Source: a virus (lineage: Duplodnaviria > Heunggongvirae > Uroviricota > Caudoviricetes). From it: a DNA stretch of 64,000 nucleotides. The notes beneath the pieces were generated by a model, which was given only the letters and a program-made list of their open reading frames with translations, did not search any database and had not been told where the DNA came from. Positions 1 to 64,000 of this stretch are shown here, in pieces. The stretch spans positions 21,726 to 85,725 of the IMG/VR virus record IMGVR_UViG_3300035156_000038; one strand, 5' to 3'. Position 1 is the stretch's first letter, and each line of letters opens with the position of its first letter. The position numbers were made by a program, and so were the translations under genes.

Positions 1-9
1 GAGGCAATA

Positions 10-861
10 ATGGATAAACAAAGACCCGTAACACGGTTGACATCTGAGCTATTTAATAAGCCGCATCTTATCTCCCAAACAGCTTTCACGGCAATTGCTG
101 CGTACCTAGATGTACGTAACACCGGGAAGCTGGATGTGGTTAAGCTGGGTGAAGAAGAAGGTTTCGAAGAAGCTGATGTTGCCGCCAACACGGTAGGCGA
201 CATTGGCATCATTAACATCCACGGCAGCTTGACTAACAAGCCTGTCGTTACGATGTGTGGTGTAGTCGGAGCCAGCTACGCAAGTATTAAAGGCCAGATG
301 TCGGCTCTTATCGAAGCAGGCTGCAAAACAGTCGTTCTCGACATTGATAGCGGTGGTGGAGAAGCGTTTAACTGCTTCCAAACCGCAGACGCTATCCGAA
401 AAATGGCCGACGACAACGGAGTATATCTAATCTCGTACGTTCAGTCAATGGCCGCTTCTGCTGCTTACGCCCTAGCGGTGTGTGCTGACGAAGTGGTTTG
501 CCACCCGCAAGGCCAAGTAGGTTCGGTTGGTGTGCTAGTCGCACTAATGAACAACACGAAGGCACTTGAAAAGGAAGGCTACCAACGTACGTTTGTCACC
601 GCAGGCGCAAACAAGATTCCGTTTGATGCTGACGGTGGTTTCCGTGACGAATTTCTAGCAGAGATTCAAGCTAACGTTGACGACCTTTACGGCCAATTTT
701 GTGAACACGTTTCGCATTATACCGGATTGTCTGTCGCTGATGTGAAAGCTACCGAAGCCTCTGTGTTCTCTGGCAATAAAGCCTTGGGGATGGGGATGAT
801 TAACACGGTTATGACGAATGAAGAATTCGCAGACTACCTAACGAAAAGGGAATACAAATGA
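10..861 (+). CDS. prohead (head-maturation) serine protease, S49/ClpP-like
   Basis: 283-aa ORF directly upstream of the scaffold gene; Ser-protease-like fold motifs; 3' end overlaps next gene (ATGA). May start upstream of window. Confidence 0.55.
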   Translation: MDKQRPVTRLTSELFNKPHLISQTAFTAIAAYLDVRNTGKLDVVKLGEEEGFEEADVAANTVGDIGIINIHGSLTNKPVVTMCGVVGASYASIKGQMSALIEAGCKTVVLDIDSGGGEAFNCFQTADAIRKMADDNGVYLISYVQSMAASAAYALAVCADEVVCHPQGQVGSVGVLVALMNNTKALEKEGYQRTFVTAGANKIPFDADGGFRDEFLAEIQANVDDLYGQFCEHVSHYTGLSVADVKATEASVFSGNKALGMGMINTVMTNEEFADYLTKREYK

Positions 862-1505
862 AAGACGCTCTTAAGCGTGCAGCACAGGCGGTAGGGCTTA
901 TTCCAACCCCTGTTCAAATGGACACAGAAATTCAAGCAGGCGTAACTGATGCAGCTTTGGCAGTAGCCGAAGCACTGGAAGCAGACGAAGCGGCAGCAGC
1001 CGCAGAAGCGGCCCTAGCAGTCGTTGCACCGGAAGCGGTGGTAGAAGCCAACGTAGAAGCCGTAACAGCTTCACTGGCTGAACTGCAAACCAAGTTTGAC
1101 GCACAAGCTACTGAACTGACTACTGCACTAGCTGCACTGGCAGATTCCAAAGCCGCAATGGACAGCCTAACCGCTGAACTGACAGCAATCAAAGATGCAA
1201 ACGCGAAAGCCGCAGCAGACGCCCTGACAGCTAAGCTGGCAGCACGTGAAGCAGCGATTACCGCAGAACTGGGTTCGGATCGTGCAGCAGCCTTTATGGA
1301 TGCTACCCGTGATATGCCGGATGCACAGTTTAACACGATCATGGCTGCGATGAAGGCAAGCACTACCGCTGAAGCCAATCAAGCCGAATTCACTGAAGTT
1401 GGTGTAGATGCACAAGCTGATGTGAATGCTTTGCAAGCGGAAGCAGCAAGCAATGGTACGGCAGCTATTCTAGCAGCTAAGTACCAAAAGACCGCAACTA
1501 AATAA
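858..1505 (+). CDS. capsid scaffolding protein (Ala-rich coiled coil)
   Basis: 215 aa, extremely Ala/Glu/Leu-rich predicted coiled coil; sits between protease and capsid genes. Confidence 0.6.
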   Translation: MKDALKRAAQAVGLIPTPVQMDTEIQAGVTDAALAVAEALEADEAAAAAEAALAVVAPEAVVEANVEAVTASLAELQTKFDAQATELTTALAALADSKAAMDSLTAELTAIKDANAKAAADALTAKLAAREAAITAELGSDRAAAFMDATRDMPDAQFNTIMAAMKASTTAEANQAEFTEVGVDAQADVNALQAEAASNGTAAILAAKYQKTATK

Positions 1506-1523
1506 TCTTTTTAAGGAAATAAC

Positions 1524-1955
1524 ATGACTGTAATTGCAACTGAAGGCCAATTCAGCCGCTTCTCATCACTGGTTAAAGGTAGCGATACCCCAGAGAATAT
1601 GAAGTTCTTCGTAGACCTAGTTACCGTTTCGGACGCAGCAGGTACTACCCTTGCACCAGCAACGGTTCTGGGCAAAGTTACCGCAACTGGTAACTACGTG
1701 GTGTCGAAGCAAAACGCTGCTGACGGCTCGCAAGTCCCGGCTGCTATCTACGTTGGAACCGGAAGCCTTGGTGAATACAAGGATACCGTTCTGGCTGCTG
1801 GAACCCCTGCAAAAGTGCTGGTACTGGCACGCGGCAAAATTGTCGTAGCTAAGGAAGCTCTGAAGCTGGACGCCACATTCAACGACGCTGCTAAGAAAGA
1901 CGCTGCTTACGCCGCTCTGAAAGCAGTTGGCATTCTGGTTGAAGCATCGTTCTAA
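1524..1955 (+). CDS. head decoration protein-like
   Basis: 143-aa protein between scaffold and major capsid (lambda C-Nu3-D-E order); RBS AAGGAAATAACATG. Confidence 0.4.
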   Translation: MTVIATEGQFSRFSSLVKGSDTPENMKFFVDLVTVSDAAGTTLAPATVLGKVTATGNYVVSKQNAADGSQVPAAIYVGTGSLGEYKDTVLAAGTPAKVLVLARGKIVVAKEALKLDATFNDAAKKDAAYAALKAVGILVEASF

Positions 1956-1993
1956 TAGCTGCTTAGCCTCTAACAAGTAAAAGGAAATAAATA

Positions 1994-3028
1994 ATGATCG
2001 TACGTTCATTTGGTAGTCACTTCGAAGTTCAGGATTGGACTCAGGAGCTTAACACCATCCCTAATCAATGGGGAACCATCAACGAGCTAGGTATCTTCAC
2101 TACCGAATCCGTTGCTGAACACGTTGTAGTGTTCGAAGAAATCATCAAAGACGGCAACATCATTGTTGACCGTGTGCGTGGTGAGCGTAGTAACGTGGGC
2201 CGCGATGCTCAGCGTAAGATTCACACCTTCGCTGTGCCGCACTTCCCGCTTGATGACGCTATCTACCCACAAGACATCCAAGGCAAACGCGCCTACGGAT
2301 CGGCTTCGGAAGTAGAAACGTTTGACGCAGTTCGTGCACGTAAGATGGAACGTATTCGCCAGAACCACGCTTGGACTCTAGAGTTCGCCCGTGCACAGGC
2401 GCTTACCCAAGGTACTGTGTACGCTCCAAACGGAACCGTATCGCAAGACTGGTACATGACCATGACTGGTTCGGCTCGCCCAGCTTCGGTTGACTTCGTG
2501 CTTGGTACTTCGACTACCGAAATTCTGGCTAAGCTGGAAGTGGTAATCTCGTCAATCCAAGACGCGTACAGCAACGTTGCTTACAGCGGCATCGTCTGCC
2601 TGTGCAGCAGCCAGTTCTTCAGCAAGCTTATCGCGCACGCTAGCGTTAAAGCAGCTTACCAGTTCTACGTTGCTACCGCAGGTCAAGACCCGCTGCGTGG
2701 CCGTATGGCTGCTGGTGGTTCGGCCCGTCCGATTCGCCGTGAGTTCTTCTACGGTGGTGTGACCTTCGTGGAAATGCGCGATGCCTACAACGGCGTTAAG
2801 CTGATTCCAGACGGTGAAGCATACTTCGTTCCAACCGGAACCGACTGCTTCAAGACTTACTTCAGCCCAGCTAACCGCTTCGGCTTGGTAAACACGCTTG
2901 GCGAAGAAAGCTACTACTTCGAAACTGCTGCACCTGACGGTACAGCATACAACATTCAGACGGAATCGAACTTCGTGAACGCGATGTTCAAGCCGCTGCT
3001 GGTTGTGAAAGCTATTAGCTCTAACTAA
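1994..3028 (+). CDS. major capsid protein
   Basis: 344 aa; follows decoration gene; strong RBS AAAGGAAATAAATAATG; followed by hairpin. Confidence 0.6.
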   Translation: MIVRSFGSHFEVQDWTQELNTIPNQWGTINELGIFTTESVAEHVVVFEEIIKDGNIIVDRVRGERSNVGRDAQRKIHTFAVPHFPLDDAIYPQDIQGKRAYGSASEVETFDAVRARKMERIRQNHAWTLEFARAQALTQGTVYAPNGTVSQDWYMTMTGSARPASVDFVLGTSTTEILAKLEVVISSIQDAYSNVAYSGIVCLCSSQFFSKLIAHASVKAAYQFYVATAGQDPLRGRMAAGGSARPIRREFFYGGVTFVEMRDAYNGVKLIPDGEAYFVPTGTDCFKTYFSPANRFGLVNTLGEESYYFETAAPDGTAYNIQTESNFVNAMFKPLLVVKAISSN

Positions 3029-3039
3029 TCTTTAGTTAG

Positions 3040-3066
3040 TGAAGCAGGCCCTTAAGTGGGCCTGTT
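3040..3066 (+). terminator. hairpin after capsid gene (CAGGCCC-TTAAGT-GGGCCTG)
   Basis: 7-bp stem right after the stop of the capsid gene; no clean U tract, possibly an attenuator. Confidence 0.3.
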
Positions 3067-3148
3067 AATAATGTAGGTTGCGTCCCATCGGCGGCAATCA
3101 GAGCGACCCTTTCGTGTAGCCTACATTATTAACATAAAGGAGCAATCA

Positions 3149-3589
3149 ATGACAATTCTTGACCCAGCATCAAACATCGGCAAGATGCGACTGCGTTGCG
3201 GAGACTTTAGCGATCTACCCCTTATGCCCGACGAAGTATATATGTCGGCACTGGAAGATTGCAACGGCAATTTGCCGCAAGCTTGTATCTTGGTTTGCCG
3301 CTACATTCTGGCTTCCCTTACCGGGCAGACCCACCAGAAGCTAGCACAGGTTGAAGTGTATGGCCGTGAATGGTTCTTGAACTATAAAGAATTCATCCTG
3401 CTTACCATTAGCAACCCGAACTTCATGGCTTACGTGGCAATGCCTTACGCACCGTCGCTTAAAGATGAATGTGGTAATGACGTGCTACTGCCACTAGATC
3501 AGTTCCAACGGGACTGGAACGCGCTGTACGGCGTTACAGAGGCTAGGCAGAACCATGTGACGGCTACAGCTATCCACCCTTACTTTTAA
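3149..3589 (+). CDS. head-tail connector / head completion protein
   Basis: 146 aa; first gene after capsid; RBS AAAGGAGCAATCAATG. Confidence 0.35.
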   Translation: MTILDPASNIGKMRLRCGDFSDLPLMPDEVYMSALEDCNGNLPQACILVCRYILASLTGQTHQKLAQVEVYGREWFLNYKEFILLTISNPNFMAYVAMPYAPSLKDECGNDVLLPLDQFQRDWNALYGVTEARQNHVTATAIHPYF

Positions 3590-3595
3590 AGGAAC

Positions 3596-3964
3596 ATGAT
3601 GCAGAAAATTGATCCAATCGTAAGGGCTGTACTGAATCTGCTAAAGACCCGTGGTGGCCCTGTCAGCATGGTAGTTAATAAGGCAGGAGTCTACAACCCT
3701 GAAACATCTTCAACGGACGTGGTAGTTAAGACTTTCACGCCGCTAGCTCTTGTGCAGGATGCCAAGGTAACTCTTGCATCACAGGCGCTAGTTAAAGAAG
3801 GTGACAAGCAGATTTTCATTCGCCCGGATGAAGGAACACCGAAGCCGACCCCCGGCGAAACAGAGTTCAAGATTCAAGGTGAATACCTACGCGTCTATCT
3901 GGTACGCGAAGTCAACCCTAGCGGCACGGACGTAATCTATTACGAAGTGTTTGCGAGAAAATAA
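3596..3964 (+). CDS. head-tail adaptor protein
   Basis: 122 aa; synteny in neck module; overlaps next gene (ATAATGA). Confidence 0.35.
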   Translation: MMQKIDPIVRAVLNLLKTRGGPVSMVVNKAGVYNPETSSTDVVVKTFTPLALVQDAKVTLASQALVKEGDKQIFIRPDEGTPKPTPGETEFKIQGEYLRVYLVREVNPSGTDVIYYEVFARK

Positions 3965-4422
3965 TGAGCTTCGCACAGCAGGTAGAAGCGGCAGTTAAAA
4001 GACGCCAGCTTGAGATTAACAACAAGATTGTTAGCATGGCTGCTGAGCTTTTCACCGCCGTAGTGGACTATTCGCCTAAGCAGCCAGCCGCCCAGTTTTC
4101 AAAGGGCGAGTTTATCAACAACTGGCGTGCAGCAGTAGGCCGTACCGACACAAGTACAACCAAGGCACGGAATAGCTCTGGACTGGAAAGCAGGGCCAGC
4201 ATCGCCAAGATGACGGCTAGCTCAGCGTTCTACGCATTCATGGGCAAGGACGGCCACGTGACGCTTTCTAACAGCGTTAGCTACGCCGAACTGGTTGAAT
4301 ACAAAGGTTGGCCTAAGCCGGAATTCTCTGGCACGCAAGGTGGAGATAAAAAGGGTGGCCCATACGCCCCGGTTAGAAATGCTTTCATTGCCGTGGTTCC
4401 AAAGTTTAAGGTGAAACCATGA
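3964..4422 (+). CDS. neck/tail completion protein
   Basis: 152 aa; translationally coupled into the next gene. Confidence 0.35.
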   Translation: MSFAQQVEAAVKRRQLEINNKIVSMAAELFTAVVDYSPKQPAAQFSKGEFINNWRAAVGRTDTSTTKARNSSGLESRASIAKMTASSAFYAFMGKDGHVTLSNSVSYAELVEYKGWPKPEFSGTQGGDKKGGPYAPVRNAFIAVVPKFKVKP

Positions 4423-4799
4423 CAGTAAGAAAAGAAATTGAAATGAGGCTAGCGGACTTCGCAGCCACTAACAAGCTACCGCTTGCATACGAGAACGCTA
4501 ACTTTACAAAGCCTGCTGGTGAATGGCTTGAGATTATCTTTCTTACCCCGAACAAGCTGCATCGTAGTGTTGCGGCAGGCGTACGGGAAGAAGGCATGTT
4601 TCAGGTAAATGTATTCACTAGGCTAGGAATTGGATCGGGACGTTCCAGTGAGCTAGTAGAGCAAGTATCGGCACTATTCCCAGTGCTTCCAAAAGTAGGC
4701 TTGGTAAGTATCGAACAACCGCCTAACGCTGCGAGAGGGTTCCCCGATGAAAACCATTGGTGCGTCCCAATCACAGTGCGCTACCGCGCAGAACATTAA
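4419..4799 (+). CDS. tail terminator-like protein
   Basis: 126 aa; immediately precedes major tail gene. Confidence 0.35.
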   Translation: MTVRKEIEMRLADFAATNKLPLAYENANFTKPAGEWLEIIFLTPNKLHRSVAAGVREEGMFQVNVFTRLGIGSGRSSELVEQVSALFPVLPKVGLVSIEQPPNAARGFPDENHWCVPITVRYRAEH

Positions 4800-4831
4800 C
4801 GCCGCAAGGCACATTCTAAAGGAAATACAAA

Positions 4832-5293
4832 ATGGCAGTTTCAAAAGCACGCACCAGTGCAGGTACTAAGTTGCACGTGTCTACAGCAGCCCCAGCAACC
4901 TACGACAAAGCAGGCTTCATCGCCGTTGTCGCCGGTTCATGGAAAGAAGTTGGTGAGATTACCGACCTTGGTAGCTTTGGTAAGAAGTACAACCTTGTTT
5001 CGCACAACCCGCTAGGCGACCGTAAGACAATTAAGCGCCGTGGCTCGTACAACAACGGTACTCTATCACTGAAGTATGCAGCAGTTCCAACCGACGAAGG
5101 CCAAGTTATCCTTGACGCCGCTGGTGACGCATCGCTGTACTTTAAGGTAACAACCCAGTCGGGAAGCAAATACTACTTCTCGGGTCAAGTTATGGGTACG
5201 ACTCTGGAAATCGGTTCGGTCGATCAGATTATGGCCGGATCGTGCGACATCGAAATTGATGACGACATCATCCCTGACACGCTGGTAGCTTAA
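4832..5293 (+). CDS. major tail (tube) protein
   Basis: 153 aa; strong RBS AAAGGAAATACAAAATG; followed by strong intrinsic terminator; position before chaperones and tape measure. Confidence 0.45.
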   Translation: MAVSKARTSAGTKLHVSTAAPATYDKAGFIAVVAGSWKEVGEITDLGSFGKKYNLVSHNPLGDRKTIKRRGSYNNGTLSLKYAAVPTDEGQVILDAAGDASLYFKVTTQSGSKYYFSGQVMGTTLEIGSVDQIMAGSCDIEIDDDIIPDTLVA

Positions 5294-5300
5294 TACCAAT

Positions 5301-5330
5301 GGCCCCGCTTCGGCGGGGCTTTTTCGTTTC
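5301..5330 (+). terminator. rho-independent terminator
   Basis: GGCCCCGC-TTCG-GCGGGGC followed by TTTTTCGTTTC. Confidence 0.7.
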
Positions 5331-5353
5331 TAGCTTCTTTGCTTCCTAGCTAC

Positions 5354-5382
5354 TTGACAGGATAGCGAATCTGTGTTAAAAT
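5354..5382 (+). promoter_or_regulatory. sigma70-type promoter
   Basis: TTGACA - 17 nt - TAAAAT upstream of chaperone gene. Confidence 0.6.
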
Positions 5383-5436
5383 TCGTCCACAAGCGCCAAT
5401 ACAGGCGTACCTAAAACATTTTGTAAAGGAACTACC

Positions 5437-5877
5437 ATGTCATTTGATATTTCGTCGCTGTCGGTTACTGAAAGCACCGAACTGCACCTGAAGCACCCTA
5501 CCGAACACACTCCACTGTTCGACGGTGACGCTTCGAAGCCAATCACCATCACCGTTGCTTCGCAAAGCTCGCGTGAATACCGTGAAGTGGTAAACACCAT
5601 TTCGAATCGTCGTCTGCGCCGTGAGCAAGCAGCCGCACGTAACGGCGGTAAGAATGCCCAAGCCTTCACCGTGGAAGTCGCACAAGAAGAAAGCCTTGAA
5701 ATGCTGTCGGCCCTGTGCCTTGGTTCTAGCAACCTAGTGTACAACGGTAAAGCGGTTAAGTCAAACGCTGACTTCCGTGAACTGCTGTCTGACGGCAAAA
5801 TGCTGTGGGTTCGTTCGCAGGTTGACGCAGCCGTAGGCGACCTTGAGCTTTTCATCAAGGGGTCATCGACTCGCTAA
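5437..5877 (+). CDS. tail assembly chaperone (G-like)
   Basis: 146 aa acidic protein directly upstream of the tape measure gene; downstream frame is open from ~5847 in the −1 frame. Confidence 0.45.
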   Translation: MSFDISSLSVTESTELHLKHPTEHTPLFDGDASKPITITVASQSSREYREVVNTISNRRLRREQAAARNGGKNAQAFTVEVAQEESLEMLSALCLGSSNLVYNGKAVKSNADFRELLSDGKMLWVRSQVDAAVGDLELFIKGSSTR

Positions 5878-6398
5878 TCCTGTACGTTCGCCAAGAGGCG
5901 TACTACAACGCTACGCCTGAAGGTGGAACCAAGAGCCGTCGAGAACAGATTCTAGGCGGTGTACAGCAGGAAGTCAAGAAGAAAAGTAGCGAAGACGGTG
6001 ACTCCGAAGAAATTACGGTAGAAGCCATCCCCGTTACTGTGCTAGAGCGACAAGAGATTCCAATGCCCGATTTGGTTCCGGGGTCGGAGTATCTTGTCGC
6101 TTTTTTGCATTCGGCAGGCACAGCAACCGCAACAGGGATGGGCTTAGTAGGTTTGTCGTGGCAGGAAATTGAAGCATGGCTAAGGTGTGCCGGATACGCT
6201 GGTATCGCAACATCAAGAGATTTGAAAGCTATCTACATGCTTAGCAAGGTGTACGCAGGGGAATACGCACAAGCTTCGAAGAAGGGTGCAAAACCGCCGT
6301 ACGAGCCTAAAGTAGAAGTGGATGAAGATGTACGCGAAATGGTGTCGGAAGCAGCAGACAATATGTTCGCGGGGTTGATCGCCTCGCAAGAGAGGTAA
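5847..6398 (+). CDS. putative frameshift extension of tail assembly chaperone (GT-like)
   Basis: −1 frame relative to 5437..5877 is open (no stops) from ~5847 to 6398 and overlaps the 3' end of G. Listed ORF 6039..6398 is its M-anchored part. Confidence 0.35.
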   Translation, partial: AFHQGVIDSLILYVRQEAYYNATPEGGTKSRREQILGGVQQEVKKKSSEDGDSEEITVEAIPVTVLERQEIPMPDLVPGSEYLVAFLHSAGTATATGMGLVGLSWQEIEAWLRCAGYAGIATSRDLKAIYMLSKVYAGEYAQASKKGAKPPYEPKVEVDEDVREMVSEAADNMFAGLIASQER

Positions 6399-6416
6399 TT
6401 TTATAAGAGGACAAGC

Positions 6417-9400
6417 ATGACTACAGATATTAGCACATTGCAGGTAAAAGTTACCAGCACTGGTGTGACTGATACTACCAAGGAGCTTAACAGTCTAACC
6501 AAAGCCGCTACTAATGCGGAGAATGCCGTTAAGAAGCTAGGTACGCAAGTCCTATCATCTAACGCGAGCATGGCCGCGTCTGCTGGTGCATCTATTGCGC
6601 TTACTAACGCTATCGTCACGCTGAATACTACCCTTGTTTCAATGGGTGGGCATTTGGGTGGCAACACGCAGCAAATCCGCAATAACACGCGAGCTATGCG
6701 TGACGCACACGATGCGGCTCGCGGCTTGGCCGGGTCATTGGGTGCGCTATGGGTGACGTACGGTAATCTAGCCCCTATGGCCGCTGGCCTTGCTATTGGT
6801 GCATCCCTGAAGGGTATTGTATCCGTTGGCAAGGACGTAGAACACGCTCTGGAAGCCATGCGCGTGAAAGGCGGGGAAACCGTAGAAACCGCTGACAAGC
6901 TGCGTGAGTCTATCTTCTCAATTGGTCAAGGTATCTACGGGCCACGTGAAGTAGCTGGTGCACTGGATGCGCTTATCTTGGCAGGTTTGAATGCTGAAGA
7001 CGCAATTAAAGGTGTGAAGGCCGCGTTGAACCTAGCTACCGCTGGTGGTGGTTCAATTGAGAAGGCAGCAGAGTCGCTAGTTACCATCGGTACAGCCGTT
7101 GGTGCATCGTCCAAGCAATACGACTACCTAGCAGACGGTATTGCCAAAGCGGCTAACACGTCGCTGGCTTCGGTTGAATCTATCGCTGAAACCATGAAGC
7201 GTGGTTCGGTGGTTAACAAGCTGTACGGGGCTTCTTTCGAAGACATCCTGATTCAAGCCTCGGCGCTGTCGCAGTTGGGTATTAAGAATAGTGCCGCTGG
7301 TACTGCGATTACCAACTTCTACGCTGACGCTATGGGTAAGACGGAGAAAGCCAAGAAAGCCTTGGCAGATTTGAAATTCTCATTCTTTGATGCTACCGGG
7401 GCCGCAAAGCCGCTGGTTGCCGCTATGACTGAATTTGACCAAGCGTTGAAGAAGTTTAGCGAAAAAGATCAAGGCAAGCTGATTCAAGACATCTTCGGGG
7501 AACGTGGCCTGCGTGACGTAGTTGCATTGCAACGTGGTCTTATCAACCAAGCAGCAGACGACACTACGAAGTACAACAACAAGCTTGAAGAATTGCAAGC
7601 TAACATTCAGAACATGGCGGGTACTTCGGCACTGGCAGCAGCACAGCTAGCCATGACTACTGAAAACCAATTCAAGTCCGTTGGTAATACGCTGGAAGTG
7701 ACATTCGCTAAAATCTTCAAAGAGCTAGAGCCACAAATGAACGTGGTTGCTATGAAGCTCAAACAAGCATTCGCCTCGCCGGAATTCGCTATCGCAGTTA
7801 CCAACATCGCTAAGGTGTTTAGCAGCCTAGCCGTGGCAGTCGCAGAGAACATCGGGCCGCTGTTTGCAGCCGTAGAAGGTTTGCTAGCGTTTAAGCTTAT
7901 CGCTATGGCAGTCGCAACAGCTACATCTGTTACAACGTGGCTGACCTCATTCGGCGTAGGTATGGGCGCTATCTCTGTAGCTGCTGGTGGTGCAACTACC
8001 GCCGTTACAGCTTTCGGTGTGGCACTGCGTTTTGCTATTGCAGCTATTCCGGTTGTAGGTTTGTTGATTGGTGTTGTTTCGGCTGCACTGGCTGTCTACA
8101 ACATCCACAGCGCACAAGCTAAGGATAACACAAACGACATCGCAACAGCGTACAACACAAACTACCTGCAAGCTCTAACGGAAGAAGCAGAGCGTTTGGA
8201 GAAGACAAACGGGTTGATGCGTGAAGGTGCAACGGCGGCACAAGCTAACGCTGCTGCTACCCGCGAATTGGCTCTAGCTAAAGCACAGTCGAACAACCAA
8301 GACGCTATCGACGCAGCACGTACGCGTATGACGACTGCTGACCAGAACTACACCAACCTTGGCCCTAACGGTAATCCGTTTGCTCGCCAGAAGGCAGCGG
8401 AAGCAAGAGAAGCAGCCCGTACCGAAATGAATGGGCTGATTGATTCGGCAGCGCAGTTCGATATGCAAGCCAGAGAAACCGCTAACCGTGTCATTGCGGC
8501 GAGCGAAGCACAACGGCAGTTGTATAAGGACGAACAAGACCGTGCTAAGAAGGACTTGGCTGCACAGGCAGGAACGCAGACACGCCCTGAAGTAGATAAA
8601 GAATACAACAAGCGCATGAACTTCTATGAAGGTGAACGCGGCGAACTTGAACGCTTGATGGCTACTTACAAAGCACGTACGGAAGCCGTTCTGGAAGGTG
8701 CAGCAGCGGAAATGCGCGTTATGGCTGAAGTGGAGAAAGCTCGCGTCCGTGCCAACGGTGCAGCTAAGTACCCAAGTCAAAAGGCGTACGAAGAACAAAT
8801 GGCGTTGGCCGTTTCGGTTGACCGTGCTAAGTTCGAACAGCAGAATGCTAACGCTATTGCTGAGCAGCGTAACAAAATCACGGCCATTATTGAACGCGAG
8901 CGTGCTTACCAGAAAGAACTTGCAGAAGGCGACCAAGCCCGTGTAGGTCTACTGGAAAAGCAAACTGCCTCTATTTTCAAGTTTAACCATGCTTCGGAAG
9001 GAGCTTTGGTAATTGAAAAGCAGCGTGCAGCTATGGCAGACGAGATTCTACGAATCGAGGAAGCCCGTAAGAAGCTTGATTCAGCAACCGGCGCTATCTC
9101 CCAGCGTGCAGCTAGCCTAATGGACGAAGCTATGGCTATCGACTTTTACGGTAAAAGCGCAAAGCAGTCAGCGGTGGAAGCTGCAAGACTTCTGGTTATC
9201 AAGCTGGGGTTGGATGCCAGCAACGCGGGTGCGCAGATTAATGCGCTTAACCTTGCCGCAGCTAATGAAGACCTTGCCCGTTCGTATAACGAAGTTACTA
9301 AGCAGTTGGCAGTTATGGGGGAAGAAGAAGCCCTTCGTAACGCGGTAGACGTAGCTGGCGTAATCGGGGCAGAAACTGCCAAGGTTGAAGCCAAGCGTCA

Positions 9401-12400
9401 AGCCCTAGACAAGCAGTTGGAGTTTGACGAAGCCCGTGCACAGTCGGCTTATAACACAGCTATGGCTAGTGCCAATGGCGATGCCAAGGCAATGTCTGAC
9501 GCGTGGATTACGCTAGAGGCTTTCAAGTCCAAGTCAGATAAGCTGCGTAGTGCTTTGGCTAAGAACTTTAAGATTGACTTTAAAGTGGCTGGCCTGAAAG
9601 ACGTTTCTAACGCGTTCAACCAATTGTCGAAGTCCGCTACGGCATTTGGAGACACGTTCGCACACGTGGGCCAAGCTCTTAGTGGGCTAGGCGAGGGTCT
9701 TGCCAACCTTGCAGATATTGAAAGCAAGGAAGGTATTAGCCGTCAAGAACGCACAGCACAGCAGATTGGTGCGTACGGCCAAATGGCCGGGGCAGCAGCA
9801 GGGTTCTTCCAAGAAGGATCGAAGGGTTACAAAACCTTGATGGGCGTGTCGAAAATCTTCCACGCAGCCGAAATGGCGATGACCATGTGGCGTCTGGGTA
9901 AGCTGGCTATCGAAGCAGTTATGACACAGGCTAAAGGCGATCCTTACACCGCATGGGGCCGTATGGCAGCGATGGCCGCTGTAGTTGGTGCACTTGGATT
10001 CGCGGTAGGTGGCGGATTCAATAAAGCCGGTGAAGGTGGCGGCATGAAGGCAGCAGACGTACAGAAGAAGCAAGGCACTGGCGGTGTGTTTGGTGACGCG
10101 GAAGCGAAGTCAGATAGCATTCGCAAGTCAATGGAACTGCTGAAAAGCAATTCGGAATTCATGATTCCTTTGACGCAGGCTATGGCTAACTCGCTGGCAA
10201 ACATTGAAGCGAGCATGACTGGACTTACAAACCTGATTGCACGCACGGATGGTATCACGGGCGGAACCAACATGGGAATCACCACAGGCACTATCGCCAC
10301 ATCGAAAGGTGCAGGGGTTCTTGGGGTAGGTTCGGGAGCGGCGCTGGGTATGTACCTAGGTGGCCCACTCGGAGCAGCCCTAGGGGCTGTAGCAGGCTTC
10401 GTAGCCTCTATGTGGGGGAAGACTAAAGCTGAGATTGTTGATGCGGGTATCTCGATTAAGGGTACAGGTTCGGCTCTGCAATCCGGTAATGGTTACAACC
10501 AATACGCGAGTGTGGATACAACCAAGTCTAGCTTCTTCGGCCTTAAGAAGAAGACAAGCAACAGTGTTCAAACCCAAGGTTTGAGCGATGAACTGTCGTC
10601 GCAATTCGCTCTTGTGTTTACGCAGTTGGAAGACACAATGAAGATTGCCGCTGGTACGCTTGGTAAGACTTCCGGTGACGTTTCGTCAGCAATTGATAAC
10701 CTAGTTATCGACGCTTCTGTTTCGTTGAAAGACCTGAAAGGGGATGCCCTTACCGATGCACTTAACGGTGTGTTGTCTAAGGCAATGGATCAGATGGCAG
10801 AGGCTGCATTCCCAGCAATGGGAGCGTTCCGCCAAGTCGGTGAAGGTTACGCACAAACGGTTATTCGTGTTGCTACCGGAATCGAACAAGCCAACGTAGC
10901 TTTGGACGCATTTGGTATTACTGCAATTGCGTTCACCGACATTACTACAAAGTCTGGGGATGTGGCAGCACAAATCTTCAAGCAAAGCGTAATGCTGCGT
11001 GAGGCTGGAACTGGCGTAGGAAACTTGATTGATACCCTAACAGGTTCGGTTGACGATCTTGCTAAAGCTTACCAGACTCTATTCGACATTCGTAAGACGA
11101 TGACGGAAATTGGCCTAGGCGGTGGACTGAATCAAGACACTATCAAAGGTGCTGGCGGGGCTGGAAAGCTTGGTAGCGCACTTGAAACGTTCTATTCAGA
11201 ATTCTTCTCTGAAGGTGAGCGCATCGCTATCGAAACAACGAAGTTGACCGGGCAATTCAAAGCTCTAGGTGTTGCTCTGCCTGAGTCACGGGATCAGCTA
11301 CGTTCGTGGATTGAAGCAGCGGCAAACGCTGGCGACCAAACTACGGTCGGTAAGCTACTAGCGTTGGCAGGCGGGTTTGATGAGTTGCTAGACTCTATCG
11401 AATCTGGCGGGGATAACGTGCTCAAGAACGCAGAAGACGCTTTCGATGCTGCAATGGACATCGCTGATAAAGCGTACGCCCAGTTGGAAAAAGTTGTTGA
11501 GAAAGAGAAGGACAGACTTAATAAAGTTATCGACGCAGCTAAAGAAACTATTAGCGGCCTAGCTGGCATTATGAGTTCTCTGGACGAAGCTATCAAGTCA
11601 ACTACCACTGTGTCGCAAGTCAAGACGTTCGCAGACTCTATGAGCCTCGTACGCGGTGCGCTTTCACAGGTTAATGGTGGAGCCAAGATGCAAGACATCA
11701 AGGGCTTGGAAGACGCGTTTACCGCTCTGGGATCGGATGACAATTCGGCCTACGCTTCAGCTTTCGAATACGAACGTGCACAGGCTTACGCTAACACGCT
11801 GCTGAACGATCTGAAGGTTGCTGGCGAAGGCCAGATGACCGAAGCGGAGAAGGCTCTTAAACTGGCCGAAAGCCAGCTAGAAGCCCTTGACGCCCAGCTT
11901 GAGTACGCACAGGCACAGCTTGACGCCTTGCGTGGTATCGACAATAGCGTGCTAACGTTGGCAGTAGCAATGGCTAACTTCAAGAGCGCCATTCCCGGTG
12001 CAGCAGGCGCAGCAGCAAATCTGGATGCAGTGAAGAACGGTGGGGGTGCTTCTGCCCAAATCGAATCGCTGTACAAGAGTTTGCTAGGGCGTGATTCAGA
12101 CGCAGCAGGCAAGGCGTACTGGATGAATGCATTGGGCAATGGCTTCTCTCTGTCGTCAATCGCCAGTATGATGATGGATGGTGACGAATACAAGTCGAAG
12201 CTACCTTCATTCGCAGTGGGTATTAACGATGTGCCAGAGGATATGCTAGCGAACCTGCACAAAGGTGAACGTGTTATGCCAGCGGCGGATAACGCAGAAC
12301 TAATGCGCAGACTAGATAGCGACTCCAGTGGAGATAATGGCGACGTAGTAGCAGCCATTAACGACCTGAAGGAAATTATCCGTACGGGTGACATTGCCAA

Positions 12401-12488
12401 CGTCCAAAAGACAGCGGAACTGTTCAAGTTGATTCGTGGATGGGATACAAACGGTATGCCGCAAGAGCGTGCTGAAGACGATGAGTAA
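6417..12488 (+). CDS. tail tape measure protein
   Basis: 2023 aa; long coiled-coil-rich regions plus central hydrophobic segments; follows chaperones; RBS AAGAGGACAAGCATG. Confidence 0.85.
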   Translation: MTTDISTLQVKVTSTGVTDTTKELNSLTKAATNAENAVKKLGTQVLSSNASMAASAGASIALTNAIVTLNTTLVSMGGHLGGNTQQIRNNTRAMRDAHDAARGLAGSLGALWVTYGNLAPMAAGLAIGASLKGIVSVGKDVEHALEAMRVKGGETVETADKLRESIFSIGQGIYGPREVAGALDALILAGLNAEDAIKGVKAALNLATAGGGSIEKAAESLVTIGTAVGASSKQYDYLADGIAKAANTSLASVESIAETMKRGSVVNKLYGASFEDILIQASALSQLGIKNSAAGTAITNFYADAMGKTEKAKKALADLKFSFFDATGAAKPLVAAMTEFDQALKKFSEKDQGKLIQDIFGERGLRDVVALQRGLINQAADDTTKYNNKLEELQANIQNMAGTSALAAAQLAMTTENQFKSVGNTLEVTFAKIFKELEPQMNVVAMKLKQAFASPEFAIAVTNIAKVFSSLAVAVAENIGPLFAAVEGLLAFKLIAMAVATATSVTTWLTSFGVGMGAISVAAGGATTAVTAFGVALRFAIAAIPVVGLLIGVVSAALAVYNIHSAQAKDNTNDIATAYNTNYLQALTEEAERLEKTNGLMREGATAAQANAAATRELALAKAQSNNQDAIDAARTRMTTADQNYTNLGPNGNPFARQKAAEAREAARTEMNGLIDSAAQFDMQARETANRVIAASEAQRQLYKDEQDRAKKDLAAQAGTQTRPEVDKEYNKRMNFYEGERGELERLMATYKARTEAVLEGAAAEMRVMAEVEKARVRANGAAKYPSQKAYEEQMALAVSVDRAKFEQQNANAIAEQRNKITAIIERERAYQKELAEGDQARVGLLEKQTASIFKFNHASEGALVIEKQRAAMADEILRIEEARKKLDSATGAISQRAASLMDEAMAIDFYGKSAKQSAVEAARLLVIKLGLDASNAGAQINALNLAAANEDLARSYNEVTKQLAVMGEEEALRNAVDVAGVIGAETAKVEAKRQALDKQLEFDEARAQSAYNTAMASANGDAKAMSDAWITLEAFKSKSDKLRSALAKNFKIDFKVAGLKDVSNAFNQLSKSATAFGDTFAHVGQALSGLGEGLANLADIESKEGISRQERTAQQIGAYGQMAGAAAGFFQEGSKGYKTLMGVSKIFHAAEMAMTMWRLGKLAIEAVMTQAKGDPYTAWGRMAAMAAVVGALGFAVGGGFNKAGEGGGMKAADVQKKQGTGGVFGDAEAKSDSIRKSMELLKSNSEFMIPLTQAMANSLANIEASMTGLTNLIARTDGITGGTNMGITTGTIATSKGAGVLGVGSGAALGMYLGGPLGAALGAVAGFVASMWGKTKAEIVDAGISIKGTGSALQSGNGYNQYASVDTTKSSFFGLKKKTSNSVQTQGLSDELSSQFALVFTQLEDTMKIAAGTLGKTSGDVSSAIDNLVIDASVSLKDLKGDALTDALNGVLSKAMDQMAEAAFPAMGAFRQVGEGYAQTVIRVATGIEQANVALDAFGITAIAFTDITTKSGDVAAQIFKQSVMLREAGTGVGNLIDTLTGSVDDLAKAYQTLFDIRKTMTEIGLGGGLNQDTIKGAGGAGKLGSALETFYSEFFSEGERIAIETTKLTGQFKALGVALPESRDQLRSWIEAAANAGDQTTVGKLLALAGGFDELLDSIESGGDNVLKNAEDAFDAAMDIADKAYAQLEKVVEKEKDRLNKVIDAAKETISGLAGIMSSLDEAIKSTTTVSQVKTFADSMSLVRGALSQVNGGAKMQDIKGLEDAFTALGSDDNSAYASAFEYERAQAYANTLLNDLKVAGEGQMTEAEKALKLAESQLEALDAQLEYAQAQLDALRGIDNSVLTLAVAMANFKSAIPGAAGAAANLDAVKNGGGASAQIESLYKSLLGRDSDAAGKAYWMNALGNGFSLSSIASMMMDGDEYKSKLPSFAVGINDVPEDMLANLHKGERVMPAADNAELMRRLDSDSSGDNGDVVAAINDLKEIIRTGDIANVQKTAELFKLIRGWDTNGMPQERAEDDE

Positions 12489-12493
12489 TTAAC

Positions 12494-12527
12494 AGGGGCG
12501 TGCCGAAAGGTGCGCCCTTTTTCTTTA
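12494..12527 (+). terminator. rho-independent terminator
   Basis: GGGGCGTGC-CGAAAGG-TGCGCCC followed by TTTTTCTTT. Confidence 0.65.
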
Positions 12528-12548
12528 CTACTTAGCTAACTTCTTAGC

Positions 12549-12577
12549 TTGACAGCTACCTACATCCGTGGTAGAAT
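12549..12577 (+). promoter_or_regulatory. sigma70-type promoter
   Basis: TTGACA - 17 nt - TAGAAT. Confidence 0.65.
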
Positions 12578-12623
12578 GCTGACTATGACGCGCAGCGTCT
12601 AGAGATATATAAAGGGCAATAAA

Positions 12624-13781
12624 ATGAAAATTATCAGACCCGTGCAAATCGGGTTGCAATCGTCTAGCATCCCCGAGAACGATTACGCTGCGTGGAACTC
12701 TGCCACAGCTTATGTGCAGGGCGACCGTGTTCTGGACGCAGTTAACCACAAGATTTACGAGTCAATTACAGGGCTAAGGAATGCAGCCGCAATTACAATT
12801 GGCACTACTTTTTGGACGATGGTTGACGCAGACCAAAACCCAATTATTCCAGCGGTAGGAACCCCAGTTAAGTTTACAACTACAGGGGCGCTACCTACCG
12901 GGTTTGTAGCAGGGACGGTGTACTACGTAGCTGCGACAACGCCGACAACGTTCACACTCTCAGCAACGGTCGGCGGTGCTGCAATCAGTGCCTCTGGGAG
13001 TCAAAGTGGAGTACACGCGCTGACTACTCAGGTAAATATTAATAAGCCGCTTAGCAACAAGCTTAACTGGCTAGACGCCGGATCAAGCAACAGGTGGAAG
13101 CCTTTTGATAGCTCTGTGCAGTCACAGGCAACGGCTACTACGCAAATGACGTTCACCGTCACAGCTTCAGCTTATGTGGACACAGTTGTTCTGCTAAACG
13201 TAAAAGCCACAAAAGCTACGGTTTCAATGTCGCAAGGTTCTAATGGTGTTGTATTTAACAAAGTTATTCCTTTGTCAGAAAACGATGGCGTTGTAGCAAC
13301 TTGGCTTGATTACTTCTTTGCCGGGTTCAGGACAAAGAAAGACCTTCTAATTGAAGGCTTGCCATTGTATCGCAATACAACTATCACAGTGACACTAGAT
13401 AACGCGGTGGGGCAGCAAGTGGCGTTGGGTGCTTCCATCTTCGGCTTTTCTAAGGACATTTCTTCTGAGAAGAAGGGTGCAGAACACGGTGCTAAAGTCG
13501 GCATCCAAGCTTATGATGTTAAGAAGCGGGATGACTTTGGTAACTACACAATTGTCCCACGAGCTTTCGCAAAACGTGCGGACTTCACGGTGCACATTAG
13601 AAGCGACGAAGTGGACAGCATCCAAGACTTGCTAGCTGAAATTCGCTCAACTCCAATCGTCTATGTCGGCTCCGGTAAGTACGCAGCTACGATGGTTTAT
13701 GGGTATTACAAATCCTTCGATATTGATATTGCGTATTACGACTACAGTGTATGCTCGATTCAACTTGAAGGTCTAACATAA
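12624..13781 (+). CDS. tail tip / distal tail protein (Thr/Ala-rich beta protein)
   Basis: 385 aa; own promoter and RBS AAAGGGCAATAAAATG just after the tape-measure terminator. Confidence 0.35.
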   Translation: MKIIRPVQIGLQSSSIPENDYAAWNSATAYVQGDRVLDAVNHKIYESITGLRNAAAITIGTTFWTMVDADQNPIIPAVGTPVKFTTTGALPTGFVAGTVYYVAATTPTTFTLSATVGGAAISASGSQSGVHALTTQVNINKPLSNKLNWLDAGSSNRWKPFDSSVQSQATATTQMTFTVTASAYVDTVVLLNVKATKATVSMSQGSNGVVFNKVIPLSENDGVVATWLDYFFAGFRTKKDLLIEGLPLYRNTTITVTLDNAVGQQVALGASIFGFSKDISSEKKGAEHGAKVGIQAYDVKKRDDFGNYTIVPRAFAKRADFTVHIRSDEVDSIQDLLAEIRSTPIVYVGSGKYAATMVYGYYKSFDIDIAYYDYSVCSIQLEGLT

Positions 13782-13793
13782 CAGGAAATAGAT

Positions 13794-14468
13794 ATGCCAA
13801 TTTCACAAGTAACGGCACTACCGTCTGCGCCACAAAGGACTGACCCGGATACCTTTAGTACAAAGGCCGATGCTCTTATGTCGGCGCTCCCGCCCTTGGT
13901 GACGGAGGTAAATGCAGTCGTAGTGGGAATGAATGACGGGCTAGCACAACTAGCTAACGCCAATATCCAGACAGCGGCGGCAACCGCAGCAGCGAATACA
14001 GCACAAGCTACGGCGGGTGCAACAGCTTGGCTAGCTGCTACAAACTACGCTAAGAACCAATGCGCCATCAGTCAGATTAACTTCCAGACTTATCGCCGCA
14101 GGGTGGCCGGGACTACGGCTACCGACCCGATGAATGATTCTACTAACTGGGCCTTGCTCGTTGGGCAGGGTTCGTTTATTCCAGTGGCGCAGGCTTCAGC
14201 TACCTTCGACCTGTCAACAGGGAATTATTTTAAGCGCACCATTAGTGGAAGCGAAACGTGGGTATTCAATAACATCCCGCAAGACGGCTTTAGCTGGACA
14301 GTTGAAGCAGAATTGGTGGCTGGTGCACTCACCCTACCTTCTTCGGTAAAGACTCCGGGCAATCAAGTTTATACGATGTCAACAGGTAAGTCACACTTGC
14401 TAATGTTCGTTACCAGTAACAAGGGTACTCGCATTCGCATGGTAGTGGCTCCCAATTACGATACGTAA
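13794..14468 (+). CDS. minor tail protein
   Basis: 224 aa; RBS CAGGAAATAGATATG; tail module synteny. Confidence 0.3.
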   Translation: MPISQVTALPSAPQRTDPDTFSTKADALMSALPPLVTEVNAVVVGMNDGLAQLANANIQTAAATAAANTAQATAGATAWLAATNYAKNQCAISQINFQTYRRRVAGTTATDPMNDSTNWALLVGQGSFIPVAQASATFDLSTGNYFKRTISGSETWVFNNIPQDGFSWTVEAELVAGALTLPSSVKTPGNQVYTMSTGKSHLLMFVTSNKGTRIRMVVAPNYDT

Positions 14469-14476
14469 GGGTAATC

Positions 14477-15382
14477 ATGGATGATACAACATTCCGTATG
14501 GCGATGGCTTCCGCAGTCTCGCCTACAGGGCAAGAAGCAAGAACGACGCCCGGTACTTATAGCTTCACAGTTCCGGCAGGCGTAACGACGATTAGTGCTG
14601 TCTGCGTAGGTGGCGGTGCAGCAGGCGGCGCGTTCGGCCAGAATCAAAACGGTCGGGGTGGCGGCGGCGGTGCCCTTCGTTGGATCGCAGGATTGCCTGT
14701 GACGCCGGGGGAAACTCTTACACTTGAAGTGGGGGCAGGCGGAACTGGCCGGGTAGGAGACAATACAACAGGGGATAACGGCGGTAATCCGGGCGGTCAC
14801 ACTTTTCTAAAACGTGGTGCCAGTATTTTGCTGGCGGCATACGGGGGAACCCACGTAGCTGGTGGTCTAGGCACAAACGTAGGTGCTGGCCCATTCGGCG
14901 GCACTGTGGGCGGCGGCAATGGTGGAAATGGCGGCGATAACGGTGGCCCTAGCAACCTAGCGGGTGGCGGTGGTGGTGCAGGTGCTGGCGGCTATTCAGG
15001 TGACGGCGGGCAAGGTGAGTCTCCCAACACAGGGAAAGTAGCCACGGCAGGGTCAGGCGGGGGTGGCGGTGGTGGGCAAACTAGCACAAACTCCGTACAC
15101 GCAGGCGGTGGCGGCGGTGGAGTAGGAGTCTTCGGACAAGGCGGCAACGGTATCGCAGCAACAGCAGACGGTTTTGGTGGGGGTGGTGGATCGCTAGGGC
15201 AGGATGCGGCAGGCAAGTCGGCAGAACCTAACTCTGAAGGTGGGGCAGGCGGCGCAGCGGGTGGCGGCGGCGGTGGAGCCGGATACACCTTTGCAAAAGG
15301 TGGTAGTGGTGGTCATGGTGCAATCCGCATCATCTGGGGTGCTGGCCGAGCTTATCCATCTACCCGCACAGGTAATGAATAA
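14477..15382 (+). CDS. glycine-rich tail fibre protein
   Basis: 301 aa with long poly-Gly tracts (GGGGGxG repeats); typical of phage tail fibres. Confidence 0.45.
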   Translation: MDDTTFRMAMASAVSPTGQEARTTPGTYSFTVPAGVTTISAVCVGGGAAGGAFGQNQNGRGGGGGALRWIAGLPVTPGETLTLEVGAGGTGRVGDNTTGDNGGNPGGHTFLKRGASILLAAYGGTHVAGGLGTNVGAGPFGGTVGGGNGGNGGDNGGPSNLAGGGGGAGAGGYSGDGGQGESPNTGKVATAGSGGGGGGGQTSTNSVHAGGGGGGVGVFGQGGNGIAATADGFGGGGGSLGQDAAGKSAEPNSEGGAGGAAGGGGGGAGYTFAKGGSGGHGAIRIIWGAGRAYPSTRTGNE

Positions 15383-15396
15383 TAAAGGAGGTAGTA

Positions 15397-15900
15397 ATGT
15401 ACTACAAACCAGAAACAAACCAAACGTTCAAAACCCATAGTGATGTTCGCAGTGGGCTACGAAACGTTATCTTCTCAGATGTTATCACAGACGAAGACCT
15501 AGCGTACAACAACGTGTTCCCGCTTGCGTATGATAAGCCTATTGTTGATGCTGGCAAAGTGGCAGTACCACTTACCGTGGAAAACATCGACGGCGAATGG
15601 ACTCAGCTTTGGGACGTACGTGATATGACGGAAGCCGAAGTAGAAGCGGCTAAGCCAGAAGTGCCAGCTTCGGTAACACGCAGGCAAGCACGACAAGCTT
15701 TGTTCCTACGTGGCTTGCTAGACCAGATTCCAGTCAAGCTAGCAGCACTGCCGGATGGTCAGAAGCAAATGGCCCAGATTGAATGGGAAGACTCGCTAGA
15801 GTTTAAGCGAGATAGGCCGCTGGTAATCCAAATCGGATTGGCTTTGGGCCTTAACTCTGCTGGATTGGATGAACTGTTCATCTTCGCAGCAACGCTGTAA
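15397..15900 (+). CDS. hypothetical tail-associated protein
   Basis: 167 aa; RBS AAAGGAGGTAGTAATG. Confidence 0.35.
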   Translation: MYYKPETNQTFKTHSDVRSGLRNVIFSDVITDEDLAYNNVFPLAYDKPIVDAGKVAVPLTVENIDGEWTQLWDVRDMTEAEVEAAKPEVPASVTRRQARQALFLRGLLDQIPVKLAALPDGQKQMAQIEWEDSLEFKRDRPLVIQIGLALGLNSAGLDELFIFAATL

Positions 15901-15920
15901 TAATAAGAAGGAATAATAGC

Positions 15921-16373
15921 ATGGGACAAATTACCGTCATCTACACAAAGCGTAATTGGAACCCGGTTAGTTTTCTAATCCGGTTCTGCATTCCGCGTAG
16001 TCGGTTTGCAATGGCCCTGTCATCGCATTGCCTGATTCTTGACGGTGACTATCTCATTGAAGCTAGCATGACGAAAGGTACGCGACGTGTGCCTTTCGCA
16101 GAAGCTATGAAAGGTCTTACGGAAGTGGCCCGTGTGTCCTACGAAGTTCTTGACTCGGAAGCCGGGTTGGAGTGGGCTAGGACGCAGGTTGGCTCCAAGT
16201 ACGATTTTAAAGGCGCATTCGGCCTTGCCCTATCTCCGTACCGTGATTGGTCGGAAGAAGGATCGTGGTTCTGTTACGAACTGGCAGCAGCAACACTGGC
16301 AAAGGCCGGGAAAGACTGCTTCCGTGTTACAGGGCATATTACAGAGAACGTACTACTGGCAATTAAGCCATGA
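15921..16373 (+). CDS. hypothetical protein (possible Cys/His peptidase-like)
   Basis: 150 aa; RBS AAGAAGGAATAATAGCATG; conserved Cys/His residues noted but no confident family call. Confidence 0.3.
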   Translation: MGQITVIYTKRNWNPVSFLIRFCIPRSRFAMALSSHCLILDGDYLIEASMTKGTRRVPFAEAMKGLTEVARVSYEVLDSEAGLEWARTQVGSKYDFKGAFGLALSPYRDWSEEGSWFCYELAAATLAKAGKDCFRVTGHITENVLLAIKP

Positions 16374-16681
16374 CAATAAAGGAAACAAACTTGGACTCTC
16401 CTAACATTCTGAACTACGCATTTGGCCTAGTTCAAGCACTCGGCGGGGCTTGGTGCTGGCACTTGTACAACCGCCAAGGGAAGGCGGAAGACACTGTGAC
16501 ACAACTTACTAAAGAACTGGCTGACCATAAGCTTCATACTTCGGAGACTTACATGACTAAGACCGAAATGACACGTGCGTTCGATGCCATTCACCGTTCA
16601 TTGGAATCCCTTAACACATCAATGACACAGCGATTCGACAAGGTGGATGAAAAGCTCGACCGTAAGGCAGATAAAACATGA
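16370..16681 (+). CDS. membrane-anchored coiled-coil protein (spanin-/holin-like)
   Basis: 103 aa; one N-terminal TM helix then a charged coiled coil; next to the lysis genes. Confidence 0.3.
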   Translation: MTIKETNLDSPNILNYAFGLVQALGGAWCWHLYNRQGKAEDTVTQLTKELADHKLHTSETYMTKTEMTRAFDAIHRSLESLNTSMTQRFDKVDEKLDRKADKT

Positions 16682-17202
16682 TCGAAGCGGAGTTGAGGTT
16701 AGCTATCGAAACTGCCTTGTCAGCGCAAGTAGCAGCTTCAACGTCGCTATATTCGCCTGTAATTAACTCCCGTGAATACCCATGCGACGTTGCGGGTTGT
16801 ACGCGGCAAGGTTACTCAGGGGGTTATTGCAACGCCCACTATATTAGGATGCGCAAGGGTGCAGATATGTCTGTGCCACTACGCGCTAGGAAGCGTGACG
16901 ACTTGTGCGCTGAGTGTGGGGAAGCTACAGGCGCTAAAGGCGGCTGGGGGCTATGTTCTAAGCACTACAAGCGGAAGCGCATCAACATTATTAAGTCGGC
17001 CCTTGTGGGCGCTATGGGCGGGAAATGCCTGAAGTGTAATGGGGTGTATCCCAACAAGGTTTTTGACTTCCACCACGTAGAGGCGAAGGACGACTCCGCT
17101 TCGTACTTAATTAGCACAGCGTCACCTAGACGGATTGCAGCAGAGGTTTCAAAATGCGTCCTGTTGTGTGCGAACTGTCACCGAATGGAACATTTTGAAT
17201 GA
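16678..17202 (+). CDS. HNH endonuclease
   Basis: Multiple CxxC pairs and HNH signature (…HHV…, CANCHRMEH) in 174 aa. Confidence 0.6.
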   Translation: MIEAELRLAIETALSAQVAASTSLYSPVINSREYPCDVAGCTRQGYSGGYCNAHYIRMRKGADMSVPLRARKRDDLCAECGEATGAKGGWGLCSKHYKRKRINIIKSALVGAMGGKCLKCNGVYPNKVFDFHHVEAKDDSASYLISTASPRRIAAEVSKCVLLCANCHRMEHFE

Positions 17203-17747
17203 CTATTGAAAAAGTAGTAGACGAGATTATTGCCGCCGAAGGCGGCTACGTAAACGATGCCTCAGACCTCGGAGGCCCTACCCGCTACGGTATTACCCAA
17301 GTAGTAGCCAGAGCCAACGGCTACTACGGAGAAATGCGCGATCTTCCGCTTAGCGTGGCACGCCAGATTTACAAGAACAAGTATTGGTTCGAACCGAAGT
17401 TTGACCAGCTTGAAGTATTATCCCCGGCTGTAGCAGCGGAGCTATGTGACACGGGCGTTAATTGTGGTGTGAACTTCGCCAAGCCACTTATTCAGGAAGC
17501 CCTGAACCTGCTTAACCGCGACCAGAAAGACTACGCAGACATCAAAGTAGATGGAGCCATTGGGAAGAACACCCTAGGCGCTCTGGCTAGCTTCCTCGGC
17601 AAGCGTGGTAAGGAAGGTGAAGCAGTCTTGGTCAAGACTCTCAACATCATGCAGGGTGCACGGTATATCGAAATTACAAAGACACGGCCAGCCAACGAAA
17701 ACTTCTTCTACGGATGGGTAAAGAACCGCGTCACACTAAAGGATTAA
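17199..17747 (+). CDS. endolysin, GH108 lysozyme-like N-domain + peptidoglycan-binding domain
   Basis: N-terminus EGGYVNDASDLGGPTRYGIT matches the GH108 signature (EGGYxNDPxDxGGxTxYGIT). Confidence 0.75.
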   Translation: MTIEKVVDEIIAAEGGYVNDASDLGGPTRYGITQVVARANGYYGEMRDLPLSVARQIYKNKYWFEPKFDQLEVLSPAVAAELCDTGVNCGVNFAKPLIQEALNLLNRDQKDYADIKVDGAIGKNTLGALASFLGKRGKEGEAVLVKTLNIMQGARYIEITKTRPANENFFYGWVKNRVTLKD

Positions 17748-17749
17748 AC

Positions 17750-18277
17750 ATGGACTGGAAAGCAGTAGTTGGAACGGTAGCCCCTTGGATTGCTACGGCC
17801 CTAGGGGGGCCTCTAGGCGGTGCAGCGGTGTCGGCAGTAGCAGACGCCCTTGGACTCTCAGAACGCACTGAAGGGGCCATTAAAGCCGCCCTGGCGGGTG
17901 TCACACCCGAACAGATGCTAGCAATGAAGACAGCGGATCAAGCGTTCGCGTTGGAAATGCAGAAGTTGGGATTTGATAACCTGAAAGCAATGGAACTGAT
18001 TGCTTCGGAAGATCGGGACTCAGCGCGTAAGCGTGAAATGGAAGTGAAGGACAACACACCAAAGATTCTAGCCTATGCGATTACACTGGGCTTCTTCGGA
18101 GTGCTTGTCTTTATGATGCTGGCAGAAGTGCCGCAAGGAAGCCGCGATGTGTTGAACATCATGCTAGGTAGCCTAGCAACGGCATGGATTTCGATTACTG
18201 GATACTACTTCGGTAGCACTTCCGGGTCGGCCCAGAAGACGGCACTACTGGCGAAAGCCCCAGCTATCAAAGAATAA
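17750..18277 (+). CDS. membrane protein, putative holin
   Basis: Start moved to MDWKAVVG (RBS AAGGATTAAACATG). Two hydrophobic helices flank an amphipathic segment; directly downstream of the endolysin. Confidence 0.4.
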   Translation: MDWKAVVGTVAPWIATALGGPLGGAAVSAVADALGLSERTEGAIKAALAGVTPEQMLAMKTADQAFALEMQKLGFDNLKAMELIASEDRDSARKREMEVKDNTPKILAYAITLGFFGVLVFMMLAEVPQGSRDVLNIMLGSLATAWISITGYYFGSTSGSAQKTALLAKAPAIKE

Positions 18278-18300
18278 ATTATTGTCGTGGTAGGCAATTT

Positions 18301-18340
18301 GCCCCGGATTCTTCCTAACGGAAGGCCGGGGCTTTTTTCA
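18301..18340 (+). terminator. rho-independent terminator ending the rightward late operon
   Basis: GCCCCGG…(inner hairpin CTTCC-TAACG-GAAGG)…CCGGGGC followed by TTTTTTC. Confidence 0.7.
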
Positions 18341-18470
18341 TTTCCGCATACCGTGAAGGATGTCTTCGATGATAAGCACGATGAAGATGATAAGCATTAG
18401 CAGTCAGACATCATAGCGATAAGCACTAGCAGCAGCATACCACACAGCATACCTACAATGAAGGTGAGCA

Positions 18471-18668
18471 TTATTCCGCCTTCTTTGCAGCACGCTTCGG
18501 CTTTGGGGTAATGCTAGCCACGCCCGGTGGAAGTTCGTCTACCTCAACGCCTTCCTCCTGTGCTTCGATTGCCGACTTGAACAGGAAGTTAATCACTTCC
18601 ACGCTAAGCATGTTCGGCCCGTACAGTTCGTATGTGGCTTTCGCTTCCAACAGTTCTTGCAGCTTCAT
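18471..18668 (-). CDS. hypothetical protein
   Basis: 65 aa acidic protein; last gene of the leftward region. Confidence 0.35.
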   Translation of the reverse strand: MKLQELLEAKATYELYGPNMLSVEVINFLFKSAIEAQEEGVEVDELPPGVASITPKPKRAAKKAE

Positions 18669-18670
18669 GA

Positions 18671-19012
18671 TTAGCCTTCCAGCGAATCGTTCAGGATGGT
18701 GTACAGATTGCCACGTTCGATGGTGACTTCCGTACCAGACAGCTTATCGTCTTCTTCCTTCGGTTGGATGTCGTCCCAACGGGCCTTCAGGTACTTCGCC
18801 AATTCCGGCTTAGGCAGTTTGAACGTAATCGCCATACCTTCCACGGTTTCTTTGAAGTTGGTAGCAGATTCCTTAGCAGCCTTCTTAGCTTTGTCTTCCG
18901 CATCCAGTTCACCCATAGCCCACTTCACACGGGCTTGGAACAGTTCTTTGTCAATCGTCGCGGTGTGTTTGCCGAACGACACGCTTACTACTTCTTTTAC
19001 AGCTTCAGTCAT
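18671..19012 (-). CDS. hypothetical protein
   Basis: 113 aa; RBS AAGGAAGTAAGATG. Confidence 0.45.
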   Translation of the reverse strand: MTEAVKEVVSVSFGKHTATIDKELFQARVKWAMGELDAEDKAKKAAKESATNFKETVEGMAITFKLPKPELAKYLKARWDDIQPKEEDDKLSGTEVTIERGNLYTILNDSLEG

Positions 19013-19029
19013 CTTACTTCCTTTTCAAT

Positions 19030-19206
19030 TAAACAAACAAGCCCAGAACCACGCCCAGTGGTGCGAAGATTACGCCGATAGCACGGGCCAGTTCCAGAAT
19101 ACCCCAAACGTCAGCCCCTACGAGCTTGACAATGTTAGCGATCCAGCCGCCAACGGTGACGACGATCATAAACAACCAAATGCCAATTGCTACGAGTCCG
19201 TACATT
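19030..19206 (-). CDS. small membrane protein (~58 aa)
   Basis: Sub-threshold ORF MYGLVAIGIWLFMIVVTVGGW… with RBS AAAGGAGAAATAAAATG. Coordinates approximate. Confidence 0.35.
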
Positions 19207-19217
19207 TTATTTCTCCT

Positions 19218-19649
19218 TTAATTATTAACCAACACCATAAACTTCTCACGATCAGCGACCAGTTGGAGTTGCCGTTGACGTTCTTCTTCAGCTTCTACTC
19301 GCTCTTTGTACTTCAAGTAGCAGCTAACCATGTAAGACTTCTCATCTGGTGTCATCCAGCCTGCTTGACAGGTGTAGACGGTTTCAAAGTCCCAGCCAGT
19401 GTAGACGGTGAAGACCACTTGCAAAGCCTTAGCTTTGTGTGTGAAGACTTCAATACCCACGTGGCTACGCGGTCTACTGCGATCTTCCAAGACCCATTCA
19501 CCAGTCTCCAAGATGGATTTAGCAAGGCTGATAACAGGTTCACCGACTACGGGGTTCTTTGCTTGAAGGCTTTCGGCAACCATATCCGAAATACTTTCCG
19601 TAGGCTTCTTATCTTCACCGAAGAAGTTCTTCAGCCATTTAAGTATCAT
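19218..19649 (-). CDS. hypothetical protein
   Basis: 143 aa; overlaps the upstream macro gene start (coupled). Confidence 0.45.
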   Translation of the reverse strand: MILKWLKNFFGEDKKPTESISDMVAESLQAKNPVVGEPVISLAKSILETGEWVLEDRSRPRSHVGIEVFTHKAKALQVVFTVYTGWDFETVYTCQAGWMTPDEKSYMVSCYLKYKERVEAEEERQRQLQLVADREKFMVLVNN

Positions 19650-20122
19650 TGTTCATCCTCTTTGATCCACAGGGTAGCGTTGTGAGCATGGAAGACAGCT
19701 TCGAAGATAGCGATAAGACGCTTCCTGTCACCGTTTGCCAGCCCACCGCCAATCAGCGGAAGGTGGATCGGGATTGCTGGCATGTATTGATCTACATACT
19801 TCAGCACGTTTTGCAGGCCACAGATAACCGCATCGTAGTCCACGTACACCTTGTAGGGATTACGTCCGTACTCTGCTTGGGTAATCACGTTAGCAATGCA
19901 GCGATCAGCGTAGGGGTTTTCCCAGATGATAGCTTGGCCCAGCTTCAGACCGTAGCGACGTTCAGCCTGCTTGTACACAAGGTACGCTTCCGGGTGAAGG
20001 TCTTTGATGATCTTCGCCACGCCACTACCCATCACGCCCTTGGCGTTACAGCCGTGGAGAACCAACGTACGCTTACCAGCCGTGGCGTTGAACAGGTCGC
20101 CAATTTGAATGTCAAGTGCCAT
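19646..20122 (-). CDS. macrodomain protein (ADP-ribose binding/processing)
   Basis: 158 aa; LVLHGCNAKGVMGSGVAKII… matches the macro-domain Gly-rich ADP-ribose-binding loop (NAAN…GGGV). Confidence 0.7.
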   Translation of the reverse strand: MALDIQIGDLFNATAGKRTLVLHGCNAKGVMGSGVAKIIKDLHPEAYLVYKQAERRYGLKLGQAIIWENPYADRCIANVITQAEYGRNPYKVYVDYDAVICGLQNVLKYVDQYMPAIPIHLPLIGGGLANGDRKRLIAIFEAVFHAHNATLWIKEDEQ

Positions 20123-20204
20123 TCTTCTTTCCTTTCTTCTTAACGTTGCCCATAGATACGCAGTGGGAACATTTGCAAGAACACTTCTTAGCCATGCTTG
20201 CTCC

Positions 20205-20468
20205 TTAGTTTACAATTGAATCCTTGTAGCATTCTGCCATATCGAAAAGCGCCCGTTCGCGTCCAATCACGGCCATACGCTTAACGGGGCTGGTAAGGTA
20301 GAACGAATTACCAGCATACTTTCCGTTAAGTTGAACAGCAGTGATTACGTCCGGTTCTTCCAATTCAAGAATCTTAAATAGTGCTAGCTCCGGGCCTTCA
20401 TCGCCTGTGTCAGAGTATAACACAAACTGCCCAGTAGCTAGCGGAATGCCGAACATATCCACTAGCAT
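20205..20468 (-). CDS. hypothetical protein
   Basis: 87 aa. Confidence 0.4.
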   Translation of the reverse strand: MLVDMFGIPLATGQFVLYSDTGDEGPELALFKILELEEPDVITAVQLNGKYAGNSFYLTSPVKRMAVIGRERALFDMAECYKDSIVN

Positions 20469-20484
20469 ACTACACTCCTAGCTA

Positions 20485-21870
20485 TTACACAATGTAGAAA
20501 CGCTTGCCGTATGCAGCGGTAGGGCCTGCATCGTACTGCTTCTTACCTTGCACGGTAGCTTGTGCACGGGCCATATCGCGGGTGTCGTAGAACGCAGCAT
20601 TCAGGGGTGCAACGTGGTAGCGAACACGGCCACCATCGGTAGGCAGGATCGGGCGTGGTGCACCGAAGAAGCCAGCAGGAGCAGCAGTTTTAGCAATCAC
20701 TTGCGCTTGGGTCGGGACAGCTTTCTTAGCAACCTTTTGTGGGTGCGGGGTAGGCTTGTTCGACACAGGCACGGCAGGCAGTTCGATTTCAGCAGGCTTC
20801 TTCGGTTGCAGGTACGCCAGATCAGCTTCGGTAAATGGCACGCCGATAGCTTCCCAGTAAACCACACCAGTGTCGCCCACCAGATGACGATTCACCGACG
20901 ACGACTGGATAAAGATGTCGAAGTTGCCGTGGTCGCCCGGATGCAGACGAACGTTGCTATCGGTAGGCAGGCCCAGCATTTGACGCGGGATGTCCTTACC
21001 TTGCTTGTCCTTACCGCCGTAAATCTTCTTGGTAGTACGGTCACGAACCAGAATCATCTTCGAAGGCTGCACACGTGCTTCCGTCTTGGTAAGCTGGTAG
21101 AAAGCAGCGCCCTTCAGGTATTGCATACGCTTAGTCAGGATGAAGTCACGGATTTCCAGCTTTTCACCAACAGCCAACGAAGGCACAACGTACAGCGAAA
21201 CGTCTTTGGTAACGTCAACCAGCGACGAAGTATCCACTGCACCAGCTTGAGCGTAGAACACGGTAGACGACTTCTGACCAGTTGCACGGGCAGCGTAGAA
21301 GTTGTTGAACGCCGCTTCGGTAGCCTGAGTCGAGTTAGCGAAGCCTGCTGCGGTTTGATCCCATGCTTGGATGTTACCCCGTGGGATGCCGATGCCAGCC
21401 AGCGTATCAACTTCGTTAGCAGGAACGCGGAACACGAAAGTCCAACGACCGTCACGCTGCGTCAGTTCGCGGATAGCTGCTGCTACGTCCGCACCACCGC
21501 CCTGAGTGTCACCGCCGTCAGTGGTCATCAGTACGACGAACGACACGTTAGGATCGGCGTAGTCAGGCATCGACTTAGCGAGCTTGATGATTTCCAGCAC
21601 GGTACGGAACAGCGGAGTGCCGCCCTGTGCAGGCCAGTTAGCCATAGGTTGCAGAACGTGCGGGTTCGAATTCACGATTTGACGGGTGATGCCACCGGGG
21701 CCGATACCGAAGCCGAACACCGAAACGATGGTGTCTTGCATTTGCTTGGTAGAAGCTTCCTTGACTGCCTTGATGTTTGCATTGAAGTCACGCTTCGCTG
21801 CGCTGGTCAGGCCGTGCATCGAACCCGAGTGATCGTTACCGAAAAAGATGTAATTCTTGATATGCGACAT
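20485..21870 (-). CDS. von Willebrand factor A (vWA) domain protein
   Basis: N-terminal IFFGNDHSGSM…T…TDGGD resembles a MIDAS motif (DxSxS…T…D); 461 aa; RBS AAAGGAGAAATACAATATG. Confidence 0.6.
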   Translation of the reverse strand: MSHIKNYIFFGNDHSGSMHGLTSAAKRDFNANIKAVKEASTKQMQDTIVSVFGFGIGPGGITRQIVNSNPHVLQPMANWPAQGGTPLFRTVLEIIKLAKSMPDYADPNVSFVVLMTTDGGDTQGGGADVAAAIRELTQRDGRWTFVFRVPANEVDTLAGIGIPRGNIQAWDQTAAGFANSTQATEAAFNNFYAARATGQKSSTVFYAQAGAVDTSSLVDVTKDVSLYVVPSLAVGEKLEIRDFILTKRMQYLKGAAFYQLTKTEARVQPSKMILVRDRTTKKIYGGKDKQGKDIPRQMLGLPTDSNVRLHPGDHGNFDIFIQSSSVNRHLVGDTGVVYWEAIGVPFTEADLAYLQPKKPAEIELPAVPVSNKPTPHPQKVAKKAVPTQAQVIAKTAAPAGFFGAPRPILPTDGGRVRYHVAPLNAAFYDTRDMARAQATVQGKKQYDAGPTAAYGKRFYIV

Positions 21871-21970
21871 ATTGTATTTCTCCTTTTAGTTTACCCTTTC
21901 GGGCTGAAATGGACTCGCTATCTTTAAAGCGAGCCGCTAGTTTACTACGTTCCTACCTAACTTGCAAGCT

Positions 21971-23602
21971 TTATCCGTGAAGACGTTGCTTGATTTCTGC
22001 GAAGGTTTGGAAGTTAACAACCTTACCATCACGGAACACTTCTTTAAGCTGACCGCTTTCTTCTTGGAACGGACGCTGGCAATCGTACAGCACGAAGTTG
22101 TCACCTTCCTTTTCCACACGCAGCAGGCCCTTAGCGGACTTCTTCGAACCCGAGTCGGTAGCCGGGTCTTTCTGGATGTCGCGTTCTTCGCCGTTGACGA
22201 TGCCCCACGTAGCCTTGACGGCCATGCCGAACGTGTCACGGGTGATGTACTGGTAGGTGTAGCTACCAATGCCGAACACTACGTTGCCAGCCGAGAAGCC
22301 TTTATCCATCAAGCGTTGCAGGATGGTTTCACAGCGTTCCAGCGTAATGCTATCGCCGTAGATCAGGCCCACGTGACGGTCGATGGTCTTGAAACCCTTG
22401 TCGGTCACAGTGCCGCCGAACTCATCCCAGAGGCATTCGACAGCGCCCTTGACTACGTGTTCTGGAATCTCTTTGCCTAGACGCAGCGTATCGCTAGAGC
22501 TAGCATCGAATTCGTAGAACTTACCTTCGTACTTAACTGCATCGTAGTCATCTTCGAATTCCCATGCAACACACTCGCCCACGTGCAGGTCAGTGATTTC
22601 TTTGACCTTCAGACCAGTAAGAATCTTGACAGGATCGCCCGAGTCAGGACGGAACACAACCTTGGCGTTACCAAACGCGTCTTCCTTACGGGCCAGAATT
22701 TCGGCCTTAAGCAGCTTGGTAAAGCGGGTGATGACAGCCCAGAAGTCCCACGTATCCGACACGATGGACACGATACCCGATGGGTAGGTTTCGGTAATCA
22801 GACGGCGGAAAGTACCCACTTCGTCTTCCTTACCACCCATGCACATTACTGAGTGTTCTGTTGCCGGGACGCTACCAGCTACAAGTTCCTTCGTAACGTC
22901 AGCACCGTAGTAGTCTTCCAGATAGTCGATTGCCAACAGGGCATCGGTTCCCGAACCAGCGCACATCAGGTGGGCTGCACCGCACTTAGCGGAGTCAGCA
23001 CGCCCCGACATACCACGCATCGAGAAGTCATGCGCTTGCCAGTTGACGAACATTGGGTCGCTACCAGTCAGCGTAGCATACTTGTTAATCAGGCGGCGGT
23101 ATTCGAACGCGATGGTGCCAACGGTGATCGGCTTCCACAGTTCGCACGAAAGAACCGTTTCCAGATAGTTAGTAAGCCAGAAGAAGGCCGGGTGCGTGTT
23201 ACGGATCGTCAGGAACGGAACCTTGATGTCCACACGCGAACCTTCATCCAGAGCCTTGATGACGATAGGCAGGTAGCCAAGATCGTGCAGGGCTGCGATG
23301 TGGTCAACTCGTACCGAGTCTGGGCCAAGGAAGGCGTCACAACGGCGCTTGTATTCTGCCACTACTTCAGCTTTAGGACGCTGGAAGAAGCCTTCGTTCC
23401 ATTCTTCGATCAGGAATTCCATCGTGAAGCCTTGCAGGCCAGTGAACACGACTTTACCATCAAAGGTAGAAGGCATACGGGCGTGGGTCAGGCTACGAGC
23501 CGTGAAGTTCGAATAGACGTACTCCGTACCTTTCGGGTATTGGTCGATGTGGCCGAGCTTGTAGCTATCGAGGGCCAGATGTGGGCGACGTTTCATTATC
23601 AC
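21971..23602 (-). CDS. nicotinamide phosphoribosyltransferase-family protein (NadV/Namat-like)
   Basis: 543 aa; N-terminal 'LDSYKLGH…YPKGTEYVYSNFTAR' is the NAMPT signature (DSYK); length fits. Confidence 0.8.
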   Translation of the reverse strand: MIMKRRPHLALDSYKLGHIDQYPKGTEYVYSNFTARSLTHARMPSTFDGKVVFTGLQGFTMEFLIEEWNEGFFQRPKAEVVAEYKRRCDAFLGPDSVRVDHIAALHDLGYLPIVIKALDEGSRVDIKVPFLTIRNTHPAFFWLTNYLETVLSCELWKPITVGTIAFEYRRLINKYATLTGSDPMFVNWQAHDFSMRGMSGRADSAKCGAAHLMCAGSGTDALLAIDYLEDYYGADVTKELVAGSVPATEHSVMCMGGKEDEVGTFRRLITETYPSGIVSIVSDTWDFWAVITRFTKLLKAEILARKEDAFGNAKVVFRPDSGDPVKILTGLKVKEITDLHVGECVAWEFEDDYDAVKYEGKFYEFDASSSDTLRLGKEIPEHVVKGAVECLWDEFGGTVTDKGFKTIDRHVGLIYGDSITLERCETILQRLMDKGFSAGNVVFGIGSYTYQYITRDTFGMAVKATWGIVNGEERDIQKDPATDSGSKKSAKGLLRVEKEGDNFVLYDCQRPFQEESGQLKEVFRDGKVVNFQTFAEIKQRLHG

Positions 23603-24015
23603 TCTCCTTGTTCAACTGCTGCGATTTGTGCTTGGATACGGGCGATAGCTAACGCCTTATCCGTCATGGCGCGGCCACTTCCGTAGGAGCCTGAACCGAG
23701 ACTTTCATCGCGGCGACCGTCTGCGTAGGTTGCAAAGAGGCTGTACCACGCGTCAGGCCCGAACATTTTATCGGTGTCGGCTTCACGTACGTCAATGTCC
23801 AGACCGTTTATTTCAACCATGAAGGTATTTGTGCTCCACGGAATCAGCGCCATACCTTGTGATTGGAAGTGTGGCAAGGAAGCGGCAAGGCCAGCCGTGC
23901 AGAACAACGTGCCGCACGGTTCCTTCCGGGCATACGAAGACAGGTCAAAGTTCGCTTCCGGCTGGGCTTGCACAGCGCCCAGCAGGGTAAACAGATTTTT
24001 CAAAACTTGGTTCAT
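23599..24015 (-). CDS. small protein, paralog A (PCGTLFCxAGLAA motif), coupled to the NAMPT-like gene
   Basis: 138 aa; RBS AAGGAGAAGAAAATG; stop overlaps the Namat start; paralog of 25299..25694. Confidence 0.55.
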   Translation of the reverse strand: MNQVLKNLFTLLGAVQAQPEANFDLSSYARKEPCGTLFCTAGLAASLPHFQSQGMALIPWSTNTFMVEINGLDIDVREADTDKMFGPDAWYSLFATYADGRRDESLGSGSYGSGRAMTDKALAIARIQAQIAAVEQGE

Positions 24016-24041
24016 TTTCTTCTCCTTATATGTGTCGTTAA

Positions 24042-24437
24042 TTAACGGCGGCGCTTCGACAGGCTCACGCGGCTGCTGGATTTGCTGCTGCTAGCGAAGC
24101 GGCTGGTGAAGGTTGCTGGACGGCTACGGTTGATAACCGTCTTCTGAACCACCGTCTTGTTGATGATGGTTTGACGCACTGGTGCACGGCCATAGCCACG
24201 GTCGTAGTCGGAACCACGCGAGCCACCACCGCTAAGTGCCATGCCAGCCATAGCGCCCAGAGCCATGCTACCCGCGTCGATGCCGCCGCTTTCTTGCTGG
24301 ACAACGACAGGCTGTGCCGGGGCTTGTTGAGCCGGGGCGGCGATAACTTGTGGCTGTTGGATTGGTTGGGGTGCAGGGCCGCAAGCCGACAGGGCAGCAG
24401 CGAACAGGGTAGCGATAGCGATTTTCGATTTGAACAT
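24042..24437 (-). CDS. lipoprotein (Gly/Ala/Pro-rich, basic C-terminus)
   Basis: Signal peptide plus lipobox LSAC; 131 aa; RBS AAGGAGAATCAAAATG. Confidence 0.55.
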   Translation of the reverse strand: MFKSKIAIATLFAAALSACGPAPQPIQQPQVIAAPAQQAPAQPVVVQQESGGIDAGSMALGAMAGMALSGGGSRGSDYDRGYGRAPVRQTIINKTVVQKTVINRSRPATFTSRFASSSKSSSRVSLSKRRR

Positions 24438-24465
24438 TTTGATTCTCCTTGGTTAAGTTGGTTGG

Positions 24466-25293
24466 TTAAACTACTACTACTTTGCCGCTTGCTACGGCTG
24501 CTTTGCCAGTAGCGCCGACAGGATTAGAAGTATATAAGCTATCTACCAATCCGTCAAACACTTTTTCACCAGCCGAGAAGATGCCGTGGGTTACATACAA
24601 CATAACTTTGCCAGTGGTCAGCTTGCGTAGCTCCTTAGCTAACTCCGTGAAGGTACGGCCACCGTCGCAGATGTCGTCCACGATCAGGAAGTCCTTATCT
24701 CCTACAGGCTCGCTGTACACTACGGTTCCCGTAATCTTACCCGACAGTACATCACGGGTCTTATCTGCACGAACAACGTTAGCATAACCGTACTCTTTGG
24801 CTATTGCAAGCACTTTCTTGTTAGCGCCTGCGTCTGGGCTAACTAGGATAGTTTGCCTGTTAGCGTGGTGGCTCATACCGAGGAAGTCGAACTTCGAATC
24901 CACGTGCATCAGGTTATCCAGTAGTGCAACGCCGACATCCGAGTGGATATTAAAGCACTGAACGGCACTGAACTTAAGGCCGTTGATGAAGTCGCAAGCA
25001 ACCTTCACAGACAGGCTTTCACCACGGGCGCACACACGGTCTTGGCGAGCGTATGGAAGGTACGGCATCTGCAATTCAATCAGGATGTCGTGCCCGAGTT
25101 CCCGGCGTACTGCGTCCACCAGCAGTGCCAGATTAAACAGGTCGTCGTTACCTTCAAATTCCAGCGTGATTTCTGCGAATGACGGCTGGTGTTCCACGGC
25201 TTCGGCGTCGATTTTGATAAACGTTTCCCCGGCAGGGAAGCGGCGAATCACGATAGATACATCCTTGTTGTCTACGGACAGTTGCAGGCTCAT
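24466..25293 (-). CDS. ribose-phosphate pyrophosphokinase-family protein (PRPP synthetase / Adps-like)
   Basis: PYLPYARQDR and LIVDDICDGGRTF are the PRS catalytic-flag and PRPP-binding motifs; 275 aa. Confidence 0.8.
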   Translation of the reverse strand: MSLQLSVDNKDVSIVIRRFPAGETFIKIDAEAVEHQPSFAEITLEFEGNDDLFNLALLVDAVRRELGHDILIELQMPYLPYARQDRVCARGESLSVKVACDFINGLKFSAVQCFNIHSDVGVALLDNLMHVDSKFDFLGMSHHANRQTILVSPDAGANKKVLAIAKEYGYANVVRADKTRDVLSGKITGTVVYSEPVGDKDFLIVDDICDGGRTFTELAKELRKLTTGKVMLYVTHGIFSAGEKVFDGLVDSLYTSNPVGATGKAAVASGKVVVV

Positions 25294-25298
25294 GTTTA

Positions 25299-25694
25299 TT
25301 ACTCCTTGGTTGTTTGTTCATTGGCTTTGTATTCCGCGATACGGTACTTCAGACGGGCGATAGCAAGCTGCTTATGGGTCAGTTTATCCCAGCCCAAATC
25401 TTCATCCAACCCGCCGCCACCCGCGTACTGGAACAGTTCGCTCATGGAGTTGGGGCCGAACAGGGGATCGCCACCACCGTCCCACACGGAAGTGCCGTTA
25501 AGGCTTGGGTCGCCGTCCCAGACCATGCCTAGTGCTTGGAATCGTGGCATGTTAGCAGCCAGCCCCGCTACACAGAATAGTGTACCGCAGGGCCTTTCCA
25601 TACGGAAGTTGTCAAGGTTGAACAGGCGTTCTGGCTGTGCTTCGACAGCAGCTAGCAGGGCTTCCAGATTTTCGATAATTGCTTGGTTACTCAT
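25299..25694 (-). CDS. small protein, paralog B (PCGTLFCxAGLAA motif), coupled to the PRS-like gene
   Basis: Start set at MSNQAI (RBS GAAGGAGAAGAACATG); 131 aa; shares LxAVEAQPE…PCGTLFCxAGLAA…P.FQ..GM with 23599..24015. Confidence 0.55.
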   Translation of the reverse strand: MSNQAIIENLEALLAAVEAQPERLFNLDNFRMERPCGTLFCVAGLAANMPRFQALGMVWDGDPSLNGTSVWDGGGDPLFGPNSMSELFQYAGGGGLDEDLGWDKLTHKQLAIARLKYRIAEYKANEQTTKE

Positions 25695-25821
25695 GTTCTT
25701 CTCCTTCGGGTTCGCCCGAGAACGGGCAGTTGGTTGGCCCCGGACAAGTGCCGGGCAGTTCATCGCCGCACACGCAGCGGGTTAGCTTCTTACGTGGGCG
25801 AACTTCGTAGTCGTTCGGGTC

Positions 25822-25995
25822 GTCAAGGGTGGGTGGCTGCGAGAACACCGAGCGCCCCTCCAAGCAACATGCAAATTGCACACATGGTACGTGCTTCTTG
25901 CGACCAGTATTGAATACTCATCGTCACATTGCCAAAAGAAAACAGCAGGAAGATAAGGGCTGCACCGCCGAAGAAGCCAATCAGGTTCTTAGTCA
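25822..25995 (-). CDS. small membrane protein (~57 aa)
   Basis: Sub-threshold ORF MTKNLIGFFGGAALIFLLF… with RBS AAGGAGTAACGAATG, downstream of the 26028–26056 promoter. Approximate. Confidence 0.3.
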
Positions 25996-26027
25996 TTCGT
26001 TACTCCTTAGTTACTTAAGATAAAGCT

Positions 26028-26056
26028 AGTATGCCTGCTTCCTACTTAGCTGTCAA
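26028..26056 (-). promoter_or_regulatory. sigma70-type promoter (leftward)
   Basis: Minus strand: TTGACA - 17 - CATACT. Confidence 0.5.
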
Positions 26057-26524
26057 GCTGTTTGGCAAAATAATTTCAATGCCAAGACGTTCCAGTTTGT
26101 CGTATAGGTCAACGCTAATCTTCCGCACAGGGAACACGATACTGCGCTTGCCGAGGCTTGCCATGTAGGTAGCCATATCCAAGCTACCCGTGCTTACTCC
26201 GTCCCACACAACAAGGGCTGCATCTGCGAAGTCGCCCATATCGTGATTACGTTGGATGCCAGCCATGACGTTGTACTTACCCCGGCTGTTCTTCTTAACA
26301 ACAGCGCCCGGAGCCTTGATGTTGTCCCAGTCAGCCGGGAAGTCGTGAATCTTCAAGCCAGCTTTCTTGGCAATCTCTTCGCCCAGCGTATCTACGCCCT
26401 TGGCCTTGCCGCTGACAACTTCGATAGCCTTGCCGTGTTCGGCCCAGAGGCCCGATTCAATAAGCGCACGCTTAACGGTGTCGTAGCTAGTGATGCTGCG
26501 GCTACCCGCGATGATAAGTTTCAT
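26042..26524 (-). CDS. SLOG-fold protein, DUF2493-like (predicted nucleotide/ligand binding)
   Basis: Start set at MKLIIAGSR (GGAG RBS); MKLIIAGSRS…VVSGKAKGVD…G pattern fits DUF2493/SLOG. Confidence 0.55.
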   Translation of the reverse strand: MKLIIAGSRSITSYDTVKRALIESGLWAEHGKAIEVVSGKAKGVDTLGEEIAKKAGLKIHDFPADWDNIKAPGAVVKKNSRGKYNVMAGIQRNHDMGDFADAALVVWDGVSTGSLDMATYMASLGKRSIVFPVRKISVDLYDKLERLGIEIILPNSLTAK

Positions 26525-26525
26525 G

Positions 26526-26765
26526 TTAGCTCCAAACGAAGTACAGTGCAACGAGTGCCACTACCAGAGTGATAGCACGATGCAGGGTTGATGTTTCTTT
26601 GTCATTGATGGGACAGAACGCGTACAGCATTCCGAAGCTGGTAATAAAGTAGGTAGCTACGATAGCCCCAGCGATTTTGAGTATTGCTTCCATTATTGTT
26701 CCTTTGCCCACTTGATAGCAGCCACAACGACATCGCCGTGGCAAGCCTTCGGATAGCAATAACAC
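26526..26765 (-). CDS. small membrane protein
   Basis: 79 aa, two hydrophobic helices. Confidence 0.4.
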   Translation of the reverse strand: MLLLSEGLPRRCRCGCYQVGKGTIMEAILKIAGAIVATYFITSFGMLYAFCPINDKETSTLHRAITLVVALVALYFVWS

Positions 26766-26986
26766 GCAAGCCGCTTCCCGTCCAGAGAACGTAAGTAGTC
26801 AAGCGTGATCTTGCCACGTTTTATTTCTCGCCATAGATACCTACGGTAGAGTTCGATAGCCACTTGCCGGGTAATCCCCGCCTCTTCGTTGATAGCGTAG
26901 ATATTCCCTAACGGCGATCCCCGGCCTATGTAGACATCATACTCTTGGTAGTGCTTGTTAACTACGGTTGCCACGAAGTTCCTCAC
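26693..26986 (-). CDS. DUF4326-like protein
   Basis: 97 aa; YIGRGS…GN…CYC.P..CHGD pattern as in DUF4326; overlaps neighbours. Confidence 0.45.
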   Translation of the reverse strand: MRNFVATVVNKHYQEYDVYIGRGSPLGNIYAINEEAGITRQVAIELYRRYLWREIKRGKITLDYLRSLDGKRLACYCYPKACHGDVVVAAIKWAKEQ

Positions 26987-27398
26987 GAATCTCCATTAGC
27001 AGCTTACCTAGCCAGTTCTGGCCCTCGCCGTAGCAAACACCCCAGAAGGTATCATACCACGTATTTTCTTCGATTAGCTCACGCTCTCCGGTAGCTAGCA
27101 AAGCAACGCGCAAGTAACCCCAGCTAAACTTCTCGCGTAGCAGGCCCCTCATAACATCCAGCTTGATAGCTTCCCAGTCAGGCCGTAGCGTGATTTGCTT
27201 GCCCATGCGTTTAGCTTGGCCGGGAGTTGTGCACAGCCGAATAGCTTCGCGGAATTCCTTCACCGTTGTTTTGGCAGCTTGGTAGGCATGTTCCACGGTG
27301 GGGTACATCACGCCTTCAAGCTCCACTTCGCAGAGCGTGAAGTTGGATAGCCAGCGGTAGTCACCGTGGAAGCCGCTGATAGGTAGCAGCTTGCTCAT
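26958..27398 (-). CDS. NADAR-domain protein (YbiA-like; ADP-ribose/NAD-related N-glycosidase family)
   Basis: FHGDYRWLSNF…YPTVEHAYQAAK matches the NADAR/DUF1768 core motif (Y..LSNF…EH.YQA.K). Confidence 0.7.
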   Translation of the reverse strand: MSKLLPISGFHGDYRWLSNFTLCEVELEGVMYPTVEHAYQAAKTTVKEFREAIRLCTTPGQAKRMGKQITLRPDWEAIKLDVMRGLLREKFSWGYLRVALLATGERELIEENTWYDTFWGVCYGEGQNWLGKLLMEIREELRGNRS

Positions 27399-27574
27399 AT
27401 TTTCTCCTTAGTCGATAAACTTCTTGTAGTGTGCTTCGAACATCTTGTCCATCTGAATCAGGATCAAGTCGTATTTGTCTGGCTTACCCTTGAACAGCTT
27501 ACGCCGTGCACGGATAGCTTCGTAGTCGGCTAGGACAAGTTTGTAGTGTTCCTCGCCCAGTGTGTCACGGTTCT

Positions 27575-27760
27575 TCAACGGTCGCCCCGGTTATCCCAGA
27601 AGTAATCACAGGTTTGCACTTCCTTGCCGTCTTCTTCCGCTACGTTAAGCGGCACAACAGCGAAGAACGACTGCCTGTAGGGATGGGCGTTAGCCGTGTA
27701 GCGGTAGCACTTCGATTTCTTCTTGCAAGCGTCGCCACAGCACATGGTAATGTCAGCCAT
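27575..27760 (-). CDS. small Cys-rich protein
   Basis: 61 aa with a CC…C…C cluster; RBS AAGGAGAAAACAAATG. Confidence 0.4.
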   Translation of the reverse strand: MADITMCCGDACKKKSKCYRYTANAHPYRQSFFAVVPLNVAEEDGKEVQTCDYFWDNRGDR

Positions 27761-27771
27761 TTGTTTTCTCC

Positions 27772-28110
27772 TTAAAAGTTCATTTCATGGAAGTATTGTT
27801 CTTCCGCTTCTACGTTCATAGCACACAACAGCGAACCATCCGGCAAAGGAATGTCGTTGATCCTGCGTGCGCAATCGGTGCAGTACCACGCACGCGAACC
27901 CTTGTTCCACCAGTAAGCGCCGGGACGCTGGCAGCGGGTAACGTTGCAGGAACCGAGCCGTTGGCCTTTGTCGGCCTTATTAGGGCCTTCCCAGCCATAA
28001 CGCCCGTAGTGGCCCTCTTGCGGCACTTCCACGGTCGCAGGCTGGGGTGGGTTGTGGCGAGTATTGAAGTTGCCTTGGTTGACCCGCTTGTGCATTCTGG
28101 ATAGCTTCAT
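27772..28110 (-). CDS. Cys-rich putative zinc-binding protein
   Basis: Start moved to MKLSRMHK; two C…C pairs (CNVTRC, CTDC). Confidence 0.4.
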   Translation of the reverse strand: MKLSRMHKRVNQGNFNTRHNPPQPATVEVPQEGHYGRYGWEGPNKADKGQRLGSCNVTRCQRPGAYWWNKGSRAWYCTDCARRINDIPLPDGSLLCAMNVEAEEQYFHEMNF

Positions 28111-28180
28111 AAAACCCCCGTTGAAATAGAATAGGGCCATTCTACCGAGGTAGAACAGCCCTGTCTACTACTTTCGTAGC

Positions 28181-28438
28181 TTACTGCTTAAAAATGTCCA
28201 GCGTGCCTTTAGGCAGCTTCAGTATGTCCATCAGGCTACCGCCAAGGTATTCCAGATCAGGCGTGTACACCTGTGGCACGGTACGATGCCCGAGCGTCTT
28301 AAACGCGTGCATACCACTTTCGTCTTCGTCAATCTTTACTACCTTGTGGGCGATGCCCAGTCGTTCGAAGTGCTGGATAACTGCAACGCAACCAGCGCAG
28401 CCATTACCCGAGAACACCGTCAAGTGGTTCGTTACCAT
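28181..28438 (-). CDS. nrdH: glutaredoxin-like protein (NrdH-like)
   Basis: 85 aa; redox CAGC near N-term, …RTVPQVY…YLGG pattern; adjacent to RNR. Confidence 0.6.
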   Translation of the reverse strand: MVTNHLTVFSGNGCAGCVAVIQHFERLGIAHKVVKIDEDESGMHAFKTLGHRTVPQVYTPDLEYLGGSLMDILKLPKGTLDIFKQ

Positions 28439-28592
28439 TATTGTTTACTCCGTATAAAATTGTTCGTTTGATGTGGTCTGGTACAGCCACAACGCCTAGC
28501 TTCACCGCTTCTGCCCATACGTCCACCACACCGTAGCTAGGATGGTTGTAAAGGTTAAGAGGCGGGAACTTGTCATTCCACGCCTCGCCCAT
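28404..28592 (-). CDS. hypothetical small protein
   Basis: 62 aa; bridges RNR and glutaredoxin genes. Confidence 0.3.
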   Translation of the reverse strand: MGEAWNDKFPPLNLYNHPSYGVVDVWAEAVKLGVVAVPDHIKRTILYGVNNNGNEPLDGVLG

Positions 28593-30472
28593 TACTGGGT
28601 CACTTCACATTGACCGCCAGCACACGCAGCTTCCATCGTGTGTGCCGTGTTGTCGTCTTCTTCGTTGACCAACGTAAGGTCGAAGTTACCTTGTGCTTCA
28701 ATGTAGGCCATTAGACCTTCGTACAGGTCTTCAGAGCAGTCTTCAAACGGAGCCTGAACGTAGGTGCCACCGTCATACGGAAGCACGCTAATACCGTTGT
28801 ATTCGTCGCGGTACTTCCACATCCAATCGCCGCAAGCTTCCCACTCATCGCCCTTCAGGCTAATAGTGCAGGAAATGTTGTGACGTTGCACGCCACGGTT
28901 GTGTCCCGGCTTAATCCACTCTTGGTTAAAGCGGCGAACACGCTCTAGCAAGTCCATGAAGCTTTCCGTACGAAGAATACTACCTTCCGGGGCTTTCTGG
29001 GGGAACGACATCACAGCTTCAAGGTGCGGCTTAAACTTGCAGTCTTCCACCAGCAGCGGGAAGTTCTTCAGCATGTAGAAGTACAGTGCTTCGTTCTTAC
29101 CAACGCGCATACGGCGAATGTAGAAGTCATTGTGCCAAGCGTGCACACCCGACGAACTACCAACCACAATCGAAGCAGTACCTTCCGGCTTCATCAACGA
29201 AGTACGGGCAGCAGTGTTGACGCCAATGATAGCAGCTACACGGGCGTTCTCATCAACCACGTGGCTAGCGGCTTCTTCCCAGTCCAGCGGCAGAGCCTTA
29301 CCCGAGCCAATACCAGTGCACGACACACCAATCAACGAGTCGTCTTCAGTCACTTCACGCCAGATGCTACGCAGGTAGTGGAAGTTCGTGAAGCCAGCTT
29401 GCAACGTACCAATGAAGGTAGCAGCACGCGCACGCAGGTTCAATTCCTTTTGCGTACCAACATCGTCGCCGTTGATCGTCGTTAGGTTACAGAACGAGTA
29501 CATTTGCAGCGTAGCTTCCACGCATGGATTCGACAGGATGTTACGGTCGTTAGTCCAGTACACGCCCGGCTCACCCGCGTTCGAATCTTCTACACGCTTC
29601 CAGATAGCTTTAAACATCGCTTCGTCAATCGTACCACGCAGCAGCACAACTGAGTTGTTAGCACGGCCACGTTGAGGGTTCAGTTCCCACCACGCACCGC
29701 TCTTGCAGGTAATCATATCCAGATCGTCAGGGCTGAAGAACGCGATCATAGCAGCACGGCGAATACCACCCGACAAGACAGCATCGGCAATGTGGCATTG
29801 AATGTCGTGACACTCAAGCGGGGTCAGCTTACGTCCAATAGCACCGTTAAGCACCGTACGGATGTTCTCGATACAGATACGCAGCGGTTCTGGCCCCGGA
29901 GCTTTACCGCCAGCGGTAATCAGGCGTGCACCCTTCGGGCGAATATCGCCGTAGTCCATATCAGGATCAGCACGGCCTTCGAAGTAGGCACGTACAACCA
30001 CCTTAACTGCGTCTGCCCAGCCTTCGATACTGTCACCGACAACGAAGCGACGGCGACGGCTTGTAGGCCCCTTAACGGCTGGCAGTTGTTCCACGTGATG
30101 CTGCTGCACGCTGTAACCTACGCCCGAGCCACCCAGCAGCAGGAACATGGTTTCAGAGAACGAATGCAGGCTGTCTACTGGCAAGCAGCAGCAGTTGAAC
30201 ATACGCGTGTTGTTCATTTCGATTGGCTTACCGCCAAACTGCATCGAACGCATGGAAGGCAGCACCTTCTTGGTCTTCACGTACGTGTTAAATACGTAGG
30301 CAATTTCTTCGGCCAGCATCGGGTACTTAGCCATGTGCATACGCATGTTGCGCTCACAGATTTCTTCCCATGTTTCCCGGCGTCCTAGCTCTGGGATGTA
30401 CTTAGCATACTTGTTAAAGACCACAACATCGCTGAGAATCTTCTGCGATTTGTTCATCGGGGATTTACTCAT
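28592..30472 (-). CDS. nrdJ: ribonucleotide reductase catalytic subunit, monomeric class II-like (no NrdB in window)
   Basis: 626 aa; FNCCCLPVDSLHSFSETMFLLLGGSGVGYS aligns with the RNR Cys225/finger-loop region (…SCVL.ECGDSL…GIGIN); no beta-subunit gene nearby. Confidence 0.65.
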   Translation of the reverse strand: MSKSPMNKSQKILSDVVVFNKYAKYIPELGRRETWEEICERNMRMHMAKYPMLAEEIAYVFNTYVKTKKVLPSMRSMQFGGKPIEMNNTRMFNCCCLPVDSLHSFSETMFLLLGGSGVGYSVQQHHVEQLPAVKGPTSRRRRFVVGDSIEGWADAVKVVVRAYFEGRADPDMDYGDIRPKGARLITAGGKAPGPEPLRICIENIRTVLNGAIGRKLTPLECHDIQCHIADAVLSGGIRRAAMIAFFSPDDLDMITCKSGAWWELNPQRGRANNSVVLLRGTIDEAMFKAIWKRVEDSNAGEPGVYWTNDRNILSNPCVEATLQMYSFCNLTTINGDDVGTQKELNLRARAATFIGTLQAGFTNFHYLRSIWREVTEDDSLIGVSCTGIGSGKALPLDWEEAASHVVDENARVAAIIGVNTAARTSLMKPEGTASIVVGSSSGVHAWHNDFYIRRMRVGKNEALYFYMLKNFPLLVEDCKFKPHLEAVMSFPQKAPEGSILRTESFMDLLERVRRFNQEWIKPGHNRGVQRHNISCTISLKGDEWEACGDWMWKYRDEYNGISVLPYDGGTYVQAPFEDCSEDLYEGLMAYIEAQGNFDLTLVNEEDDNTAHTMEAACAGGQCEVTQ

Positions 30473-30488
30473 TATTACAATTATTCCT

Positions 30489-30518
30489 TCTGAAAATGAA
30501 AACGGGGCCGAAGCCCCG
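30489..30518 (-). terminator. hairpin + U-tract in RNR leader (terminator/attenuator)
   Basis: ACGGGGCCGAAGCCCCGT followed on the minus strand by UUUCAUUUUC; lies between the promoter and the RNR RBS. Confidence 0.5.
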
Positions 30519-30537
30519 TGAAAATGTGTTAGGCGCA

Positions 30538-30566
30538 GATTATACCACGCTAGCTACCACTTTGCA
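30538..30566 (-). promoter_or_regulatory. sigma70-type promoter (leftward) upstream of RNR
   Basis: Minus strand: TTGCAA - 17 - TATAAT. Confidence 0.6.
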
Positions 30567-30580
30567 AGGCTGTTAGCTTG

Positions 30581-31117
30581 TTAAGCTGGAAGCCAGCCTT
30601 CGTGGTAGTCATAAATTGTCTTGCGGCTTCCGTCTGGGTTGTACGGATCACCACGAACCTGTAGCAGCAAATCTTTCAGCACTTCTACCTGCATACGAAT
30701 CAGGTGTTCGTTCTCCATCGTCAGTTCGGGCGGGAAGCCTTTCTCACTTTGGCCTTCTTCACCGCCGTAGTCCCGGCCCGAAGTCATCTGCTTAGCCATA
30801 TCGTTAGCTAGGCCGAGGTCGCTGTAGCCACGAACAATCATACGATCTTCCGAAGTGGCGAAGGCGCTTGACAAGAACGCCTCGTTGCATTCCACTTCAC
30901 CGATAATGCGGTAGGCTACTACCACTTTTCCTTGCATGTTGCGATGTTGCGACGGGATGTATTCAATCGGAAAATCCAGATCGAAGCCTAGCACTTTAAG
31001 GAACGGTGCAATCAGCTTGTCATTCGTAGGATTGATAAAGTCAATCATGCGAAGGTGGGCCAGTTCAGGGACAATGCCGCCCATCAGGTCTGTTACCGAG
31101 ATACTTTTCATCATCAT
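30581..31117 (-). CDS. hypothetical protein
   Basis: 178 aa. Confidence 0.45.
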   Translation of the reverse strand: MMMKSISVTDLMGGIVPELAHLRMIDFINPTNDKLIAPFLKVLGFDLDFPIEYIPSQHRNMQGKVVVAYRIIGEVECNEAFLSSAFATSEDRMIVRGYSDLGLANDMAKQMTSGRDYGGEEGQSEKGFPPELTMENEHLIRMQVEVLKDLLLQVRGDPYNPDGSRKTIYDYHEGWLPA

Positions 31118-31581
31118 TCCTTTGGAACCAGATCGCTAACGTCTGCCTTGACATAGTTAGACGGCTTGCGGAATTTACCTACCGCATCTTTAATAACTTG
31201 ACGCTTGTACTTGGCGTTGTGATGCAGCGTGAATGCTGGATCGTACGCAAAGAGTTCACCGTCAGCAGGGAACTTCGACAGGTTGTTAGCGTTGACGCGG
31301 CCCAGAGCCTTAGCCACATCGTAGCCAGCCACTTCCAGCTTTTGCAGCAGGCCGACCGACACAACGAACAGGTCACATGCTTCCTTCAGTAGTTCAGCCT
31401 TGTTGCCGCTTTCGAACGCGTCAATCACTTCAGCAGTTTCTTCGAAACAGAAGCTAATCTGCGCGTCAATACTGGCATCGTCAACCGTAGTCAGGTTCCC
31501 GGCGATGTCATTCATTTCACGGATTTCGTCGTACGCTACCCGGACTACCTTACCAATGTTACTCATTTTATTTCCTTTCAA
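31114..31581 (-). CDS. MazG-like nucleotide pyrophosphohydrolase
   Basis: 155 aa; acidic ExxE…EE…D spacing (FEETAEVIDAFE…EACD) typical of the all-alpha NTP-PPase fold. Confidence 0.45.
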   Translation of the reverse strand: MKGNKMSNIGKVVRVAYDEIREMNDIAGNLTTVDDASIDAQISFCFEETAEVIDAFESGNKAELLKEACDLFVVSVGLLQKLEVAGYDVAKALGRVNANNLSKFPADGELFAYDPAFTLHHNAKYKRQVIKDAVGKFRKPSNYVKADVSDLVPKE

Positions 31582-31881
31582 TCAACCTAGTGGGTTGATA
31601 AGATTCTGTTGCACTAGCCATGCTTTAAGCACTGGCATTGTCTTGTAGTCGTACTCTACGTGGTAGAAGTAGTCCTGAAAATCATCCGGGTCACGTCCCG
31701 GTTCCAACAGCGAAAACCCTTCGCTATCGAATATGGCAGCTACGCCGCCCGGTGTCTGGTCAAACAGCGCAGTGAAGTCGTACAACGGGGTAAGCCTCAC
31801 TTTACCGTTTGACAAGCAAACCAACGTAACGGGGAAGCTGTCAGCAATGATAACTTCCATCATACGCATCAGATGTTCCAC
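31582..31881 (-). CDS. hypothetical protein
   Basis: 99 aa. Confidence 0.4.
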   Translation of the reverse strand: MEHLMRMMEVIIADSFPVTLVCLSNGKVRLTPLYDFTALFDQTPGGVAAIFDSEGFSLLEPGRDPDDFQDYFYHVEYDYKTMPVLKAWLVQQNLINPLG

Positions 31882-32093
31882 CCCAGTTCACGGGCCTTAG
31901 CACGGGCCAGAATGAAGTTGTCTACATCTGTCAGTTTAAGCGGCCAATCGTCGCCGTCCCTGTCTTCATCTTCCGTCACAACAACGCCGCTATCTTTCCG
32001 TGTGATGAAGCACGCCTTACCGTACTGGTCGTTTGCAAAGCGGATACGGCTGATAGGCTTAGGTGCCTCAATATTACGAATATCAATTTCCAT
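31869..32093 (-). CDS. hypothetical protein
   Basis: 74 aa acidic. Confidence 0.4.
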   Translation of the reverse strand: MEIDIRNIEAPKPISRIRFANDQYGKACFITRKDSGVVVTEDEDRDGDDWPLKLTDVDNFILARAKARELGWNI

Positions 32094-32128
32094 ATATTTC
32101 TCCTTAGTTATCCCTAACGGGAGTTGTC

Positions 32129-32998
32129 TTACAACGGCATCAGTTCAAGAACTGGAATCCCGTCGATAATCAACCCGCAACCGATGATCGGGCGCTTCAG
32201 GTTGGTATTGTTGTAGCTAAACGCGTAGCTATCGTCGTGAATCAGGCAACCTACCTGCATACTAAAATACGCACCCAGCGGGTTAGCCCAGTAGTTCACG
32301 CCGAATTTCTCATGGTAGTGGCCTTGGACGACAGACATTCCCATCGCTTGCGACAGCTTCATACCGTCAGCCGACTTGCCGTGGTGGAAGTACACCTTCT
32401 GGCCGTCAGGCAGTTCGATAGTCATATCCATGTGCCACTTCCAGCCGCTACCTACGCCTAGCACATCATTGTAGCTCTTGATGTACTGCCGTGGAACGCC
32501 GTGATGCTTGGCTTTGCGCCATACCAAGCTACCATGATTGCTGTCTAGGATGTCCATGTTAGGGAACATCGTTTCGACTTCCTTAATGATGGGCAGGGAA
32601 GCACGAAGCTCGTCACCAGCACTCATCAGGTCAGGGTCGCTATCATGGAAGGAAAGCGCGTGCTTGTCAAGCTCATCGCCAATGCTAATAATCCGGGTAG
32701 GATCGTAGCGAAGCTTCAAGCCAGCAAGGAAAGGCAGCATCTTCGGATGATGGTAGGGGATGTGCATATCCGAGATAATCAGGACACGTGAGTTGTCCTT
32801 ACCGTCTTCGTAGTCAACACGCCCCGGCTCGCAGTACATATCGTCAATGCGCGCTTGTGCCTTCATTTCCCGGTAGCCACGCAGGTAGTCGTTCACGGTA
32901 GTCTTGCCTTTGCCTACGGCTTTAGCAATGTCCCGGTCGGACGTTCCGGCTTCGGCTAGCTTAACAGCTAGGTTCTGCCAGTGTTGGTTCGTATCCAT
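32129..32998 (-). CDS. calcineurin-like metallophosphoesterase with N-terminal HTH
   Basis: ISDMHIPYHH (D.H), GDELDKH (GDxxD), DSNHGS (GNH[DE]) motifs; N-terminal 40 aa helix-turn-helix-like. Confidence 0.6.
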   Translation of the reverse strand: MDTNQHWQNLAVKLAEAGTSDRDIAKAVGKGKTTVNDYLRGYREMKAQARIDDMYCEPGRVDYEDGKDNSRVLIISDMHIPYHHPKMLPFLAGLKLRYDPTRIISIGDELDKHALSFHDSDPDLMSAGDELRASLPIIKEVETMFPNMDILDSNHGSLVWRKAKHHGVPRQYIKSYNDVLGVGSGWKWHMDMTIELPDGQKVYFHHGKSADGMKLSQAMGMSVVQGHYHEKFGVNYWANPLGAYFSMQVGCLIHDDSYAFSYNNTNLKRPIIGCGLIIDGIPVLELMPL

Positions 32999-33004
32999 AC
33001 TACT

Positions 33005-33030
33005 CCTGTTAAAAGCCCCGCCGAAGCGGG
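33005..33030 (-). terminator. rho-independent terminator (leftward)
   Basis: CCCCGC-CGAA-GCGGGG followed on the minus strand by CUUUUAAC. Confidence 0.5.
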
Positions 33031-33037
33031 GTAGTTG

Positions 33038-33436
33038 TTAAACGGCTGCTACCAGAGCTTCAGCCGCAGCAATCATTTCTACCTTGGCTGTTTCGTACGC
33101 AGCTTTAGTCGCACGCACCTTGGCAGATGCCGCCTTGAAGGCCAGCATTTCCGAGGCTTCAGGGCCAGCAGCTTCCACAACACGCAGGCCACGGACGCCC
33201 ACGATGTATTGTTCGTTGCCGATTTCAATGCCAGCGACTTGCTCACTATTGGCATACGCGCCTTCAGATGGCGGGGTATGGTCAGCAACAGCGATCACCT
33301 TACCCACCGTACGTGGCACAGTGTTGTGCAGCTTGTAGTTACGGAGCCCGTTTCGATCAGCAAAGCGTTGGAACGTGCTGTAGTTCTGGCCGGGGTTGGT
33401 AACTTCAACGATGTCGCCTACTTTAATGGTAGTCAT
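33038..33436 (-). CDS. paralog-family protein 1 (IKVGD barrel motif + coiled-coil tail)
   Basis: MTTIKVGDIVEV… N-term; Ala/Lys-rich helical C-term; RBS AAGGAGATAACATG. Confidence 0.5.
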   Translation of the reverse strand: MTTIKVGDIVEVTNPGQNYSTFQRFADRNGLRNYKLHNTVPRTVGKVIAVADHTPPSEGAYANSEQVAGIEIGNEQYIVGVRGLRVVEAAGPEASEMLAFKAASAKVRATKAAYETAKVEMIAAAEALVAAV

Positions 33437-33448
33437 GTTATCTCCTTA

Positions 33449-34201
33449 TTATTTAAGAAGTTCAGCAGCAGTTGCTTCGAACTTGTTCACGGCGATGGTG
33501 TAAGCGATGCTAGCGTTACGAAGTTCGTCACGGGCTGCTTGCAGTTGTTCGGCTTTGGTAGGTTCCACGGTTGGTGGCAGCACAACCCAAGTGCCTTTGC
33601 TTACGTAATCTTTGACGGAGCTAACATCGTACGTGGTGTTACCACCGTCCCATTTTACCGTAGCACGGTCACTGCCTTTCAGGCCCGTGATGTCCACCGT
33701 GTAGATTGTGGTTGCATCGTCTACATGGCGGAAGCGGAAGCTATTAGGCTCTGCTGGTTTAGCAGGCTTCACTTCTTCAATGTACTGCCACACACAACCG
33801 AACTTGGCACAGCCGTTCAGGTTGGTAACAAGCGCGCTTTCTTCCCAGAACGCTTTATGTTCGGGGGTAGCCACTTCGTCAGCGGTAGTGCACACAAACT
33901 TGGTGCCGTCAACGCGCGTCATGCGGAAGTTACCGCCCGGAGTGGTGAACTTGAACACATCCGGCAGGGTAGTGAACACGGGTTCGAAGCACGCCAGCGG
34001 GTATGAGAAGCCGCAATCTGCGATGGCGTAGCCTGTATTGTTGATGCAGACGCCCGTGATGGTAGTGGTCTTGCCCACCATTTTATCCATTTCTCCAACC
34101 CACGAATTCTGCCACTCGACGCCCTCACCCATGCCGTTCTTGTCGTCGGTTGCTACCGCACGGACCACACGGACTTTATCACCAATCTTCAGTTCCTTCA
34201 T
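33449..34201 (-). CDS. paralog-family protein 2
   Basis: MKELKIGDKVRVV…; C-terminal coiled coil; 250 aa. Confidence 0.5.
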   Translation of the reverse strand: MKELKIGDKVRVVRAVATDDKNGMGEGVEWQNSWVGEMDKMVGKTTTITGVCINNTGYAIADCGFSYPLACFEPVFTTLPDVFKFTTPGGNFRMTRVDGTKFVCTTADEVATPEHKAFWEESALVTNLNGCAKFGCVWQYIEEVKPAKPAEPNSFRFRHVDDATTIYTVDITGLKGSDRATVKWDGGNTTYDVSSVKDYVSKGTWVVLPPTVEPTKAEQLQAARDELRNASIAYTIAVNKFEATAAELLK

Positions 34202-34237
34202 TTCATTCTCCTTGTTGAGTTAAGTTTGGTAGCTAGT

Positions 34238-34267
34238 GTTTTAAAATGATAGCTACCTAGCTGTCAA
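34238..34267 (-). promoter_or_regulatory. sigma70-like promoter (weak −10)
   Basis: Minus strand: TTGACA - 17 - TTAAAA. Confidence 0.35.
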
Positions 34268-34273
34268 GCTAAA

Positions 34274-34879
34274 TTACAGCGCAGCGCGTTCGGCCTTGGC
34301 TTTAGCCAGTGCTTTTTCTGCGTCTGCAATCGCTTTGTCCGCTGCTTCCTGCTTACGCTTCAGTTCGGTGAAGTCTTGGGCTTCCCACACCAGCGAACCA
34401 CGTGCGGTAAAGTCTAGAGCATGGTAAGCCGCTGGCGGGTTGTACACCTTAACGATGTCGTAGCCGCTGTTTGCGCCGTGGATGCCTTCCGTCACGCCAT
34501 TTAGACGGGCTTTCAGGGTAGCACCGCCCATTGCGTCCACGATGCGCAGGTAGCCGCTTTCTTCGTAGCCAACCATGCCCCCGCCGCCGTCACGGAATTC
34601 GACACGTTGGAACGGCTTCAGGTCAGCCGTAGCGAACTTAATGCGCTTGCCGTTTTCATCAACGCCGTTGGTGTCGTCGGCTACCAGTTCGAAGCGGTAG
34701 CCGTGGTAGCTAAAGCCTTCATGGTCAGAGCCTTCCAAGCCCAGCGAGCCGTCATAGCATAGTTCGCGGACGGTGTGTACCGAGCCTTCCAGTAGCCTGC
34801 CCGACGAGTAGCGACTAGCGGTGTTACGGCCTTGGCCGACTTTGACGATTACTTTACTACCGATTTTGATTGCGCTCAT
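34274..34879 (-). CDS. paralog-family protein 3
   Basis: MSAIKIGSKVIV…; C-terminal KQEAADKAIADAEKALAKAKAE coiled coil; 201 aa. Confidence 0.5.
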   Translation of the reverse strand: MSAIKIGSKVIVKVGQGRNTASRYSSGRLLEGSVHTVRELCYDGSLGLEGSDHEGFSYHGYRFELVADDTNGVDENGKRIKFATADLKPFQRVEFRDGGGGMVGYEESGYLRIVDAMGGATLKARLNGVTEGIHGANSGYDIVKVYNPPAAYHALDFTARGSLVWEAQDFTELKRKQEAADKAIADAEKALAKAKAERAAL

Positions 34880-34931
34880 GATTATTTCTCCTTGAGTTAG
34901 TTTACCCTATAGGGCAGTTAAGTAAGCAGCT

Positions 34932-34961
34932 AGTATAGTAGCTAGCTGCCTTGGTTGTCAA
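34932..34961 (-). promoter_or_regulatory. sigma70-type promoter
   Basis: Minus strand: TTGACA - 18 - TATACT. Confidence 0.5.
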
Positions 34962-34964
34962 GCC

Positions 34965-35531
34965 TTATTTCAGGGCTGCTTCAGCGGCTTCGACTTCTGC
35001 TTGCGCAGCAGCCAGCTTAGCTTTAGCGGCTTCCAATGCTTCACGCTTGGCTGCGTCTACTGCCGACCAGAGCAGTTCACCACGGGCTGATACGTTCAGG
35101 TAGCTAGCAGCGTGCTTCGGGGCTGCGTACACTTCCTTGATGTGGCAGCGATAGCCGTCAGTGCTAAGGAAGGCGCGATCCCAGCAACTTTCGCCAGCGT
35201 AGACGATAGCAGCGACGCTATGTTCAGCTTCTTCCACGAAGATAGCAGCACGGCCATCGTTGGTAATGACACGCATCCCGGTAGTCAGGTCAGCGATGGT
35301 AGTGATCGTGTCGGCCTTCACCAGTTGGAAACGGTGTGGATGTTGGCCGCTACCGCCAATGCCCACGCACTTGATAAGATCACAACCTCCGTCGCTTTCG
35401 TACATGACGATTTCCGACACAGTAAGAACCTTGCCCACCGACTCACTGAAGGAGCGGGAACCTTCCGAGGACAGAACAAGAACTTGGCTACCAACTTCGA
35501 TGCCATGCGAACGATTGAGTTTACGGGTCAT
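34965..35531 (-). CDS. paralog-family protein 4
   Basis: Start set at MTRKLNRSHGIEVGSQV (RBS AAGGAGAAATAACATG); coiled-coil C-term closely similar to protein 3. Confidence 0.5.
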   Translation of the reverse strand: MTRKLNRSHGIEVGSQVLVLSSEGSRSFSESVGKVLTVSEIVMYESDGGCDLIKCVGIGGSGQHPHRFQLVKADTITTIADLTTGMRVITNDGRAAIFVEEAEHSVAAIVYAGESCWDRAFLSTDGYRCHIKEVYAAPKHAASYLNVSARGELLWSAVDAAKREALEAAKAKLAAAQAEVEAAEAALK

Positions 35532-35532
35532 G

Positions 35533-36072
35533 TTATTTCTCCTTAAGTAGTTTGGTAAGAAGCGCCTTACGCTTCGTTGCATTTGACACAGAAACGCCAG
35601 TATACCCGTTCTTAGCTAGCAGTGCAAGTGATTTCGACTTATTTTTCAAAATCTCTGTTACCTGCTTTTCTAGCTTGGCTTCTTCGAAGCTAATGCCTTT
35701 CGACTGGGACAGAGTATAGCACTTGTGGCAAGGCTTGCACAAGACCCGCAGGTTCGTAACTTCGCAGAACAAGCGGCCCACGAATGGGCCGATGTCATCC
35801 GTAGACAGGATGCTACCAGCGTCGTGCGGGAAGTGGTCAACTTCGATTTCCTTCTGCTTAAACCACTCCTTACAGATAGCACACATCACTTCGTACTTCT
35901 GAAGCTTGTTAGGGCCTTTGTAGGGCCTTCTGGCAGCTTGAATAGCCTCACCCCTGCACGGCCAGCGCAACCACTTGCTACGCAGCGCAGAACGAACCCA
36001 AGCTAGGTACTGGGATTCTGTCATCGTGCCACTACACCGGGTTAGCTGGCCTTTTGGCTTCTTAGTTGCCAT
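35533..36072 (-). CDS. HNH endonuclease
   Basis: EVDHF…NLRVLCKPCH HNH signature; 179 aa; inserted between paralog cluster and exonuclease. Confidence 0.6.
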   Translation of the reverse strand: MATKKPKGQLTRCSGTMTESQYLAWVRSALRSKWLRWPCRGEAIQAARRPYKGPNKLQKYEVMCAICKEWFKQKEIEVDHFPHDAGSILSTDDIGPFVGRLFCEVTNLRVLCKPCHKCYTLSQSKGISFEEAKLEKQVTEILKNKSKSLALLAKNGYTGVSVSNATKRKALLTKLLKEK

Positions 36073-37187
36073 TAGTGTTCCACTCCCAGCTTAGTTAGCA
36101 CAGCCTTAACGTCGATCTTGTCACCTTCGTGGCGTAGCATCATAGCTAGCGAGAACATTTCCTGCATCACGTGCAACCAGTCAATCTCAACCGGGCCTTT
36201 GCAGCCTTCCACAGTTTTCTTCTCGGGGTAAAGCATTTTGAACACATCCACCAAGGCTGTGAAAGCTTCCTTGTCTGTGGTGCAGTCCTTGAGTGCGTTG
36301 TACGCCCCTTTCTCTGCCCACTTCTTGTCACTGAAGCAGTTAGCTTTGTAGTTGTCAGCCGCATCGCCGTTAGCTACTTGGAAGTACAACCACATCCGGC
36401 CCTTGCCATCAACCTTGCCCTTGTCGTTCAACCACAGCCCACCGAAGCCTTCAATCAGCCGGGGTTCAACATCATTGTTCGGGTCGAAGTGCCAGCCTTC
36501 CGTACCCTTGCTATCCTTGTCCACAGCTACGCCGATGACACGGGGGCCAGTACGCCCAGCAGCCTTCCACGCCTTGTAGCCAGCTAGTACGTCGATACAG
36601 AACGCATCATCCGTTTCAATGCCGTAGATCATCTTACTATTGTGGCGTTCGCATACGTAAGCTTTCATTTCGTCCAGCAGCAACGGGCGTAGCAGGTCTT
36701 CACGGTTGCCCTTGTATGGTAGCAAGGTAGCTAGCTTGTGGCGGAACACATCCCCCGAGCCTGTATAACCCCGGTAGTTGTGGCAGTTCAGCTTAGCACA
36801 GATGGACTTGATCTTTTCGTCAATAATCATCTTAGCACCATCGCTAGGACTCATGAACGTATCCGGCCCACGTACTTCATTACCGTTTTCGTCAATGCCC
36901 GTCAGTTTACCCTTCTGCCTGAACGGTCGTGGGCGATGCCCCGGTACAACTTCGAAGTCTTCAGCCTTGTAGTAGTCCGTGCCTGCTACCGAGTTCTTAA
37001 GCCCGATCCAGCCGCCTACCTTTTTACGCCAGTCACCCCATAGGGCCGTTACGTTGTCAAGCTCTAGCACTTGCCCTGTAGGCTTGTGCGTGGCTGTAAT
37101 GAACTTTTCTTCGCTAACGCTCACAGCGTCGAATATTACAAAATCCATATCAAACACCAGTACGTCTTCTTGACCAATCGGTTTCAT
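36072..37187 (-). CDS. 5'-3' exonuclease, T7 gp6-like
   Basis: N-terminus VLVFDMDFVIFDAVSVSEE resembles T7 gp6 ILVMDGDWLVFQAMSAAE; conserved DKD…G[YG]SG blocks; 371 aa. Confidence 0.5.
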   Translation of the reverse strand: MKPIGQEDVLVFDMDFVIFDAVSVSEEKFITATHKPTGQVLELDNVTALWGDWRKKVGGWIGLKNSVAGTDYYKAEDFEVVPGHRPRPFRQKGKLTGIDENGNEVRGPDTFMSPSDGAKMIIDEKIKSICAKLNCHNYRGYTGSGDVFRHKLATLLPYKGNREDLLRPLLLDEMKAYVCERHNSKMIYGIETDDAFCIDVLAGYKAWKAAGRTGPRVIGVAVDKDSKGTEGWHFDPNNDVEPRLIEGFGGLWLNDKGKVDGKGRMWLYFQVANGDAADNYKANCFSDKKWAEKGAYNALKDCTTDKEAFTALVDVFKMLYPEKKTVEGCKGPVEIDWLHVMQEMFSLAMMLRHEGDKIDVKAVLTKLGVEH

Positions 37188-37744
37188 GTTCCATGCCTTT
37201 CTGTGTATCCGGCCCCGGCCTTATTTAAAGCCTCGATAGCTTCAGCACGGCACTTTACTGCCAATCTGAAAGCTTCTTCTTCGCCGTACTTGTTAATGGT
37301 AAAAGTCTTGTTGCGTTTAACGCCCTGCAAATCCACCCACTGCGCAGTCCACACCGGGTACTCCATGCCCTTATGCTTCGGTATTCTTAGGTGTACGCCC
37401 GTCACTCCCGTTGTGTTGGACTTATGCTTAGGGACGTTGCGCCTGTTCACCACCTTCAACACTCTGCGTAGGTTGCTTGCTGCGTTGTTACCTTTATCGC
37501 CGTCTACGTGGTCAATTTCAAATCCGGTACAATCACCGTACACAAGCTCACACACGATTCGATGACAAGCATAATTCTTATCTTCGTGCTTGACCTTCCA
37601 GTAACCTTCGGCGTTCTTGCCCCCCACACACGCGTCTGCTGGTGCGAACATCACCTTATGCCCAGTACCACCCATGAGAGGGTGTACACGGCGTAGGCCG
37701 CTAGGGCTGCTTTCACTGTAGTAGAAAACATCACTCCAATCCAT
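37184..37744 (-). CDS. HNH homing endonuclease with AP2 DNA-binding domain
   Basis: HRIVCELVYG…IDHVDGDKGNNAASNLR (HNH_3) then TGVTGV…W.AQW (AP2-like). Confidence 0.6.
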   Translation of the reverse strand: MDWSDVFYYSESSPSGLRRVHPLMGGTGHKVMFAPADACVGGKNAEGYWKVKHEDKNYACHRIVCELVYGDCTGFEIDHVDGDKGNNAASNLRRVLKVVNRRNVPKHKSNTTGVTGVHLRIPKHKGMEYPVWTAQWVDLQGVKRNKTFTINKYGEEEAFRLAVKCRAEAIEALNKAGAGYTERHGT

Positions 37745-37751
37745 AAATCCT

Positions 37752-37790
37752 CCAACGAAAAAGCCCCTACAACCGCAAAGTCGTAGGGGC
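37752..37790 (-). terminator. rho-independent terminator (leftward) after SSB gene
   Basis: GCCCCTAC-gactttgcggtt-GTAGGGGC followed by UUUUUCGUU on the minus strand. Confidence 0.6.
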
Positions 37791-37815
37791 TGTTACTTAC
37801 TTAGTTGCCACAATA

Positions 37816-38715
37816 CTAAAACGGCACATCGTCGTCTTCCACCGGGGCAAGAGCAGGCTTAGCCTTCGGTGCAGGCTTAGCAGGAGCTTCCTTTGCAGGG
37901 GCAACTTTGTCAGCAGCCGGGGCTGGAGTGCTACCACCGTCTTCAGCTTCGAACGCTTCAATTGCTTTCTGCATGTTCGAACCAGCGTAGTTCTTCGCCA
38001 GCTTGATAATGCCGCGAATGTTCTTGCGGATAAGCTGTACATCTTCCTTCTTAGCGTTTTCGAAGGTAATGCACTTCGGCTCAACTTTCAGGGCTGCGAA
38101 CACTGGCACTTCTTCTACTTCGTTGCCTTCAGCGTCTTCCTTGATAACTGCTGCAACCGGGTTAGGCTGCTTGAAGTTAACGTTGGTGTAGACGATTTCG
38201 TTGCCGTCTGCGTCTTGCTTGCCCGATGGAGTCTTGCGCACTTCAACCTGAGCCATGAACTGACCGTTCAGCAGTTGCGAAATGTCCATGTGTTCCTGAA
38301 CATCAGGCATACCGACTGCTTTAGCCAGCTTGCTAATCATGTTGTTATCGTGCAGCATCCACTTGCCACCCTTGATAGTCTGCTTGGTAACAGGGTCTTT
38401 TGGCGGGGTAGCGAAGAAGCCAATACCTTTGAACTTACCTTTGAAGGTGCCGTTCAGTGCGAGGCGGTAGTGGGCCATGCCGATTTCACCACCGTAGTCA
38501 ACGGTATCGTTCACCAGATCAGCGAAGATCGCCACGTGTTGCTTCGGGGTCTTTTCCGAACCATCGTCACCCGGCTCACGGTCTTGCACACCAAGATCAA
38601 CAATCAGGGAAACACGTGCACGGCGCAGGCCAGCTTTTGGTTCCGGGTAGTTGCGTTGAACGTAATCGCCACCACCAGTGCTGTCATCACGGGAACCCAT
38701 TGGTTTGAAACTCAT
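37816..38715 (-). CDS. single-stranded DNA-binding protein (T7 gp2.5-like, acidic C-tail)
   Basis: 299 aa ending …PVEDDDVPF (canonical SSB acidic tail); sits in the replication module. Confidence 0.55.
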   Translation of the reverse strand: MSFKPMGSRDDSTGGGDYVQRNYPEPKAGLRRARVSLIVDLGVQDREPGDDGSEKTPKQHVAIFADLVNDTVDYGGEIGMAHYRLALNGTFKGKFKGIGFFATPPKDPVTKQTIKGGKWMLHDNNMISKLAKAVGMPDVQEHMDISQLLNGQFMAQVEVRKTPSGKQDADGNEIVYTNVNFKQPNPVAAVIKEDAEGNEVEEVPVFAALKVEPKCITFENAKKEDVQLIRKNIRGIIKLAKNYAGSNMQKAIEAFEAEDGGSTPAPAADKVAPAKEAPAKPAPKAKPALAPVEDDDVPF

Positions 38716-38816
38716 ATCTACTTCCTTTTCACTTTGTTTAAATAAGCGTAGCCTGTTAGGGTCTTACGCGGGTTGCATAGCACAGCTATGTCTTGGAAGG
38801 GCCGAAGCCCTAATTC

Positions 38817-38985
38817 TTACTTGCCGCCCGAAGGACGCCAGCCGTTCTTGACTGGATCGCCACCCGGCCAACCTTCTGCTGGTGGGTATGCGAAGTAGGT
38901 GCGACCCAGCTTGGAGAACGTACGCGAAGCACGTGCTTGGTTCGACTTTTGAATCTTGTGGTTGTTAGCGATACGGCGTGCCATA
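38817..38985 (-). CDS. small basic protein (~55 aa)
   Basis: Sub-threshold ORF MARRIANNHKIQKSNQARAS… with RBS GGAGATTTAAATTATG. Approximate. Confidence 0.3.
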
Positions 38986-39009
38986 ATTTAAATCTCCTTG
39001 TTTGGTAGG

Positions 39010-39273
39010 TTATTCCGCCAGTTCGTAGCGGGTGTTCAGGGTTTCGAAGCTAGTACCGTCCACCGACTGAACCGGGGAAGTGGATACGACTTGACCGTTC
39101 AGGTATTCGGCTGGATGATCCACGGCGATGACGCTATGACGGTAGCCTACGGTCGGTTCACGGCTGGAAGCCACGTGGTACTTGACCACAGGTTTTTCTT
39201 CGGTGCGCGTTGCTTGCTGCGCTGCCACGTGTTTGAAATACTCACCCACACTGGCAAACTTAGACATACTCAT
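39010..39273 (-). CDS. hypothetical protein
   Basis: 87 aa; RBS AAGGAGAAAGTAATGAGTATG; downstream of consensus promoter. Confidence 0.45.
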   Translation of the reverse strand: MSMSKFASVGEYFKHVAAQQATRTEEKPVVKYHVASSREPTVGYRHSVIAVDHPAEYLNGQVVSTSPVQSVDGTSFETLNTRYELAE

Positions 39274-39337
39274 TACTTTCTCCTTGGATTAGCCTTAACA
39301 GGCTTGGTTACAAGCTAGCCCGTTTGGGCTAGACCTG

Positions 39338-39366
39338 AATTCTACACTAGCTAGCTAACTCTGTCA
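39338..39366 (-). promoter_or_regulatory. sigma70 consensus promoter
   Basis: Minus strand: TTGACA - 17 - TAGAAT. Confidence 0.65.
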
Positions 39367-39374
39367 AGCCCCTG

Positions 39375-39563
39375 TTACTTACCGTACTTGCGGTACAGGA
39401 TGTAAGCAATGTCAGCAGCACACACCACGGCGATCAGCACGTTCAGGTATGGCACAAGCGACAGGATAGCTACGATCAGGGCAACACCGAAGCCCACACG
39501 GGCGGTGTACAGGTCGGTGATGGCTAGCATAGCTAGCACAAAACACACAATAGTCATTAACAT
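39375..39563 (-). CDS. small membrane protein
   Basis: 62 aa, two TM helices; RBS AAGGAGAAGTAAATG. Confidence 0.4.
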   Translation of the reverse strand: MLMTIVCFVLAMLAITDLYTARVGFGVALIVAILSLVPYLNVLIAVVCAADIAYILYRKYGK

Positions 39564-39577
39564 TTACTTCTCCTTAG

Positions 39578-39949
39578 TTATTCGAACAGGCGTTCGACTT
39601 CATTGTTAAGATACTCATACTGCTTCGTTTCCTGTACTAGCTTGGAAGCGTTGTAGGTAGAGTATCCATTTTCATGCAACCAGTTTAGCAGCTTCACTGC
39701 GTTAACTTTATGCACATTCGTTGATAGCGTCTTCGCTACTATGTGTCCTTTAGGAAACCCTCTAGTGAACGTCACCCAGAACGGGAATTCCATCAGCACC
39801 GACACGGGTTCACCGCTACGGTATTCCATGCCACGGTTGCGCATCACAACTTCGGTAGCAGCAAGGCGCATCTGTTCGTAAATGGCCTTGCTTGCCTTCC
39901 TTGTTGCTTTCTTCTGCGCTCTAGTGGCCTTTACACGCCGCTCAGCCAT
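39578..39949 (-). CDS. hypothetical basic protein
   Basis: Start set at MAERRVKA (TAATG overlap with the upstream membrane-protein gene). Confidence 0.4.
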   Translation of the reverse strand: MAERRVKATRAQKKATRKASKAIYEQMRLAATEVVMRNRGMEYRSGEPVSVLMEFPFWVTFTRGFPKGHIVAKTLSTNVHKVNAVKLLNWLHENGYSTYNASKLVQETKQYEYLNNEVERLFE

Positions 39950-40140
39950 TACGACCAGAGTTGGATCATGCCACAGGTGAAGATGATAGCCGTGGAAGCC
40001 GCTAGAAGCGCCCCGCCAACCCACACGACCTTAGCCCAGTTAGAACCGTAACCTTTGGCCGTGTCTACCGTGATACCTGTAAACACAAAGATTGCTGCCA
40101 GTGCCAGAAGCGTAACGCCCACCTTCATTGCCAGTTCCAT
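39949..40140 (-). CDS. small membrane protein
   Basis: 63 aa, two TM helices; RBS AAGGGGAGTAAACATG. Confidence 0.4.
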   Translation of the reverse strand: MELAMKVGVTLLALAAIFVFTGITVDTAKGYGSNWAKVVWVGGALLAASTAIIFTCGMIQLWS

Positions 40141-40142
40141 GT

Positions 40143-40385
40143 TTACTCCCCTTTAAGTTCAGCCGGGGTAGCCCCGGCGTGTAGGATGCGGTCAAAGAAC
40201 TGCGTCCGTGTGGTGTAGACCGAAATAAGCTTCATCGCTGATTCACGCTCTTTGACAGTAAGCTTTTCAAGATGCTGCCTGATTGCTTCACGGTCTTCTT
40301 CGCTAAGCGGCTTCTCATCGGCTGCTTGCTTGATTGCGGCTTCCTTACGTTCTTCGTAAGTGCCACGCCTGTTTGCTGCACCCAT
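40143..40385 (-). CDS. hypothetical protein
   Basis: 80 aa charged helical. Confidence 0.4.
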   Translation of the reverse strand: MGAANRRGTYEERKEAAIKQAADEKPLSEEDREAIRQHLEKLTVKERESAMKLISVYTTRTQFFDRILHAGATPAELKGE

Positions 40386-40562
40386 TAGCGTACCGCCTTT
40401 TGCAGTTGAGCCAGTGCGTTTGCCAGAGCGTCAGCGGTATAGGGCTGGCTCTTGTCGGTAGTTGCACCGCCCAGCGTCACAACGTCAGCGACGAGTGCAA
40501 CAGGGGTTTCGACAACAGCACCAACAACGGCTTTGGTAAGACCAGTGATAAGACCAAACATT
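40386..40562 (-). CDS. small protein (~58 aa)
   Basis: Sub-threshold ORF MFGLITGLTKAVVGAVVETP… with RBS CAAGGAGAAATAAAATG, downstream of the 40593–40621 promoter. Approximate. Confidence 0.3.
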
Positions 40563-40592
40563 TTATTTCTCCTTGTGAGTTAAGAAGACAGC

Positions 40593-40621
40593 AGTGTAGC
40601 TCATAACTACCTTGCTGTCAA
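40593..40621 (-). promoter_or_regulatory. sigma70-type promoter
   Basis: Minus strand: TTGACA - 17 - TACACT. Confidence 0.5.
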
Positions 40622-40634
40622 GCTTCTTTCGTGC

Positions 40635-41426
40635 TTACTTACCTGCGTTGACGATGCCTTTGAAGTCAGCCGGAACAACGATGGTGTGAACCTTACCTTC
40701 ACGGATGCCGTAAGCGATTTCCAGACGGGCTTGAGCGTCCATGTATTCGATAGCGCCCTTGTTGCGGCTCAGTGCTTCGACACGTTCTGCTTCCTTAACT
40801 GCGGTCTGCACTTCGACATCCTTAGCGGCGTTCTCTGCCTTAGCAGCCACCAGACGGATTGCAGCAGCTTTCACGGCTTCAGGCGGTTCGATGCTCTTAA
40901 CCTGAACTTGGCCGATGGTGATGGAACCGTCCAGCTTTTCAGCAGCCAGCGTGTGACGCACTTGTTCAGCGATCTTCTTTTCGATTTCGTCACGGCTGTT
41001 GTTCATGGTGATCGAGTCGTAGTCACGGGCCACTTTGTAGACGGCGTTACGAACGGTAGTTTGCAGGTACGAATACATCAACAGCGTATCGCCTTCCTTA
41101 TCTTCGGCGTGGAAACCCCGGCTCTTGTTGATGTAGAGGTCGCTAACAGCTTTCGGGTTGATGCTGTAAACCACGTTCACATCAAAGTCGCCCATTGGGC
41201 TGTTGTCGGCTGCGGGTGGACGCATATCAGCCACCGACAGCGCGATTTCACGCACGGGGAAGTCTTCCACGCCGCCGATGAAGGTTTGGTTGAACGAACC
41301 TGCAACGCGCTCAGTTGCTTCCACGGTCTTGTCGAAGTTGGTACGCAGACCCACGTTACCTTCCGGTACAACGTGGCAGGCGGTCAGGGTCAGGGCCATT
41401 GCGATAGCAGCAAAAATCTTTTTCAT
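40635..41426 (-). CDS. lipoprotein with SPFH/band-7 (prohibitin-like) domain
   Basis: Signal peptide plus lipobox LTLTAC; 263 aa with the alpha/beta SPFH core followed by a long Ala/Glu/Lys helix (HflC/K-like architecture). Confidence 0.55.
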   Translation of the reverse strand: MKKIFAAIAMALTLTACHVVPEGNVGLRTNFDKTVEATERVAGSFNQTFIGGVEDFPVREIALSVADMRPPAADNSPMGDFDVNVVYSINPKAVSDLYINKSRGFHAEDKEGDTLLMYSYLQTTVRNAVYKVARDYDSITMNNSRDEIEKKIAEQVRHTLAAEKLDGSITIGQVQVKSIEPPEAVKAAAIRLVAAKAENAAKDVEVQTAVKEAERVEALSRNKGAIEYMDAQARLEIAYGIREGKVHTIVVPADFKGIVNAGK

Positions 41427-41469
41427 GGGTAGTTCTCCTTAGTATGTGTCGTTAATTGATTGATTCCGA

Positions 41470-41691
41470 TTAGGAAACGATTGCTTCCATTTTGGAAGCA
41501 GCCGACAGGGCGCGGGTTGCTTCCAAGTCGGCGTCACGTGCAGCTTTGGTAGCAGCAGCGGCCTTGGCATCTTGGCGTGCAGCTTCAGTACGCTGAAGGT
41601 CAGCAGCCTTGCGCAGACGCAGGATAGCCTTGTTGAATGCCGACAGTGCGCCGTCAACGGTGTAGAACTTCATAAGCAGTTTGGTAAACAT
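41470..41691 (-). CDS. hypothetical helical protein
   Basis: 73 aa; RBS AAAGGAGAATTACAATG. Confidence 0.4.
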   Translation of the reverse strand: MFTKLLMKFYTVDGALSAFNKAILRLRKAADLQRTEAARQDAKAAAATKAARDADLEATRALSAASKMEAIVS

Positions 41692-41751
41692 TGTAATTCT
41701 CCTTTTGGGTTAGTGTGTAAATCGCTTGCTTGTTTGGTAGCGACAGAGATA

Positions 41752-41780
41752 AGCATGAAGCATCTTACCTACCCTGTCAA
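41752..41780 (-). promoter_or_regulatory. sigma70-like promoter (weak −10)
   Basis: Minus strand: TTGACA - 17 - CATGCT. Confidence 0.3.
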
Positions 41781-41787
41781 CTACTTT

Positions 41788-42534
41788 TTACTCTTTTTCG
41801 TGCAGCTTCAGACGCTTAATGTCGGCGTGTGCAACTGCGGTTATGTTGTGGCGTTCGATTTCGTAATCCTCACGGACGTACTCTTTCACGTACCACCCCG
41901 TACCGCCTTCCTTACGTGTGTGGACAGGAACCATACGGGTGTGTTGCTCCTTCCACTTCACCACCTTGTACCAAACCTTGTGCTTAGCAGGTTCGGTTTG
42001 TCCAGCCCCGGCCTTGCGGTCGGTGATGGTACGATGCCAGTATTCTACACCGTCAATCGTAAGGTGCTTGTCAGGAGCCGGGTAGCGGGACGGCTTAGGT
42101 TCCACCTTCAGGCCCTTAGCCAAGCGAACAATCTTGGTGGCCGGGTCTACATAAAGCGAACCCTTGCTAAGCGGGTAGAACTCTTGGCTGCTACGCCGCC
42201 AGTTAGCAATCTCATGTGGGTAGCCGTCGATCATTACGGTATTCTGCTCAATGGCAGACCACCTGTTAAGGCGTTCACGCAACCAATCTTCGGTGTAGGC
42301 CCCTTGCTGCCTTGCTACGTGGCAGTAGTCCGAGAACACGGTGTCCCAGTTCTGGCCGACCTTGGAACGAAGGAACCGTTTGGTTTTGTTATCCCAGCGA
42401 TCCCACATTTTGTTGTGACGCCAGCGGTCTTGCCCGTGACGGCGAGAACTGCCCGTGAATTGATCCATCACTTCGTAGTCGTCGTCAAGCTTAAAGTGCT
42501 TGGCACGGCGGCAGTAGTTGTGCATCTTAGTCAT
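41788..42534 (-). CDS. hypothetical Trp/Arg-rich protein
   Basis: Start set at MTKMHNYC (RBS GAAGGAGACTTGATG), ~23 nt downstream of the predicted TSS. Confidence 0.45.
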   Translation of the reverse strand: MTKMHNYCRRAKHFKLDDDYEVMDQFTGSSRRHGQDRWRHNKMWDRWDNKTKRFLRSKVGQNWDTVFSDYCHVARQQGAYTEDWLRERLNRWSAIEQNTVMIDGYPHEIANWRRSSQEFYPLSKGSLYVDPATKIVRLAKGLKVEPKPSRYPAPDKHLTIDGVEYWHRTITDRKAGAGQTEPAKHKVWYKVVKWKEQHTRMVPVHTRKEGGTGWYVKEYVREDYEIERHNITAVAHADIKRLKLHEKE

Positions 42535-42563
42535 CAAGTCTCCTTCTTCGTTACGACACAAAC

Positions 42564-42592
42564 ATCCTAACAAGGGCCGGAACCCTTGTCAA
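42564..42592 (-). promoter_or_regulatory. sigma70-type promoter
   Basis: Minus strand: TTGACA - 17 - TAGGAT. Confidence 0.6.
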
Positions 42593-42605
42593 GCTTCTTT
42601 GCTAG

Positions 42606-42797
42606 CTAGCTAAAACAAACAGCGGTAAATTCTACCCGCTCCGTACCTTCCACGTACTTGCCCACCAGCGGCAAGCCACTCAAGGAAAATACTGCGTAGC
42701 TTCCCCTTGTTAGCTTGCCTGCTAGGTAGTGCAACAGCACAACGTCAAAGGTGTCTGAAGTCCAGTTTCTTGTTAGCATTAATGACATTCCGCCCAA
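42606..42797 (-). CDS. hypothetical small protein
   Basis: 63 aa; start overlaps the 3' end of the polymerase gene. Confidence 0.3.
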   Translation of the reverse strand: MGGMSLMLTRNWTSDTFDVVLLHYLAGKLTRGSYAVFSLSGLPLVGKYVEGTERVEFTAVCFS

Positions 42798-45307
42798 TTC
42801 CTTCCTAGGATGTAGTCAGCCGAGAGCGTCACGTTCAGTTTAAAGTGTTCGCTTGTCTCCCGTACGGCTTCAACAACCAGTTCGCCAGCACGGCAATAGC
42901 CAAGGTAGAAACCCTTGTCAGACTGCGCAATCTCGCTCCACGGCTTATCCTGTGCCTTCTTGAACTCCTTAGCTGCCTTCTTAGCTGCTTCGGCTTCCGG
43001 CGTAGGAACCTTCTCCAACTTCTCGTTAGTCATTTCGAAGTCACCAGAGACAGGGAACAGCTTCCACTGAATCATGCTCTTGTGCATTTCAAGCTGGCCT
43101 TCATCGTGGTAAGCGATAAGCTGCTGTACAAACTTCTTAGCTTTCCAATCGTCCGTCCAGAAGTCCACGGTAAGCCCTTCCGCACGCATCTTACGGTCGT
43201 GCAGAACCATAGCTAGCTTAGCACAAATAACGCCTGCACTCTGGAACAACGAGTTAATAAGAGCCGAAGCCGAACGCGTAGGGATTTTACGTCCGTCCAC
43301 GCCAAGAATGAACTTCTTACAACCACCCTTGTCATCCATACGTTCCCAGAACGCTTTAAGCTTCTCTGCCAGCAACAACAGCGGCCTTGCAGCGTCCCAG
43401 TAGGCTTCGTAAATCAGCTTGCCAGTGGCAATGTCACAACCAATGGTCTTAGCTACACGGGCTGGTTGCCCACCGTAAGCACAGCAATACTTCACCGTCT
43501 TAGCCGGGGTACGTCCAAACGCCTTGCCAATAGCAGCCGAAATCTTGGTAGCAGTTAATGTGTGCACATCGTTTGGCTTTTCACCAACCAACGAACGACA
43601 GTAGCTTTTATCTTCATCATCGTAACGCCAGCAGTAGTGCGACTCAATCATAGCTTCCAAGGAAGCGAAGTCGTAGCCCATCTGCATAAACCCGGCCAGC
43701 ACATCCACGCCGAACAACTCACGCAGTTCTTCCCCGAACAGCGAAGTCACACGCGGGATGTTAGCCACCAGACGGTGTTTAAACCGCGTTGTAGCAGCCC
43801 CGCACGTGTCGGCTGGGGTTGGGATACGATGATCGTGATTGATGCGATCTACGGCCAACCAACCCTTCTCCATGTCAGCTTCTTCGTCATCAGGGTCAAC
43901 GTTACCACCCAAGATGCTGTTACGGCGGTGCGAGAACGTCAGGTATTCGCTAACTTCCTTGGCGTACTTGAACTTCGCCTGCATAGCTTCACCTAGCAAA
44001 GCGGGGTCAATCTCCTTTTCCACGCCAACGGTCAGGGTTGGGTTTGTGTAAACCTTCAGTGGCCGCTTCATGTGGTCATGCTCTTTCAACCGATGTTTGA
44101 CCATTTCCCGGCTGTGGTAGAGCGTGATACCGAGGCCGCGAACGTCTGCTAGCTCCGTCATCCGGTCTTCCTTGAATGGGCCGTCAAACGTCTGGTCAAC
44201 CCACTTGTCAATCGCTGCGTCAAACTTCTCTTTTGTCTGCTTCTTTTTCTTACTGTCTACCGTCAGGTCACGTTCCTTAAACGCCGTAGGGTTCCATCCC
44301 ATTTCGACTAGCCAGCCCTTGATGTGGGTTGTGTCCTTGATCGTAGCAGGCATGTGCGTGAAGATGGGCGCGGGCGGTAGTGGCAACGTGTGCATGACGC
44401 CGTAAAGCTCAACCCTATACACGCCGTCCACTTCCTCAATCTTACCACCGTGCTTCTCTGCGAAGTTGGTAATGTGGGCGTTCGGTGTTGTATCCTTCTT
44501 AAACTGCTTCGCCGGGGGCGTGTAGTCCTTCATGGCCGTCTTGGTAAGAGGCTTAGCAGGAATCAACGGCTCCACAATAGCACGCAGCTTTTCCATCTTG
44601 TCGTCCAGCACTTTTACATGCTCTACCGCCTTGTCCCGGTTAAACCAGAACCCGCGATGCTCCTGCCGGGTGATAAGCTCTTTAACAAGCTTCTCAAGCT
44701 GGTACGGACGTTCCCAAGCCCACGTTCCCCACTCACGGAGCAGGAAGTCATGTACCCTGTCGTTAACGTCCAAGTCTCGTTCCATGTACGGGACCATGCG
44801 GGGATGGAACACGCGGAACTCCGCCCCCTTCGGGTCTGCTACCGTGATAAGTCCTAGCTCGATAGCCTCTGCTCGCCAGTCGATCTTTTCCAACCCCAGC
44901 AGGCCACCGAAGTAGTCAATACTGTGCTGTGGACGATCCGGGTTAAGCGTCTTCGACATAACCAGCGTATCGGTGATGATGATTGGTTGTCCACAAATTG
45001 TGTCAGGCTCATCGAAGTAGCCAATCGTGTAGTCAAGCCCGATAGCAGACTTCATAACCAGATGGTCGAAGTTGATTGTGTTATGGCCGATTAGTTCCTC
45101 TGCCGTGTCAAGGATGAATTCTTTCACGCGACCGTTGTAAATGTCGTCGGTCAGGAAGACTGTCTTTTCCTTCGTCTTCTTGTCCTTGAAGCCTACGCAA
45201 TGCACGAAACGGTCATCCTTCAGCTTGTACGGGGAAGCATTGTAATCCACCCAATCCGAGTTAAGGAGTGACTTAGATTCAATGTCCCAGATATACTTCT
45301 TCTTCAC
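42779..45307 (-). CDS. DNA polymerase, family A (T7 gp5-like, with 3'-5' exonuclease domain)
   Basis: 842 aa; N-terminal exo motif YIWDIES…; overall Pol I palm/fingers architecture; in the replication module. Confidence 0.8.
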   Translation of the reverse strand: MKKKYIWDIESKSLLNSDWVDYNASPYKLKDDRFVHCVGFKDKKTKEKTVFLTDDIYNGRVKEFILDTAEELIGHNTINFDHLVMKSAIGLDYTIGYFDEPDTICGQPIIITDTLVMSKTLNPDRPQHSIDYFGGLLGLEKIDWRAEAIELGLITVADPKGAEFRVFHPRMVPYMERDLDVNDRVHDFLLREWGTWAWERPYQLEKLVKELITRQEHRGFWFNRDKAVEHVKVLDDKMEKLRAIVEPLIPAKPLTKTAMKDYTPPAKQFKKDTTPNAHITNFAEKHGGKIEEVDGVYRVELYGVMHTLPLPPAPIFTHMPATIKDTTHIKGWLVEMGWNPTAFKERDLTVDSKKKKQTKEKFDAAIDKWVDQTFDGPFKEDRMTELADVRGLGITLYHSREMVKHRLKEHDHMKRPLKVYTNPTLTVGVEKEIDPALLGEAMQAKFKYAKEVSEYLTFSHRRNSILGGNVDPDDEEADMEKGWLAVDRINHDHRIPTPADTCGAATTRFKHRLVANIPRVTSLFGEELRELFGVDVLAGFMQMGYDFASLEAMIESHYCWRYDDEDKSYCRSLVGEKPNDVHTLTATKISAAIGKAFGRTPAKTVKYCCAYGGQPARVAKTIGCDIATGKLIYEAYWDAARPLLLLAEKLKAFWERMDDKGGCKKFILGVDGRKIPTRSASALINSLFQSAGVICAKLAMVLHDRKMRAEGLTVDFWTDDWKAKKFVQQLIAYHDEGQLEMHKSMIQWKLFPVSGDFEMTNEKLEKVPTPEAEAAKKAAKEFKKAQDKPWSEIAQSDKGFYLGYCRAGELVVEAVRETSEHFKLNVTLSADYILGRNWAECH

Positions 45308-45321
45308 TTCCTTTCTCCTTA

Positions 45322-45477
45322 GTCGTAACCTTCAGGTAGCAGTTCAACCTTGTCACTGCCCCCGTAAATCATCCCGCCAACCGGGGCCATTTCCTCTGCG
45401 TCACCGTCATAAATAAGCACGGTTGCTCCCGGGTCCGCTTTAGCCAGCATGGCTATCAGTTCTCTCACTTGCATATT
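45322..45477 (-). CDS. small protein (~51 aa)
   Basis: Sub-threshold ORF MQVRELIAMLAKADPGATVLIYDGD… with RBS TTAGGAGCCAATATG. Approximate. Confidence 0.3.
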
Positions 45478-45482
45478 GGCTC

Positions 45483-45686
45483 CTAATTAAGTTCCAGAAT
45501 GGCGTATTCTTCGTTTGGGAACTCTCGTTGCATGTAGTCGCGGTTTTTGATCGCAATGAGCTTGTCGTCGGTAACGGCACGGGGAACCTTCCGGCCTTCG
45601 TAGTCGCTCATGCCACAGGTACGCCAGTTGGTTCCTTCAGCCTTCCGCATCAGCTTGTACCGGGCCTTCGTGTCTCTTGGTTTCAT
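45483..45686 (-). CDS. hypothetical protein
   Basis: Start set at MKPRDTKARY (RBS AAGGAGTAAGTATG), just downstream of the 45715–45743 promoter. Confidence 0.45.
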   Translation of the reverse strand: MKPRDTKARYKLMRKAEGTNWRTCGMSDYEGRKVPRAVTDDKLIAIKNRDYMQREFPNEEYAILELN

Positions 45687-45714
45687 ACTTACTCCTTGGG
45701 TAAAATAAAGGGCC

Positions 45715-45743
45715 ATGATACCGTAGTATCACAGCCCTGTCAA
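45715..45743 (-). promoter_or_regulatory. sigma70-type promoter
   Basis: Minus strand: TTGACA - 17 - TATCAT. Confidence 0.55.
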
Positions 45744-45869
45744 GCTAGCTTGGTAGCTAGTTAGCGGTTTGCCTTTGCATCCAGCAACAGGCAGATGAAT
45801 CCTGCCAGCCACCAAATCAGGTCAGCGTCGAACGCAATACAGGCTACCAGTCCGAAAAGTGCAAGCATG

Positions 45870-46130
45870 TTACTTCCCCTTGTTAAAATACTTCGTATGT
45901 AAGAAGGTAGACGTAATGCTGCCCAGTCCACCACCGAGGCCGATAGCTAGCACCACCCAGCCCAAGCCGTTGTGCACCACCTTCAGTAAAATCACGGCTT
46001 CACACACGGCCATGAGCATACTGACGGGCAGGATGCAAGCGTACTTCCTGTGCATCACATTAAGCTGCTGGAACGAACGCAGCCCAATGTTCAGGAAGCT
46101 AGCAAAGAAAGCCGCTAGATAAAGCATCAA
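45870..46130 (-). CDS. membrane protein
   Basis: 86 aa, 2–3 TM helices. Confidence 0.4.
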   Translation of the reverse strand: MMLYLAAFFASFLNIGLRSFQQLNVMHRKYACILPVSMLMAVCEAVILLKVVHNGLGWVVLAIGLGGGLGSITSTFLHTKYFNKGK

Positions 46131-46372
46131 CCATTCTCCCGCACCCGGACGCTACCCAGCTTACATTTCAGTAGTTTTTCAGCTTGACGCAGGCTGGTAG
46201 CGAATGCTTGCGCTTCGTCGTGGGACGGGAACGCTTCGAACTGTGGCTTACTGTTGTAGTAATCACTAACGTAGTGATAAACCGAAGTCCATTCCACAAT
46301 CCACAACTGCGCTACGGTAACTTCCCGTGTGTTGTTCGTTTCCGGTACTTGCTTCTTCTTCCAGAACCACAT
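46127..46372 (-). CDS. hypothetical protein
   Basis: 81 aa; coupled to neighbours. Confidence 0.4.
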   Translation of the reverse strand: MWFWKKKQVPETNNTREVTVAQLWIVEWTSVYHYVSDYYNSKPQFEAFPSHDEAQAFATSLRQAEKLLKCKLGSVRVRENG

Positions 46373-46373
46373 A

Positions 46374-47645
46374 TCAACCGCCTACCGTGTAGTGTTTCGG
46401 GTTCTTACCTTCGTGGACGGCTGCAATCTGCGGCACAAGTGCCTTCAGTGCATCACGCTCTTTCAGGTAGCCAGCCATTTTCAGGCGGTCGTCAATCAGC
46501 ATTCCAGCAGCACGCGCTTCCACAAGGATAGCCACGTTGGCAAGAACACCGCCAAGGTGCGGCACACCGTCAGCCGGGTCAAATTCTTCGCCTGCTTCCC
46601 ACGAAGCAAGGTGGCGTTTGATAGCCGCGATGTAGATGCTAGCTTCCACCGGAGTGTTAGCGAAGTTAGCCTTGCCGTACTTCAGCGAACCGTTGTACAG
46701 GGCCAGTGAACCGTAAGCCGAAGCAAGGTTGCTCCACATATTCAGCGGAATCGAAGCCAGCCCGTATTGCTTCTTCGGGTTGGTGTCGGGCGGCGAATCT
46801 TCGTCGTGGTGGACGAACCCACGGTCAGGGTATGCCTCCTTCGCTGGCGTAACAACCGGGCAAACACGGTAGGCAACGATGTCATTTTGTGCACCGTCAT
46901 GCTGCCAGAATTGGCTAGAAGCATCACGTGCGCTTGCCTCAAACTCGTTAGCACGCACATTGAAAGCTGGACGTTCGCCGTCACGATAGCGAACATCCAC
47001 ACGGGTGCCGTCTGGTACAGGGCATTCACCGCCGTTCCAGCTAATGAAGCCGTCCTTACCCACTTGCACAGTTTCAGTGCCGCCAGCAGCTTCCACCACA
47101 TCAGCCACCATAGCTTGCAGGGTGACAGGCTCTTGCACAGGGCGGTAGTAGGCGATGCAGCCAAGGCTCGCACCAACGCCCCACCACCAAGTATCGGCTT
47201 CATGTCTTGCGTTGGTCTGTCCCCGGTTAAACATCACTTCAACCTTACCTTCGATGGTAGGTTGCACGCCAGTATTCTTGATCCAGCCTTCAGCGAGCAT
47301 GACCGCTTCGGCACGCTTAGCAACAGCACGCTTGCGTTGATCCTTCTTACGTGCCTTGCGGATTGCCTTGACAGCATTGACGGCTTCACGCAAACCGAAG
47401 AACGTAAATTCGCCAGTCTTAGGCTCCCACCGCTGTTCTTGTGGGCAGTTGGTGATGCGGCAATCTTCGTCAACCATCAGGAAAGAGTTACCGTTGCTGT
47501 AGTCAAACTTGGTGCGGCAACCCGAAGCCCATTTGAACCCGAGCTTGAACATCAGTTCTTGTGCACGATGGGATTGTTCAAGGTTTTTAGTACGAATAAA
47601 TCCACCCTTGAACTTGTCGGTGATGTGGTTTGTTGCAAAACTCAT
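46374..47645 (-). CDS. hypothetical protein (C-terminal domain possibly dNTP-pyrophosphohydrolase-like)
   Basis: 423 aa; conserved-looking C-terminal block NPKKQYGL…; not recognised with confidence. Confidence 0.4.
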   Translation of the reverse strand: MSFATNHITDKFKGGFIRTKNLEQSHRAQELMFKLGFKWASGCRTKFDYSNGNSFLMVDEDCRITNCPQEQRWEPKTGEFTFFGLREAVNAVKAIRKARKKDQRKRAVAKRAEAVMLAEGWIKNTGVQPTIEGKVEVMFNRGQTNARHEADTWWWGVGASLGCIAYYRPVQEPVTLQAMVADVVEAAGGTETVQVGKDGFISWNGGECPVPDGTRVDVRYRDGERPAFNVRANEFEASARDASSQFWQHDGAQNDIVAYRVCPVVTPAKEAYPDRGFVHHDEDSPPDTNPKKQYGLASIPLNMWSNLASAYGSLALYNGSLKYGKANFANTPVEASIYIAAIKRHLASWEAGEEFDPADGVPHLGGVLANVAILVEARAAGMLIDDRLKMAGYLKERDALKALVPQIAAVHEGKNPKHYTVGG

Positions 47646-47660
47646 GTGTTACTCCTTTAG

Positions 47661-48164
47661 TTAGTTAATAATTCCTGCTGCTACGGCTTCTCTTTTAATT
47701 TCAAGCTTTTTACGGTCTTCGTTAAACTTGTCCATCGAATAGGGATTATCCGGGCCGTAGGAAAACAAAAGCTTTAGTAGTTCTCTTGTGTCGTCCCAGC
47801 CAGCAGCTTCCAGCCTGTCGTTTGCTTCTTGCCGCTCCCGTGCCTTAATGGCAGATTGTACTCGGGCTTCGCGGCATTCTGCTTGGTATTGCTCTGGAGT
47901 CTTACCCTTAGCCGGGTGATTGTCCATGTGATGCTTAACTCTTGCTAACAAGTGTTCGCAGTCGTTTAGCAACCAGCCTTCCGGCATAACCCCGGACGGC
48001 TGAACGTCAGAGTGTTCGTGGACTACGAAGCCGTTGCGCGTCATGAATTCCAACCACTTACCAGCCTCGCAGTCTTTGTGGAAGATGCGTAATGAAACGC
48101 CCCTAGCCGTTGCCGAGTAACTTCCGTAAGCAGTCTTCCTTATACGTGCTTTAGCCACTTTCAT
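47661..48164 (-). CDS. hypothetical protein
   Basis: 167 aa. Confidence 0.45.
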   Translation of the reverse strand: MKVAKARIRKTAYGSYSATARGVSLRIFHKDCEAGKWLEFMTRNGFVVHEHSDVQPSGVMPEGWLLNDCEHLLARVKHHMDNHPAKGKTPEQYQAECREARVQSAIKARERQEANDRLEAAGWDDTRELLKLLFSYGPDNPYSMDKFNEDRKKLEIKREAVAAGIIN

Positions 48165-48199
48165 ACTGCGTCCTTAATGTTTGAGTTAGTAGAGTAGGC

Positions 48200-48229
48200 A
48201 GTGTACTAGGCCACTACCTACCCTGTCAA
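48200..48229 (-). promoter_or_regulatory. sigma70-type promoter
   Basis: Minus strand: TTGACA - 18 - TACACT. Confidence 0.45.
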
Positions 48230-48234
48230 GCACT

Positions 48235-49878
48235 TTAGTAGCCTGAACCTTCAGTTTGCGCAAGAATCACTTCCCAGGTGTCGTCATCCACCGAAAACGC
48301 ATCGGCAACGCCTAGGTAGCTCCACGGGCGATTCTTCAGCACGGTAAGCCGCACGTTACCCCGGCTACGGTCTGGAAGAATCTCAGGTTCCAAGCCAAGG
48401 ATGATGAACGAAAGCTGTTCAAGCGCAGCCGAACCACGCATCATTTCCTTGTTCACCGTAACCCAGAACGGCTCATCTTCCTTACCCTTCGGGGCCTTGT
48501 AGTCAGCCGTACGGTTGATGTGGCTAACCGCGATGATGCAGACGTCGTTAGCAGCACAGAAGGCCGCTAGCTCCGTCATAACCATATCCAGTTCCTTACG
48601 CTCGTTCGCAATATCGCTACCCGAGATAACAACCGACAGGTGATCCAGAATGATGTACTTGCACTTCTCTACAAGGTGCATGTGCTTGATCTTGCTCATC
48701 AGTTCCGTAATCGGCAGGCTACCGAAGTGGCCCAGCATGATAAGCTTGTCGTCATTCTTGATACTATCGTATGCTTCTTGGATAGCTTCACGGCTAGCAC
48801 ACTGAAGCGGGTTGTTCTTGAACTTGTTATAGTTCACCTTCAGCTTCGCAGCAACCATACGTTGCAGCGTTTCTTTGTTGGTTTCTTCCAAATAGATCAT
48901 GCCAACGCGTTCACCAGCTTCAATGAACCCGCTAGCGAAAATGGAAGTAACCGTGGACTTACCAACACCAGACGGCGACGTAAGTAGCACAAGCTCACGC
49001 GTACGGAAGCCGTGAATCTTGCGCATCAACTCTGGGAAGCAGTTGATGTAGATGCCTTCCGGGCGTGGTGCAATCAGTTCGTCAAACGAAATGTCAGACG
49101 CACGCGTAATCTTCTCAGCCGAGTAAGCACGCTTGCCGAAAGCCACCAGACGGGCAAGCTCCATAGATTCCCCGGCTTGCATCATATCTGAGGCGTCTTT
49201 ATGGCCGCTAGGCGTCGTTGTAACGAACAGGCTGACAGCAGACCCTACCAGTGCGCTAGCAACAGCTTCACGGGCTTCGTGGCCCCGCATAATGCCCTTC
49301 AGCTTTTCAGCCGGGGTAGAGTAGTCGTCATCGAAGAAGATGTTCAGCGAATCGAAGCTTTGTACAAAATCTTCGTTCTTCAACACGGCTTCCACCGCGT
49401 TAGCTGTACCCATCGGGATAGATACAATGAACGGTTCAAGTCCATCGTACTTACCACCCTTGACGCTATCAACTGAAGCTTGGTAGCAGCTTAGCGCATC
49501 CCATTCGCCTTCCGTCATGGTAAGCAGGTTACGCTTACGGCCCACGTTTTCAGCTTGGGTTTGGCCGAACAGCTTGTTACCAATGTTGACAGAGCCTACC
49601 GCCGTCCAATGAAATTTTTCACTCTTGTCTTTTGTCAGGTCTTGCTTCTTGTAGCCTGTGATCTTGCCTTTCTGGTCGTACGAGGGGAAGTAGACAGCTT
49701 CAATGGTGGAGCCGTCAGTTTCACTAATACCGACCTTCACACCGAACTTCTGACACGTTGCTTTGCTAATCCCGCGTTCTGGGATGTCACGGTACACGTA
49801 GCCTTCCACGTCCTTAACTGTCTCTTTCGGGACGTACTCTGGTTTTTCACTCATATAACTCTTTCCTTGTTCGTACAT
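48235..49878 (-). CDS. bifunctional primase-helicase (T7 gp4-like: TOPRIM + DnaB-family helicase)
   Basis: 547 aa; Walker A TSPSGVGKST, DnaB-like H2/H3 (ILDHLS…); N-terminal primase-like region. Confidence 0.75.
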   Translation of the reverse strand: MYEQGKSYMSEKPEYVPKETVKDVEGYVYRDIPERGISKATCQKFGVKVGISETDGSTIEAVYFPSYDQKGKITGYKKQDLTKDKSEKFHWTAVGSVNIGNKLFGQTQAENVGRKRNLLTMTEGEWDALSCYQASVDSVKGGKYDGLEPFIVSIPMGTANAVEAVLKNEDFVQSFDSLNIFFDDDYSTPAEKLKGIMRGHEAREAVASALVGSAVSLFVTTTPSGHKDASDMMQAGESMELARLVAFGKRAYSAEKITRASDISFDELIAPRPEGIYINCFPELMRKIHGFRTRELVLLTSPSGVGKSTVTSIFASGFIEAGERVGMIYLEETNKETLQRMVAAKLKVNYNKFKNNPLQCASREAIQEAYDSIKNDDKLIMLGHFGSLPITELMSKIKHMHLVEKCKYIILDHLSVVISGSDIANERKELDMVMTELAAFCAANDVCIIAVSHINRTADYKAPKGKEDEPFWVTVNKEMMRGSAALEQLSFIILGLEPEILPDRSRGNVRLTVLKNRPWSYLGVADAFSVDDDTWEVILAQTEGSGY

Positions 49879-49895
49879 CTTACTTCCTTAGTTGA

Positions 49896-49913
49896 AACGG
49901 GGCCGAAGCCCCG
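49896..49913 (-). terminator. hairpin (same 18-mer as at 30501) between ThyX and primase genes
   Basis: ACGGGGCCGAAGCCCCGT; weak U tract on minus strand. Confidence 0.35.
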
Positions 49914-49918
49914 TGTTG

Positions 49919-50914
49919 TTACGCTTCGTAGTTCTCGCCCGGAATCAGCTTGCGGTATTGAATCCAGCCCTTCAGGTTGCCCGACCACAGTTGGTAGTCA
50001 CGATCCATGTGCGTGATGCCCGGTTGCCACGTGCTAGGTTGCCACGGGATGTTGCGGTACTTCACTTCACGGTTGATCGCTTCAACCTTGTCTTGCATAG
50101 GCGTAGCGCAGTGTTCAAACGCACTTGCGTGCTTCTTATCACTACCTACCAGACGGTCGTACACTTCGATGCTCTTAGCAATGCCGTAGCCTTCGTTGCG
50201 ATACGAGACAGCAGCGCAGCGTGCACACGAAATTTTGATTGCTTCGTCCAGCGTGACTTCAACGATTTGGTCTTGCTCGTCGTAGATGCCATACCACACG
50301 CCTTCACGCCCATCAGCGTACACGTAGGTATCAATGTAAGGCAAGTGCCATTCACCCGGCTTCAGGTATTGTGGCGTAGCTGCTTCCATAGCTTCACGCA
50401 TCACACGGGCAAGCTCACGAATCGTAGGGTCAGCAGCATCGTCGTCACGCAGCCACCAGAAGTTTTCCAGTTCGGTTGCGCTAAGAACCGTCTTCATCAT
50501 CTGGAACGGCTCAAGCAGGCGGTTGTACACTTGCTTGTGGTAGCCAGCTTCCTTAAAGTTCCTTGCCATGCCAATAGCTAGCTGCTTAGCATCTTCCCAA
50601 GCTTCTTCGGGTGACACGGGGGCTGCACCCCACGAGCCTTTAACTTTGGCATCAAAGTCTTCGCCCTTATCTTGCATACCAGCTTGGTTAGCCCCGAAGC
50701 GTACAGGACGCCCGTTAAGCTGCAACAGCATCTTGTCGAACGGCACAGCACGCGAGCTAAAGCTATTACGCGACAGCATACGGTGCGTGTTCAGTTCGGC
50801 CAAGATCAGACGCGGATACTCGATTTCGAACGTAATCATTGGTACGCCGAACGGGCTTACCGAGTAGCACAGCACCGTTACTTTGATGCCGCATTTTCCT
50901 TCAAATGTTTTCAA
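49919..50914 (-). CDS. thyX: flavin-dependent thymidylate synthase (ThyX-like)
   Basis: ELNTHRMLSRNSFSSRAV resembles the ThyX RHR-x7-S motif; 331 aa; starts at TTG with RBS GGAGAAGAAGA. Confidence 0.5.
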   Translation of the reverse strand: MKTFEGKCGIKVTVLCYSVSPFGVPMITFEIEYPRLILAELNTHRMLSRNSFSSRAVPFDKMLLQLNGRPVRFGANQAGMQDKGEDFDAKVKGSWGAAPVSPEEAWEDAKQLAIGMARNFKEAGYHKQVYNRLLEPFQMMKTVLSATELENFWWLRDDDAADPTIRELARVMREAMEAATPQYLKPGEWHLPYIDTYVYADGREGVWYGIYDEQDQIVEVTLDEAIKISCARCAAVSYRNEGYGIAKSIEVYDRLVGSDKKHASAFEHCATPMQDKVEAINREVKYRNIPWQPSTWQPGITHMDRDYQLWSGNLKGWIQYRKLIPGENYEA

Positions 50915-50917
50915 TCT

Positions 50918-51077
50918 TCTTCTCCTTGCGACTCCCGGTACTCTTGCATGGCATCATCCCAGCCACACCAGTTGTCAACGCCGTGGTTGCGAAGCGCGTT
51001 GTACTTCCAAGCGTCTGCTTGCATGGCGTTGAACTCTGTTTCCGTAAGCGTCACGGTTCCGTCACTGTGGAAAACCA
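50918..51077 (-). CDS. small protein (~55 aa)
   Basis: Sub-threshold ORF MVFHSDGTVTLTETEFNAMQADAWKYNALRNHG… between tandem paralogs and thyX. Approximate. Confidence 0.3.
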
Positions 51078-51416
51078 TTACACCACCCCCGCTGCTTCCA
51101 ACACCTTAGCTACTTCAGCAGCCGTCAGTTGCTTGTTAATACGGATAAGCGTGACATCGCTCACTTCCACCATGAACTTAGTGACTTCGCCACCCGATGC
51201 GACAGCCGGGGCTGGAATCGTGATGTAATCCAGATTCAGGTAGGCCCAGCCGTCGCTATCTACCGTTTTAGGCACGTGGAACGCTGGCAAGTCGGTGCCG
51301 TCATCGTTACGGAACGTAACCAACGTTCCGTCCAGATCGTCGTAACCCTTACCGTTGCTTTGATACAGGTAGGATTGGCCGACAACAAGGCCCATTTTCT
51401 CTGCTGGCGTAGTCAT
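51078..51416 (-). CDS. tandem paralog a (hypothetical)
   Basis: 112 aa; shares M..A.E.GL(V/I)VG..Y…F… with 51416..51739. Confidence 0.45.
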   Translation of the reverse strand: MTTPAEKMGLVVGQSYLYQSNGKGYDDLDGTLVTFRNDDGTDLPAFHVPKTVDSDGWAYLNLDYITIPAPAVASGGEVTKFMVEVSDVTLIRINKQLTAAEVAKVLEAAGVV

Positions 51417-51739
51417 TATTTATTTCCTTTCACGATGATTGCTGCGATTTGTGCTTGTTCGGCTGGGGTCAGCTTACGGTCAACCTTAATCACGGTCGTT
51501 TCGACGGTGCGGGTTGCTGCTTCAAAGGTAACACCCTTAGCCGGGGCAACCATCACTTGAGCGTAGGCGTAACCTTCATAGCTAGTGGCGAGGTTTCGGA
51601 ACAGTGGGCAGCTTGAGCCGTCATCACGGACGAAACGCACCTTAGCACCCACGGGGAACTTGCTAACGTGGCCCGAGTCACCTTCCACGGTGTATTCATT
51701 ACCAACGATTAGGCCCAGTTCAGTTGCTTTCGTACTCAT
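51416..51739 (-). CDS. tandem paralog b (hypothetical)
   Basis: 107 aa; RBS AAAGGAGAAACAAAAATG. Confidence 0.45.
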   Translation of the reverse strand: MSTKATELGLIVGNEYTVEGDSGHVSKFPVGAKVRFVRDDGSSCPLFRNLATSYEGYAYAQVMVAPAKGVTFEAATRTVETTVIKVDRKLTPAEQAQIAAIIVKGNK

Positions 51740-52203
51740 TTTTGTTTCTCCTTTGGGTTGTTACGGTAGAACACGTGTCCACCGATTGAAAAAATTCGTT
51801 TCATCTTAGAAGCCCATGTGGGCTTCACTTGTTTGCTATGAAAGTAGCTAGCGTTCGGCACGACAGGCTTTACCTTCCTCACTTCGCCCAACCGTTCCAA
51901 CATCGCATCATCGGCCTTCAGCCGCATACCACGGCGGTAGCCTGAGAATTGATGCTTTTGCTTCACTACTTCACAAGCTGTTAGGTTACGAGTCGTCATG
52001 CGATGCTTTACAACATCATACACGGCCCGTTGGCCCGTTAGGGGTTCGCCCCTTGCTTCGTCATGGATAACCCACGCAAAGCAAATGTCGTCACTACTGA
52101 TAACCTTCGCTATTGGCGCATCAGGTGCCTTGGGCGGGACTGCCAGCGTAGTTGTTACACAAGATAGCAACAACACAAGCAGCCCCCTTACGGCCCAGCG
52201 CAT
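51736..52203 (-). CDS. secreted cell-wall hydrolase, SleB/CwlJ (Hydrolase_2)-like
   Basis: Signal peptide MRWAVRGLLVLLLSCVTTTLA; …WVIHDEARGEP…AVYDVVKHRM… matches the Hydrolase_2 motif (EARGE…AV..VV.NR). Confidence 0.55.
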   Translation of the reverse strand: MRWAVRGLLVLLLSCVTTTLAVPPKAPDAPIAKVISSDDICFAWVIHDEARGEPLTGQRAVYDVVKHRMTTRNLTACEVVKQKHQFSGYRRGMRLKADDAMLERLGEVRKVKPVVPNASYFHSKQVKPTWASKMKRIFSIGGHVFYRNNPKEKQK

Positions 52204-53378
52204 CAGCCCTTGTGCAACAGGTATTCGTTCGAAATTGCCTTGAACGAAAAGTCGCGGCCATACGCCTTGAATACAATACCTTCACGCATCACGCCTTCAT
52301 TGTCACCCTTGCCGGATGCGAACGTAAGGGCCTTCTGCACAACGTCATCGCCATCCTTCAGGCCGAGAATTTCACGCAGCGTGCCTTCAGCTACAACCGT
52401 AGCGTGATTGATTTCGCTAATACCTGCAAACAGGCGGCGTTCACCCGGTAGGTAGTATTTCTGTTCGTCAATGTCAAAGATGTCAAACAGGTGGAATTCC
52501 ACACCGCTAACCTTCTCGTAGTTACCCTGAATATCCGGGGCAACAACTTCGCCTTGCAGGGCAATGCTACCGTCCGTCATCTTGCTAGCACCGCTACACA
52601 GGTAGGCAAGCAGTGGAGCAGCGGCCTTGTGGAAGTTGCTGTTGCCTTCCAGCGGCAGTAGGACGTTACGCGAGCAGATGCCAAACACAGGCTCTTGCTT
52701 GCCGCCGAAGAAGCGAATCTTCAGGCGAGTCCACAGCGAATCCTTGATGCCGAGAAGCTTCTTAGCGTCAGCGTAGTATTCGCTATCCGGGTTCACACGG
52801 AACACCGTCATGCTGCTACCATCCTTCTTCATCGAAGCTTCGAACACGGTATCCAGTTCACGCACAACCAAGTGGCCGTAGTTCTGCACACGCTCTTGAT
52901 CCGTCTTCTTGATGAAGTACGGGAACTCACGCGTCTTGCTAGGCATCAAGCTAGTGTTGGCGTTCTTTTCTTCAGGGGCTTCCCACTTCTGGATGCCCAG
53001 TGCTTCGGTAACGTCCGTGCCTTCAGCCAGACCCGATTTCAGGAATTCAGGGCTGTTACCAAATTTGGTCATCATCGACCCGGCCAGCGGCAGCAGCAGA
53101 CCTTGGGAGATTTGCTTTTTAAGCTTGATCGTCTTCAGACGTTCGCCTTGGACGCCGCCGTATTCCTTCGGTGCGTAGCCTTCTTTGGTCAGGAACGGTG
53201 CAATCGTGTTTGGAATCCACGAATCAATTTCGAAGTACACGGCTTGGTCGCCTACAGCGAATTCACCCTTCTTCACCACGACTTGCCAGCCCTTGATAAG
53301 AGCCAGTTCGATACGGTCAGCGCCGGGGATGGGCAGCAAGGCTTTCACCACTTCGATAGTTGCCAGTTTGCGAGTCAT
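52203..53378 (-). CDS. ATP-dependent RNA ligase (DraRnl/Rnl5-like)
   Basis: N-term MTRKLATIEVVKALLPIPGADRIELALIKGWQVVVKKGEF typical of this RNA ligase family; nucleotidyltransferase motif I KKDGSS (KxDG). Confidence 0.65.
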   Translation of the reverse strand: MTRKLATIEVVKALLPIPGADRIELALIKGWQVVVKKGEFAVGDQAVYFEIDSWIPNTIAPFLTKEGYAPKEYGGVQGERLKTIKLKKQISQGLLLPLAGSMMTKFGNSPEFLKSGLAEGTDVTEALGIQKWEAPEEKNANTSLMPSKTREFPYFIKKTDQERVQNYGHLVVRELDTVFEASMKKDGSSMTVFRVNPDSEYYADAKKLLGIKDSLWTRLKIRFFGGKQEPVFGICSRNVLLPLEGNSNFHKAAAPLLAYLCSGASKMTDGSIALQGEVVAPDIQGNYEKVSGVEFHLFDIFDIDEQKYYLPGERRLFAGISEINHATVVAEGTLREILGLKDGDDVVQKALTFASGKGDNEGVMREGIVFKAYGRDFSFKAISNEYLLHKG

Positions 53379-53399
53379 AATTTCTCCTTAGTTAGTTTG

Positions 53400-53729
53400 T
53401 TAGCTACGAAGCCAGCCAAAGGATAGCACGTAGCGGGTACTACCTACAACCTTTGTTACGCTATGTTCGCACTCGTCAGGCCGGAACAGCTTTATCCGCT
53501 TAGTCTGGAAGATAGGAGTCTTGCAAACAAACTCACCACCTTCCTTGGACGCCTTCAGAACCACGTTCAGCCTGTAATGCTTGCCGCTTTGCACAGGGTC
53601 AGTGTGCGGCGGGATTTCCGAACCTTCCGGGTAGCGAAGGATGTAAAGGTCGAAAGGGAACGGCCATTTCCCGCTTAGCAGCAGCTTCTTTTGGTAGCCA
53701 GTGCCTTGCCTGCCCTGTTCCCACTTCAT
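53400..53729 (-). CDS. 2OG-Fe(II) oxygenase-like small protein
   Basis: Start set at MKWEQGRQ; PPHTD…(~50 aa)…EHSV resembles the HxD…H iron triad. Confidence 0.35.
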   Translation of the reverse strand: MKWEQGRQGTGYQKKLLLSGKWPFPFDLYILRYPEGSEIPPHTDPVQSGKHYRLNVVLKASKEGGEFVCKTPIFQTKRIKLFRPDECEHSVTKVVGSTRYVLSFGWLRS

Positions 53730-53730
53730 G

Positions 53731-53961
53731 TTAAGCCTTTTCAGCCAGCAGCGTACGGATTTGTGCGACAGGCAGGCCGAAGGTTTCATGTGCACGCAGG
53801 ATGATCGTAGCACCCACCTTCAGCGAGCCAGCACGAATCTTGCTAACCACTGGCGGCTTCACATTCAGTGCGATAGCCAAAGCACGGTCGCTAGCTACGC
53901 CCTTGTCAGCACGCAGGTAGTTGAACAGGTTGCCCGAGGCGTCATTTTCGTAAGTTTTCAT
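53731..53961 (-). CDS. HTH DNA-binding protein (Cro/CI-type)
   Basis: 76 aa; SDRALAIALNVKPPVVSKIRAG helix-turn-helix; RBS AAAGGAGCTACAAATG. Confidence 0.5.
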   Translation of the reverse strand: MKTYENDASGNLFNYLRADKGVASDRALAIALNVKPPVVSKIRAGSLKVGATIILRAHETFGLPVAQIRTLLAEKA

Positions 53962-53979
53962 TTGTAGCTCCTTTGTTTG

Positions 53980-54549
53980 TTAGTCGTCAAACTGGCCTTC
54001 AACCAGTGCGATTTTCATGCAAGCGACACGGCCCGAAGCTTGTACCGCGTCAGCTTTAGCACGTGTTTCGTGGTTGTTCCCTGCAACCAGCTTACCATCG
54101 CGGTTGTGGACGTTGACGTAAATAAAGCCTTCGGCTGGTTTCGGTTGCACGTTTTGCAGGTCACGGGGGCTTGGCGAGCCGATGTAGTACGAACCGTCTT
54201 TAGTCCAGCTAATCAGATCAGCACTCTCCCCGATGTAGCCCTTTACTGGGTAATTACCGCGCCCATTTGTTACAAGGATGGTTACAGCCTTGCCTTCCTT
54301 GGTTTCCAGTGGCTTCGTGAAGTCCAGTTCAGCCTTAATTGCTACGAAGTGGCGTGGGCGAATGAACTGCGTGTCCACATAAGCGGATTGATCGCCGTAG
54401 TAGCACATCCCGCGAGCAAGAATGCTATCCCCCGCAGCATTTCGTTCGATAGTGACAATATCACCGTGTTTGAAATTGTGGTAGTTGTCACCTTCCTTGC
54501 CACCCGCGATGATACGAACTTTGTCACCAGCTTTAAGCGTTGATTCCAT
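53980..54549 (-). CDS. paralog-family protein 5
   Basis: Start set at MESTLKAGDKVRII (RBS AAGGAGAATCAAAATG); shares DFTKPLET..G with protein 6. Confidence 0.5.
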   Translation of the reverse strand: MESTLKAGDKVRIIAGGKEGDNYHNFKHGDIVTIERNAAGDSILARGMCYYGDQSAYVDTQFIRPRHFVAIKAELDFTKPLETKEGKAVTILVTNGRGNYPVKGYIGESADLISWTKDGSYYIGSPSPRDLQNVQPKPAEGFIYVNVHNRDGKLVAGNNHETRAKADAVQASGRVACMKIALVEGQFDD

Positions 54550-54583
54550 TTTGATTCTCCTTGAGTTAGTTAATAAAGCAGCT

Positions 54584-54612
54584 AGTATATTAGCTAGCTG
54601 CTTGGCTGTCAA
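54584..54612 (-). promoter_or_regulatory. sigma70-type promoter
   Basis: Minus strand: TTGACA - 17 - TATACT; overlaps the ORF-finder start, supporting the internal start. Confidence 0.55.
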
Positions 54613-54615
54613 GCC

Positions 54616-55431
54616 TTATTTCGGCCAACGGCCCGACACCAGCGTGACTTTGGCGATGCCGATAGGGCCACCAGCCAACAGGCTACGTGCGCTAGCTCCC
54701 GAACCGCGACGGGCTGCATCTGCGGTAGGGTACAGCTTGGTAGCGACTTGCTGGCCTTCACGGTTGCCTTTCGGGTCGAGCAGGGCGACGAACATTTCCG
54801 TCACGACTGGTTCCACCTTCGGAACTTCGTTGGTCAGGAAGCGGCGAGCTTCACGGTTCTTAGCAACACCGTTTACGGTGTATTTGGTAGGCAGTGAAGC
54901 TGAGCCTTCATACACCAGAACAGGGAACTTGGCATCACGCGGGTTCGTGGTCGTAACCAGAGCAACCGGGGTGCCTTCGGCAGTGAACAGCGGCTTGGTG
55001 AAGTCTAGCAGATGCTCCGCCAGTTCGAACGCCAAAGTTGCAGCCGTGTAGCGATGACTGCGGCCAGCAAGCTCGTCAATTTCAAGCCCGGTAGTGTCAT
55101 ACTCGATTCCTTCGTGGCTGCTGTAAGTAGTACCAGCTTTAGTGACGGTAACGATCTTACCGATGTCTTTTGGATGGGTGCCGTAGCCGCTTATAGCGAT
55201 GCGTACGCGGTCGCCCACTTTGAATCCGACAGCTTTCATCTGGTCTTCCCCGATGATTTGGCTCTTGGTTTCGCCACGGTCGCCAACGCCTTGCACGTTG
55301 TAACGCTGCGCACCCATGCTGTTCGAATGCAGGGAAGTGATGGTGGCAACCGAGCCTTCACGCAGGTAGTGGCCAATACTGCCACGGCGGGTAACTTGGA
55401 CTTTTTGACCGATTTTGAATTTGGTTTGCAT
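54616..55431 (-). CDS. paralog-family protein 6
   Basis: Start set at MQTKFKIGQKVQV (RBS AGGAGAAACAAACATG); two KOW-like repeats (KIGQKV…, KVGDRVRI). Confidence 0.5.
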   Translation of the reverse strand: MQTKFKIGQKVQVTRRGSIGHYLREGSVATITSLHSNSMGAQRYNVQGVGDRGETKSQIIGEDQMKAVGFKVGDRVRIAISGYGTHPKDIGKIVTVTKAGTTYSSHEGIEYDTTGLEIDELAGRSHRYTAATLAFELAEHLLDFTKPLFTAEGTPVALVTTTNPRDAKFPVLVYEGSASLPTKYTVNGVAKNREARRFLTNEVPKVEPVVTEMFVALLDPKGNREGQQVATKLYPTADAARRGSGASARSLLAGGPIGIAKVTLVSGRWPK

Positions 55432-55497
55432 GTTTGTTTCTCCTATTTGGTTAGCCCACATGGGCAATAAATAAACTACTTTTGCTGCGAGGACTGA

Positions 55498-55526
55498 ATC
55501 TTAACCCAGCCTACGCGTCTTGTCAA
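55498..55526 (-). promoter_or_regulatory. sigma70-type promoter
   Basis: Minus strand: TTGACA - 17 - TAAGAT. Confidence 0.55.
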
Positions 55527-55540
55527 GCGTTGCTAGCAAA

Positions 55541-56908
55541 TTACTCTGCTAGCTTCTTTCCTAGCTTCGCCGCTTCGAACTGTGCCAACACGCGTTCCAG
55601 CGTATCTGCAATGGTGCGATCATGGCGAATCTCGATGAACACGGGCAGTGACAAGCTGTAGGTATTCTTGCCACGTGCCGTGCTAATGTCGTTAGCTTCG
55701 CAGGTAACAACCTTCCCCGGTAGTTGGTCACGAATGGCCCAGAGGTCTTCGCGTTGCTTGTCGCTGAAGCCCGTACCGACATCGTTGGTAAGTTTCTCAC
55801 ATTCGGTAGCGATGGTCAAGCCACCCAGCTTACCTTTTGCTTTACCCTTACCTTCGAAGCTACCTACGATGACGTATTCGGCTTCGAAAACAACCTTCAC
55901 CTTCACGTTGTCTTTACTTCCCGAAGAAGTATCCTTCCAGACTCCGCTAGCGGTCTTCCACACAGAGCCTTCCAGCCCAGCAGCAGTGAGGCTGGTGTGT
56001 CGAGCCTTAGCCATAGCCACACTGGTGACTTTCCAGCACTGCACAACGTTGATGCTAGCGTTGTAGCGGTGAGATGCTACGGCAGTGCGTAGACCGTCCC
56101 AGCGATCTTCGTACGGACGCCCGGAGTAGCCAGTTTCGAACTCGCCCAGACTCAGCAAGTCCCATGCAATGTAACGGAACTCGTAGTCTTCGAACTCGCT
56201 TTCTTCAGCGCCTTGCAAGATGCTGTTAAGTACGCCGTTACCTTCCTTACGGGATAGCAACGTAGCAAAGCCAGCGTCCGTGGCAGCATGGCGATACACT
56301 TCCATTTCGCCTACCAGCACTTCGTTTTCATCCACGCCAGCCGACATACGGCCAACGAACCAGTCAGGATAGCAGCTACCTTGGCGGGTGCAGATGCGGC
56401 CCGGATTCAGGTAGGCAAACGAGCCGTCACGCTTCTCCTGCACGTAGAAGTATTCTTCCTTGTCGAAGCGTTCACGGGCTTTCTCATCCATGCTGGCGCA
56501 ACGCATGTACGGTGGGATGAAGTACAGCCCCGGCCACGTGGTAAGCACCATCGTATCGCCCACGTTCGCACCAATTTTGCGGTCAATGATGTAGCCGAAC
56601 AGTTCTTGCCCTTGTGCGTCAAAGGTAGCCAGTGTAACTTTCAGCAAGGACTTGCCAGCTTTCCCAACGAACTTGCGTTCCTTAACAGACTTTGCCAGCC
56701 AGTTTAGGTATTCTTGATCCAGCCTTGCCATGTTGCCCGGTGCAACTCCGGTAGGAAGCTTGGTGACGTAGTAGTTCACGGCAGGATCGTACACGGCCTG
56801 CATGTAAGCTTTGAACAGGTCGTTATCCTTGTTAGCTTCCAAGATAGCAAGCTTCTCGTTGTTACCGCTGGCGTCTTGCAACGCCTTCACGATTTGGTAG
56901 ATGGCCAT
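55541..56908 (-). CDS. ATP-dependent DNA ligase (T7-like)
   Basis: 455 aa; motif I QEKRDGSFAY (KxDG) plus the downstream nucleotidyltransferase/OB organisation. Confidence 0.75.
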   Translation of the reverse strand: MAIYQIVKALQDASGNNEKLAILEANKDNDLFKAYMQAVYDPAVNYYVTKLPTGVAPGNMARLDQEYLNWLAKSVKERKFVGKAGKSLLKVTLATFDAQGQELFGYIIDRKIGANVGDTMVLTTWPGLYFIPPYMRCASMDEKARERFDKEEYFYVQEKRDGSFAYLNPGRICTRQGSCYPDWFVGRMSAGVDENEVLVGEMEVYRHAATDAGFATLLSRKEGNGVLNSILQGAEESEFEDYEFRYIAWDLLSLGEFETGYSGRPYEDRWDGLRTAVASHRYNASINVVQCWKVTSVAMAKARHTSLTAAGLEGSVWKTASGVWKDTSSGSKDNVKVKVVFEAEYVIVGSFEGKGKAKGKLGGLTIATECEKLTNDVGTGFSDKQREDLWAIRDQLPGKVVTCEANDISTARGKNTYSLSLPVFIEIRHDRTIADTLERVLAQFEAAKLGKKLAE

Positions 56909-57291
56909 TTTCCGATTCTTTCTTCCTTGATAATTTTAATCATGTTGTCAAGCATCAGGAAGCGCCAGCCCTGAACTTGCTCTGACGTTCCTTTGTCAGT
57001 AATACGCGCCCCGAACTTCTTACGAAGAAAGTCTTCCATGTAAGCGTGCCTTCCGATGTGACGCCTAACAAGGTCGTTAAGCTCTTGTGGTCGGCTCACG
57101 CCGTACAAGATACGTGATGCGCTGGATAGTGCGAAACACGCTGGCCGCTGCTTGTGGGTCAAGTGGTATTCGCCCTTCCCGTTCCAAAGGTGATCTTTCT
57201 TGGCCTTCTGGATAATGGCGATAAGCTGCTTCTGCGATCCGTTGTAGAGTTCGCGCATATTATCTCCCTTCACGTTCGAATTGCTTAGCAA
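56887..57291 (-). CDS. hypothetical protein
   Basis: 134 aa; overlaps ligase start (coupled). Confidence 0.45.
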   Translation of the reverse strand: MLSNSNVKGDNMRELYNGSQKQLIAIIQKAKKDHLWNGKGEYHLTHKQRPACFALSSASRILYGVSRPQELNDLVRRHIGRHAYMEDFLRKKFGARITDKGTSEQVQGWRFLMLDNMIKIIKEERIGKWPSTKS

Positions 57292-57964
57292 TGCGGTTCA
57301 GCATATCCTTACGGCGTTCCTGCACCCACATTTCGCCCTGCTGCGTCACATATTCAGCGCCCAGAACATCCATCAACGTAACTTCGAAAGCACGGCTACC
57401 AAGCTGGCGTACGTCAACACCCATGATCTTAGCAATCTCGACTTTAACAGCATCAACGGCTTCGTGCAGGCCGGGACGCGAAGCGTATTCAGCACGGCGA
57501 GCGGCGAAGGTAAGAGCGGAGCAAGTGTAGGTGCGACCTCGCAGGTTTTCGTTGCTCAGCAGTTCGGTAACAGCCGCACGGGCAAGCTCCGAAGGCTTGA
57601 CGGCCACTGGTGCAGGCTTCACCGACAACAGACGGATGTACTTGTCTGCCAGCTTGGTGAGCATCTTGCGGCGGAACTCGTACGCAGCTTCGAAGGTGTT
57701 CACGTGACCTTGGCTTTCAAGGAACGAACCAACGGTGTACAGGCCGTTGATTTCTTGCTTGATGTCGGTCTGGATGAAGGCCACCTCTGGGGTGCGCTTC
57801 CAGTCATCCCAGCCGTTGATGGAATCCGATGCCTGCATGACAGCGTGGCATGAAAATTCGTTCTTGCCATAAGAAGTGGTCGGGCCAACTTCAAGGTGTT
57901 TGTCACGGGCAGTAACGACGATGGATGCCATCAGCTTCAGTTGTTCTACGGTAGCTTGGTTCAT
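57260..57964 (-). CDS. hypothetical protein (first gene of leftward middle region)
   Basis: 234 aa; RBS CTTAGGAGAATACCATG. Confidence 0.45.
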   Translation of the reverse strand: MNQATVEQLKLMASIVVTARDKHLEVGPTTSYGKNEFSCHAVMQASDSINGWDDWKRTPEVAFIQTDIKQEINGLYTVGSFLESQGHVNTFEAAYEFRRKMLTKLADKYIRLLSVKPAPVAVKPSELARAAVTELLSNENLRGRTYTCSALTFAARRAEYASRPGLHEAVDAVKVEIAKIMGVDVRQLGSRAFEVTLMDVLGAEYVTQQGEMWVQERRKDMLNRIAKQFEREGR

Positions 57965-57995
57965 GGTATTCTCCTAAGTGGTTGGTAAGAGCCGC

Positions 57996-58024
57996 TACTT
58001 TACTAGCTAAAAATCTGGCCGTCA
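57996..58024 (-). promoter_or_regulatory. sigma70-type promoter driving the leftward middle region
   Basis: Minus strand: TTGACG - 17 - TAAAGT. Confidence 0.45.
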
Positions 58025-58100
58025 AGAATTATTTTCAAAATTTTCCACTTACCCTACTTAGGTAGTTAACTACGTAGTATATAAGTAGTAAAGAAAGTAG

Positions 58101-58150
58101 TAGATACTAGATTTGAAAAACTGGATTTTTCTGGAAAATGTACCGAAAAT
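58101..58150. repeat. copy 1 of ~45-bp repeat (TTGAAAAACTGGATTTTTCTGGAAAATGTACCGAAAATTTTGG)
   Basis: ~80% identical to the copy at 63664–63710; the two copies bracket the early region. Confidence 0.5.
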
Positions 58151-58760
58151 TTTGGATGCTTCTTACGTGCGCGCGCCCCCGCACGCATACGTGTGCGTGA
58201 GAGGCGTGTTGCCTAGGCGTAATAAAGTTGTAGACAAGCAACAAAGGTTGCTGAAAAGATACGAAAGTTGCAAGAATGCAACAAACGCGGAGGCCGGGGA
58301 GAATTTCCGGCTAGAAAAGTCGTTCGGGAATAGAACCCCGCTACCGTCTGCACAGTATGGGTACGATATTACAGCCAACCCCGGCCAGAGTCAACCCCTG
58401 TTTTCAATTATTTTCGTGGTATTTGCGTAACACAAACACGATTTGCCATAGGTCGGCGCTCGCTGGACGCTTAGGGGATGCTGCTCGGGCTTGCTTCGTT
58501 GCCCGGTGCGGCTTTCTCTCTGCCAGTGGTGCTAGTATCGGTCAAAACTCTAGACGTGTCAACTACTTTCTTTGCTTCCTTGCTTCTTTCCTAGCTAACT
58601 TTCTGGCGTAGGATGGGCAATTGTTAATTTGTAGGACGCATCTGACGCAGCGTAAGACTAGGATTGCTTTTTCCTAGTAGGAGCTAAGTAGTTGATTCCA
58701 ATAGGAAACGCCGATTAGATCAAAAGTTTGGGGAAAGTCAAAAATTTATTTGTGTTTCGC

Positions 58761-58789
58761 TTGACTTAACATTTTTGCAGGTTTAAAGT
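58761..58789 (+). promoter_or_regulatory. sigma70-type promoter (early, rightward)
   Basis: TTGACT - 17 - TAAAGT. Confidence 0.5.
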
Positions 58790-58856
58790 TCATCCATACC
58801 AACCCCGCCGACAACGGCAAACCCGCCCCACGGGGCAACCTACTAGGAGAACTACC

Positions 58857-59825
58857 ATGATCGCAACCAACGCAACCAACGGCCCTACCGAAATCATCGC
58901 CCGTCTGGATCGCAACATGAACGCCCCTGTTGTCTTCCTTGCGCAAACGCTTGGCAACGGGCAGTTGCAGGCATGGCGGGGCGATGCTCAAAAACTGGAA
59001 TTCATCCCCGTACATGAATACAACCGTACGTTGCCACTTGCGAAGGCTGACGAAGAAATGATCGCCCAACGTTTCCAATCTTCGTTCCCCGGTTCGTCCG
59101 TGGTGCTGCGTCAACGCCTGCCCCGCCAACCACAGCAGCGCCCTACCCTGTTTGCTGGCAACGCCCCCCAGCTTCCGGCCCCGGCTGCTAACAATGTCGT
59201 CCCACTGGTGCAGCCGCAAGCGCCAGCAGCTACCCCAGCCCCGGCAGCAGCCGCACAGCCTGCCCCAGCAGCTACGCCAGCCCCTACGGCAGCAGCCCAG
59301 CCGCAAGCCGCCAACGTTCCCGCCTCTAATATGTCGTCGGCTGAATTGCTGGATCAAATCAAGGCTACCAACGACAAACGACTGACGCTTGCTACCTTGG
59401 TGGGCGACCTGACTACGCAACTCACGCAGGCAACCACGGAGAAGGAAGCGACGGAAACGGCCTACGCCACGCTGACGGCCCAGTATCACGAAGCCGTGAA
59501 CCGTGAAGCCGAAGAAGAAAAGCAACGCCGGGAAGCAGCCTTGCAAGCTGTATTAGGCGGAACTACCCAGCTTGCAGCAGCAGCCCAGCAGCTACACGAC
59601 ACGGCAACTCAGGAAGCGAAGACGCCAGCCCCAGCAGCCGCACCGGATACCCCGGCACAGCAGGCAGAAGCAGCAACCCAGAAAGGTAACGCCCCGGTAC
59701 GTGGTGCGGGTGGTAAATTCCAACGGGCGGGAGACAAGGCCCCCGGCATTGCCCGTAAAACCCCGGCGAAGGGTGCAGCACGAAACAAAGGCGGTTCCCG
59801 CAAGCCTACCGCTAAGCCTGTGTAA
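58857..59825 (+). CDS. Pro/Ala/Gln-rich disordered early protein with basic histone-like tail
   Basis: 322 aa; RBS AGGAGAACTACCATG; low-complexity PAPAA repeats, central coiled coil, C-term KTPAKGAARNKGGSRKPTAKPV. Confidence 0.5.
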   Translation: MIATNATNGPTEIIARLDRNMNAPVVFLAQTLGNGQLQAWRGDAQKLEFIPVHEYNRTLPLAKADEEMIAQRFQSSFPGSSVVLRQRLPRQPQQRPTLFAGNAPQLPAPAANNVVPLVQPQAPAATPAPAAAAQPAPAATPAPTAAAQPQAANVPASNMSSAELLDQIKATNDKRLTLATLVGDLTTQLTQATTEKEATETAYATLTAQYHEAVNREAEEEKQRREAALQAVLGGTTQLAAAAQQLHDTATQEAKTPAPAAAPDTPAQQAEAATQKGNAPVRGAGGKFQRAGDKAPGIARKTPAKGAARNKGGSRKPTAKPV

Positions 59826-59892
59826 TAATTTCCAACAGGAAGTAAATAGCCCTTGCGGGTAGATGGAAGGTATGTAAGAATGCTCTTACACC

Positions 59893-60150
59893 GTGACAAG
59901 CCGTTACGGTAAACCAACCCATCTACCCGAAAGTGTACCGATGAATCGCAATGTCTCCCCAGAGGCTACCACTATGGCCGCTCTAATTCTCTACAAGCTT
60001 CTTCCCCGCAAAGTAAACGGTTTTTGGACTGTGACGCTTAACTCTAACGAAAATTCTGTACAGTTCCGTTCCCAGACGAAGGCGAACGCGTTGGACTGGA
60101 TAGACGACAACCAGCCCAAACAGCCCCAGAACGCACCACAGGCGGCTTAA
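59893..60150 (+). CDS. hypothetical early protein
   Basis: 85 aa; true start may be internal (MAALILYKL with GAGG RBS). Confidence 0.3.
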   Translation: MTSRYGKPTHLPESVPMNRNVSPEATTMAALILYKLLPRKVNGFWTVTLNSNENSVQFRSQTKANALDWIDDNQPKQPQNAPQAA

Positions 60151-60274
60151 ATGCCCCGGCCCTACGTTCCCCGCGACTATGTAGCCGAACACGCCCAGCA
60201 GGCCGCTATGTGGGCTGCGTTCAAGGCGGCAAAGGCGGCAATCCTTAGCAGCGCAAGCAAATAAGAATAAACGC

Positions 60275-60303
60275 TTGCACTAACTAAAAAGTTTCGTTAG
60301 AAT
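60275..60303 (+). promoter_or_regulatory. early promoter cassette copy 1
   Basis: AATAAACGCTTGCACTAACTAAAAAG…TAGAAT (TTGCAC - 17 - TAGAAT). Confidence 0.55.
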
Positions 60304-60336
60304 AGCTTCACTCAACCAACAACTGAAGGTAACAAC

Positions 60337-60936
60337 ATGAACAACGCAATCGAATTCAAGGGCTTCAAGATCGAATTTATCAGCAACGGGCTTAACATCG
60401 ACTCGGGCCGCTACTTCGTTTCCCCGGCAAACGCCTACAACGGTATCAACCCGAACGGATACGCCACGATGGGCGGGGCTAAAGGGGCGATCACTAAATT
60501 CGTCAACCACGCAGCAACCCTGCCCCCAGCAGCTACCGAAGTCACGAACGCCGCAGGCGTCGAACTGAAGCAAGACGCAAGTGTGGTTGTCGTCAACGCA
60601 GGCCCGGACGCTGAAGCCGTCAAACCGTCGCCAATCGTGACGAAGTGCGCAAGCAAGGAAGACGCCGACCGTGCGACCGTGGAAGCCAAAGAAGCCGAAA
60701 GCAATCACCTTATGGCCCAGCTTCGTTACCACGGCTTTACCAAGCCTGTGCATAGCTTCAACCCGCGTTTGTGTGACTATCGCAGCCGCAACAAGCGCGA
60801 AGGCCATACGGCGGAACGCCTGAAGTGGGCAACAAAGCACATGAGTGCAGAAGCGAAGAATCGCAAGCAACGCAAGGCCGCAAAGCTGGCGTACAACGCC
60901 AAAGCTGGCCGCTTGTTGTCCAAGCTTGAATTTTAA
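60337..60936 (+). CDS. hypothetical early protein
   Basis: 199 aa; RBS GAAGGTAACAACATG. Confidence 0.5.
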   Translation: MNNAIEFKGFKIEFISNGLNIDSGRYFVSPANAYNGINPNGYATMGGAKGAITKFVNHAATLPPAATEVTNAAGVELKQDASVVVVNAGPDAEAVKPSPIVTKCASKEDADRATVEAKEAESNHLMAQLRYHGFTKPVHSFNPRLCDYRSRNKREGHTAERLKWATKHMSAEAKNRKQRKAAKLAYNAKAGRLLSKLEF

Positions 60937-60998
60937 ACAAAGGCGGCAACATAGCCGCCAACAATCCAACCAACCTAGAGAACTGAAAAGAGAATATC

Positions 60999-61166
60999 AT
61001 GCACGGCAACGAAGGCTTCCAGCCCCTTAACGCACGCACCAAGCAACGCAACGCACGCCCACCGGGCGGCACGCAGGCCGAACCCCTGAAGCAAGCCAAA
61101 CGCGGCAAGGGCTGGCAACGCGAGAACAACAAGCGCGACCAGTGGCAAGAAACGCCGGAATTCTGA
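60999..61166 (+). CDS. small basic protein (~55 aa)
   Basis: Sub-threshold ORF MHGNEGFQPLNARTKQRNARPPGG…; followed by terminator. Approximate. Confidence 0.3.
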   Translation: MHGNEGFQPLNARTKQRNARPPGGTQAEPLKQAKRGKGWQRENNKRDQWQETPEF

Positions 61167-61178
61167 CGCGTACGTAAG

Positions 61179-61207
61179 CCGCACCTAGCCCGTGCGGTTT
61201 TCTTTCG
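61179..61207 (+). terminator. rho-independent terminator
   Basis: CCGCAC-CTAGCC-CGTGCGG followed by TTTTCTTTC. Confidence 0.5.
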
Positions 61208-61227
61208 TCCTATTCAATAATAACCGC

Positions 61228-61256
61228 TTGCACAAACTAAAAAGCTTCTATACAAT
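61228..61256 (+). promoter_or_regulatory. early promoter cassette copy 2
   Basis: AATAATAACCGCTTGCACAAACTAAAAAG…TACAAT. Confidence 0.55.
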
Positions 61257-61281
61257 GCAAGGCATACCAACCAACCTAAGA

Positions 61282-61554
61282 GGTTCTAACGTGGCAAAAC
61301 TTACGGCAGCACAGCAACGCGCACTTGAAACCATCGCGTATCACTTGAACCGTGCGCAAGCTTTCTTAAGCAAGCCCGATGTTATAGTTGCAATGAAGAA
61401 AAGTCATCCAGTACCAACGACAACGCTAGATTTTATTCTTCCAGATGGTACGGTAGCATTTGCGATTGATAAGGAAATTGGAAGCGACCTAGCCGGGTTG
61501 GAAATGGGTATGCAATACCTTAAGAATTTTGTAGAGTTCAACAGCAAACAATAG
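61282..61554 (+). CDS. hypothetical early protein
   Basis: GTG start after RBS AAGAGG (the upstream ATG would overlap the −10); ~90 aa. Confidence 0.4.
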   Translation, partial: GSNVAKLTAAQQRALETIAYHLNRAQAFLSKPDVIVAMKKSHPVPTTTLDFILPDGTVAFAIDKEIGSDLAGLEMGMQYLKNFVEFNSKQ

Positions 61555-61595
61555 CCAACCGGGGCCACGGCCCCACTAACAAAGAGGGTAATATC

Positions 61596-62018
61596 ATGCA
61601 AGCTAATACAACCGAAGTTAAGAAGGCCGAACGCGTAGAAGCCCCGGCATTGGATCACGATAGAATGATGCTGGAAAAATACAAGATAGCAGTTATCCCG
61701 CGTGGCAAGATCGAACGCCGCGTGGTCGCTAACCTGCTGGCCCATTTGTGGGCTAACGGCTTCCAGCCTGTAGAACTGAATGACGGGGAAGAAGAAACGA
61801 AGGTAGAAGGCCCACAAAACACGATGGAACTTATGTTCAATCTGGACGAATGCCGGGTGTACTTCAGTCACGCGAGCGCCCCGGAACGTCTGCAATGGGT
61901 CTTCTTCGTGTTTGGCAATGACGGCTGGGACTGCATCTGTGACTACTCCGCCCCGGAAGACAACTACAACAACTGGAACGCGGTTATGGACGCCTTCAAC
62001 CCGGAAGACTACGCGTAA
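61596..62018 (+). CDS. hypothetical acidic early protein
   Basis: 140 aa; RBS AAAGAGGGTAATATCATG. Confidence 0.5.
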   Translation: MQANTTEVKKAERVEAPALDHDRMMLEKYKIAVIPRGKIERRVVANLLAHLWANGFQPVELNDGEEETKVEGPQNTMELMFNLDECRVYFSHASAPERLQWVFFVFGNDGWDCICDYSAPEDNYNNWNAVMDAFNPEDYA

Positions 62019-62026
62019 TAATAACA

Positions 62027-62055
62027 GTTGACACAAACTAAAAGCCCCTGCATAA
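62027..62055 (+). promoter_or_regulatory. early promoter cassette copy 3
   Basis: AATAATAACAGTTGACACAAACTAAAAG…CATAAT; the −10 lies in the loop of a GCCCC/GGGGC hairpin. Confidence 0.55.
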
Positions 62056-62089
62056 TGGGGCTTCCTTAACCAATTACACAGGTAGCAAC

Positions 62090-62725
62090 ATGAAGAACTT
62101 CACCGCACAAGTACGAATGATGGACGGCACTTTGGAAGCTGTAAAGCTGGACGCCGAAAGCCTTTTTTCAGTGGAAACGGCAGTAATGGAACAACTGTTC
62201 AAGGAAGGTAAGCATCCAAACCGTATTGAACACATGGGCCTCACTCCACCAATGAAAGATGCTTGTTTCGTGGTTAATCGTGCTGCTAACGACTTCGTTA
62301 TTCTGGACGATGCCCTGTGGAACAACGTGGAAGGCGTCTACCGGGGCCGGTTCGGCGCTAAGACGCTGGAACAGTACAAGCTTGACCCGGCCTACAACAT
62401 CGCGGAATTGATGGAATGGGACGATGCCCAAAAGCTCTACGATAAAGCCCAATCGGCTAAGTATTGCGGCCCCGTCAAAGAGATTGACGAAGACCGCTAT
62501 AATTACCTGCTGGAAGTTCTGCCCCCGGAAGATTGGGTATATGGCGGGGCCGAATCCAGCTTCAAGCTGTGCGAACGGCTCAGCGGCAACATTACCACGA
62601 TTGCAGCCCGGATCGGGGGCAAGCATTACGAATTCAACGACGATTACAAGATGCCACACGCGGCCATTGTTGCCAAGGTGGGGAAGGCTATCGAAGACGG
62701 TACGCTTATCAAGCTGGAAGCGTGA
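62090..62725 (+). CDS. hypothetical early protein
   Basis: 211 aa; RBS CAGGTAGCAACATG. Confidence 0.5.
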   Translation: MKNFTAQVRMMDGTLEAVKLDAESLFSVETAVMEQLFKEGKHPNRIEHMGLTPPMKDACFVVNRAANDFVILDDALWNNVEGVYRGRFGAKTLEQYKLDPAYNIAELMEWDDAQKLYDKAQSAKYCGPVKEIDEDRYNYLLEVLPPEDWVYGGAESSFKLCERLSGNITTIAARIGGKHYEFNDDYKMPHAAIVAKVGKAIEDGTLIKLEA

Positions 62726-62727
62726 AC

Positions 62728-62755
62728 AAGCCCCGAAAGGGGCTTTTCTTTTTGT
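62728..62755 (+). terminator. rho-independent terminator
   Basis: AAGCCCC-GAAA-GGGGCTT followed by TTCTTTTTG. Confidence 0.65.
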
Positions 62756-62764
62756 AATAACCGC

Positions 62765-62794
62765 TTGCACAAGAATGCTTTTCTGTTGTATTAT
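62765..62794 (+). promoter_or_regulatory. early promoter cassette copy 4
   Basis: GTAATAACCGCTTGCACAAGAATG…TATTAT (18-nt spacer). Confidence 0.5.
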
Positions 62795-62827
62795 GTTTGT
62801 ATTCCAACAAAAACGTATTCCTAGAAC

Positions 62828-63046
62828 ATGGCAAAGCGCAACGTTTTAATGTCAGTCAACGGCGTGGTAACGCTGGAAGTCCCACGGTATAATAAACCCG
62901 TGGTTGTTTCGCTACCATGCCGTATCGTAGGTAATCGCCTGTACACGATGACGCGCACGTTTTGCCTTGTCACCCTCCAAAAGATCGCCGGGGCTGCTGG
63001 GGATGCTGATTGCAAACTAATTTCTTATACCACAGTGAACGGATAA
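62828..63046 (+). CDS. hypothetical small early protein
   Basis: 72 aa. Confidence 0.4.
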   Translation: MAKRNVLMSVNGVVTLEVPRYNKPVVVSLPCRIVGNRLYTMTRTFCLVTLQKIAGAAGDADCKLISYTTVNG

Positions 63047-63050
63047 TTCT

Positions 63051-63425
63051 ATGCCACGTCAACCAGTTAGCAACCTTCCCACGCTGGAAGAACGCATTTT
63101 TCACTCAGACGGCAAAGGCTTACGCGGGATCACCCTGTTAGCTGCTAGCGGCAGGCGTGGCGATGCCTTAAGCGTGGCCGTGCATGACTCCGAAGGCAAG
63201 CGTAAGAACATCACTACGCTATCCCTGAAGGGGCAGGACTTTAACAGCCAATGGGTAAAGGCTGTTGATGCTATCGCAGCCTACCACGGCGACAAGGTAG
63301 ACAACGGCCTACGCCGTACCATGTACGAAGCGTCCGGGGCCTTCCTGAAGCGTTACAGGCTCACGCTTACGCCTGTTGTAGTCGCCTATCACGAAGCCTC
63401 GACAGAGGCGGCAGAGCCGTGTTAA
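63051..63425 (+). CDS. hypothetical early protein
   Basis: 124 aa. Confidence 0.45.
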   Translation: MPRQPVSNLPTLEERIFHSDGKGLRGITLLAASGRRGDALSVAVHDSEGKRKNITTLSLKGQDFNSQWVKAVDAIAAYHGDKVDNGLRRTMYEASGAFLKRYRLTLTPVVVAYHEASTEAAEPC

Positions 63426-63664
63426 AGCCCATCCAGACGGAGATTAGAACGGCGGTTGTTGACGGCGTTCTGTGCCGCGTGTTGACTACGGCAGGCGGGG
63501 CTATGGCTGAGCCTATCGTCAAGGTTCAAAAGCGTATGAGTAAGATCAACGCTAAGCGCCCCGTCTGGGTATCCGTGCGGGAATTTGATAAATTTTTGCG
63601 TGCGCAAATTCTGGAAGCGGTAGAAGGCAAAGAGCCTGACGTAATACTACCCGGCCACGGCTGA
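63419..63664 (+). CDS. hypothetical early protein
   Basis: 81 aa; overlaps previous gene (coupled). Confidence 0.4.
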   Translation: MLKPIQTEIRTAVVDGVLCRVLTTAGGAMAEPIVKVQKRMSKINAKRPVWVSVREFDKFLRAQILEAVEGKEPDVILPGHG

Positions 63665-63710
63665 TTTTGAAAACTAGATTTTGCTGGGGAATGTACCGAA
63701 AAATTACGTT
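63664..63710. repeat. copy 2 of ~45-bp repeat (TTGAAAACTAGATTTTGCTGGGGAATGTACCGAAAAATTACG)
   Basis: See copy 1. Confidence 0.5.
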
Positions 63711-63771
63711 CCTTATTACAGGAAAATTCGGGTTCTTCCCCTTCCCTGTTTCGACTCCAAATGAGAATGAT

Positions 63772-63830
63772 TCGCATTTACAAAGCCAAATGAGAACCGT
63801 TCTCAACACTGAATGAGAATCATTCTCAGG
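63772..63830. promoter_or_regulatory. three tandem palindromic operator-like sites (TGAGAAnnnTTCTCA)
   Basis: TGAGAATGATTCGCA, TGAGAACCGTTCTCA and TGAGAATCATTCTCA spaced ~20 bp apart; the last two are perfect 15-bp palindromes. Confidence 0.5.
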
Positions 63831-64000
63831 TAGACCCCGGCCAGCCGGGGCAGGGGCAGCACGGCCCCAGAGAGGCCCCCGGCAGCTAGACGGCCAGCAG
63901 CTAGCGCCAGCCCTACGCCGTAGGGACGGCACAGAGCAGCGGCCCCGGCACAGGGGCCTAGTTGATTGTAAGTAACTTATGTTGCCGTTAAGTAAACCCT

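Follow-up and report, generated by a model that had tools for sequence, protein, structure and literature searches.

A Gln-type macrodomain protein close to a NARP1 gene pair in an uncultured phage: a predicted ADP-ribose hydrolase with a possible Adpp-like role

A true macrodomain, belonging to a large known phage family rather than to a novel type of system, is encoded in the window, that is, the whole stretch of 64,000 nucleotides of phage DNA that was analyzed. Its gene lies 1.8-5 kb downstream of Adps and Namat, which are a true NARP1 pair. From its predicted active site, the protein is classed as the Gln type of the ALC1-like class, like SCO6735, BT1257, T4 Tk.4, and Gary Adpp. It is tentatively read here, with somewhat less than even confidence, as an Adpp-like enzyme that would turn ADPR-1''-phosphate into ADP-ribose for NARP1; this role would not exclude an AdfM-like role on DNA. 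We infer the substrate of the protein, the co-transcription of its gene with NARP1, and its anti-defence effect.

The open reading frame begins with an ATG, directly 5' of which an RBS-like sequence, AAGGAAAG, was found. The 158 aa span exactly the interval given in Table 1 on the minus strand; the first-pass annotation had named no strand. The TGA stop and the ATG start of the following gene overlap in the tetranucleotide ATGA. The protein contains HGCNAKGVMGSGVAKII, in which residues 24-39 are the Gly-rich motif that had been read at first sight as a loop for ADP-ribose binding. This reading is supported: the residues concerned are conserved in homologs and in the alignments with DarG and SCO6735. 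A plus-strand ORF at 19649..20143 was rejected as an antisense shadow of the macrodomain gene, without supporting evidence.

Table 1. Position, strand, and grounds of assignment for the macrodomain gene and its neighbors in the window
Feature	Position	Strand	Evidence
Macrodomain protein, 158 aa; stand-alone, Gln-type, ALC1-like, predicted ADP-ribose hydrolase	19646..20122	minus	ORF call, PHROG, PDB, AlphaFold2, Foldseek
87-aa ORF between the vWA and macrodomain genes	20205..20468	minus	ORF call; weak conservation
vWA/MIDAS protein, 461 aa, N-terminal domain (DHSGS), between the Namat and macrodomain genes	20485..21870	minus	Foldseek vWA and integrin I domains, ~1e-6
Namat (nicotinamide ADP-ribose transferase), second NARP1 enzyme	21971..23602	minus	Pfam NAPRTase and NAMPT_N; phrog_448, 6e-195
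Adps candidate (Prs-like ADP-ribose pyrophosphate synthetase), first NARP1 enzyme	24466..25293	minus	Pfam Pribosyltran_N; phrog_619, 2e-78
SLOG (YAcAr) protein	26042..26551	minus	Pfam YAcAr, 38.4 bits (cut-off 28.2)
DUF4326 protein	26693..26986	minus	Pfam DUF4326, 75.6 bits
NADAR protein	26958..27398	minus	Pfam NADAR, 94.3 bits (cut-off 35.1); NCBIfam YbiA-type domain, 88.5 bits

Profile searches, solved structures, and a predicted model all pointed to the same family. The PHROG search placed residues 4-156 in phrog_335 with an E value of 1.3e-31, and sequence matches in the PDB were the Mtb DarG macrodomain 5m3i (2.4e-5), Taq DarG, and SCO6735. With the family profile, the solved structures BT1257 (2e-23), SCO6735 (7e-20), and Mtb DarG (2e-15) were detected, together with TARG1 and Poa1p, both at ~2e-11. 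The AlphaFold2 model (pLDDT 94.7, pTM 0.90) has the three-layer alpha/beta/alpha macro fold. Its best Foldseek matches in the PDB were DarG, BT1257, and TARG1 (E 2e-11 to 2e-9, TM 0.74-0.80), nearly all of the top 50 were macrodomains (best E 2e-11, TM 0.77-0.81), with SCO6735 and Poa1p among the best solved matches, and its matches in BFVD were phage and viral macrodomains. Structure prediction and fold search thus give a confident macro fold, and the macrodomain identity that had been proposed for this gene is confirmed, far beyond chance.

The Pfam search that had been suggested as a check came out differently: PF01661 reached 17.8 bits against a gathering threshold of 22, over residues 23-69 only, and in a precomputed Pfam column about 40% of the homologs pass this threshold. 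The only curated family matches were to DarG (NCBIfam 5.6e-8, PADLOC 1.5e-9), and the match to NCBIfam NF048014 (DarG2), which covers model positions 3-120 of 338, stayed at 32.4 bits, far below the cut-off of 250. The annotation is well grounded for a gene that is missed by Pfam alone. The family is large: at E <= 1e-10 it comprises 10,008 cluster representatives. No near-identical DNA was found in cultured phages by megablast, and the phage lineage (~90 kb, uncultured) is known from metagenomes only.

The key residues of the macrodomain are D9, H23, N26, Q82, and two Gly-rich loops, 29-36 and 124-128. In an alignment of 37 homologs, H23, N26, Q82, G125, and G127 were invariant, D9, G29-G34, and I124-L128 were invariant or nearly so, and the same loops were present in the alignments with DarG and SCO6735. 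D9 and the two loops probably form the ADP-ribose-binding elements. The five invariant residues align with H24, N27, Q85, G126, and G128 of SCO6735, the activity of which is crippled by N27S, Q85A, and G128E (PMC9411070). H23 also aligns with H24 of Gary Adpp, the catalytic His being conserved, and H23 and N26 correspond to His23 and Asn26 of Poa1p. Ser30 of Poa1p is Val30 in the window protein, which counts little against an Adpp-like role because the active Gary enzyme has an Arg there.

The class of the protein is given by Q82, which aligns with K80 of DarG and replaces the catalytic Lys of DarG and TARG1. Among 76 aligned sequences, Gln occupied this position in 73, and Lys was found only in two DarG proteins and PhiKZ gp104; in NJ trees the Lys and Gln types were split at 100% bootstrap. 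The mobile loop of the window protein aligned with SCO6735 without gaps, whereas gaps were needed for DarG. The place of SCO6735 Val25, the proposed holder of the catalytic water, is taken by Gly24 and not by Val or Ile; across the 76 sequences this position was Gly in 60, Gln in the Gary and Pakpunavirus types, and Val in a few.

The Namat and Adps neighbors are those of NARP1. Over its full length, the Namat of the window shares 40% identity with the Felixounavirus Namat, and the Namat-specific motif, GSX-phi-X-phi-X-phi-TRD, is present in it as GSYTYQYITRD. The window Adps shares 37% identity with its Felixounavirus counterpart and is invariably paired with Namat in the relatives. The vWA protein (AF2 pLDDT 82) has more than 925 homologs, and the position of its gene is constant in all syntenic relatives, the order in one homolog locus, L064, being Adps-vWA-macro. 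A macro and DUF2828/vWA pair seemingly common with a jumbo phage (L014) was rejected, as the two large proteins have no detectable sequence similarity. The 87-aa ORF had no family match in Pfam and PHROG searches; it recurs at the same place in relatives with 31-58% identity, although some of them have it between Namat and the vWA gene. On the other side, the 143-aa gene that shares the ATGA overlap was also without a family match in Pfam and PHROG searches, and it was detected in only three of the 19 relatives (28-36% identity), in one of which it is found elsewhere in the locus. A scan for promoters and terminators as operon limits gave counts at or below chance.

For the NADAR protein there are two candidate identities, an AdfN-type guanine-ADPr DNA glycohydrolase and an enzyme resembling YbiA. 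Its homologs were found in 489 phage records, Vibrio phage Gary included. The DUF4326 gene overlaps at its start with the end of the NADAR gene and at its 3' end with the beginning of the next minus-strand ORF; the DUF4326 gene also adjoins NADAR in four related loci (L001, L004, L006, and L025). The SLOG gene is kept upstream of Adps in most relatives. The NADAR, SLOG, NAMPT-like, and Prs-like genes all lie on the strand of the macrodomain gene and at most 7.3 kb from it, and the earlier statement that NADAR, SLOG, and NARP genes occur within ~8 kb is accurate.

Of 19 close IMG/VR relatives, 15 have the order Adps-Namat-vWA-macro, as do four further metagenomic contigs (L004, L005, L006, and L016). 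After dereplication, 16 of 55 homolog clusters had an NAD+ salvage gene within 10 kb; among phages in general, ~4% carry NARP1, ~1% NARP2, and ~5% either one, anywhere in the genome (10.64898/2026.01.28.702374). Seven homolog clusters were near NARP2-type genes, for which ADPR is not a substrate, and NADAR was immediately downstream of the macrodomain gene in four homolog loci (L050, L071, L077, and L092; three clusters at 60% identity). The macro family is linked to NARP1 and also to NARP2-type genes and NADAR, and it is supported that the link between the macrodomain gene and the NAD island is more than mere proximity. What had first been described as a coordinated arsenal stands in this respect, by the conserved gene order and the linkage to NAD+ salvage; the part of it that concerned Thoeris is not supported.

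Under the Adpp-like reading, the ADP-ribosyl group would be held in the usual macro cleft, with its adenine contacted by D9 and its diphosphate and distal ribose wrapped by the two Gly-rich loops. H23, N26, and Q82 would place the distal ribose and a water, the substituent at C1'' would be cut off, and the product would be free ADP-ribose. The macrodomain gene closes a co-oriented island of early genes: NADAR, DUF4326, SLOG, Adps, Namat, vWA, and macro. The main job of its product would be the conversion to ADP-ribose of ADPR-1''-phosphate produced by RES-type NAD+ phosphorylase defences, such as aRES, and this ADP-ribose would then be rebuilt to NAD+ by Adps and Namat, as in the published NARP1-AP logic. 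The removal of DarT2-type ADP-ribose from thymine of phage single-stranded DNA may be a second, non-exclusive activity.

The published model of such an enzyme comes from Vibrio phage Gary. Its Adpp (KNV71_gp137), when purified, turns ADPR-1''P into ADPR, the Gary operon Adps-Adpp-Namat overcomes aRES, and mutations in Adpp abolish this effect, H24A being the mutant made in that study (10.64898/2026.01.28.702374). In the same work, 15% of the NARP1 phages had a Macro-domain protein with the NARP1 operon, in a scan of two genes on each side (10.64898/2026.01.28.702374). For a macrodomain linked to NARP1, no known role is more specific than the dephosphorylation of ADPR-1''-phosphate against RES-type defences, which the first-pass annotation had not named. 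Like Gary Adpp, the window protein is a stand-alone macrodomain of ~158 aa in a phage with Adps and Namat; its gene is near NARP1 and on the same strand, and the two proteins have in common the motifs H-x-C-N, [G/T]-Q, and P-L-IG-x-GL as well as the His that was mutated in Gary. They differ in that the identity is ~28% (31 bits), loop 1 reads RMGRG, with Arg residues, in Gary and VMGSG in the window protein, and the Gary gene sits between Adps and Namat. In BLAST comparisons with a set of reference proteins, the window protein scored highest against the RYC (57 bits), Felix-type (53), and JG004 (52) proteins, all of which are phage macrodomains that are NARP1-associated or come from NARP1-carrying phages. 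The macrodomains of L070 (Adps-macro-Namat, the Gary order; 43% identity) and L061 (macro-Adps-Namat; 41%) lie inside NARP1 operons and within the two-gene limit, and both are nearer the window protein than either tested enzyme.

Several observations argue against the Adpp-like role. In the window, the macrodomain gene is the third gene downstream of Namat on the same strand, 1.85 kb off with two genes between, which is outside the two-gene limit. It neither adjoins the NARP1 pair nor lies inside it, it persists without NARP1 in sister phages, and 34 of the 55 homolog clusters lack an NAD/ADPR gene in their vicinity. In the sister phages (L007/L023, L031, and L020) the macrodomain gene is in place and the whole island from Grx to vWA is absent within 5-10 kb; thus, the gene appears to be useful without NARP1. 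The relatives that lack NARP1 in this stretch include the IMG/VR records IMGVR_UViG_3300021088_000001, 3300045440_000165, and 3300031831_000029.

This last observation fits the reading that we rank second and regard as quite possible, an AdfM-like orphan antitoxin. Such a protein would remove ADP-ribose attached to thymine by DarT2-type toxins in single-stranded phage DNA and restore replication, and it would be compatible with the Adpp-like role. The NADAR of the island would likewise clear DarT1 guanine adducts, which phage NADARs are known to remove. The main comparison is with T4 Tk.4, or AdfM, which was the single match of a transposon screen on DarTG2 and the knock-out of which makes T4 sensitive to DarTG2 (10.1101/2025.11.20.689424). 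Tk.4 is also a Gln-type, stand-alone protein, it shares the motif set GD, HGCN, MGSGVA, TQ, and P-x-IG-x-G, and T4 has both AdfN and AdfM, which recalls the four loci in which NADAR follows the macrodomain gene. The identity is only 26%, however (39 bits, E 4e-9), the loop after TQ is shorter in Tk.4 and has no basic residues, and in the tk.4 locus no NAD+ salvage gene is annotated within ~7 kb on the start side and ~3 kb on the other. In the NJ trees, Tk.4 was placed, weakly, with NARP1-linked Adpp proteins and apart from the window clade. Moreover, the T4 result is a genetic one (10.1101/2025.11.20.689424).

Streptomyces coelicolor SCO6735 and BT1257, the nearest solved structures by profile, also favor an activity on DNA. 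SCO6735 cleaves thymidine-linked ADPr from DNA and rescues E. coli from DarT, and its Gln85, the counterpart of Q82, is required (PMC9411070). His24, Asn27, Gln85, Gly126/128, and the length of the mobile loop are as in the window protein. Both are cellular and not phage proteins, however; the window protein is close to neutral, in contrast to the strongly basic SCO6735, and has Ser33 in place of the DNA-binding Lys34 of the latter. The DarG2 macrodomain and the AdfM of PhiKZ, gp104 (PMC5179494, PMC13309987), share the fold and the Asn of the N-x-x-G-V-M-G loop with the window protein, DarG being the top Foldseek match and the sole curated family match as well. PhiKZ gp104, with 26% identity at 40 bits, is also a validated AdfM, but it is of the Lys type: K80 of DarG and K78 of gp104 face Gln82, neither protein has a His before the Asn, and the catalytic Lys of these proteins is absent from the window protein. 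DarG2 further carries a DarT-binding domain at its C terminus and is encoded next to darT, whereas the window protein has no such domain and its neighboring genes are unrelated to darT. The strong and recurrent linkage to NAD+ salvage genes is left unexplained by an AdfM-like role.

By sequence, the window protein is equally distant from Gary Adpp (distance 2.18) and T4 AdfM (distance 2.20). The AdfM and Adpp roles are indistinguishable by homology alone, because one sequence family holds both. Three discriminators were tried and rejected. Similarity and phylogeny resolved only the Lys and Gln types, with 17-67% bootstrap at deeper nodes; charge and pI failed as the validated DNA-acting proteins of T4 and PhiKZ are acidic; and the basic residues of loop 1 and the mobile loop followed an inconsistent pattern across validated enzymes.

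An action on other ADP-ribose conjugates is improbable. These would be proteins or RNA (CmdT-type mRNA modification, or marks of phage or host ADP-ribosyltransferases), O-acetyl-ADPR, or ADPR-derived Thoeris signals. SCO6735 and TARG1 do de-modify proteins (PMC9411070), the homolog locus L014 has an ADPrib_exo_Tox transferase 4 kb away, and the source annotations call the protein an O-acetyl-ADP-ribose deacetylase. The screen of window ORFs turned up no ADP-ribosyltransferase, however, and such activities have been seen in no tested phage relative. For Thoeris, which the first-pass annotation had named beside DarTG, the match to ThsA_Macro (PF20016) was weak, 17.4 bits against a cut-off of 25 over residues 88-144 only, and the window phage gene has no ThsB or TIR neighbor. 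In one Thoeris study, phages are reported to counter the signals by binding and sequestering them or by degrading them with the RyDEP glycosidase, and no macrodomain takes part in either way. The Thoeris role is thus not upheld. The general anti-defence idea has support from published experiments, in which the T4 relative counters DarTG2 and a NARP1-embedded relative counters an NAD+-depleting defence.

Two readings are very doubtful. In the first, the protein would serve RNA-repair housekeeping, clearing ADPR-1''-phosphate from a Tpt1/KptA-type 2'-phosphotransferase as Poa1p does in yeast tRNA splicing. Poa1p is among the structural matches, and like human TARG1 (both ALC1-like folds, Foldseek E ~2e-9) it cuts C1'' substituents of ADP-ribose; the identity of these two to the window protein is 16-22%, and the Lys84/Asp125 dyad of TARG1 is absent from it. 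Vequintavirinae homologs adjoin RNA ligase 2, an RNA ligase is near the macrodomain gene in five homolog loci (L054, L056, L066, L070, and L079), and the window has one at 52203-53378. This ligase is 32 kb from the macrodomain gene, however, and the only hint of Tpt1/KptA, the ORF at 39578-40024 (Pfam E 6.6e-4, sub-threshold), was unsupported by PHROGs and solved structures. The T4-type phage RNA-ligase pathway is not known to leave a 2'-phosphate. In the second reading, the protein would be a non-catalytic ADP-ribose binder, sponge, or sensor, as some macrodomains only bind their ligand and this one is small and stand-alone, but all known Gln-type catalytic residues are invariant in homologs down to 37% identity.

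A wider proposal, which we consider speculative and unlikely, is that Gln-type phage macrodomains are bifunctional C1'' hydrolases. They would act on DarT2-thymine ADPr and on ADPR-1''-phosphate and pass the freed ADP-ribose to NARP1, joining DNA repair to NAD+ regeneration; in this lineage, the conserved block of Namat, vWA/MIDAS, Cys-rich 27-aa peptide, and macro would then be a new extended variant of NARP1 in which the MIDAS protein takes part.

Both phage macrodomain counter-defence roles described in 2025-2026, those of T4 AdfM and Gary Adpp, are held by one family. Pipelines that annotate anti-defence genes should take this as a practical caution, as the two cannot be separated by homology alone. 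It also raises the question of whether one promiscuous enzyme is put to two uses or two specialized subfamilies exist. If active on both substrates, a protein of this kind would be a compact tool against DarTG2 and RES-type defences.

The macro gene was found where the first-pass annotation had placed an ORF with a Gly-rich loop; the coordinates held, the strand (minus) had to be supplied, and the quoted stretch sits in HGCNAKGVMGSGVAKII, residues 23-39 of the protein. An RBS-like AAGGAAAG lies upstream of the start. A plus-strand ORF on the same bases was rejected as an antisense shadow. The identical protein occurs on two metagenomic contigs (91 kb and 21 kb), and megablast found no similar DNA among cultured phages. 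The protein family comprises 857 records in cultured phages, every one below 60% identity; its cluster representatives number 18,228 at E <= 1e-3 and 10,008 at E <= 1e-10.

The Pfam Macro search proposed in that annotation fell short: it scored 17.8 bits where the threshold is 22, and matched only the N-terminal third. The macrodomain claim was nevertheless confirmed by other means. The protein matches phrog_335 (E 1.3e-31), and solved structures matched by the single sequence include SCO6735 and DarG macrodomains from M. tuberculosis and T. aquaticus. When 37 homologs were combined into a profile, it matched BT1257 (2e-23), SCO6735 (7e-20), DarG (2e-15 and 7e-14), and TARG1 and Poa1p (about 2e-11). 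The AlphaFold2 model (pLDDT 94.7, pTM 0.90) placed macrodomains first in Foldseek, namely DarG, BT1257, TARG1, Poa1p, SCO6735 and ALC1 (E 2e-11 to 3e-8), and the best matches in a viral structure library were phage macro proteins, one of them a tk.4 protein. [quoted passage not shown]

Residues D9, H23, G24, N26, G34, A36, Y50, G62, Q82, G86, Y96, P122, G125, G127 and L128 are invariant in the 37 homologs. Gln82 occupies the position of the catalytic Lys80 of DarG and Lys84 of TARG1. SCO6735 shares this Gln, and the mobile loop has the greater length seen in the SCO6735/BT1257 subclass; Val25 and Lys34 of SCO6735 are replaced by Gly24 and Ser33. SCO6735 takes ADP-ribose off DNA thymidine and can rescue cells exposed to DarT; its activity is abolished by Gln85Ala, almost lost with Asn27Ser and lowered by Gly128Glu (PMC9411070). 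Neighbour-joining trees separated a Gln type (all phage relatives gathered, plus SCO6735) from a Lys type (two DarG sequences and PhiKZ gp104) with 100% bootstrap. Identity with DarG2 was rejected: the window protein lacks its catalytic Lys, its C-terminal domain and a darT neighbour, and scored 32 bits against the curated model's cut-off of 250.

The window protein is very probably an active hydrolase serving counter-defence. It would bind the ADP-ribosyl group and hydrolyse it at C1'' of the distal ribose, releasing free ADP-ribose. Its action probably resembles that of AdfM (anti-DarT factor macro) or of Adpp (ADPR-1''-phosphate phosphatase). T4 Tk.4, Vibrio phage Gary Adpp, SCO6735 and BT1257 are members, with the window protein, of one broad Gln-type family. 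The AdfM of PhiKZ, gp104, is Lys-type and DarG2-like and clears DarT2 marks from DNA (PMC5179494, PMC13309987). T4 Tk.4, the single gene required for T4 growth on DarTG2 (bioRxiv 10.1101/2025.11.20.689424), shares its motifs with the window protein (26% identity, E 4e-9). RES-domain NAD+ phosphorylases yield ADPR-1''-phosphate; Gary Adpp converts it to ADPR, whereupon NARP1, the Adps-Namat pathway rebuilding NAD+ from ADPR, can overcome the RES-type defence aRES, and Adpp mutants, H24A being the one constructed, lose this effect (bioRxiv 10.64898/2026.01.28.702374). The alignment also places Gary Adpp, and the rest of the NARP1-associated macros listed, in the Gln type. BLAST gave 31 bits to Gary Adpp, 39 to T4 Tk.4, and 52-57 to the NARP1-associated macros that phages JG004 and RYC encode. 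T4 Tk.4 and Gary Adpp fell into one weakly supported group of the trees and the window clade into another. Sequence homology by itself is therefore no guide to which of the two roles applies.

Every gene between about 31.6 kb and 18.5 kb is read from the minus strand, with little space between neighbours. Their order along that strand is RNR, glutaredoxin, NADAR, DUF4326, SLOG/YAcAr, DUF6197-like, Prs-like, a 131-aa ORF, a second DUF6197-like paralog, NAMPT-like, a 461-aa protein, an 87-aa ORF and macro; four small genes and a convergent lysis and tail module follow.

Features of the macro gene island and other genes of the window
Feature	Position	Strand	Remark
143-aa gene	19218-19649	-	translationally coupled to macro gene (ATGA: macro stop overlapping its ATG)
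Macro gene	19646-20122	-	ATG start, 158 aa
27-aa ORF	20112-20195	-	MAKKCSCKCSHCVSMGNVKKKGKKNGT; strong RBS AAGGAG 5 nt upstream
Glutaredoxin-vWA island	20205-28438		present or absent among sister phages, macro gene constant
461-aa vWA/MIDAS protein	20485-21870	-	MIDAS motif DHSGS; vWA fold predicted in first ~200 residues
NAMPT-like, Namat	21971-23602	-	GSYTYQYITRD; 40% identity, full length, to Felixounavirus Namat
DUF6197-like	23599-24015	-	paralog of 25299-25763 (39% identity, E 1e-24)
Prs-like, Adps	24466-25293	-	37% identical to Felixounavirus Adps
DUF6197-like	25299-25763	-	
SLOG/YAcAr	26042-26551	-	island gene
DUF4326	26693-26986	-	island gene
NADAR	26958-27398	-	passes NCBI YbiA-type N-glycosidase domain model, 88.5 bits vs 73.7
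MazG-like pyrophosphohydrolase	31114-31581	-	
KptA-like match	39578-40024		weak, unconfirmed by further searches; rejected
dATP/dGTP diphosphohydrolase N-terminal domain protein	46374-47645	-	
ThyX-like protein	49919-50914	-	
RNA ligase	52203-53378	-	PHA02142 OB-fold and RNA_ligase domains; replication module
ATP-dependent DNA ligase	55541-56908	-	replication module

The motif in the NAMPT-like protein matches the signature GSX-phi-X-phi-X-phi-TRD, which tells Namat from ordinary Nampt; because of this signature and the identities to both Felixounavirus proteins, the pair is assigned by sequence to NARP1. The NADAR protein, carried by only part of the window lineage and with a homolog at 43% identity in phage Gary, is a candidate for either an AdfN-like DNA glycohydrolase (AdfN being the NADAR counterpart of AdfM) or a YbiA-like enzyme. 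The two paralogs flanking Adps have sister-contig relatives in Pfam DUF6197, often in tandem beside NARP1. The vWA family is large and well conserved (more than 925 homologs, up to 63% identity, best listed about 50-60%), yet cultured phages supply only 15 records, led by Caulobacter phage Cr30 (43%). A scan of the island for promoters and terminators found nothing beyond chance level; co-transcription of the macro gene with NARP1 is plausible.

Two small genes adjoin the macro gene. The 143-aa gene had no match in Pfam, PHROGs, NCBIfam or PADLOC searches and turned up in just 3 of the 19 sister loci (28-36% identity). The 27-aa ORF, shorter than the ORF lister's default minimum, shares 11 nt with the start of the macro gene, and peptides rich in Cys and Lys that resemble it (MAKKCTCKCSHCKAMGNVPKKGK among them) occupy the same position in the homologous loci L004, L006, L016 and L025. 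Elsewhere in the window, the diphosphohydrolase-domain, MazG-like and ThyX-like proteins together give hints of nucleotide-pool editing or modified DNA bases.

The nearby NADAR, SLOG and NARP genes of the earlier annotation were all recovered on the same strand. The order Adps-Namat-vWA-macro is kept in L004, L005, L006, L016 and 15 of 19 close IMG/VR loci; vWA lies between Namat and macro in every case in the window lineage. Beyond the lineage, where the link to NAD genes is met again independently, L070 shows the Gary order Adps-macro-Namat (macro identity 43%), L061 macro-Adps-Namat (41%), L064 Adps-vWA-macro, and L065 a NARP1 pair 3.5-5 kb away. Dereplicating the homologs at 60% macro identity left 55 clusters; 16 of these had an NAD+ salvage gene no more than 10 kb away, 21 had some NAD/ADPR gene, and 34 had none. 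About 4% of phages carry NARP1 and about 1% NARP2 (the salvage route not using ADPR) anywhere in the genome, and 15% of the phages with NARP1 have a macro-domain protein associated with its operon (bioRxiv 10.64898/2026.01.28.702374); the window macro gene lies one gene outside the search window of that work. NMNAT-Nudix genes of the NARP2 kind occur near the homolog in 7 clusters, 3 of them also with a Nampt-like gene. Loci L014, L055, L062, L072, L043, L047, L054 and L079 show such genes 0.5-8 kb from the macro homolog, and four of them carry a Nampt without the Namat motif; L014 also has an ADPrib_exo_Tox transferase, an RNA ligase and a DUF2828/DUF7788 protein nearby. The link is recurrent, yet not obligatory. 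Among cultured phages, the homolog adjoins RNA ligase 2 in Avunavirus, is 6 kb from a NADAR gene in Bacillus phage Nate, and in Felixounavirus lies downstream of NARP1 at a distance of 7.5 kb.

Conserved synteny, enrichment, and NARP1-embedded homologs closer than either tested enzyme give a slight edge to ADPR-1''-phosphate as the main substrate, whose product ADP-ribose would pass to Adps and then Namat; this reading is tentatively preferred, at somewhat under even chances. Removal of ADP-ribose from thymine in DNA, as by AdfM, is nearly as likely and can coexist with it. The SCO6735 biochemistry and the T4 genetics favour this role, as do the curated family matches of the window protein, which are to DarG only. 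In sister phages L007/L023, L031 and L020 the macro gene survives at the same place, and the island from glutaredoxin to vWA (NADAR, SLOG, NARP1) is absent within the visible 5-10 kb. Macro-NADAR pairs point the same way: NADAR stands directly downstream of the homolog in L050, L071, L077 and L092 (3 clusters at 60% macro identity), starting about 300-400 nt past the end of the macro tblastn match (around 10001-10900; 148-1300 in L077). These four pairs may form a repair module for thymine-ADPr and guanine-ADPr.

Other substrates are a minor alternative; the window ORFs screened yielded no ADP-ribosyltransferase. RNA-repair housekeeping is likewise minor: the Tpt1 hint failed. Pure ADP-ribose binding is also a minor possibility.

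The anti-ADP-ribosylation and anti-NADase interpretation first offered for the gene thus stands in substance; Thoeris, named among its targets, is without any support, and the ADPR-1''-phosphate/aRES role, absent from that list, is added here. Earlier publications already describe the concept of a phage macrodomain accompanying genes for NAD rebuilding and de-ADP-ribosylation. The family as a whole may be one promiscuous enzyme with two uses, or two specialised groups.

Follow-up and report, generated by a model that had tools for sequence, protein, structure and literature searches.

The window, the whole 64-kb stretch of DNA analysed here, is part of the 91,295-bp contig of an uncultivated siphovirus (about 91 kb) with a lambda-like head, which the isolate phage collection does not contain. 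The minus strand of this window encodes an Adps-like and a Namat-like protein together with their neighbours (Table 1). The Adps-like gene comes first and the Namat-like gene second, with two genes on the same strand between them and intergenic gaps of 2-28 nt. The genes run in the same direction at close spacing and are probably co-transcribed.

Table 1. Genes in and around the Adps-Namat block (positions in the window)
Feature	Coordinates	Strand	Basis
SLOG/YAcAr	26042-26524	-	PF10686
DUF4326	26693-26974	-	PF14216
NADAR	26958-27398	-	PF08719
Small ORF, 131 aa from ATG 25694, paralog of 23599-24015	25299..25694	-	BLAST
Adps-like (ADP-ribose pyrophosphate synthetase; Prs superfamily), 275 aa	24466..25293	-	PF13793, phrog_619, NJ tree
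Lipoprotein-like ORF, 131 aa, between Adps and Namat	24042..24437	-	Signal peptide and LSAC lipobox, strong RBS
Small ORF, 138 aa, paralog of 25299-25694	23599..24015	-	40% identity, E 4e-25 (BLAST)
Namat-like (nicotinamide ADP-ribose transferase; Nampt family), 541/543 aa	21971..23596/23602	-	PF04095, 9W5X/9W5W match
vWA-like protein, 461 aa, MIDAS-like DHSGS motif	20485..21870	-	phrog_26613
Conserved ORF, 87 aa, between the vWA-like and Macro genes	20205..20468	-	Homologues in L010, L012, L027
Macro-domain gene, 158 aa, candidate ADPR-1''-phosphate phosphatase (Adpp-like)	19646..20122	-	phrog_335

Gene neighborhood and its conservation in relatives

All seven related metagenomic loci that were compared keep the Adps-Namat pair. 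In three of them, those of more distant relatives of the window phage, the two genes are adjacent. With two intervening genes, the pair of the window falls within the association rule of Osterman et al., under which a Namat homologue lies at most 10 genes from Adps (bioRxiv 10.1101/2024.02.11.579819). A further family, phrog_12872, looks like a fusion of Adps and Namat. The synteny extends downstream: the vWA-like protein encoded directly after Namat is 57-60% identical to its homologues in loci L010, L012 and L027, and the 87-aa protein that follows is 35-58% identical across the same three loci. The former matches phrog_26613 at 1.2e-69 and is 43% identical to a protein of Caulobacter phage Cr30; for the latter, the family searches run gave no match. 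The locus evolves under purifying selection, with dN/dS of 0.13-0.25 (0.18-0.21 for the Adps-like gene).

The preliminary description of this DNA, made from the sequence by eye, pointed out that the two enzyme genes are separated by a lipoprotein gene and a small paralog gene. Both are present, each behind a strong Shine-Dalgarno sequence, but such a separation is not unusual, and an ORF between the NARP1 genes is also found in Kayvirus, Pakpunavirus and Thalassavirus loci. The lipoprotein-like ORF, recognized from the signal peptide and lipobox in its sequence, matches neither the same-position ORFs of L010 and L012 in BLAST (E<=1e-3) nor anything in L026-L028 in tblastn, and has no family match beyond one marginal PHROG match; it is probably unrelated cargo. 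The other intervening gene belongs to a family of about 545 representative clusters, and its AF2 model (pLDDT 84.7) gave no informative fold match. Its paralog on the other side of Adps, separated from the Adps start by 5 nt, has homologues in L010 and L027, again upstream of Adps. With the pair adjacent in more distant relatives, the two genes between the enzymes represent an insertion specific to this lineage, outside the chemistry of the pair.

Family placement of the two enzymes

The 275-aa protein carries both of the PRPP-synthetase motifs previously ascribed to it (PYLPYARQDRV and FLIVDDICDGGRTF). Of the profile matches proposed as a check in the preliminary description, PF13793 was found in this protein (9.4e-12) and PF04095 in its partner (7.4e-37); PF00156, like PF14572, was weaker and stayed below its cut-off. 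The match to phrog_619 reaches 264 bits, compared with 248 for the Adps of Bacillus phage SPbetaL1 and 193 for Escherichia coli Prs. A neighbor-joining (NJ) tree was built from a small sample of 25 sequences over 271 columns; its 18 Adps-type proteins separate from the 7 cellular-type Prs in 100% of 200 bootstraps. The window protein is on the Adps side, along with SPbetaL1 (biochemically characterized), FADO (genetically validated), a Felixounavirus of the genus of Bas63 and a Thalassavirus of the genus of Gary, so that it groups with Adps and not with housekeeping Prs, as the NARP1 proposal requires.

The sequence features of the protein agree with this placement. Compared with Prs, it lacks the N-terminal helix (~15 aa) and the C-terminal segment (~25 aa), and at the site of the Prs DKRRP loop it has K-T-R-D-V-L-S-G-K-I, where the Adps pattern is K-x-R-D-x-x-S-G-x-I. 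THGIFS and DDICDGGRTF are common to other Adps, the latter being identical in the Bas63-genus phage bumzen, and K178 aligns with the catalytic K162 of SPbetaL1, with the adjoining Arg also conserved. We rejected assignment to housekeeping class I Prs: its scores of 59-100 bits against the equivalog and full-length subfamily models of Prs in NCBIfam fall short of the cut-offs of 296-536, and the DTGGT ribose-5-phosphate loop is absent or altered, as are the terminal segments and the DKRRP loop. In pairwise comparison, identity is 29.5% to SPbetaL1 Adps (82 bits) and 28% to E. coli Prs (75 bits), with closer similarity to Gram-negative phage homologues validated in vivo (122-129 bits). Since the similarity to SPbetaL1 is barely above that to E. 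coli Prs, the assignment is drawn from the position in the tree, the indels and the Gram-negative phage homologues. Judged by these features, the 275-aa ORF is a Prs-superfamily protein of the Adps type.

The partner protein (543 aa when read from GTG 23602) carries LALDSYKLGH, the 'DSYK' N-terminus of NAMPT noticed earlier, and matches PF18127 (4.4e-8) in addition to PF04095. Its true start is likely ATG 23596, yielding 541 aa; this codon is preceded by an AAGGAG ribosome-binding site and was also chosen in the public gene call. In phmmer searches, the protein scores 509 bits (1.8e-151) to 9W5X/9W5W, the structures of SPbetaL1 Namat (PMC12774641), and 197 bits (about 4e-57) to human Nampt; with E-values down to 1e-151, the enzyme matches are far above chance level. 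The tblastn identities are bimodal, at 34-56% for NARP1-type proteins and 26-30% for T4-like NARP2-type proteins. Four NARP2-type Nampt, one of which adjoins an NMNAT-Nudix gene, are split from the window protein in 100% of 200 bootstraps of an NJ tree built from a small sample.

The catalytic residues D12, Y14, F193, R196, D220, R318 and D320 of the window protein correspond to D13, Y15, F189, R192, D215, R306 and D308 of SPbetaL1 Namat. The adenine-clamp helix is also conserved (G446-SYTYQYITRD-456): GSYTYQYITRD agrees with the published selectivity (SCH adenine-clamp) consensus GS-X-phi-X-phi-X-phi-TRD (PMC12774641), with aromatic residues at the F392 and Y396 positions, whereas the corresponding stretch of KVP40-like (NARP2-type) and human Nampt is GGGLLQ. 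The selectivity-clamp loop (SCL), RSLTHARMP, is 3-5 residues longer than that of SPbetaL1, and the residue opposite SPbetaL1 R40 is Arg in the HMMER alignment and Thr in that of MAFFT. The window Namat and those of the Bas63 and Gary genera share an insertion of some 50 aa. By its sequence, the protein groups with Namat and not with Nampt.

Among the known systems nearest to the window pair are the NARP1 systems of SPbetaL1 and Escherichia phage Bas63, which consist of Adps and Namat (Osterman et al., bioRxiv 10.1101/2024.02.11.579819). The window pair agrees with them in both protein families, in its position in the two splits and in gene order, with the catalytic Lys, the Arg and the SCH motif conserved. 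It differs from them in the two extra genes between the enzymes, the longer SCL, and sequence divergence: about 30% (Adps) and 48% (Namat) identity to SPbetaL1, and 36% and 39%, respectively, to bumzen, with which it shares the Namat insertion. The closest Namat relative in annotated collections (55.8%) is the NadV of an Acinetobacter prsA_2-nadV-NMNAT/Nudix cluster that is bacterial and chromosomal (CAKLQF020000015.1, labelled 'Acinetobacter phage MD-2021a'). This NadV clusters with the window clade in every bootstrap replicate and carries the Namat motif GSFTYNYLTRD without the insertion, and the associated PrsA2 is on the Adps side; the next gene, annotated as bifunctional NMNAT/ADPR pyrophosphatase, has no counterpart found in the window. 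Bacterial homologues of NARP1 are known (PMC12774641).

The preliminary description favored NARP1 over NARP2 from the lack of an NMNAT/Nudix (NatV) gene, and this holds for the ORFs scanned in the 64-kb window. PF01467 and PF00293 have no match at E<=0.01 in the 80 ORFs of the non-structural part of the window or in the neighboring genes scanned singly, and BLAST with the Acinetobacter protein annotated NMNAT/ADPR-pyrophosphatase found no match in the window; for the structural ORFs at 1-18.3 kb, coverage consists of the top-25 family list, and the other 27 kb of the contig are outside the window. NARP2, which in Vibrio phage KVP40 comprises Nampt and Nmnat/Nudix, resembles the window locus in the Nampt superfamily and the NAD+ end product. 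It was rejected because the window Namat falls outside the KVP40 clade and no Nmnat gene, with or without Nudix, was found among the ORFs scanned; moreover, identity to NARP2-type Nampt is only 27-30%, and the window Namat has a Prs-like partner.

Macro-domain and other ADP-ribose-processing genes

The preliminary description mentioned neither the Macro-domain gene downstream of the pair nor the NADAR, DUF4326 and SLOG genes upstream. The Macro gene, the third downstream of Namat, is strongly conserved and keeps this position in four of four close relatives. Its product is a member of phrog_335, a family that also includes the Adpp homologue from a phage of the Gary genus (the window protein and its Adpp-type counterparts from Achelous and PaYy-2 all three belong to it); structurally, it matches both DarG and Poa1p. 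In Vibrio phage Gary, the NARP1-AP system is arranged as Adps-Adpp-Namat (bioRxiv 10.64898/2026.01.28.702374). The window locus resembles it in having, beside the pair, a phrog_335 Macro protein of the TARG1/DarG/Poa1p structural class, with ADPR-binding motifs and Gln82 common to the Gary-genus homologue. Unlike in Gary, the Macro gene lies neither between the enzymes nor within the two genes of NARP1 genes by which NARP1-AP is delimited. A NARP1-AP-like extension at this locus is possible, and we tentatively suggest that the Macro protein may act like Adpp, converting ADPR-1''-phosphate to ADPR in a putative phosphatase role. It is only 28% identical (E 2e-4) to the Achelous Adpp homologue.

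A rather unlikely alternative for the Macro gene, leaving the pair unaffected, is a DarG/TARG1-like ADP-ribosyl hydrolase that would reverse the modification of phage DNA by DarT-type toxins, stripping off the ADP-ribose independently of the pair and without feeding NARP1. The sequence of the Macro protein ranks TARG1 and DarG above Poa1p, but the Achelous Adpp homologue, taken as a control, gives the same ranking, which therefore does not discriminate. Opposite the PTKK motif of DarG, which we take to be the site of the catalytic lysine, the HMMER alignment places ITQA of the window protein, and Q82, invariant in 38 Macro homologues, also occurs in the Achelous and PaYy-2 proteins of the Adpp type; both points, along with the shared membership in phrog_335, argue against this alternative.

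Upstream of the pair, the profile matches are 1.1e-9 for SLOG/YAcAr, 4.9e-21 for DUF4326 and 1.2e-26 for NADAR, and L010, L012 and L027 have homologues of these genes on the same, upstream side of Adps. The co-occurrence of these three domains in phages is known (PMC9503650). The window also encodes an RNA ligase and a PHA02142 OB-fold protein.

Probable NAD+ reconstitution and alternative readings

The window very probably encodes the NARP1 NAD+ reconstitution pathway, as the preliminary description proposed: its two enzymes fall on the Adps and Namat sides of their respective splits, the Namat selectivity motif is in place, and the genes lie within the 10-gene distance. All sequence-level hallmarks of NARP1 that could be assessed were found, apart from the SCL stacking residue.

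It is improbable that the same chemistry serves as a metabolic auxiliary function instead of counter-defense, recycling ADPR from routine NAD+-consuming reactions (phage or host ADP-ribosylation, its reversal by the neighboring NADAR/Macro enzymes, or RNA repair). The NADAR, DUF4326, SLOG and Macro genes around the pair and the RNA ligase and OB-fold protein would fit this possibility, as would chromosomal NARP1-like operons outside prophages in bacteria (bioRxiv 10.1101/2024.02.11.579819; PMC12774641). However, in all experimental cases, NARP1 is active only under NAD+-depleting defense, where it restores plating (bioRxiv 10.1101/2024.02.11.579819; PMC12774641), the window ORFs scanned by Pfam contain no ADP-ribosyltransferase or sirtuin domain, and phage Macro, NADAR and SLOG domains have been proposed to counter host ADPr-based immunity (PMC9503650).

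Classical salvage, with PRPP made from ribose-5-phosphate by the PRS-like protein, NMN from PRPP and nicotinamide by the Nampt-like protein, and NAD+ completed through the host NadR, NadD or PncC route, is suggested by the Pfam and NCBIfam names (TIGR01251 'ribose-phosphate diphosphokinase' subfamily, just passed at 116.6 bits against a cut-off of 113; NF006629, passed at 553 bits), by the formation of NMN from PRPP by Namat enzymes in vitro (bioRxiv 10.1101/2024.02.11.579819; PMC12774641) and by the NMNAT/ADPR pyrophosphatase annotation in the Acinetobacter operon, but it is highly improbable given the fully supported Adps placement, the missing Prs-specific segments and DKRRP loop, the shortfall of about 200-450 bits from every Prs equivalog cut-off, the intact adenine clamp, the Adps and Namat signatures of the Acinetobacter pair itself, and the findings that SPbetaL1 Adps makes no PRPP and that Bas63 overcomes SIR2-HerA in a pncC nadR deletion host (bioRxiv 10.1101/2024.02.11.579819).

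For the NARP1 pathway, we infer the substrates, products and anti-defense effect of the pair by homology to SPbetaL1, Bas63 and Gary. A host effector of the SIR2, TIR or SEFIR type would split NAD+ into ADP-ribose and nicotinamide; the Adps-like enzyme (24466-25293) would then pyrophosphorylate the free ribose of ADPR with ATP, yielding ADPR-PP, in which Namat (21971-23596) would replace the pyrophosphate with nicotinamide, forming NAD+ directly, with no need for an NMN adenylyltransferase. An Adpp-like Macro protein might add a step, returning ADPR-1''-phosphate produced by aRES-type defenses to ADPR. NARP1, which rebuilds NAD+ from the fragments left by NAD+-destroying bacterial immune systems, is a common, already described phage pathway, of which the window phage would be one more carrier.

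The predicted Adps–Namat gene block and its source phage

The window is part (64 kb) of a metagenomic contig of 91,295 bp (ENA ERZ27253086 k141_393738). Its genes include a head module of the lambda type (S49 protease, decoration protein D and capsid protein E), an ORF of 2023 aa resembling a tape-measure protein, a DNA polymerase of family A and a ribonucleotide reductase of class II. Megablast returned no DNA-level match to the locus among isolate phages; the protein database contains many relatives, on contigs of about 88-92 kb. Among the ORFs at 42.7-64 kb, Pfam matches to a T7 gp5.9-like RecBCD inhibitor domain (PF25708, 9.6e-10) and to a dATP/dGTP diphosphohydrolase (PF18909), along with ThyX, a 2OG-Fe(II) oxygenase and a PHA02142 OB-fold plus RNA ligase, suggest one more putative anti-defence gene, besides genes for nucleotide metabolism or RNA repair.

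[quoted passage not shown] These motifs are present as described, and the two genes are indeed separated by a lipoprotein gene and a small paralog gene. The domain search that it had proposed was borne out in Pfam for the N-terminal Prs domain PF13793 (9.4e-12) and for the Nampt-family domains PF04095 (7.4e-37) and PF18127 (4.4e-8), but not for PF00156, which, like PF14572, matched the 275-aa ORF only below its cut-off. The mechanical ORF call for Namat starts at GTG 23602; ATG 23596, preceded by AAGGAG at about 8 nt and chosen in the public gene call (541 aa), is probably the true one. Intergenic gaps in the block are 2-28 nt, with a strong ribosome-binding site at each gene, and a promoter/terminator scan found sites no commoner than in shuffled sequence.

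Features of the predicted NARP1 locus and its surroundings (positions within the window)
Feature	Coordinates	Strand	Remarks
Macro-domain protein, 158 aa	19646-20122	minus	downstream of Namat, beyond the 461-aa protein and an 87-aa ORF
vWA-like protein, 461 aa	20485-21870	minus	MIDAS-like DHSGS motif; phrog_26613 (function-unknown family)
Namat-like ORF, 543 aa	21971-23602	minus	LALDSYKLGH; PF04095, PF18127
Small ORF, 138 aa	23599-24015	minus	paralog of 25299-25694
Lipoprotein-like ORF, 131 aa	24042-24437	minus	signal peptide and LSAC lipobox
Adps-like ORF, 275 aa	24466-25293	minus	PYLPYARQDRV and FLIVDDICDGGRTF; PF13793
Small ORF, 131 aa	25299-25694	minus	directly upstream of the Prs-like gene
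SLOG/YAcAr	26042-26524	minus	upstream of the NARP1 genes
DUF4326	26693-26974	minus	upstream of the NARP1 genes
NADAR	26958-27398	minus	upstream of the NARP1 genes

Distinguishing Adps and Namat from Prs and Nampt

Pairwise BLAST was unable to split Adps from Prs, with the window protein showing 29.5% identity to the biochemically characterized Adps of Bacillus phage SPbetaL1 (82 bits) and 28% identity to E. coli Prs (75 bits), and we therefore relied on a tree and an indel comparison. The protein is nearer to homologues from Gram-negative phages, namely, Av-05 (45%), bumzen (36%, 129 bits) and Achelous (35%, 122 bits). Because bumzen shares the genus Felixounavirus with Bas63, and Achelous shares Thalassavirus with Gary, these two serve as proxies for the phages validated in vivo. 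The alignment comprised 25 sequences: 18 of the Adps type (the window protein, 7 metagenomic relatives, Acinetobacter PrsA2, and proteins from 9 annotated phage records, namely, SPbetaL1, FADO, bumzen, Av-05, Achelous, PaYy-2, ICP1, Kayvirus and a mycobacteriophage) and 7 cellular-type Prs (E. coli, Acinetobacter PrsA1, Listeria, Staphylococcus, Microcystis phage MaAM05 and 2 megaphages).

Across this alignment, the window protein and all Adps-type sequences lack the N-terminal helix (~15 aa) and a C-terminal segment (~25 aa) of Prs, carry the loop K-x-R-[DN]-x-x-[TS]-G-x-I where Prs has DKRRP, have H-S-D-V at the position of the Prs QGFF motif, and share T-H-G-I-F-S, which Prs does not. They also have in common a motif in place of DDMIDTGGT of Prs; in the window protein it reads DDICDGGRTF, identical to bumzen. 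In a neighbor-joining tree of 271 columns, with support counted as bipartitions over 200 bootstraps, the 7 cellular-type sequences split from the 18 Adps-type ones in 100% of replicates, so that the placement with characterized Adps anticipated in the preliminary description is upheld; within the Adps side, the window protein falls in a clade of metagenomic relatives with 99.5% support. K178 aligns with K162 of SPbetaL1 Adps, the mutation of which abolishes activity (bioRxiv 10.1101/2024.02.11.579819). Profile scores run the same way: the protein narrowly exceeds the cut-off of the broad NCBIfam subfamily model TIGR01251 (116.6 vs 113 bits) but reaches only 59-100 bits against cut-offs of 296-536 for every Prs equivalog or full-length model, and the phage family phrog_619 gives it 264 bits, ahead of SPbetaL1 Adps (248) and E. 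coli Prs (193). The Prs-like protein is thus a predicted Adps, not a housekeeping Prs.

For Namat, the best matches among all PDB sequences are 9W5X/9W5W (1.8e-151, 509 bits), which represent SPbetaL1 Namat (PMC12774641); human and other Nampt follow at ~4e-57 (197 bits). A tblastn search of phage genomes was bimodal, with 34-56% identity where the phage also has a Prs-like gene and 26-30% identity to KVP40-type, T4-like phages. In a neighbor-joining tree (20 sequences, 477 columns, 200 bootstraps), four Nampt of the NARP2 type, including that of ACP17, which adjoins an NMNAT-Nudix gene, were set apart from the remaining sixteen in 100% of replicates. Residues listed as binding nicotinamide and ribose phosphate in Namat (PMC12774641) are all kept in the window protein, where D12, Y14, F193, R196, D220, R318 and D320 are conserved together with the GD-S motif. 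The selectivity-clamp helix, G446-S-Y-T-Y-Q-Y-I-T-R-D456, fits the published Namat consensus and places aromatics where SPbetaL1 has F392 and Y396; at this site, KVP40-like, K14-2, XacN1, ACP17 and human Nampt have GG[GKA]LLQ. The SCL loop, another clamp element, is 3-5 residues longer than that of SPbetaL1, and two aligners pair different residues with R40. An insertion of ~50 residues after RPDSGDPVKILTG also occurs in the Bas63-genus, Gary-genus, Av-05 and PaYy-2 proteins and is therefore compatible with function.

The 100% split from NARP2-type Nampt and the clamp motif sustain the earlier preference for NARP1 over NARP2, the route that combines Nampt with Nmnat/Nudix. The reported lack of an NMNAT/Nudix gene also held: neither PF01467 nor PF00293 was detected at E<=0.01 in the 80 non-structural ORFs or the individually scanned neighbour genes of the window, with the structural ORFs at 1-18.3 kb covered only through a listing of the top 25 families. 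These searches span the 64-kb window, with the other 27 kb of the contig outside.

Ordinary salvage was raised as a rival reading of the pair by the closest annotated relative of Namat (55.8% identity), encoded in a record labelled ‘Acinetobacter phage MD-2021a’ (CAKLQF020000015.1), where the gene after a prsA_2-nadV operon bears the annotation bifunctional NMNAT/ADPR pyrophosphatase. Despite the label, this record and its companion CAKLQF020000011.1 are bacterial chromosome: the contig encodes ABC transporters together with an alcohol dehydrogenase, and tRNA-Gln, rplY and prsA_1 are found on sister contigs. The Acinetobacter NadV, however, carries the Namat motif GSFTYNYLTRD, and PrsA2 falls among the Adps-type sequences in the tree, whereas housekeeping PrsA1 of the same genome groups with E. 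coli Prs. By these signatures, the operon looks like a chromosomal NARP1-like operon, in agreement with known bacterial NARP1 homologues (PMC12774641; also discussed by Osterman et al.), and is not counted against the NARP1 assignment. The annotated NMNAT/ADPR pyrophosphatase, used as a BLAST query, had no match in the window.

Judged by all sequence criteria tested, the SCL loop excepted, the locus is NARP1. As inferred from SPbetaL1, Bas63 and Gary, Adps would convert ADPR and ATP to ADPR-PP, which Namat would combine with nicotinamide to yield NAD+.

Inserted genes and small paralogs

Genes between the two enzymes are not peculiar to the window. Two related metagenomic loci, L010 (GCA_040384225.1) and L012, also have one or two small genes there, with 61-64% identity to the window in Adps and 69-80% in Namat; only the enzymes are conserved, and the lipoprotein-like ORF is not. 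In three others (L026, L027 and L028; Adps 50-59% identical), the enzyme genes are adjacent. Among known NARP1 loci, the insert is a 131-aa ORF in Kayvirus, a 72-aa ORF in PaYy-2 and the phosphatase Adpp in Achelous. Adps proteins match positions 3-222 and Namat proteins positions 220-535 of the 547 in phrog_12872, an apparent natural fusion, which suggests that fused forms exist. Against two relatives, Adps shows a dN/dS of 0.18-0.21 and Namat one of 0.13-0.25, figures that are approximate because dS is close to saturation.

The two small paralogs bracketing the Adps gene (40% identity, E 4e-25) share an invariant CGTLFC-AGLA motif and belong to a family of ~545 representative clusters, now and then fused behind DUF6197. 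They matched no Pfam, NCBIfam or PHROG family and, by tblastn, nothing in isolate phages; kinship with the neighbouring DUF6197/DUF8296 proteins was rejected by hhalign, and a confident AF2 model yet gave no informative fold match.

Downstream, the order Namat, 461-aa protein, 87-aa ORF and Macro protein is kept in 4/4 close relatives. The vWA-like 461-aa protein, which in L027 is divided over two ORFs and is 43% identical to a protein of Caulobacter phage Cr30, has homologues only in phages with no evident NARP1 link (such as Cr30 and Myrna) and was accordingly left out of the pathway.

The Macro gene and ADP-ribose-processing neighbours

Within the block, the Macro gene is the best conserved (90% and 69% identity, dN/dS 0.04). 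Its product matches the phrog_335 ‘phosphatase’ family (1.3e-31), which also takes in the Achelous protein encoded between Adps and Namat (8.5e-51) and the PaYy-2 Macro protein located after Namat. Adpp of Gary, a phage of the same genus as Achelous, is a proven ADPR-1''-phosphate phosphatase (bioRxiv 10.64898/2026.01.28.702374). The window protein is thus of the right class, within which the Poa1p-like and DarG-like types are not separable. In the HMMER alignment, ITQA stands opposite the DarG motif PTKK, which we take to hold the catalytic lysine, and Gln82 is invariant in 38 homologues and in the two Adpp-type proteins (Achelous and PaYy-2); both features lean toward the Adpp type. NARP1-AP, the combination of NARP1 with Adpp, is operationally defined by a Macro gene within two genes, whereas that of the window lies outside this range. 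A weak Pfam match to KptA_kDCL (6.6e-4) was seen in an ORF between 30.5 and 46.4 kb and is absent from the genes adjoining the NARP1 module; a KptA/Tpt1-like enzyme, if real, would consume NAD+ and make ADPR cyclic phosphate, which bears on the role of the Macro protein.

Four ADP-ribose-processing domains, SLOG/YAcAr, DUF4326, NADAR and Macro, lie within 8 kb, and L010, L012 and L027 likewise have homologues of the first three ahead of Adps, on its upstream side. These three are known to co-occur in phages, with DUF4326 a predicted ribose-phosphate phosphatase (Iyer et al. 2022, PMC9503650). That the Macro protein alone feeds ADPR into NARP1 is conceivable, although we would sooner bet against it. 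Rather unlikely, in our estimate, is a broader ‘funnel’ with the NARP1 pair as its sink, in which NADAR, the rhodanese-phosphatase-like DUF4326, the YpsA-like SLOG, Macro and possibly the two small paralogs would each turn a different host immune product (candidates are cyclic ADPR isomers, ADPR-1''-phosphate, ADPR>P and base-linked ADPR) into ADPR, to be rebuilt into NAD+ by Adps and Namat. If true, the precedents of NARP1-AP and RyDEP would be broadened into an island of several enzymes.

NARP1 is a known and frequent system, counted in 859 phage genomes, or 4.3% of those surveyed (bioRxiv 10.1101/2024.02.11.579819), so the window instance is mainly an annotation correction: the gene with the JGI name ribose-phosphate pyrophosphokinase and its Nampt-family partner are to be read as Adps and Namat. 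With this identity, the lineage of this phage would be expected to withstand NAD+-depleting defences, the range of NARP1 extends to an uncultivated siphovirus family with genomes of roughly 90 kb, and the pair is seen to tolerate inserted genes. What is new here is limited to the Macro gene, displaced yet strongly conserved, and the ADPr-processing genes around it, which may supply the NARP1 pathway with ADPR; this arrangement of Macro with NADAR, DUF4326 and SLOG neighbours offers a natural test of whether more ADPR-processing enzymes do so.

Follow-up and report, generated by a model that had tools for sequence, protein, structure and literature searches.

A gene for a compact, single-domain, Rossmann-like protein of the YAcAr/DUF2493 family, predicted to bind nucleotides, is the last of the closely packed cistrons of a NADAR-DUF4326-orf55-SLOG cassette in the stretch of phage DNA analysed here (the window, 64,000 nucleotides), and the NARP1 genes Adps and Namat lie downstream of it on the same strand. 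We lean, tentatively, towards the reading that SLOG, NADAR and DUF4326 recognise or process ADP-ribose-linked N-glycosides and that the product feeds NARP1. The features concerned are:

26042..26524, minus strand: stand-alone SLOG coding sequence (YAcAr/DUF2493, PF10686; PHROG 289), 160 aa
26028..26056, minus strand: predicted sigma-70-like promoter, TTGACA-17-CATACT, 10 of 12 consensus matches
26526..26693, minus strand: 55-aa open reading frame (orf55), read from the sequence, with a gene call also in locus L085
26693..26986, minus strand: DUF4326 protein (PF14216, E 4.9e-21), same transcription unit as SLOG
26958..27398, minus strand: NADAR protein (PF08719, E 1.2e-26; TIGR02464, 88.5 bits, above cut-off)
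24466..25293, minus strand: Prs-like gene, Adps-type NARP1 component (Pribosyltran_N, E 9e-12; TIGR01251, 116.6 bits)
21971..23602, minus strand: NAMPT-like gene, Namat-type NARP1 component (NAPRTase, E 7e-37, and NAMPT_N; NF006629, 553 bits)

The SLOG reading frame runs from an ATG at 26524 (N-terminus MKLIIAGSRS), with a GGAG 8 nt 5' of it, to a TAG at 26042. This ATG was taken as the start because every homologue begins at the same MK[LV]IIAGSRS; a TTG at 26551 was ruled out by the starts of the homologues together with the Shine-Dalgarno sequence at ATG 26524. Pfam PF10686 (YAcAr, the former DUF2493, of the SLOG superfamily) matches the protein with an E-value of 9.5e-10 and a score of 38.6 bits, which exceeds the gathering score of 28.2, and PHROG 289 matches it with an E-value of 8e-25; the label of the latter, "GTP-binding domain", is a mislabel that neither fold nor motifs back. 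An earlier note on this DNA had placed the protein in the SLOG superfamily and called it free-standing, and both statements hold; the motifs that it quoted are invariant in the family, and the 160 residues form a single domain. With the 5 kb surrounding the gene as query, a megablast search of 50,697 phage records gave no match, and to judge by its sequence no closely related phage has been cultured. The protein itself adds one more member to a viral family that is already catalogued and very large (27,273 clusters at 50% identity) and whose stand-alone architecture of about 115-170 aa is found in hundreds of phages, in haloviruses, in pandoraviruses and in marseilleviruses; few viral accessory domains are as widespread as YAcAr/DUF2493, which phages share with archaeal viruses and giant viruses.

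With a pLDDT of 96, the AlphaFold model is of high confidence; it describes a three-layer Rossmannoid fold that contains a parallel sheet and resembles DprA, LOG and YpsA. The solved structures nearest to it are DprA and ShosA, followed by TM1055, YpsA and LOG, with ShosA as the best match, and the SLOG domain of ThsA, to which the earlier note had compared the protein, comes after all of these at rank 18. A molybdenum-cofactor carrier was rejected as an identity, being merely a structural neighbour, and the hepatitis E ORF2-like matches of a single-sequence PDB search (E 0.3-1.3) were discarded as spurious. When the protein was scanned with PADLOC at E-values up to 1, only the DprA-like PsyrA and ShosA matched, weakly (E 0.0015), and no ThsA model did; a specific likeness to ThsA is not borne out, and the protein is unlikely to be a ThsA-like sensor.

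These comparisons bear on two of the alternatives. A non-catalytic sponge for TIR-derived signals (gcADPR isomers, His-ADPR) that blocks Thoeris-like immunity, the leading idea of the earlier note, would suit a small, early-expressed, stand-alone protein within an NAD-centred island, but we consider it very unlikely: ThsA ranks no higher than 18th among the structural matches, there are no matches to ThsA HMMs, a sponge would not typically be fused to enzymes as relatives of the protein are (NADAR, DUF4326, exonuclease, polymerase), and the family, with its 27,273 clusters, is spread much more widely and reaches archaeal and giant eukaryotic viruses, in which Thoeris is not an obvious target. 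The folds of the known Thoeris sponges Tad1 and Tad2 are unrelated to SLOG, which also counts against it. The analysis found no evidence that favours sequestration, and the protein is probably not a stoichiometric sponge. An antitoxin mimic, which would stand in for ShosA- or PsyrA-type antitoxins and neutralise the PRTase toxins of ShosTA or PsyrTA, is in our view highly improbable. ShosA as best structural match and PsyrA and ShosA as the sole PADLOC matches would agree with it, and a SLOG mimic could act in trans because ShosA neutralises ShosT indirectly, via ssDNA and RecA, and not by binding the toxin; the matches are, however, weak, confined to residues 5-57 and to the generic GSR and GxAxGxD motifs, the protein is without the SAM domain and the dimer interface of ShosA, and neither the fusions nor the wide viral distribution would be explained.

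Within the cassette the genes are packed to the point of overlap, the NADAR gene overlapping the start of the DUF4326 gene and the start of orf55 overlapping the stop of DUF4326, while the stop of orf55 lies 1 nt from the ATG of SLOG. DUF4326 is described in the literature as rhodanese-phosphatase-like; orf55 has two hydrophobic stretches (membrane topology judged by eye only) and a family search with it gave no match. The cassette sits in an early region with sigma-70-type transcription, and SLOG is placed between RNR/glutaredoxin and the Prs-like gene. Downstream of it, Adps and Namat are both encoded on the same (minus) strand, as in the definition of NARP1, and no terminator was predicted from NADAR through Namat; the interval from SLOG to Adps holds a promoter-like site and variable small genes. 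The NAD/ADP-ribose gene island that had been described around SLOG is present, with NADAR, DUF4326, Adps and Namat.

The promoter-like site overlaps the last SLOG codons (S-L-T, AGC TTG ACA) and the stop codon, and points into a 57-aa open reading frame, a paralogue and then Adps ... Namat. The number of such sites in the region, 7 against an expected 6.1, is in line with chance, and any one 30-nt window has a background probability of about 2% per locus of holding one. In each of the 12 related loci an equivalent site lies at most about 30 nt from the stop codon of SLOG; in one of them, L009, SLOG has a different C-terminus and the stop precedes the site. Because its position is conserved in all 12, the site at 26056..26028 is probably real. 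The earlier note had located it correctly in the 3' end of SLOG, reading towards NARP1, but had called it the gene's own promoter; from its position and direction it is predicted to drive the downstream NARP1 genes and not SLOG itself.

In an alignment of 117 SLOG homologues, in which column identity averages 35%, all sequences (117/117) share A6-G7-S8-R9 and G39-x-A41-x-G43-x-D45. The strictly invariant polar residues, namely those of G7-S8-R9, G39-x-A-x-G-x-D45, R92-N93 and D108-G-x-S111-x-G113-[ST]114, fall on the secondary-structure map at the C-terminal ends of strands 1-4, and the loops that follow strands 1 and 2, glycine-rich or polar, together with R92-N93 in the helix after strand 3, are as expected for the SLOG superfamily. 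In the model these residues form what is predicted to be the canonical SLOG ligand pocket. The region corresponding to the PGGxGTxxE of LOG reads W107-D-G-V-S-T-G-S-L-D116, in which residue 116 stands at the position of the catalytic Glu of LOG; 60% of homologues have D there, and the others have G, H, Q or N. The invariant R92 is the conserved Arg of the LOG phosphate/ribose-binding pair, in the helix after strand 3, and its equivalents according to EVADES (10.1101/2025.06.06.658234) are R89 of ORF83 and R115 of Cg1261. At the other end of the protein, the SLOG of this clade has a C-terminal extension of about 25 residues (helix 138-146 and a short strand), and the full 157 profile positions are covered by one 50%-identity cluster representative only.

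The pocket brings in a further alternative, a LOG-type nucleoside-5'-monophosphate phosphoribohydrolase (AMP or (d)NMP to base and ribose-5-phosphate) that reshapes nucleotide pools or supplies ribose phosphate. Such a role has been proposed for ORF83 of phage DruSM1 in EVADES (10.1101/2025.06.06.658234), where R89, N90, T112 and D114 are the AMP contacts predicted by a co-folding model. The gp82 of the Queuovirinae phage CAjan (PF10686, E 2e-18) has R89, N90, T112 and D114 exactly as published for ORF83, and from gene order and residue numbering we infer that it is the orthologue of ORF83; a Kuravirus homologue, 172-1 gp050, was set aside as its counterpart, as it does not fit the published residue numbers. 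With gp82 the SLOG protein of the window shares 31% identity (E 8e-17), and the four contacts map through it onto R92, N93, S114 and D116. The position of the gene between RNR/glutaredoxin and the Prs-like enzyme, and ThyX, MazG and dNMP kinase as neighbours in other phages, would also suit a LOG-type enzyme. This reading seems to us distinctly unlikely all the same: Pfam LOG (Lysine_decarbox) does not match the protein at E-values up to 1, WDGxSxG[ST]x replaces PGGxGTxxE with an acidic position that is D in only 60%, the AMP contacts of ORF83 come from a co-folding model rather than an assay, and the fusions to NADAR and DUF4326 are left unexplained.

These fusions, found among the closest family representatives, comprise NADAR-SLOG (P0332), NADAR-SLOG-DUF488 (P0352) and DUF4326-SLOG (P0330). 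DUF4326 adjoins SLOG in pSb-1, L005, L021 and L087, and unrelated phages in which DUF4326 or NADAR adjoins SLOG are the N4-like pSb-1, L021 and L067. Because close relatives are fused to NADAR or DUF4326 and the genes are packed into one cassette here, we link the SLOG protein to ADP-ribose chemistry. To this extent the link made in the earlier note stands, but its NARP1 part is limited to one clade. In the SLOG-anchored clade of phages of about 90 kb, all 12 loci retain the order SLOG ... Adps ... Namat, with SLOG identities of 55-75%, while the intervening genes turn over, and in two of the relatives (L091 and L094) a Macro gene, Adpp-like, follows Namat. NADAR and DUF4326 are missing upstream of SLOG in 8 of these 12 loci, as found by local searches in which single DUF4326 and NADAR seeds under-detect and in which counts were still low when rerun with three and two seeds. 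Neither Adps nor Namat was found within 10 kb of SLOG in any of 71 SLOG loci outside the clade, SLOG is missing from three of six Adps-anchored NARP1 loci (the syntenic L093 included), and the cultured phages that carry SLOG and those that carry Adps largely differ. The association of SLOG with NARP1 is thus specific to one phage clade and not obligatory.

Elsewhere the company of SLOG is of another kind. In 60 non-redundant loci, the 149 nearest neighbours on its own strand are genes of DNA replication, recombination and nucleotide metabolism, with families such as SMC_N/SbcC, Metallophos, ThyX, PhoH, MazG, ligase, helicases and Pol A, and none of NADAR, Macro or DUF4326 is among the top 25 neighbour families of these loci. 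Other relatives are fused to PolB or to a DnaQ-like exonuclease, and in ICP1 a SLOG relative is fused to the SF1B helicase HelB. With a median pI of 9, the family is basic. When its profile was compared with PDB sequences, DprA alone was recovered at E < 0.05, with GSR, SGxAxGxD, RN and SxGS in common. Knocking out ORF83 in DruSM1 made the phage more sensitive to AVAST type III, as did a knockout of DNA ligase (Ojima et al., bioRxiv 10.1101/2024.04.14.589459).

Taken together, these observations would suit a minimal DprA-like ssDNA-binding accessory of replication, recombination or repair, without NAD chemistry, for which the adjacency to NARP1 would be clade-level synteny in an early nucleotide-metabolism block. 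Such a protein would account for the PDB sequence matches and their shared motifs, for the weak matches to PF02481, TIGR00732 and PsyrA/ShosA, for the fusions to PolB, exonuclease and HelB, for SbcCD, ligase, helicases and polymerase adjoining SLOG elsewhere, for the basic family, and for the sensitisation of both knockouts to a nuclease-type defence. We nevertheless hold it to be somewhat unlikely, since the scores are far under the thresholds for DprA (17.5 against a cut-off of 191 bits for TIGR00732; 23.9 against 29.6 for PF02481), the protein is without SAM and winged-helix domains, ORF83 is without the DprA dimerisation and RecA-binding residues (EVADES, 10.1101/2025.06.06.658234), and the fusions to NADAR, DUF4326 and DUF488 are left unexplained. 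The strict invariance of the pocket (D45, D108) likewise exceeds the need of a generic DNA surface, yet DprA conserves similar motifs. If this alternative were true, it would revise the prediction of PMC9503650 that viral SLOG domains act mostly in NAD+/ADP-ribose pathways.

On the ADP-ribose reading, to which we lean, the SLOG pocket would take a ribose-5-phosphate N-glycoside of the ADP-ribose type, either a free NAD-derived product or signal or an ADP-ribose on a base of single-stranded DNA. The protein might then cleave the N-glycosidic bond in a LOG-like manner, or hand the substrate over to NADAR and DUF4326. The freed ADP-ribose would be a substrate for the rebuilding of NAD+ by Adps and Namat; SLOG would be an accessory "clean-up" part of the toolkit of the phage against NAD depletion and ADP-ribosylation. 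A more specific version appears unlikely to us, namely that YAcAr SLOG is a LOG-like N-glycosidase that opens TIR-made glycocyclic ADPR, or strips ADP-ribose from DarT-modified ssDNA bases, with release of ADPR, and that with NADAR and DUF4326 it silences the signal or lesion and feeds NARP1. If true, this would add an "extended NARP1" as a new counterpart to NARP1-AP, and a viral family with over 27,000 clusters would receive its first biochemical assignment.

For the ADP-ribose reading speak the fusions, the cassette, the independent adjacency, the synteny in the clade, the precedent of a NARP1 accessory and the prediction of PMC9503650, as well as the fold and family, the invariant pocket and the lack of a predicted terminator from NADAR to Namat. 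Against it speak the 0 of 71 loci with NARP1 outside the clade, the replication-type neighbours, the ssDNA-binding nearest structures, the loss of NADAR/DUF4326 in 8 of 12 and of SLOG in 3 of 6 loci, the variable residue 116, and the fact that the family has a single experimental result, a knockout with raised sensitivity to a nuclease-type defence. The locus offers a clean natural setting for the decade-old prediction that viral SLOG acts on ADP-ribose derivatives, and could reveal further "feeder" enzymes of NARP1 beyond the Macro phosphatase.

The idea of viral SLOG domains directed against ADPR signals was already published in 2022 by Iyer, Burroughs and Aravind (PMC9503650), who proposed that these domains degrade cADPR-type signals and pointed out their linkage to Macro, NADAR and DUF4326. 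Compared with the SLOG of ThsA from type I Thoeris, which binds 3'cADPR (structure 7uxs), the protein of the window belongs to the same superfamily and has its ligand pocket at the same topological site, but is without an effector-domain fusion (SIR2 or TM). With DprA and ShosA, the nearest by solved structure and PDB sequence, it has the phosphate-binding motifs in common, whereas these proteins are two to three times larger, carry SAM or DML1 domains, dimerise and bind RecA. ORF83/gp82 differs from it in its length of 130 aa, in a more LOG-like FPGGAGTMD motif and in its surroundings, which are small genes of the late region and lack NAD genes. SLOG, NADAR and DUF4326 go unmentioned in the NARP1-AP preprint and its supplements (Osterman et al. 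2026), in which NARP1-AP is Adps-Adpp-Namat and the accessory is a Macro-domain ADPR-1''P phosphatase. NARP1 operons recruit enzymes that turn non-canonical NAD products into ADPR (Macro/Adpp; bioRxiv 10.64898/2026.01.28.702374), and, like NARP1-AP, the locus of the window pairs NARP1 with candidate ADPR-handling accessory genes in the same orientation.

The gene at 26042-26524 of the window is read on the minus strand from an ATG at 26524 to a TAG at 26042 and encodes a 160-aa protein beginning MKLIIAGSRS. As GGAG stands 8 nt upstream of this ATG and every homologue begins with MK[LV]IIAGSR, the ATG is taken as the start, and a longer, mechanically listed TTG start (26551) was overruled on the same grounds. 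The product matches PF10686 in Pfam (E 9.5e-10, 38.6 bits for a gathering score of 28.2), that is YAcAr, the 'YspA, cpYpsA-related SLOG family' formerly called DUF2493, and phrog_289 in PHROGs (E 8e-25), whose label, 'GTP-binding domain', is not borne out by the SLOG fold; a DprA match in Pfam remained below threshold (23.9 bits). The SLOG-family gene that the earlier note had placed here is thereby confirmed: it is real, its family assignment is secure and its domain is clearly of the nucleotide-pocket type.

An AlphaFold2 model from a 117-sequence alignment (pLDDT 96.2, pTM 0.89) was compared with the PDB by Foldseek and matched ShosA (8zva, E 3e-7), DprA (3uqz, 4ljk), a Moco-binding protein and LOG-family proteins. 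When the family profile was run against PDB sequences, DprA alone fell below E 0.05, and the motifs of the family and of DprA can be aligned (GSR with G[ST]RR, VSGxAxGVD with VSGGALGVD, RN with ARN, SxGS with SGS). The sole NCBIfam match was dprA, far under threshold, and the PADLOC scan gave weak matches to PsyrA and ShosA (E 0.0015) and none to the ThsA models. These results therefore place the protein on the DprA/YpsA side of the SLOG superfamily; it is neither a ThsA-like sensor nor a canonical LOG enzyme. The suggestion that it is a sponge for NAD-derived immune signals is very unlikely; the sponges Tad1 and Tad2 are unrelated in fold.

Among the 117 homologues (mean column identity 35%), A6, G7, S8, R9, G39, A41, G43, D45, W66, A88, G89, R92, N93, M96, S111, G113, [S/T]114 and M117 are invariant, and D101, W107, D108 and G109 are conserved in at least 90%. 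In the model the conserved residues directly follow strands 1, 2, 3 and 4, those of strand 3 being preceded by a 25-residue insert with W66 and a beta-hairpin, and as modelled these positions are the usual SLOG pocket. The family is basic (median pI 9.0). A LOG-type NMP hydrolase is quite unlikely; LOG-family proteins are among the structural matches, and only 60% of sequences have D at position 116, the counterpart of the catalytic Glu in LOG.

All window genes from ~20.2 kb to 58 kb lie on the minus strand, and this block holds DNA polymerase A, primase-helicase, ATP-dependent DNA ligase, RNA ligase, thymidylate synthase and exonuclease, as well as RNR (PHROG match) and glutaredoxin (Grx; PHROG match, also Pfam). 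It includes Adps (Prs-like) and Namat (NAMPT-like), the components of NARP1, a pathway that rebuilds NAD+ from ADPR.

Genes around SLOG in the window
28592-30472, minus strand: RNR, 626 aa (PHROG 367; no Pfam match on record)
Between RNR and NADAR, minus strand: Grx, then four small ORFs
26958-27398, minus strand: NADAR (E 1e-26)
26693-26986, minus strand: DUF4326 (E 5e-21)
26526-26693, minus strand: orf55, 55 aa, two hydrophobic stretches, no family match
26042-26524, minus strand: SLOG, 160 aa (PF10686)
25823-25996, minus strand: 57-aa ORF, two hydrophobic stretches, no family match
25299-25763, minus strand: 154-aa protein, paralogue of the 138-aa protein
24466-25293, minus strand: Adps-like Prs
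24042-24437, minus strand: 131-aa lipoprotein-like ORF with …AALSAC lipobox and Pro/Gln-rich stretch
23599-24015, minus strand: 138-aa protein, paralogue of the 154-aa protein
21971-23602, minus strand: Namat-like NAMPT
20485-21870, minus strand: 461-aa protein (PHROG 26613)

The NADAR and DUF4326 genes overlap, orf55 abuts DUF4326 and the SLOG ATG lies 1 nt from the orf55 stop; the cistrons of this cassette are thus translationally packed, with SLOG coming last. From 28133 to 21500 the minus strand has no predicted terminator-like site. The 55-aa and 57-aa mini-proteins flank SLOG directly, one on each side. The 138-aa and 154-aa paralogues (39% identity, E 1e-24; common motif CGTLFC[TV]AGLAA) bracket the Adps gene, have no match in Pfam, PHROG or NCBIfam, and have homologues at the same place in three related loci (L006, L009, L011). 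Between Adps and Namat, the 131-aa ORF resembles a lipoprotein, secreted or membrane-bound, that has been inserted into a metabolic operon. The 461-aa protein, without a PDB sequence match, is a candidate further NARP1-associated gene, which follows Namat either immediately or with a single small ORF in between; ORFs of 438-461 aa, likened to it by size and place alone, occupy its position in L087, L092, L093 and L094. In L093 (565-3378) the counterpart of the window RNR has 937 aa and a LAGLIDADG (intein or homing endonuclease) insertion.

A promoter within the SLOG 3' end, reading into the NARP operon, had also been proposed. A sigma-70-like site, TTGACA-17-CATACT, does lie at 26056..26028 (minus strand), the regional count of such sites being at chance level (7 found vs 6.1 expected). 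An equivalent (TTGACx-17/18-xAxAxT) is present ~30 nt or less from the SLOG stop in 12/12 related loci (L005-L013, L087, L091, L092), for a background chance of ~2% per locus; in L009, where the SLOG C-terminus differs, it falls just past the stop. With this positional conservation, the site is probably a real early promoter firing into the downstream genes; its -35 hexamer is written in the C-terminal SLOG codons S-L-T (AGC TTG ACA). It would part SLOG from Adps and Namat transcriptionally, with possible read-through. Throughout the clade, the SLOG 3' end has been retained as a stretch with both coding and regulatory use.

This clade consists of ~90-kb uncultured phages: nine of the 80 loci retained from 363 IMG/VR stretches with SLOG relatives, plus L085, L087, L091, L092 and L094, reached by other routes. 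The order Grx ... SLOG ... Adps ... Namat is conserved, with SLOG identities of 55-75% and turnover of the small genes between. NADAR and/or DUF4326 lie upstream of SLOG in 4/12 clade loci (window, L087, L091, L005), and L091 and L094 have a Macro gene after Namat. When six loci were picked from Adps matches outside the SLOG list, three (L091, L092, L094) carried SLOG; L090, L093 and L095 had none within flanks of 5-7 kb each side, though L093 is otherwise syntenic. Outside the clade, Adps or Namat occurred within 10 kb of SLOG in 0/71 loci.

At 50% identity, a full HMMER scan recovered 27,273 clusters of the family with a cut-off of E ≤ 1e-3, and 12,042 with E ≤ 1e-10, the best 150 matches being mostly stand-alone proteins of ~115-170 aa. 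Of the cultured-phage records, 412 carry the family, among them Kuravirus, N4-like, Queuovirinae, Vibrio, Bacillus and Campylobacter phages, and 1,555, in largely different groups, carry Adps-like genes. Jumbo phages, haloviruses, pandoraviruses and marseilleviruses have relatives in BFVD, and one of these proteins bears the annotation 'dual specificity phosphatase / DNA processing protein'. At 60 non-redundant SLOG loci, the 149 genes nearest on the same strand include SMC_N/SbcC, Metallophos, ThyX, peptide deformylase, PhoH, SNF2, MazG, DNA ligase, helicases, exonuclease and Pol A, with NADAR, Macro and DUF4326 absent from the top 25 families. In the N4-like Shigella phage pSb-1 (L003), two DUF4326 genes (3220-3546 and 4917-5297) bracket SLOG (gp46, gp48, gp51) with no NAD-salvage genes nearby, so the SLOG-DUF4326 link is independent of NARP1. 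DUF4326 also lies beside SLOG in L021, and NADAR in L067.

Domain scans of ten of the longer close relatives found NADAR-SLOG, NADAR-SLOG-DUF488, DUF4326-SLOG, PolB-SLOG and DUF6939-SLOG fusions, SLOG joined to a DnaQ-like RNase_T exonuclease in two, and extensions without assigned domain in three (fusion handles: P0352, P0332, P0330, P0296, P0253, P0289); in ICP1 HelB, an SF1B helicase, the SLOG domain is C-terminal. The partners thus form two classes, ADP-ribose-processing (NADAR, DUF4326) and DNA replication/repair (polymerase, exonuclease, helicase), which together suggest, from domain architecture, that ADP-ribose chemistry may be linked to DNA replication or repair.

Deletion of DruSM1 ORF83 ('Smf/DprA') lowers plating on AVAST type III hosts, as does deletion of DNA ligase ORF55, ORF72 or ORF84 (Ojima et al. 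2024). In EVADES, ORF83 is modelled as LOG-like and AMP-binding (residues R89, N90, T112, D114), and amoeba-virus homologues fused to DUF4326 are noted. CAjan gp82 (Queuovirinae), whose position matches ORF83, has exactly these residues, matches PF10686 (E 2e-18) and shares 31% identity with the window protein (E 8e-17), in which they correspond to R92, N93, S114 and D116.

The strongest functional clues, the fusions and the packed NADAR/DUF4326 cassette, tie SLOG to ADP-ribose N-glycoside chemistry. We tentatively favour a recogniser or processor of ADP-ribose-linked N-glycosides: with NADAR and DUF4326 it would handle these compounds, and the released ADPR would find an obvious sink in NARP1, its clade-wide neighbour. 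The structural likeness to DprA/ShosA, the fusions to DNA enzymes, the DNA-metabolism genes around SLOG at other loci and the ORF83 phenotype pull the other way, towards a plain DprA-like ssDNA accessory, which we consider rather unlikely. Both sets of clues would converge if the substrate were ADP-ribose on ssDNA bases. NADAR domains are hydrolases of ADP-ribosyl-guanine on DNA; DarT1/NADAR systems are an example. The interpretation of the earlier note is thus partly supported, its ADP-ribose link being upheld by the fusions and the cassette.

Of the structural matches the best is ShosA, a DprA-like antitoxin that binds ssDNA and RecA and has a PRTase toxin as its partner. Adps matches PADLOC PsyrT (E 5e-5). 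As a phage pair, Prs-like Adps with its PRTase fold and the DprA-like SLOG weakly resemble the toxin-antitoxin pairs PsyrTA and ShosTA; this may be a chance likeness in fold or may hint at antitoxin mimicry, and that SLOG is such a mimic seems highly improbable. Iyer et al. (2021, PMC7824862; 2022, PMC9503650) connected phage YAcAr/SLOG with Macro, NADAR and DUF4326. In their proposal, viral SLOGs sense cADPR-type signals or break them down, with 1'-ribosyl N-glycosidic bonds as the point of action, and they called these domains experimentally uncharacterised; the protein joins a known, very large family and its proposed role is already published as a prediction. NARP1 operons recruit accessory enzymes that convert non-canonical NAD products to ADPR, Macro/Adpp being present in 15% of them (Osterman et al. 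2026), and SLOG, NADAR and DUF4326 are not mentioned in that paper or its supplements. The locus is a clean test case for the uncharacterised YAcAr family and a possible further extension of NARP1.
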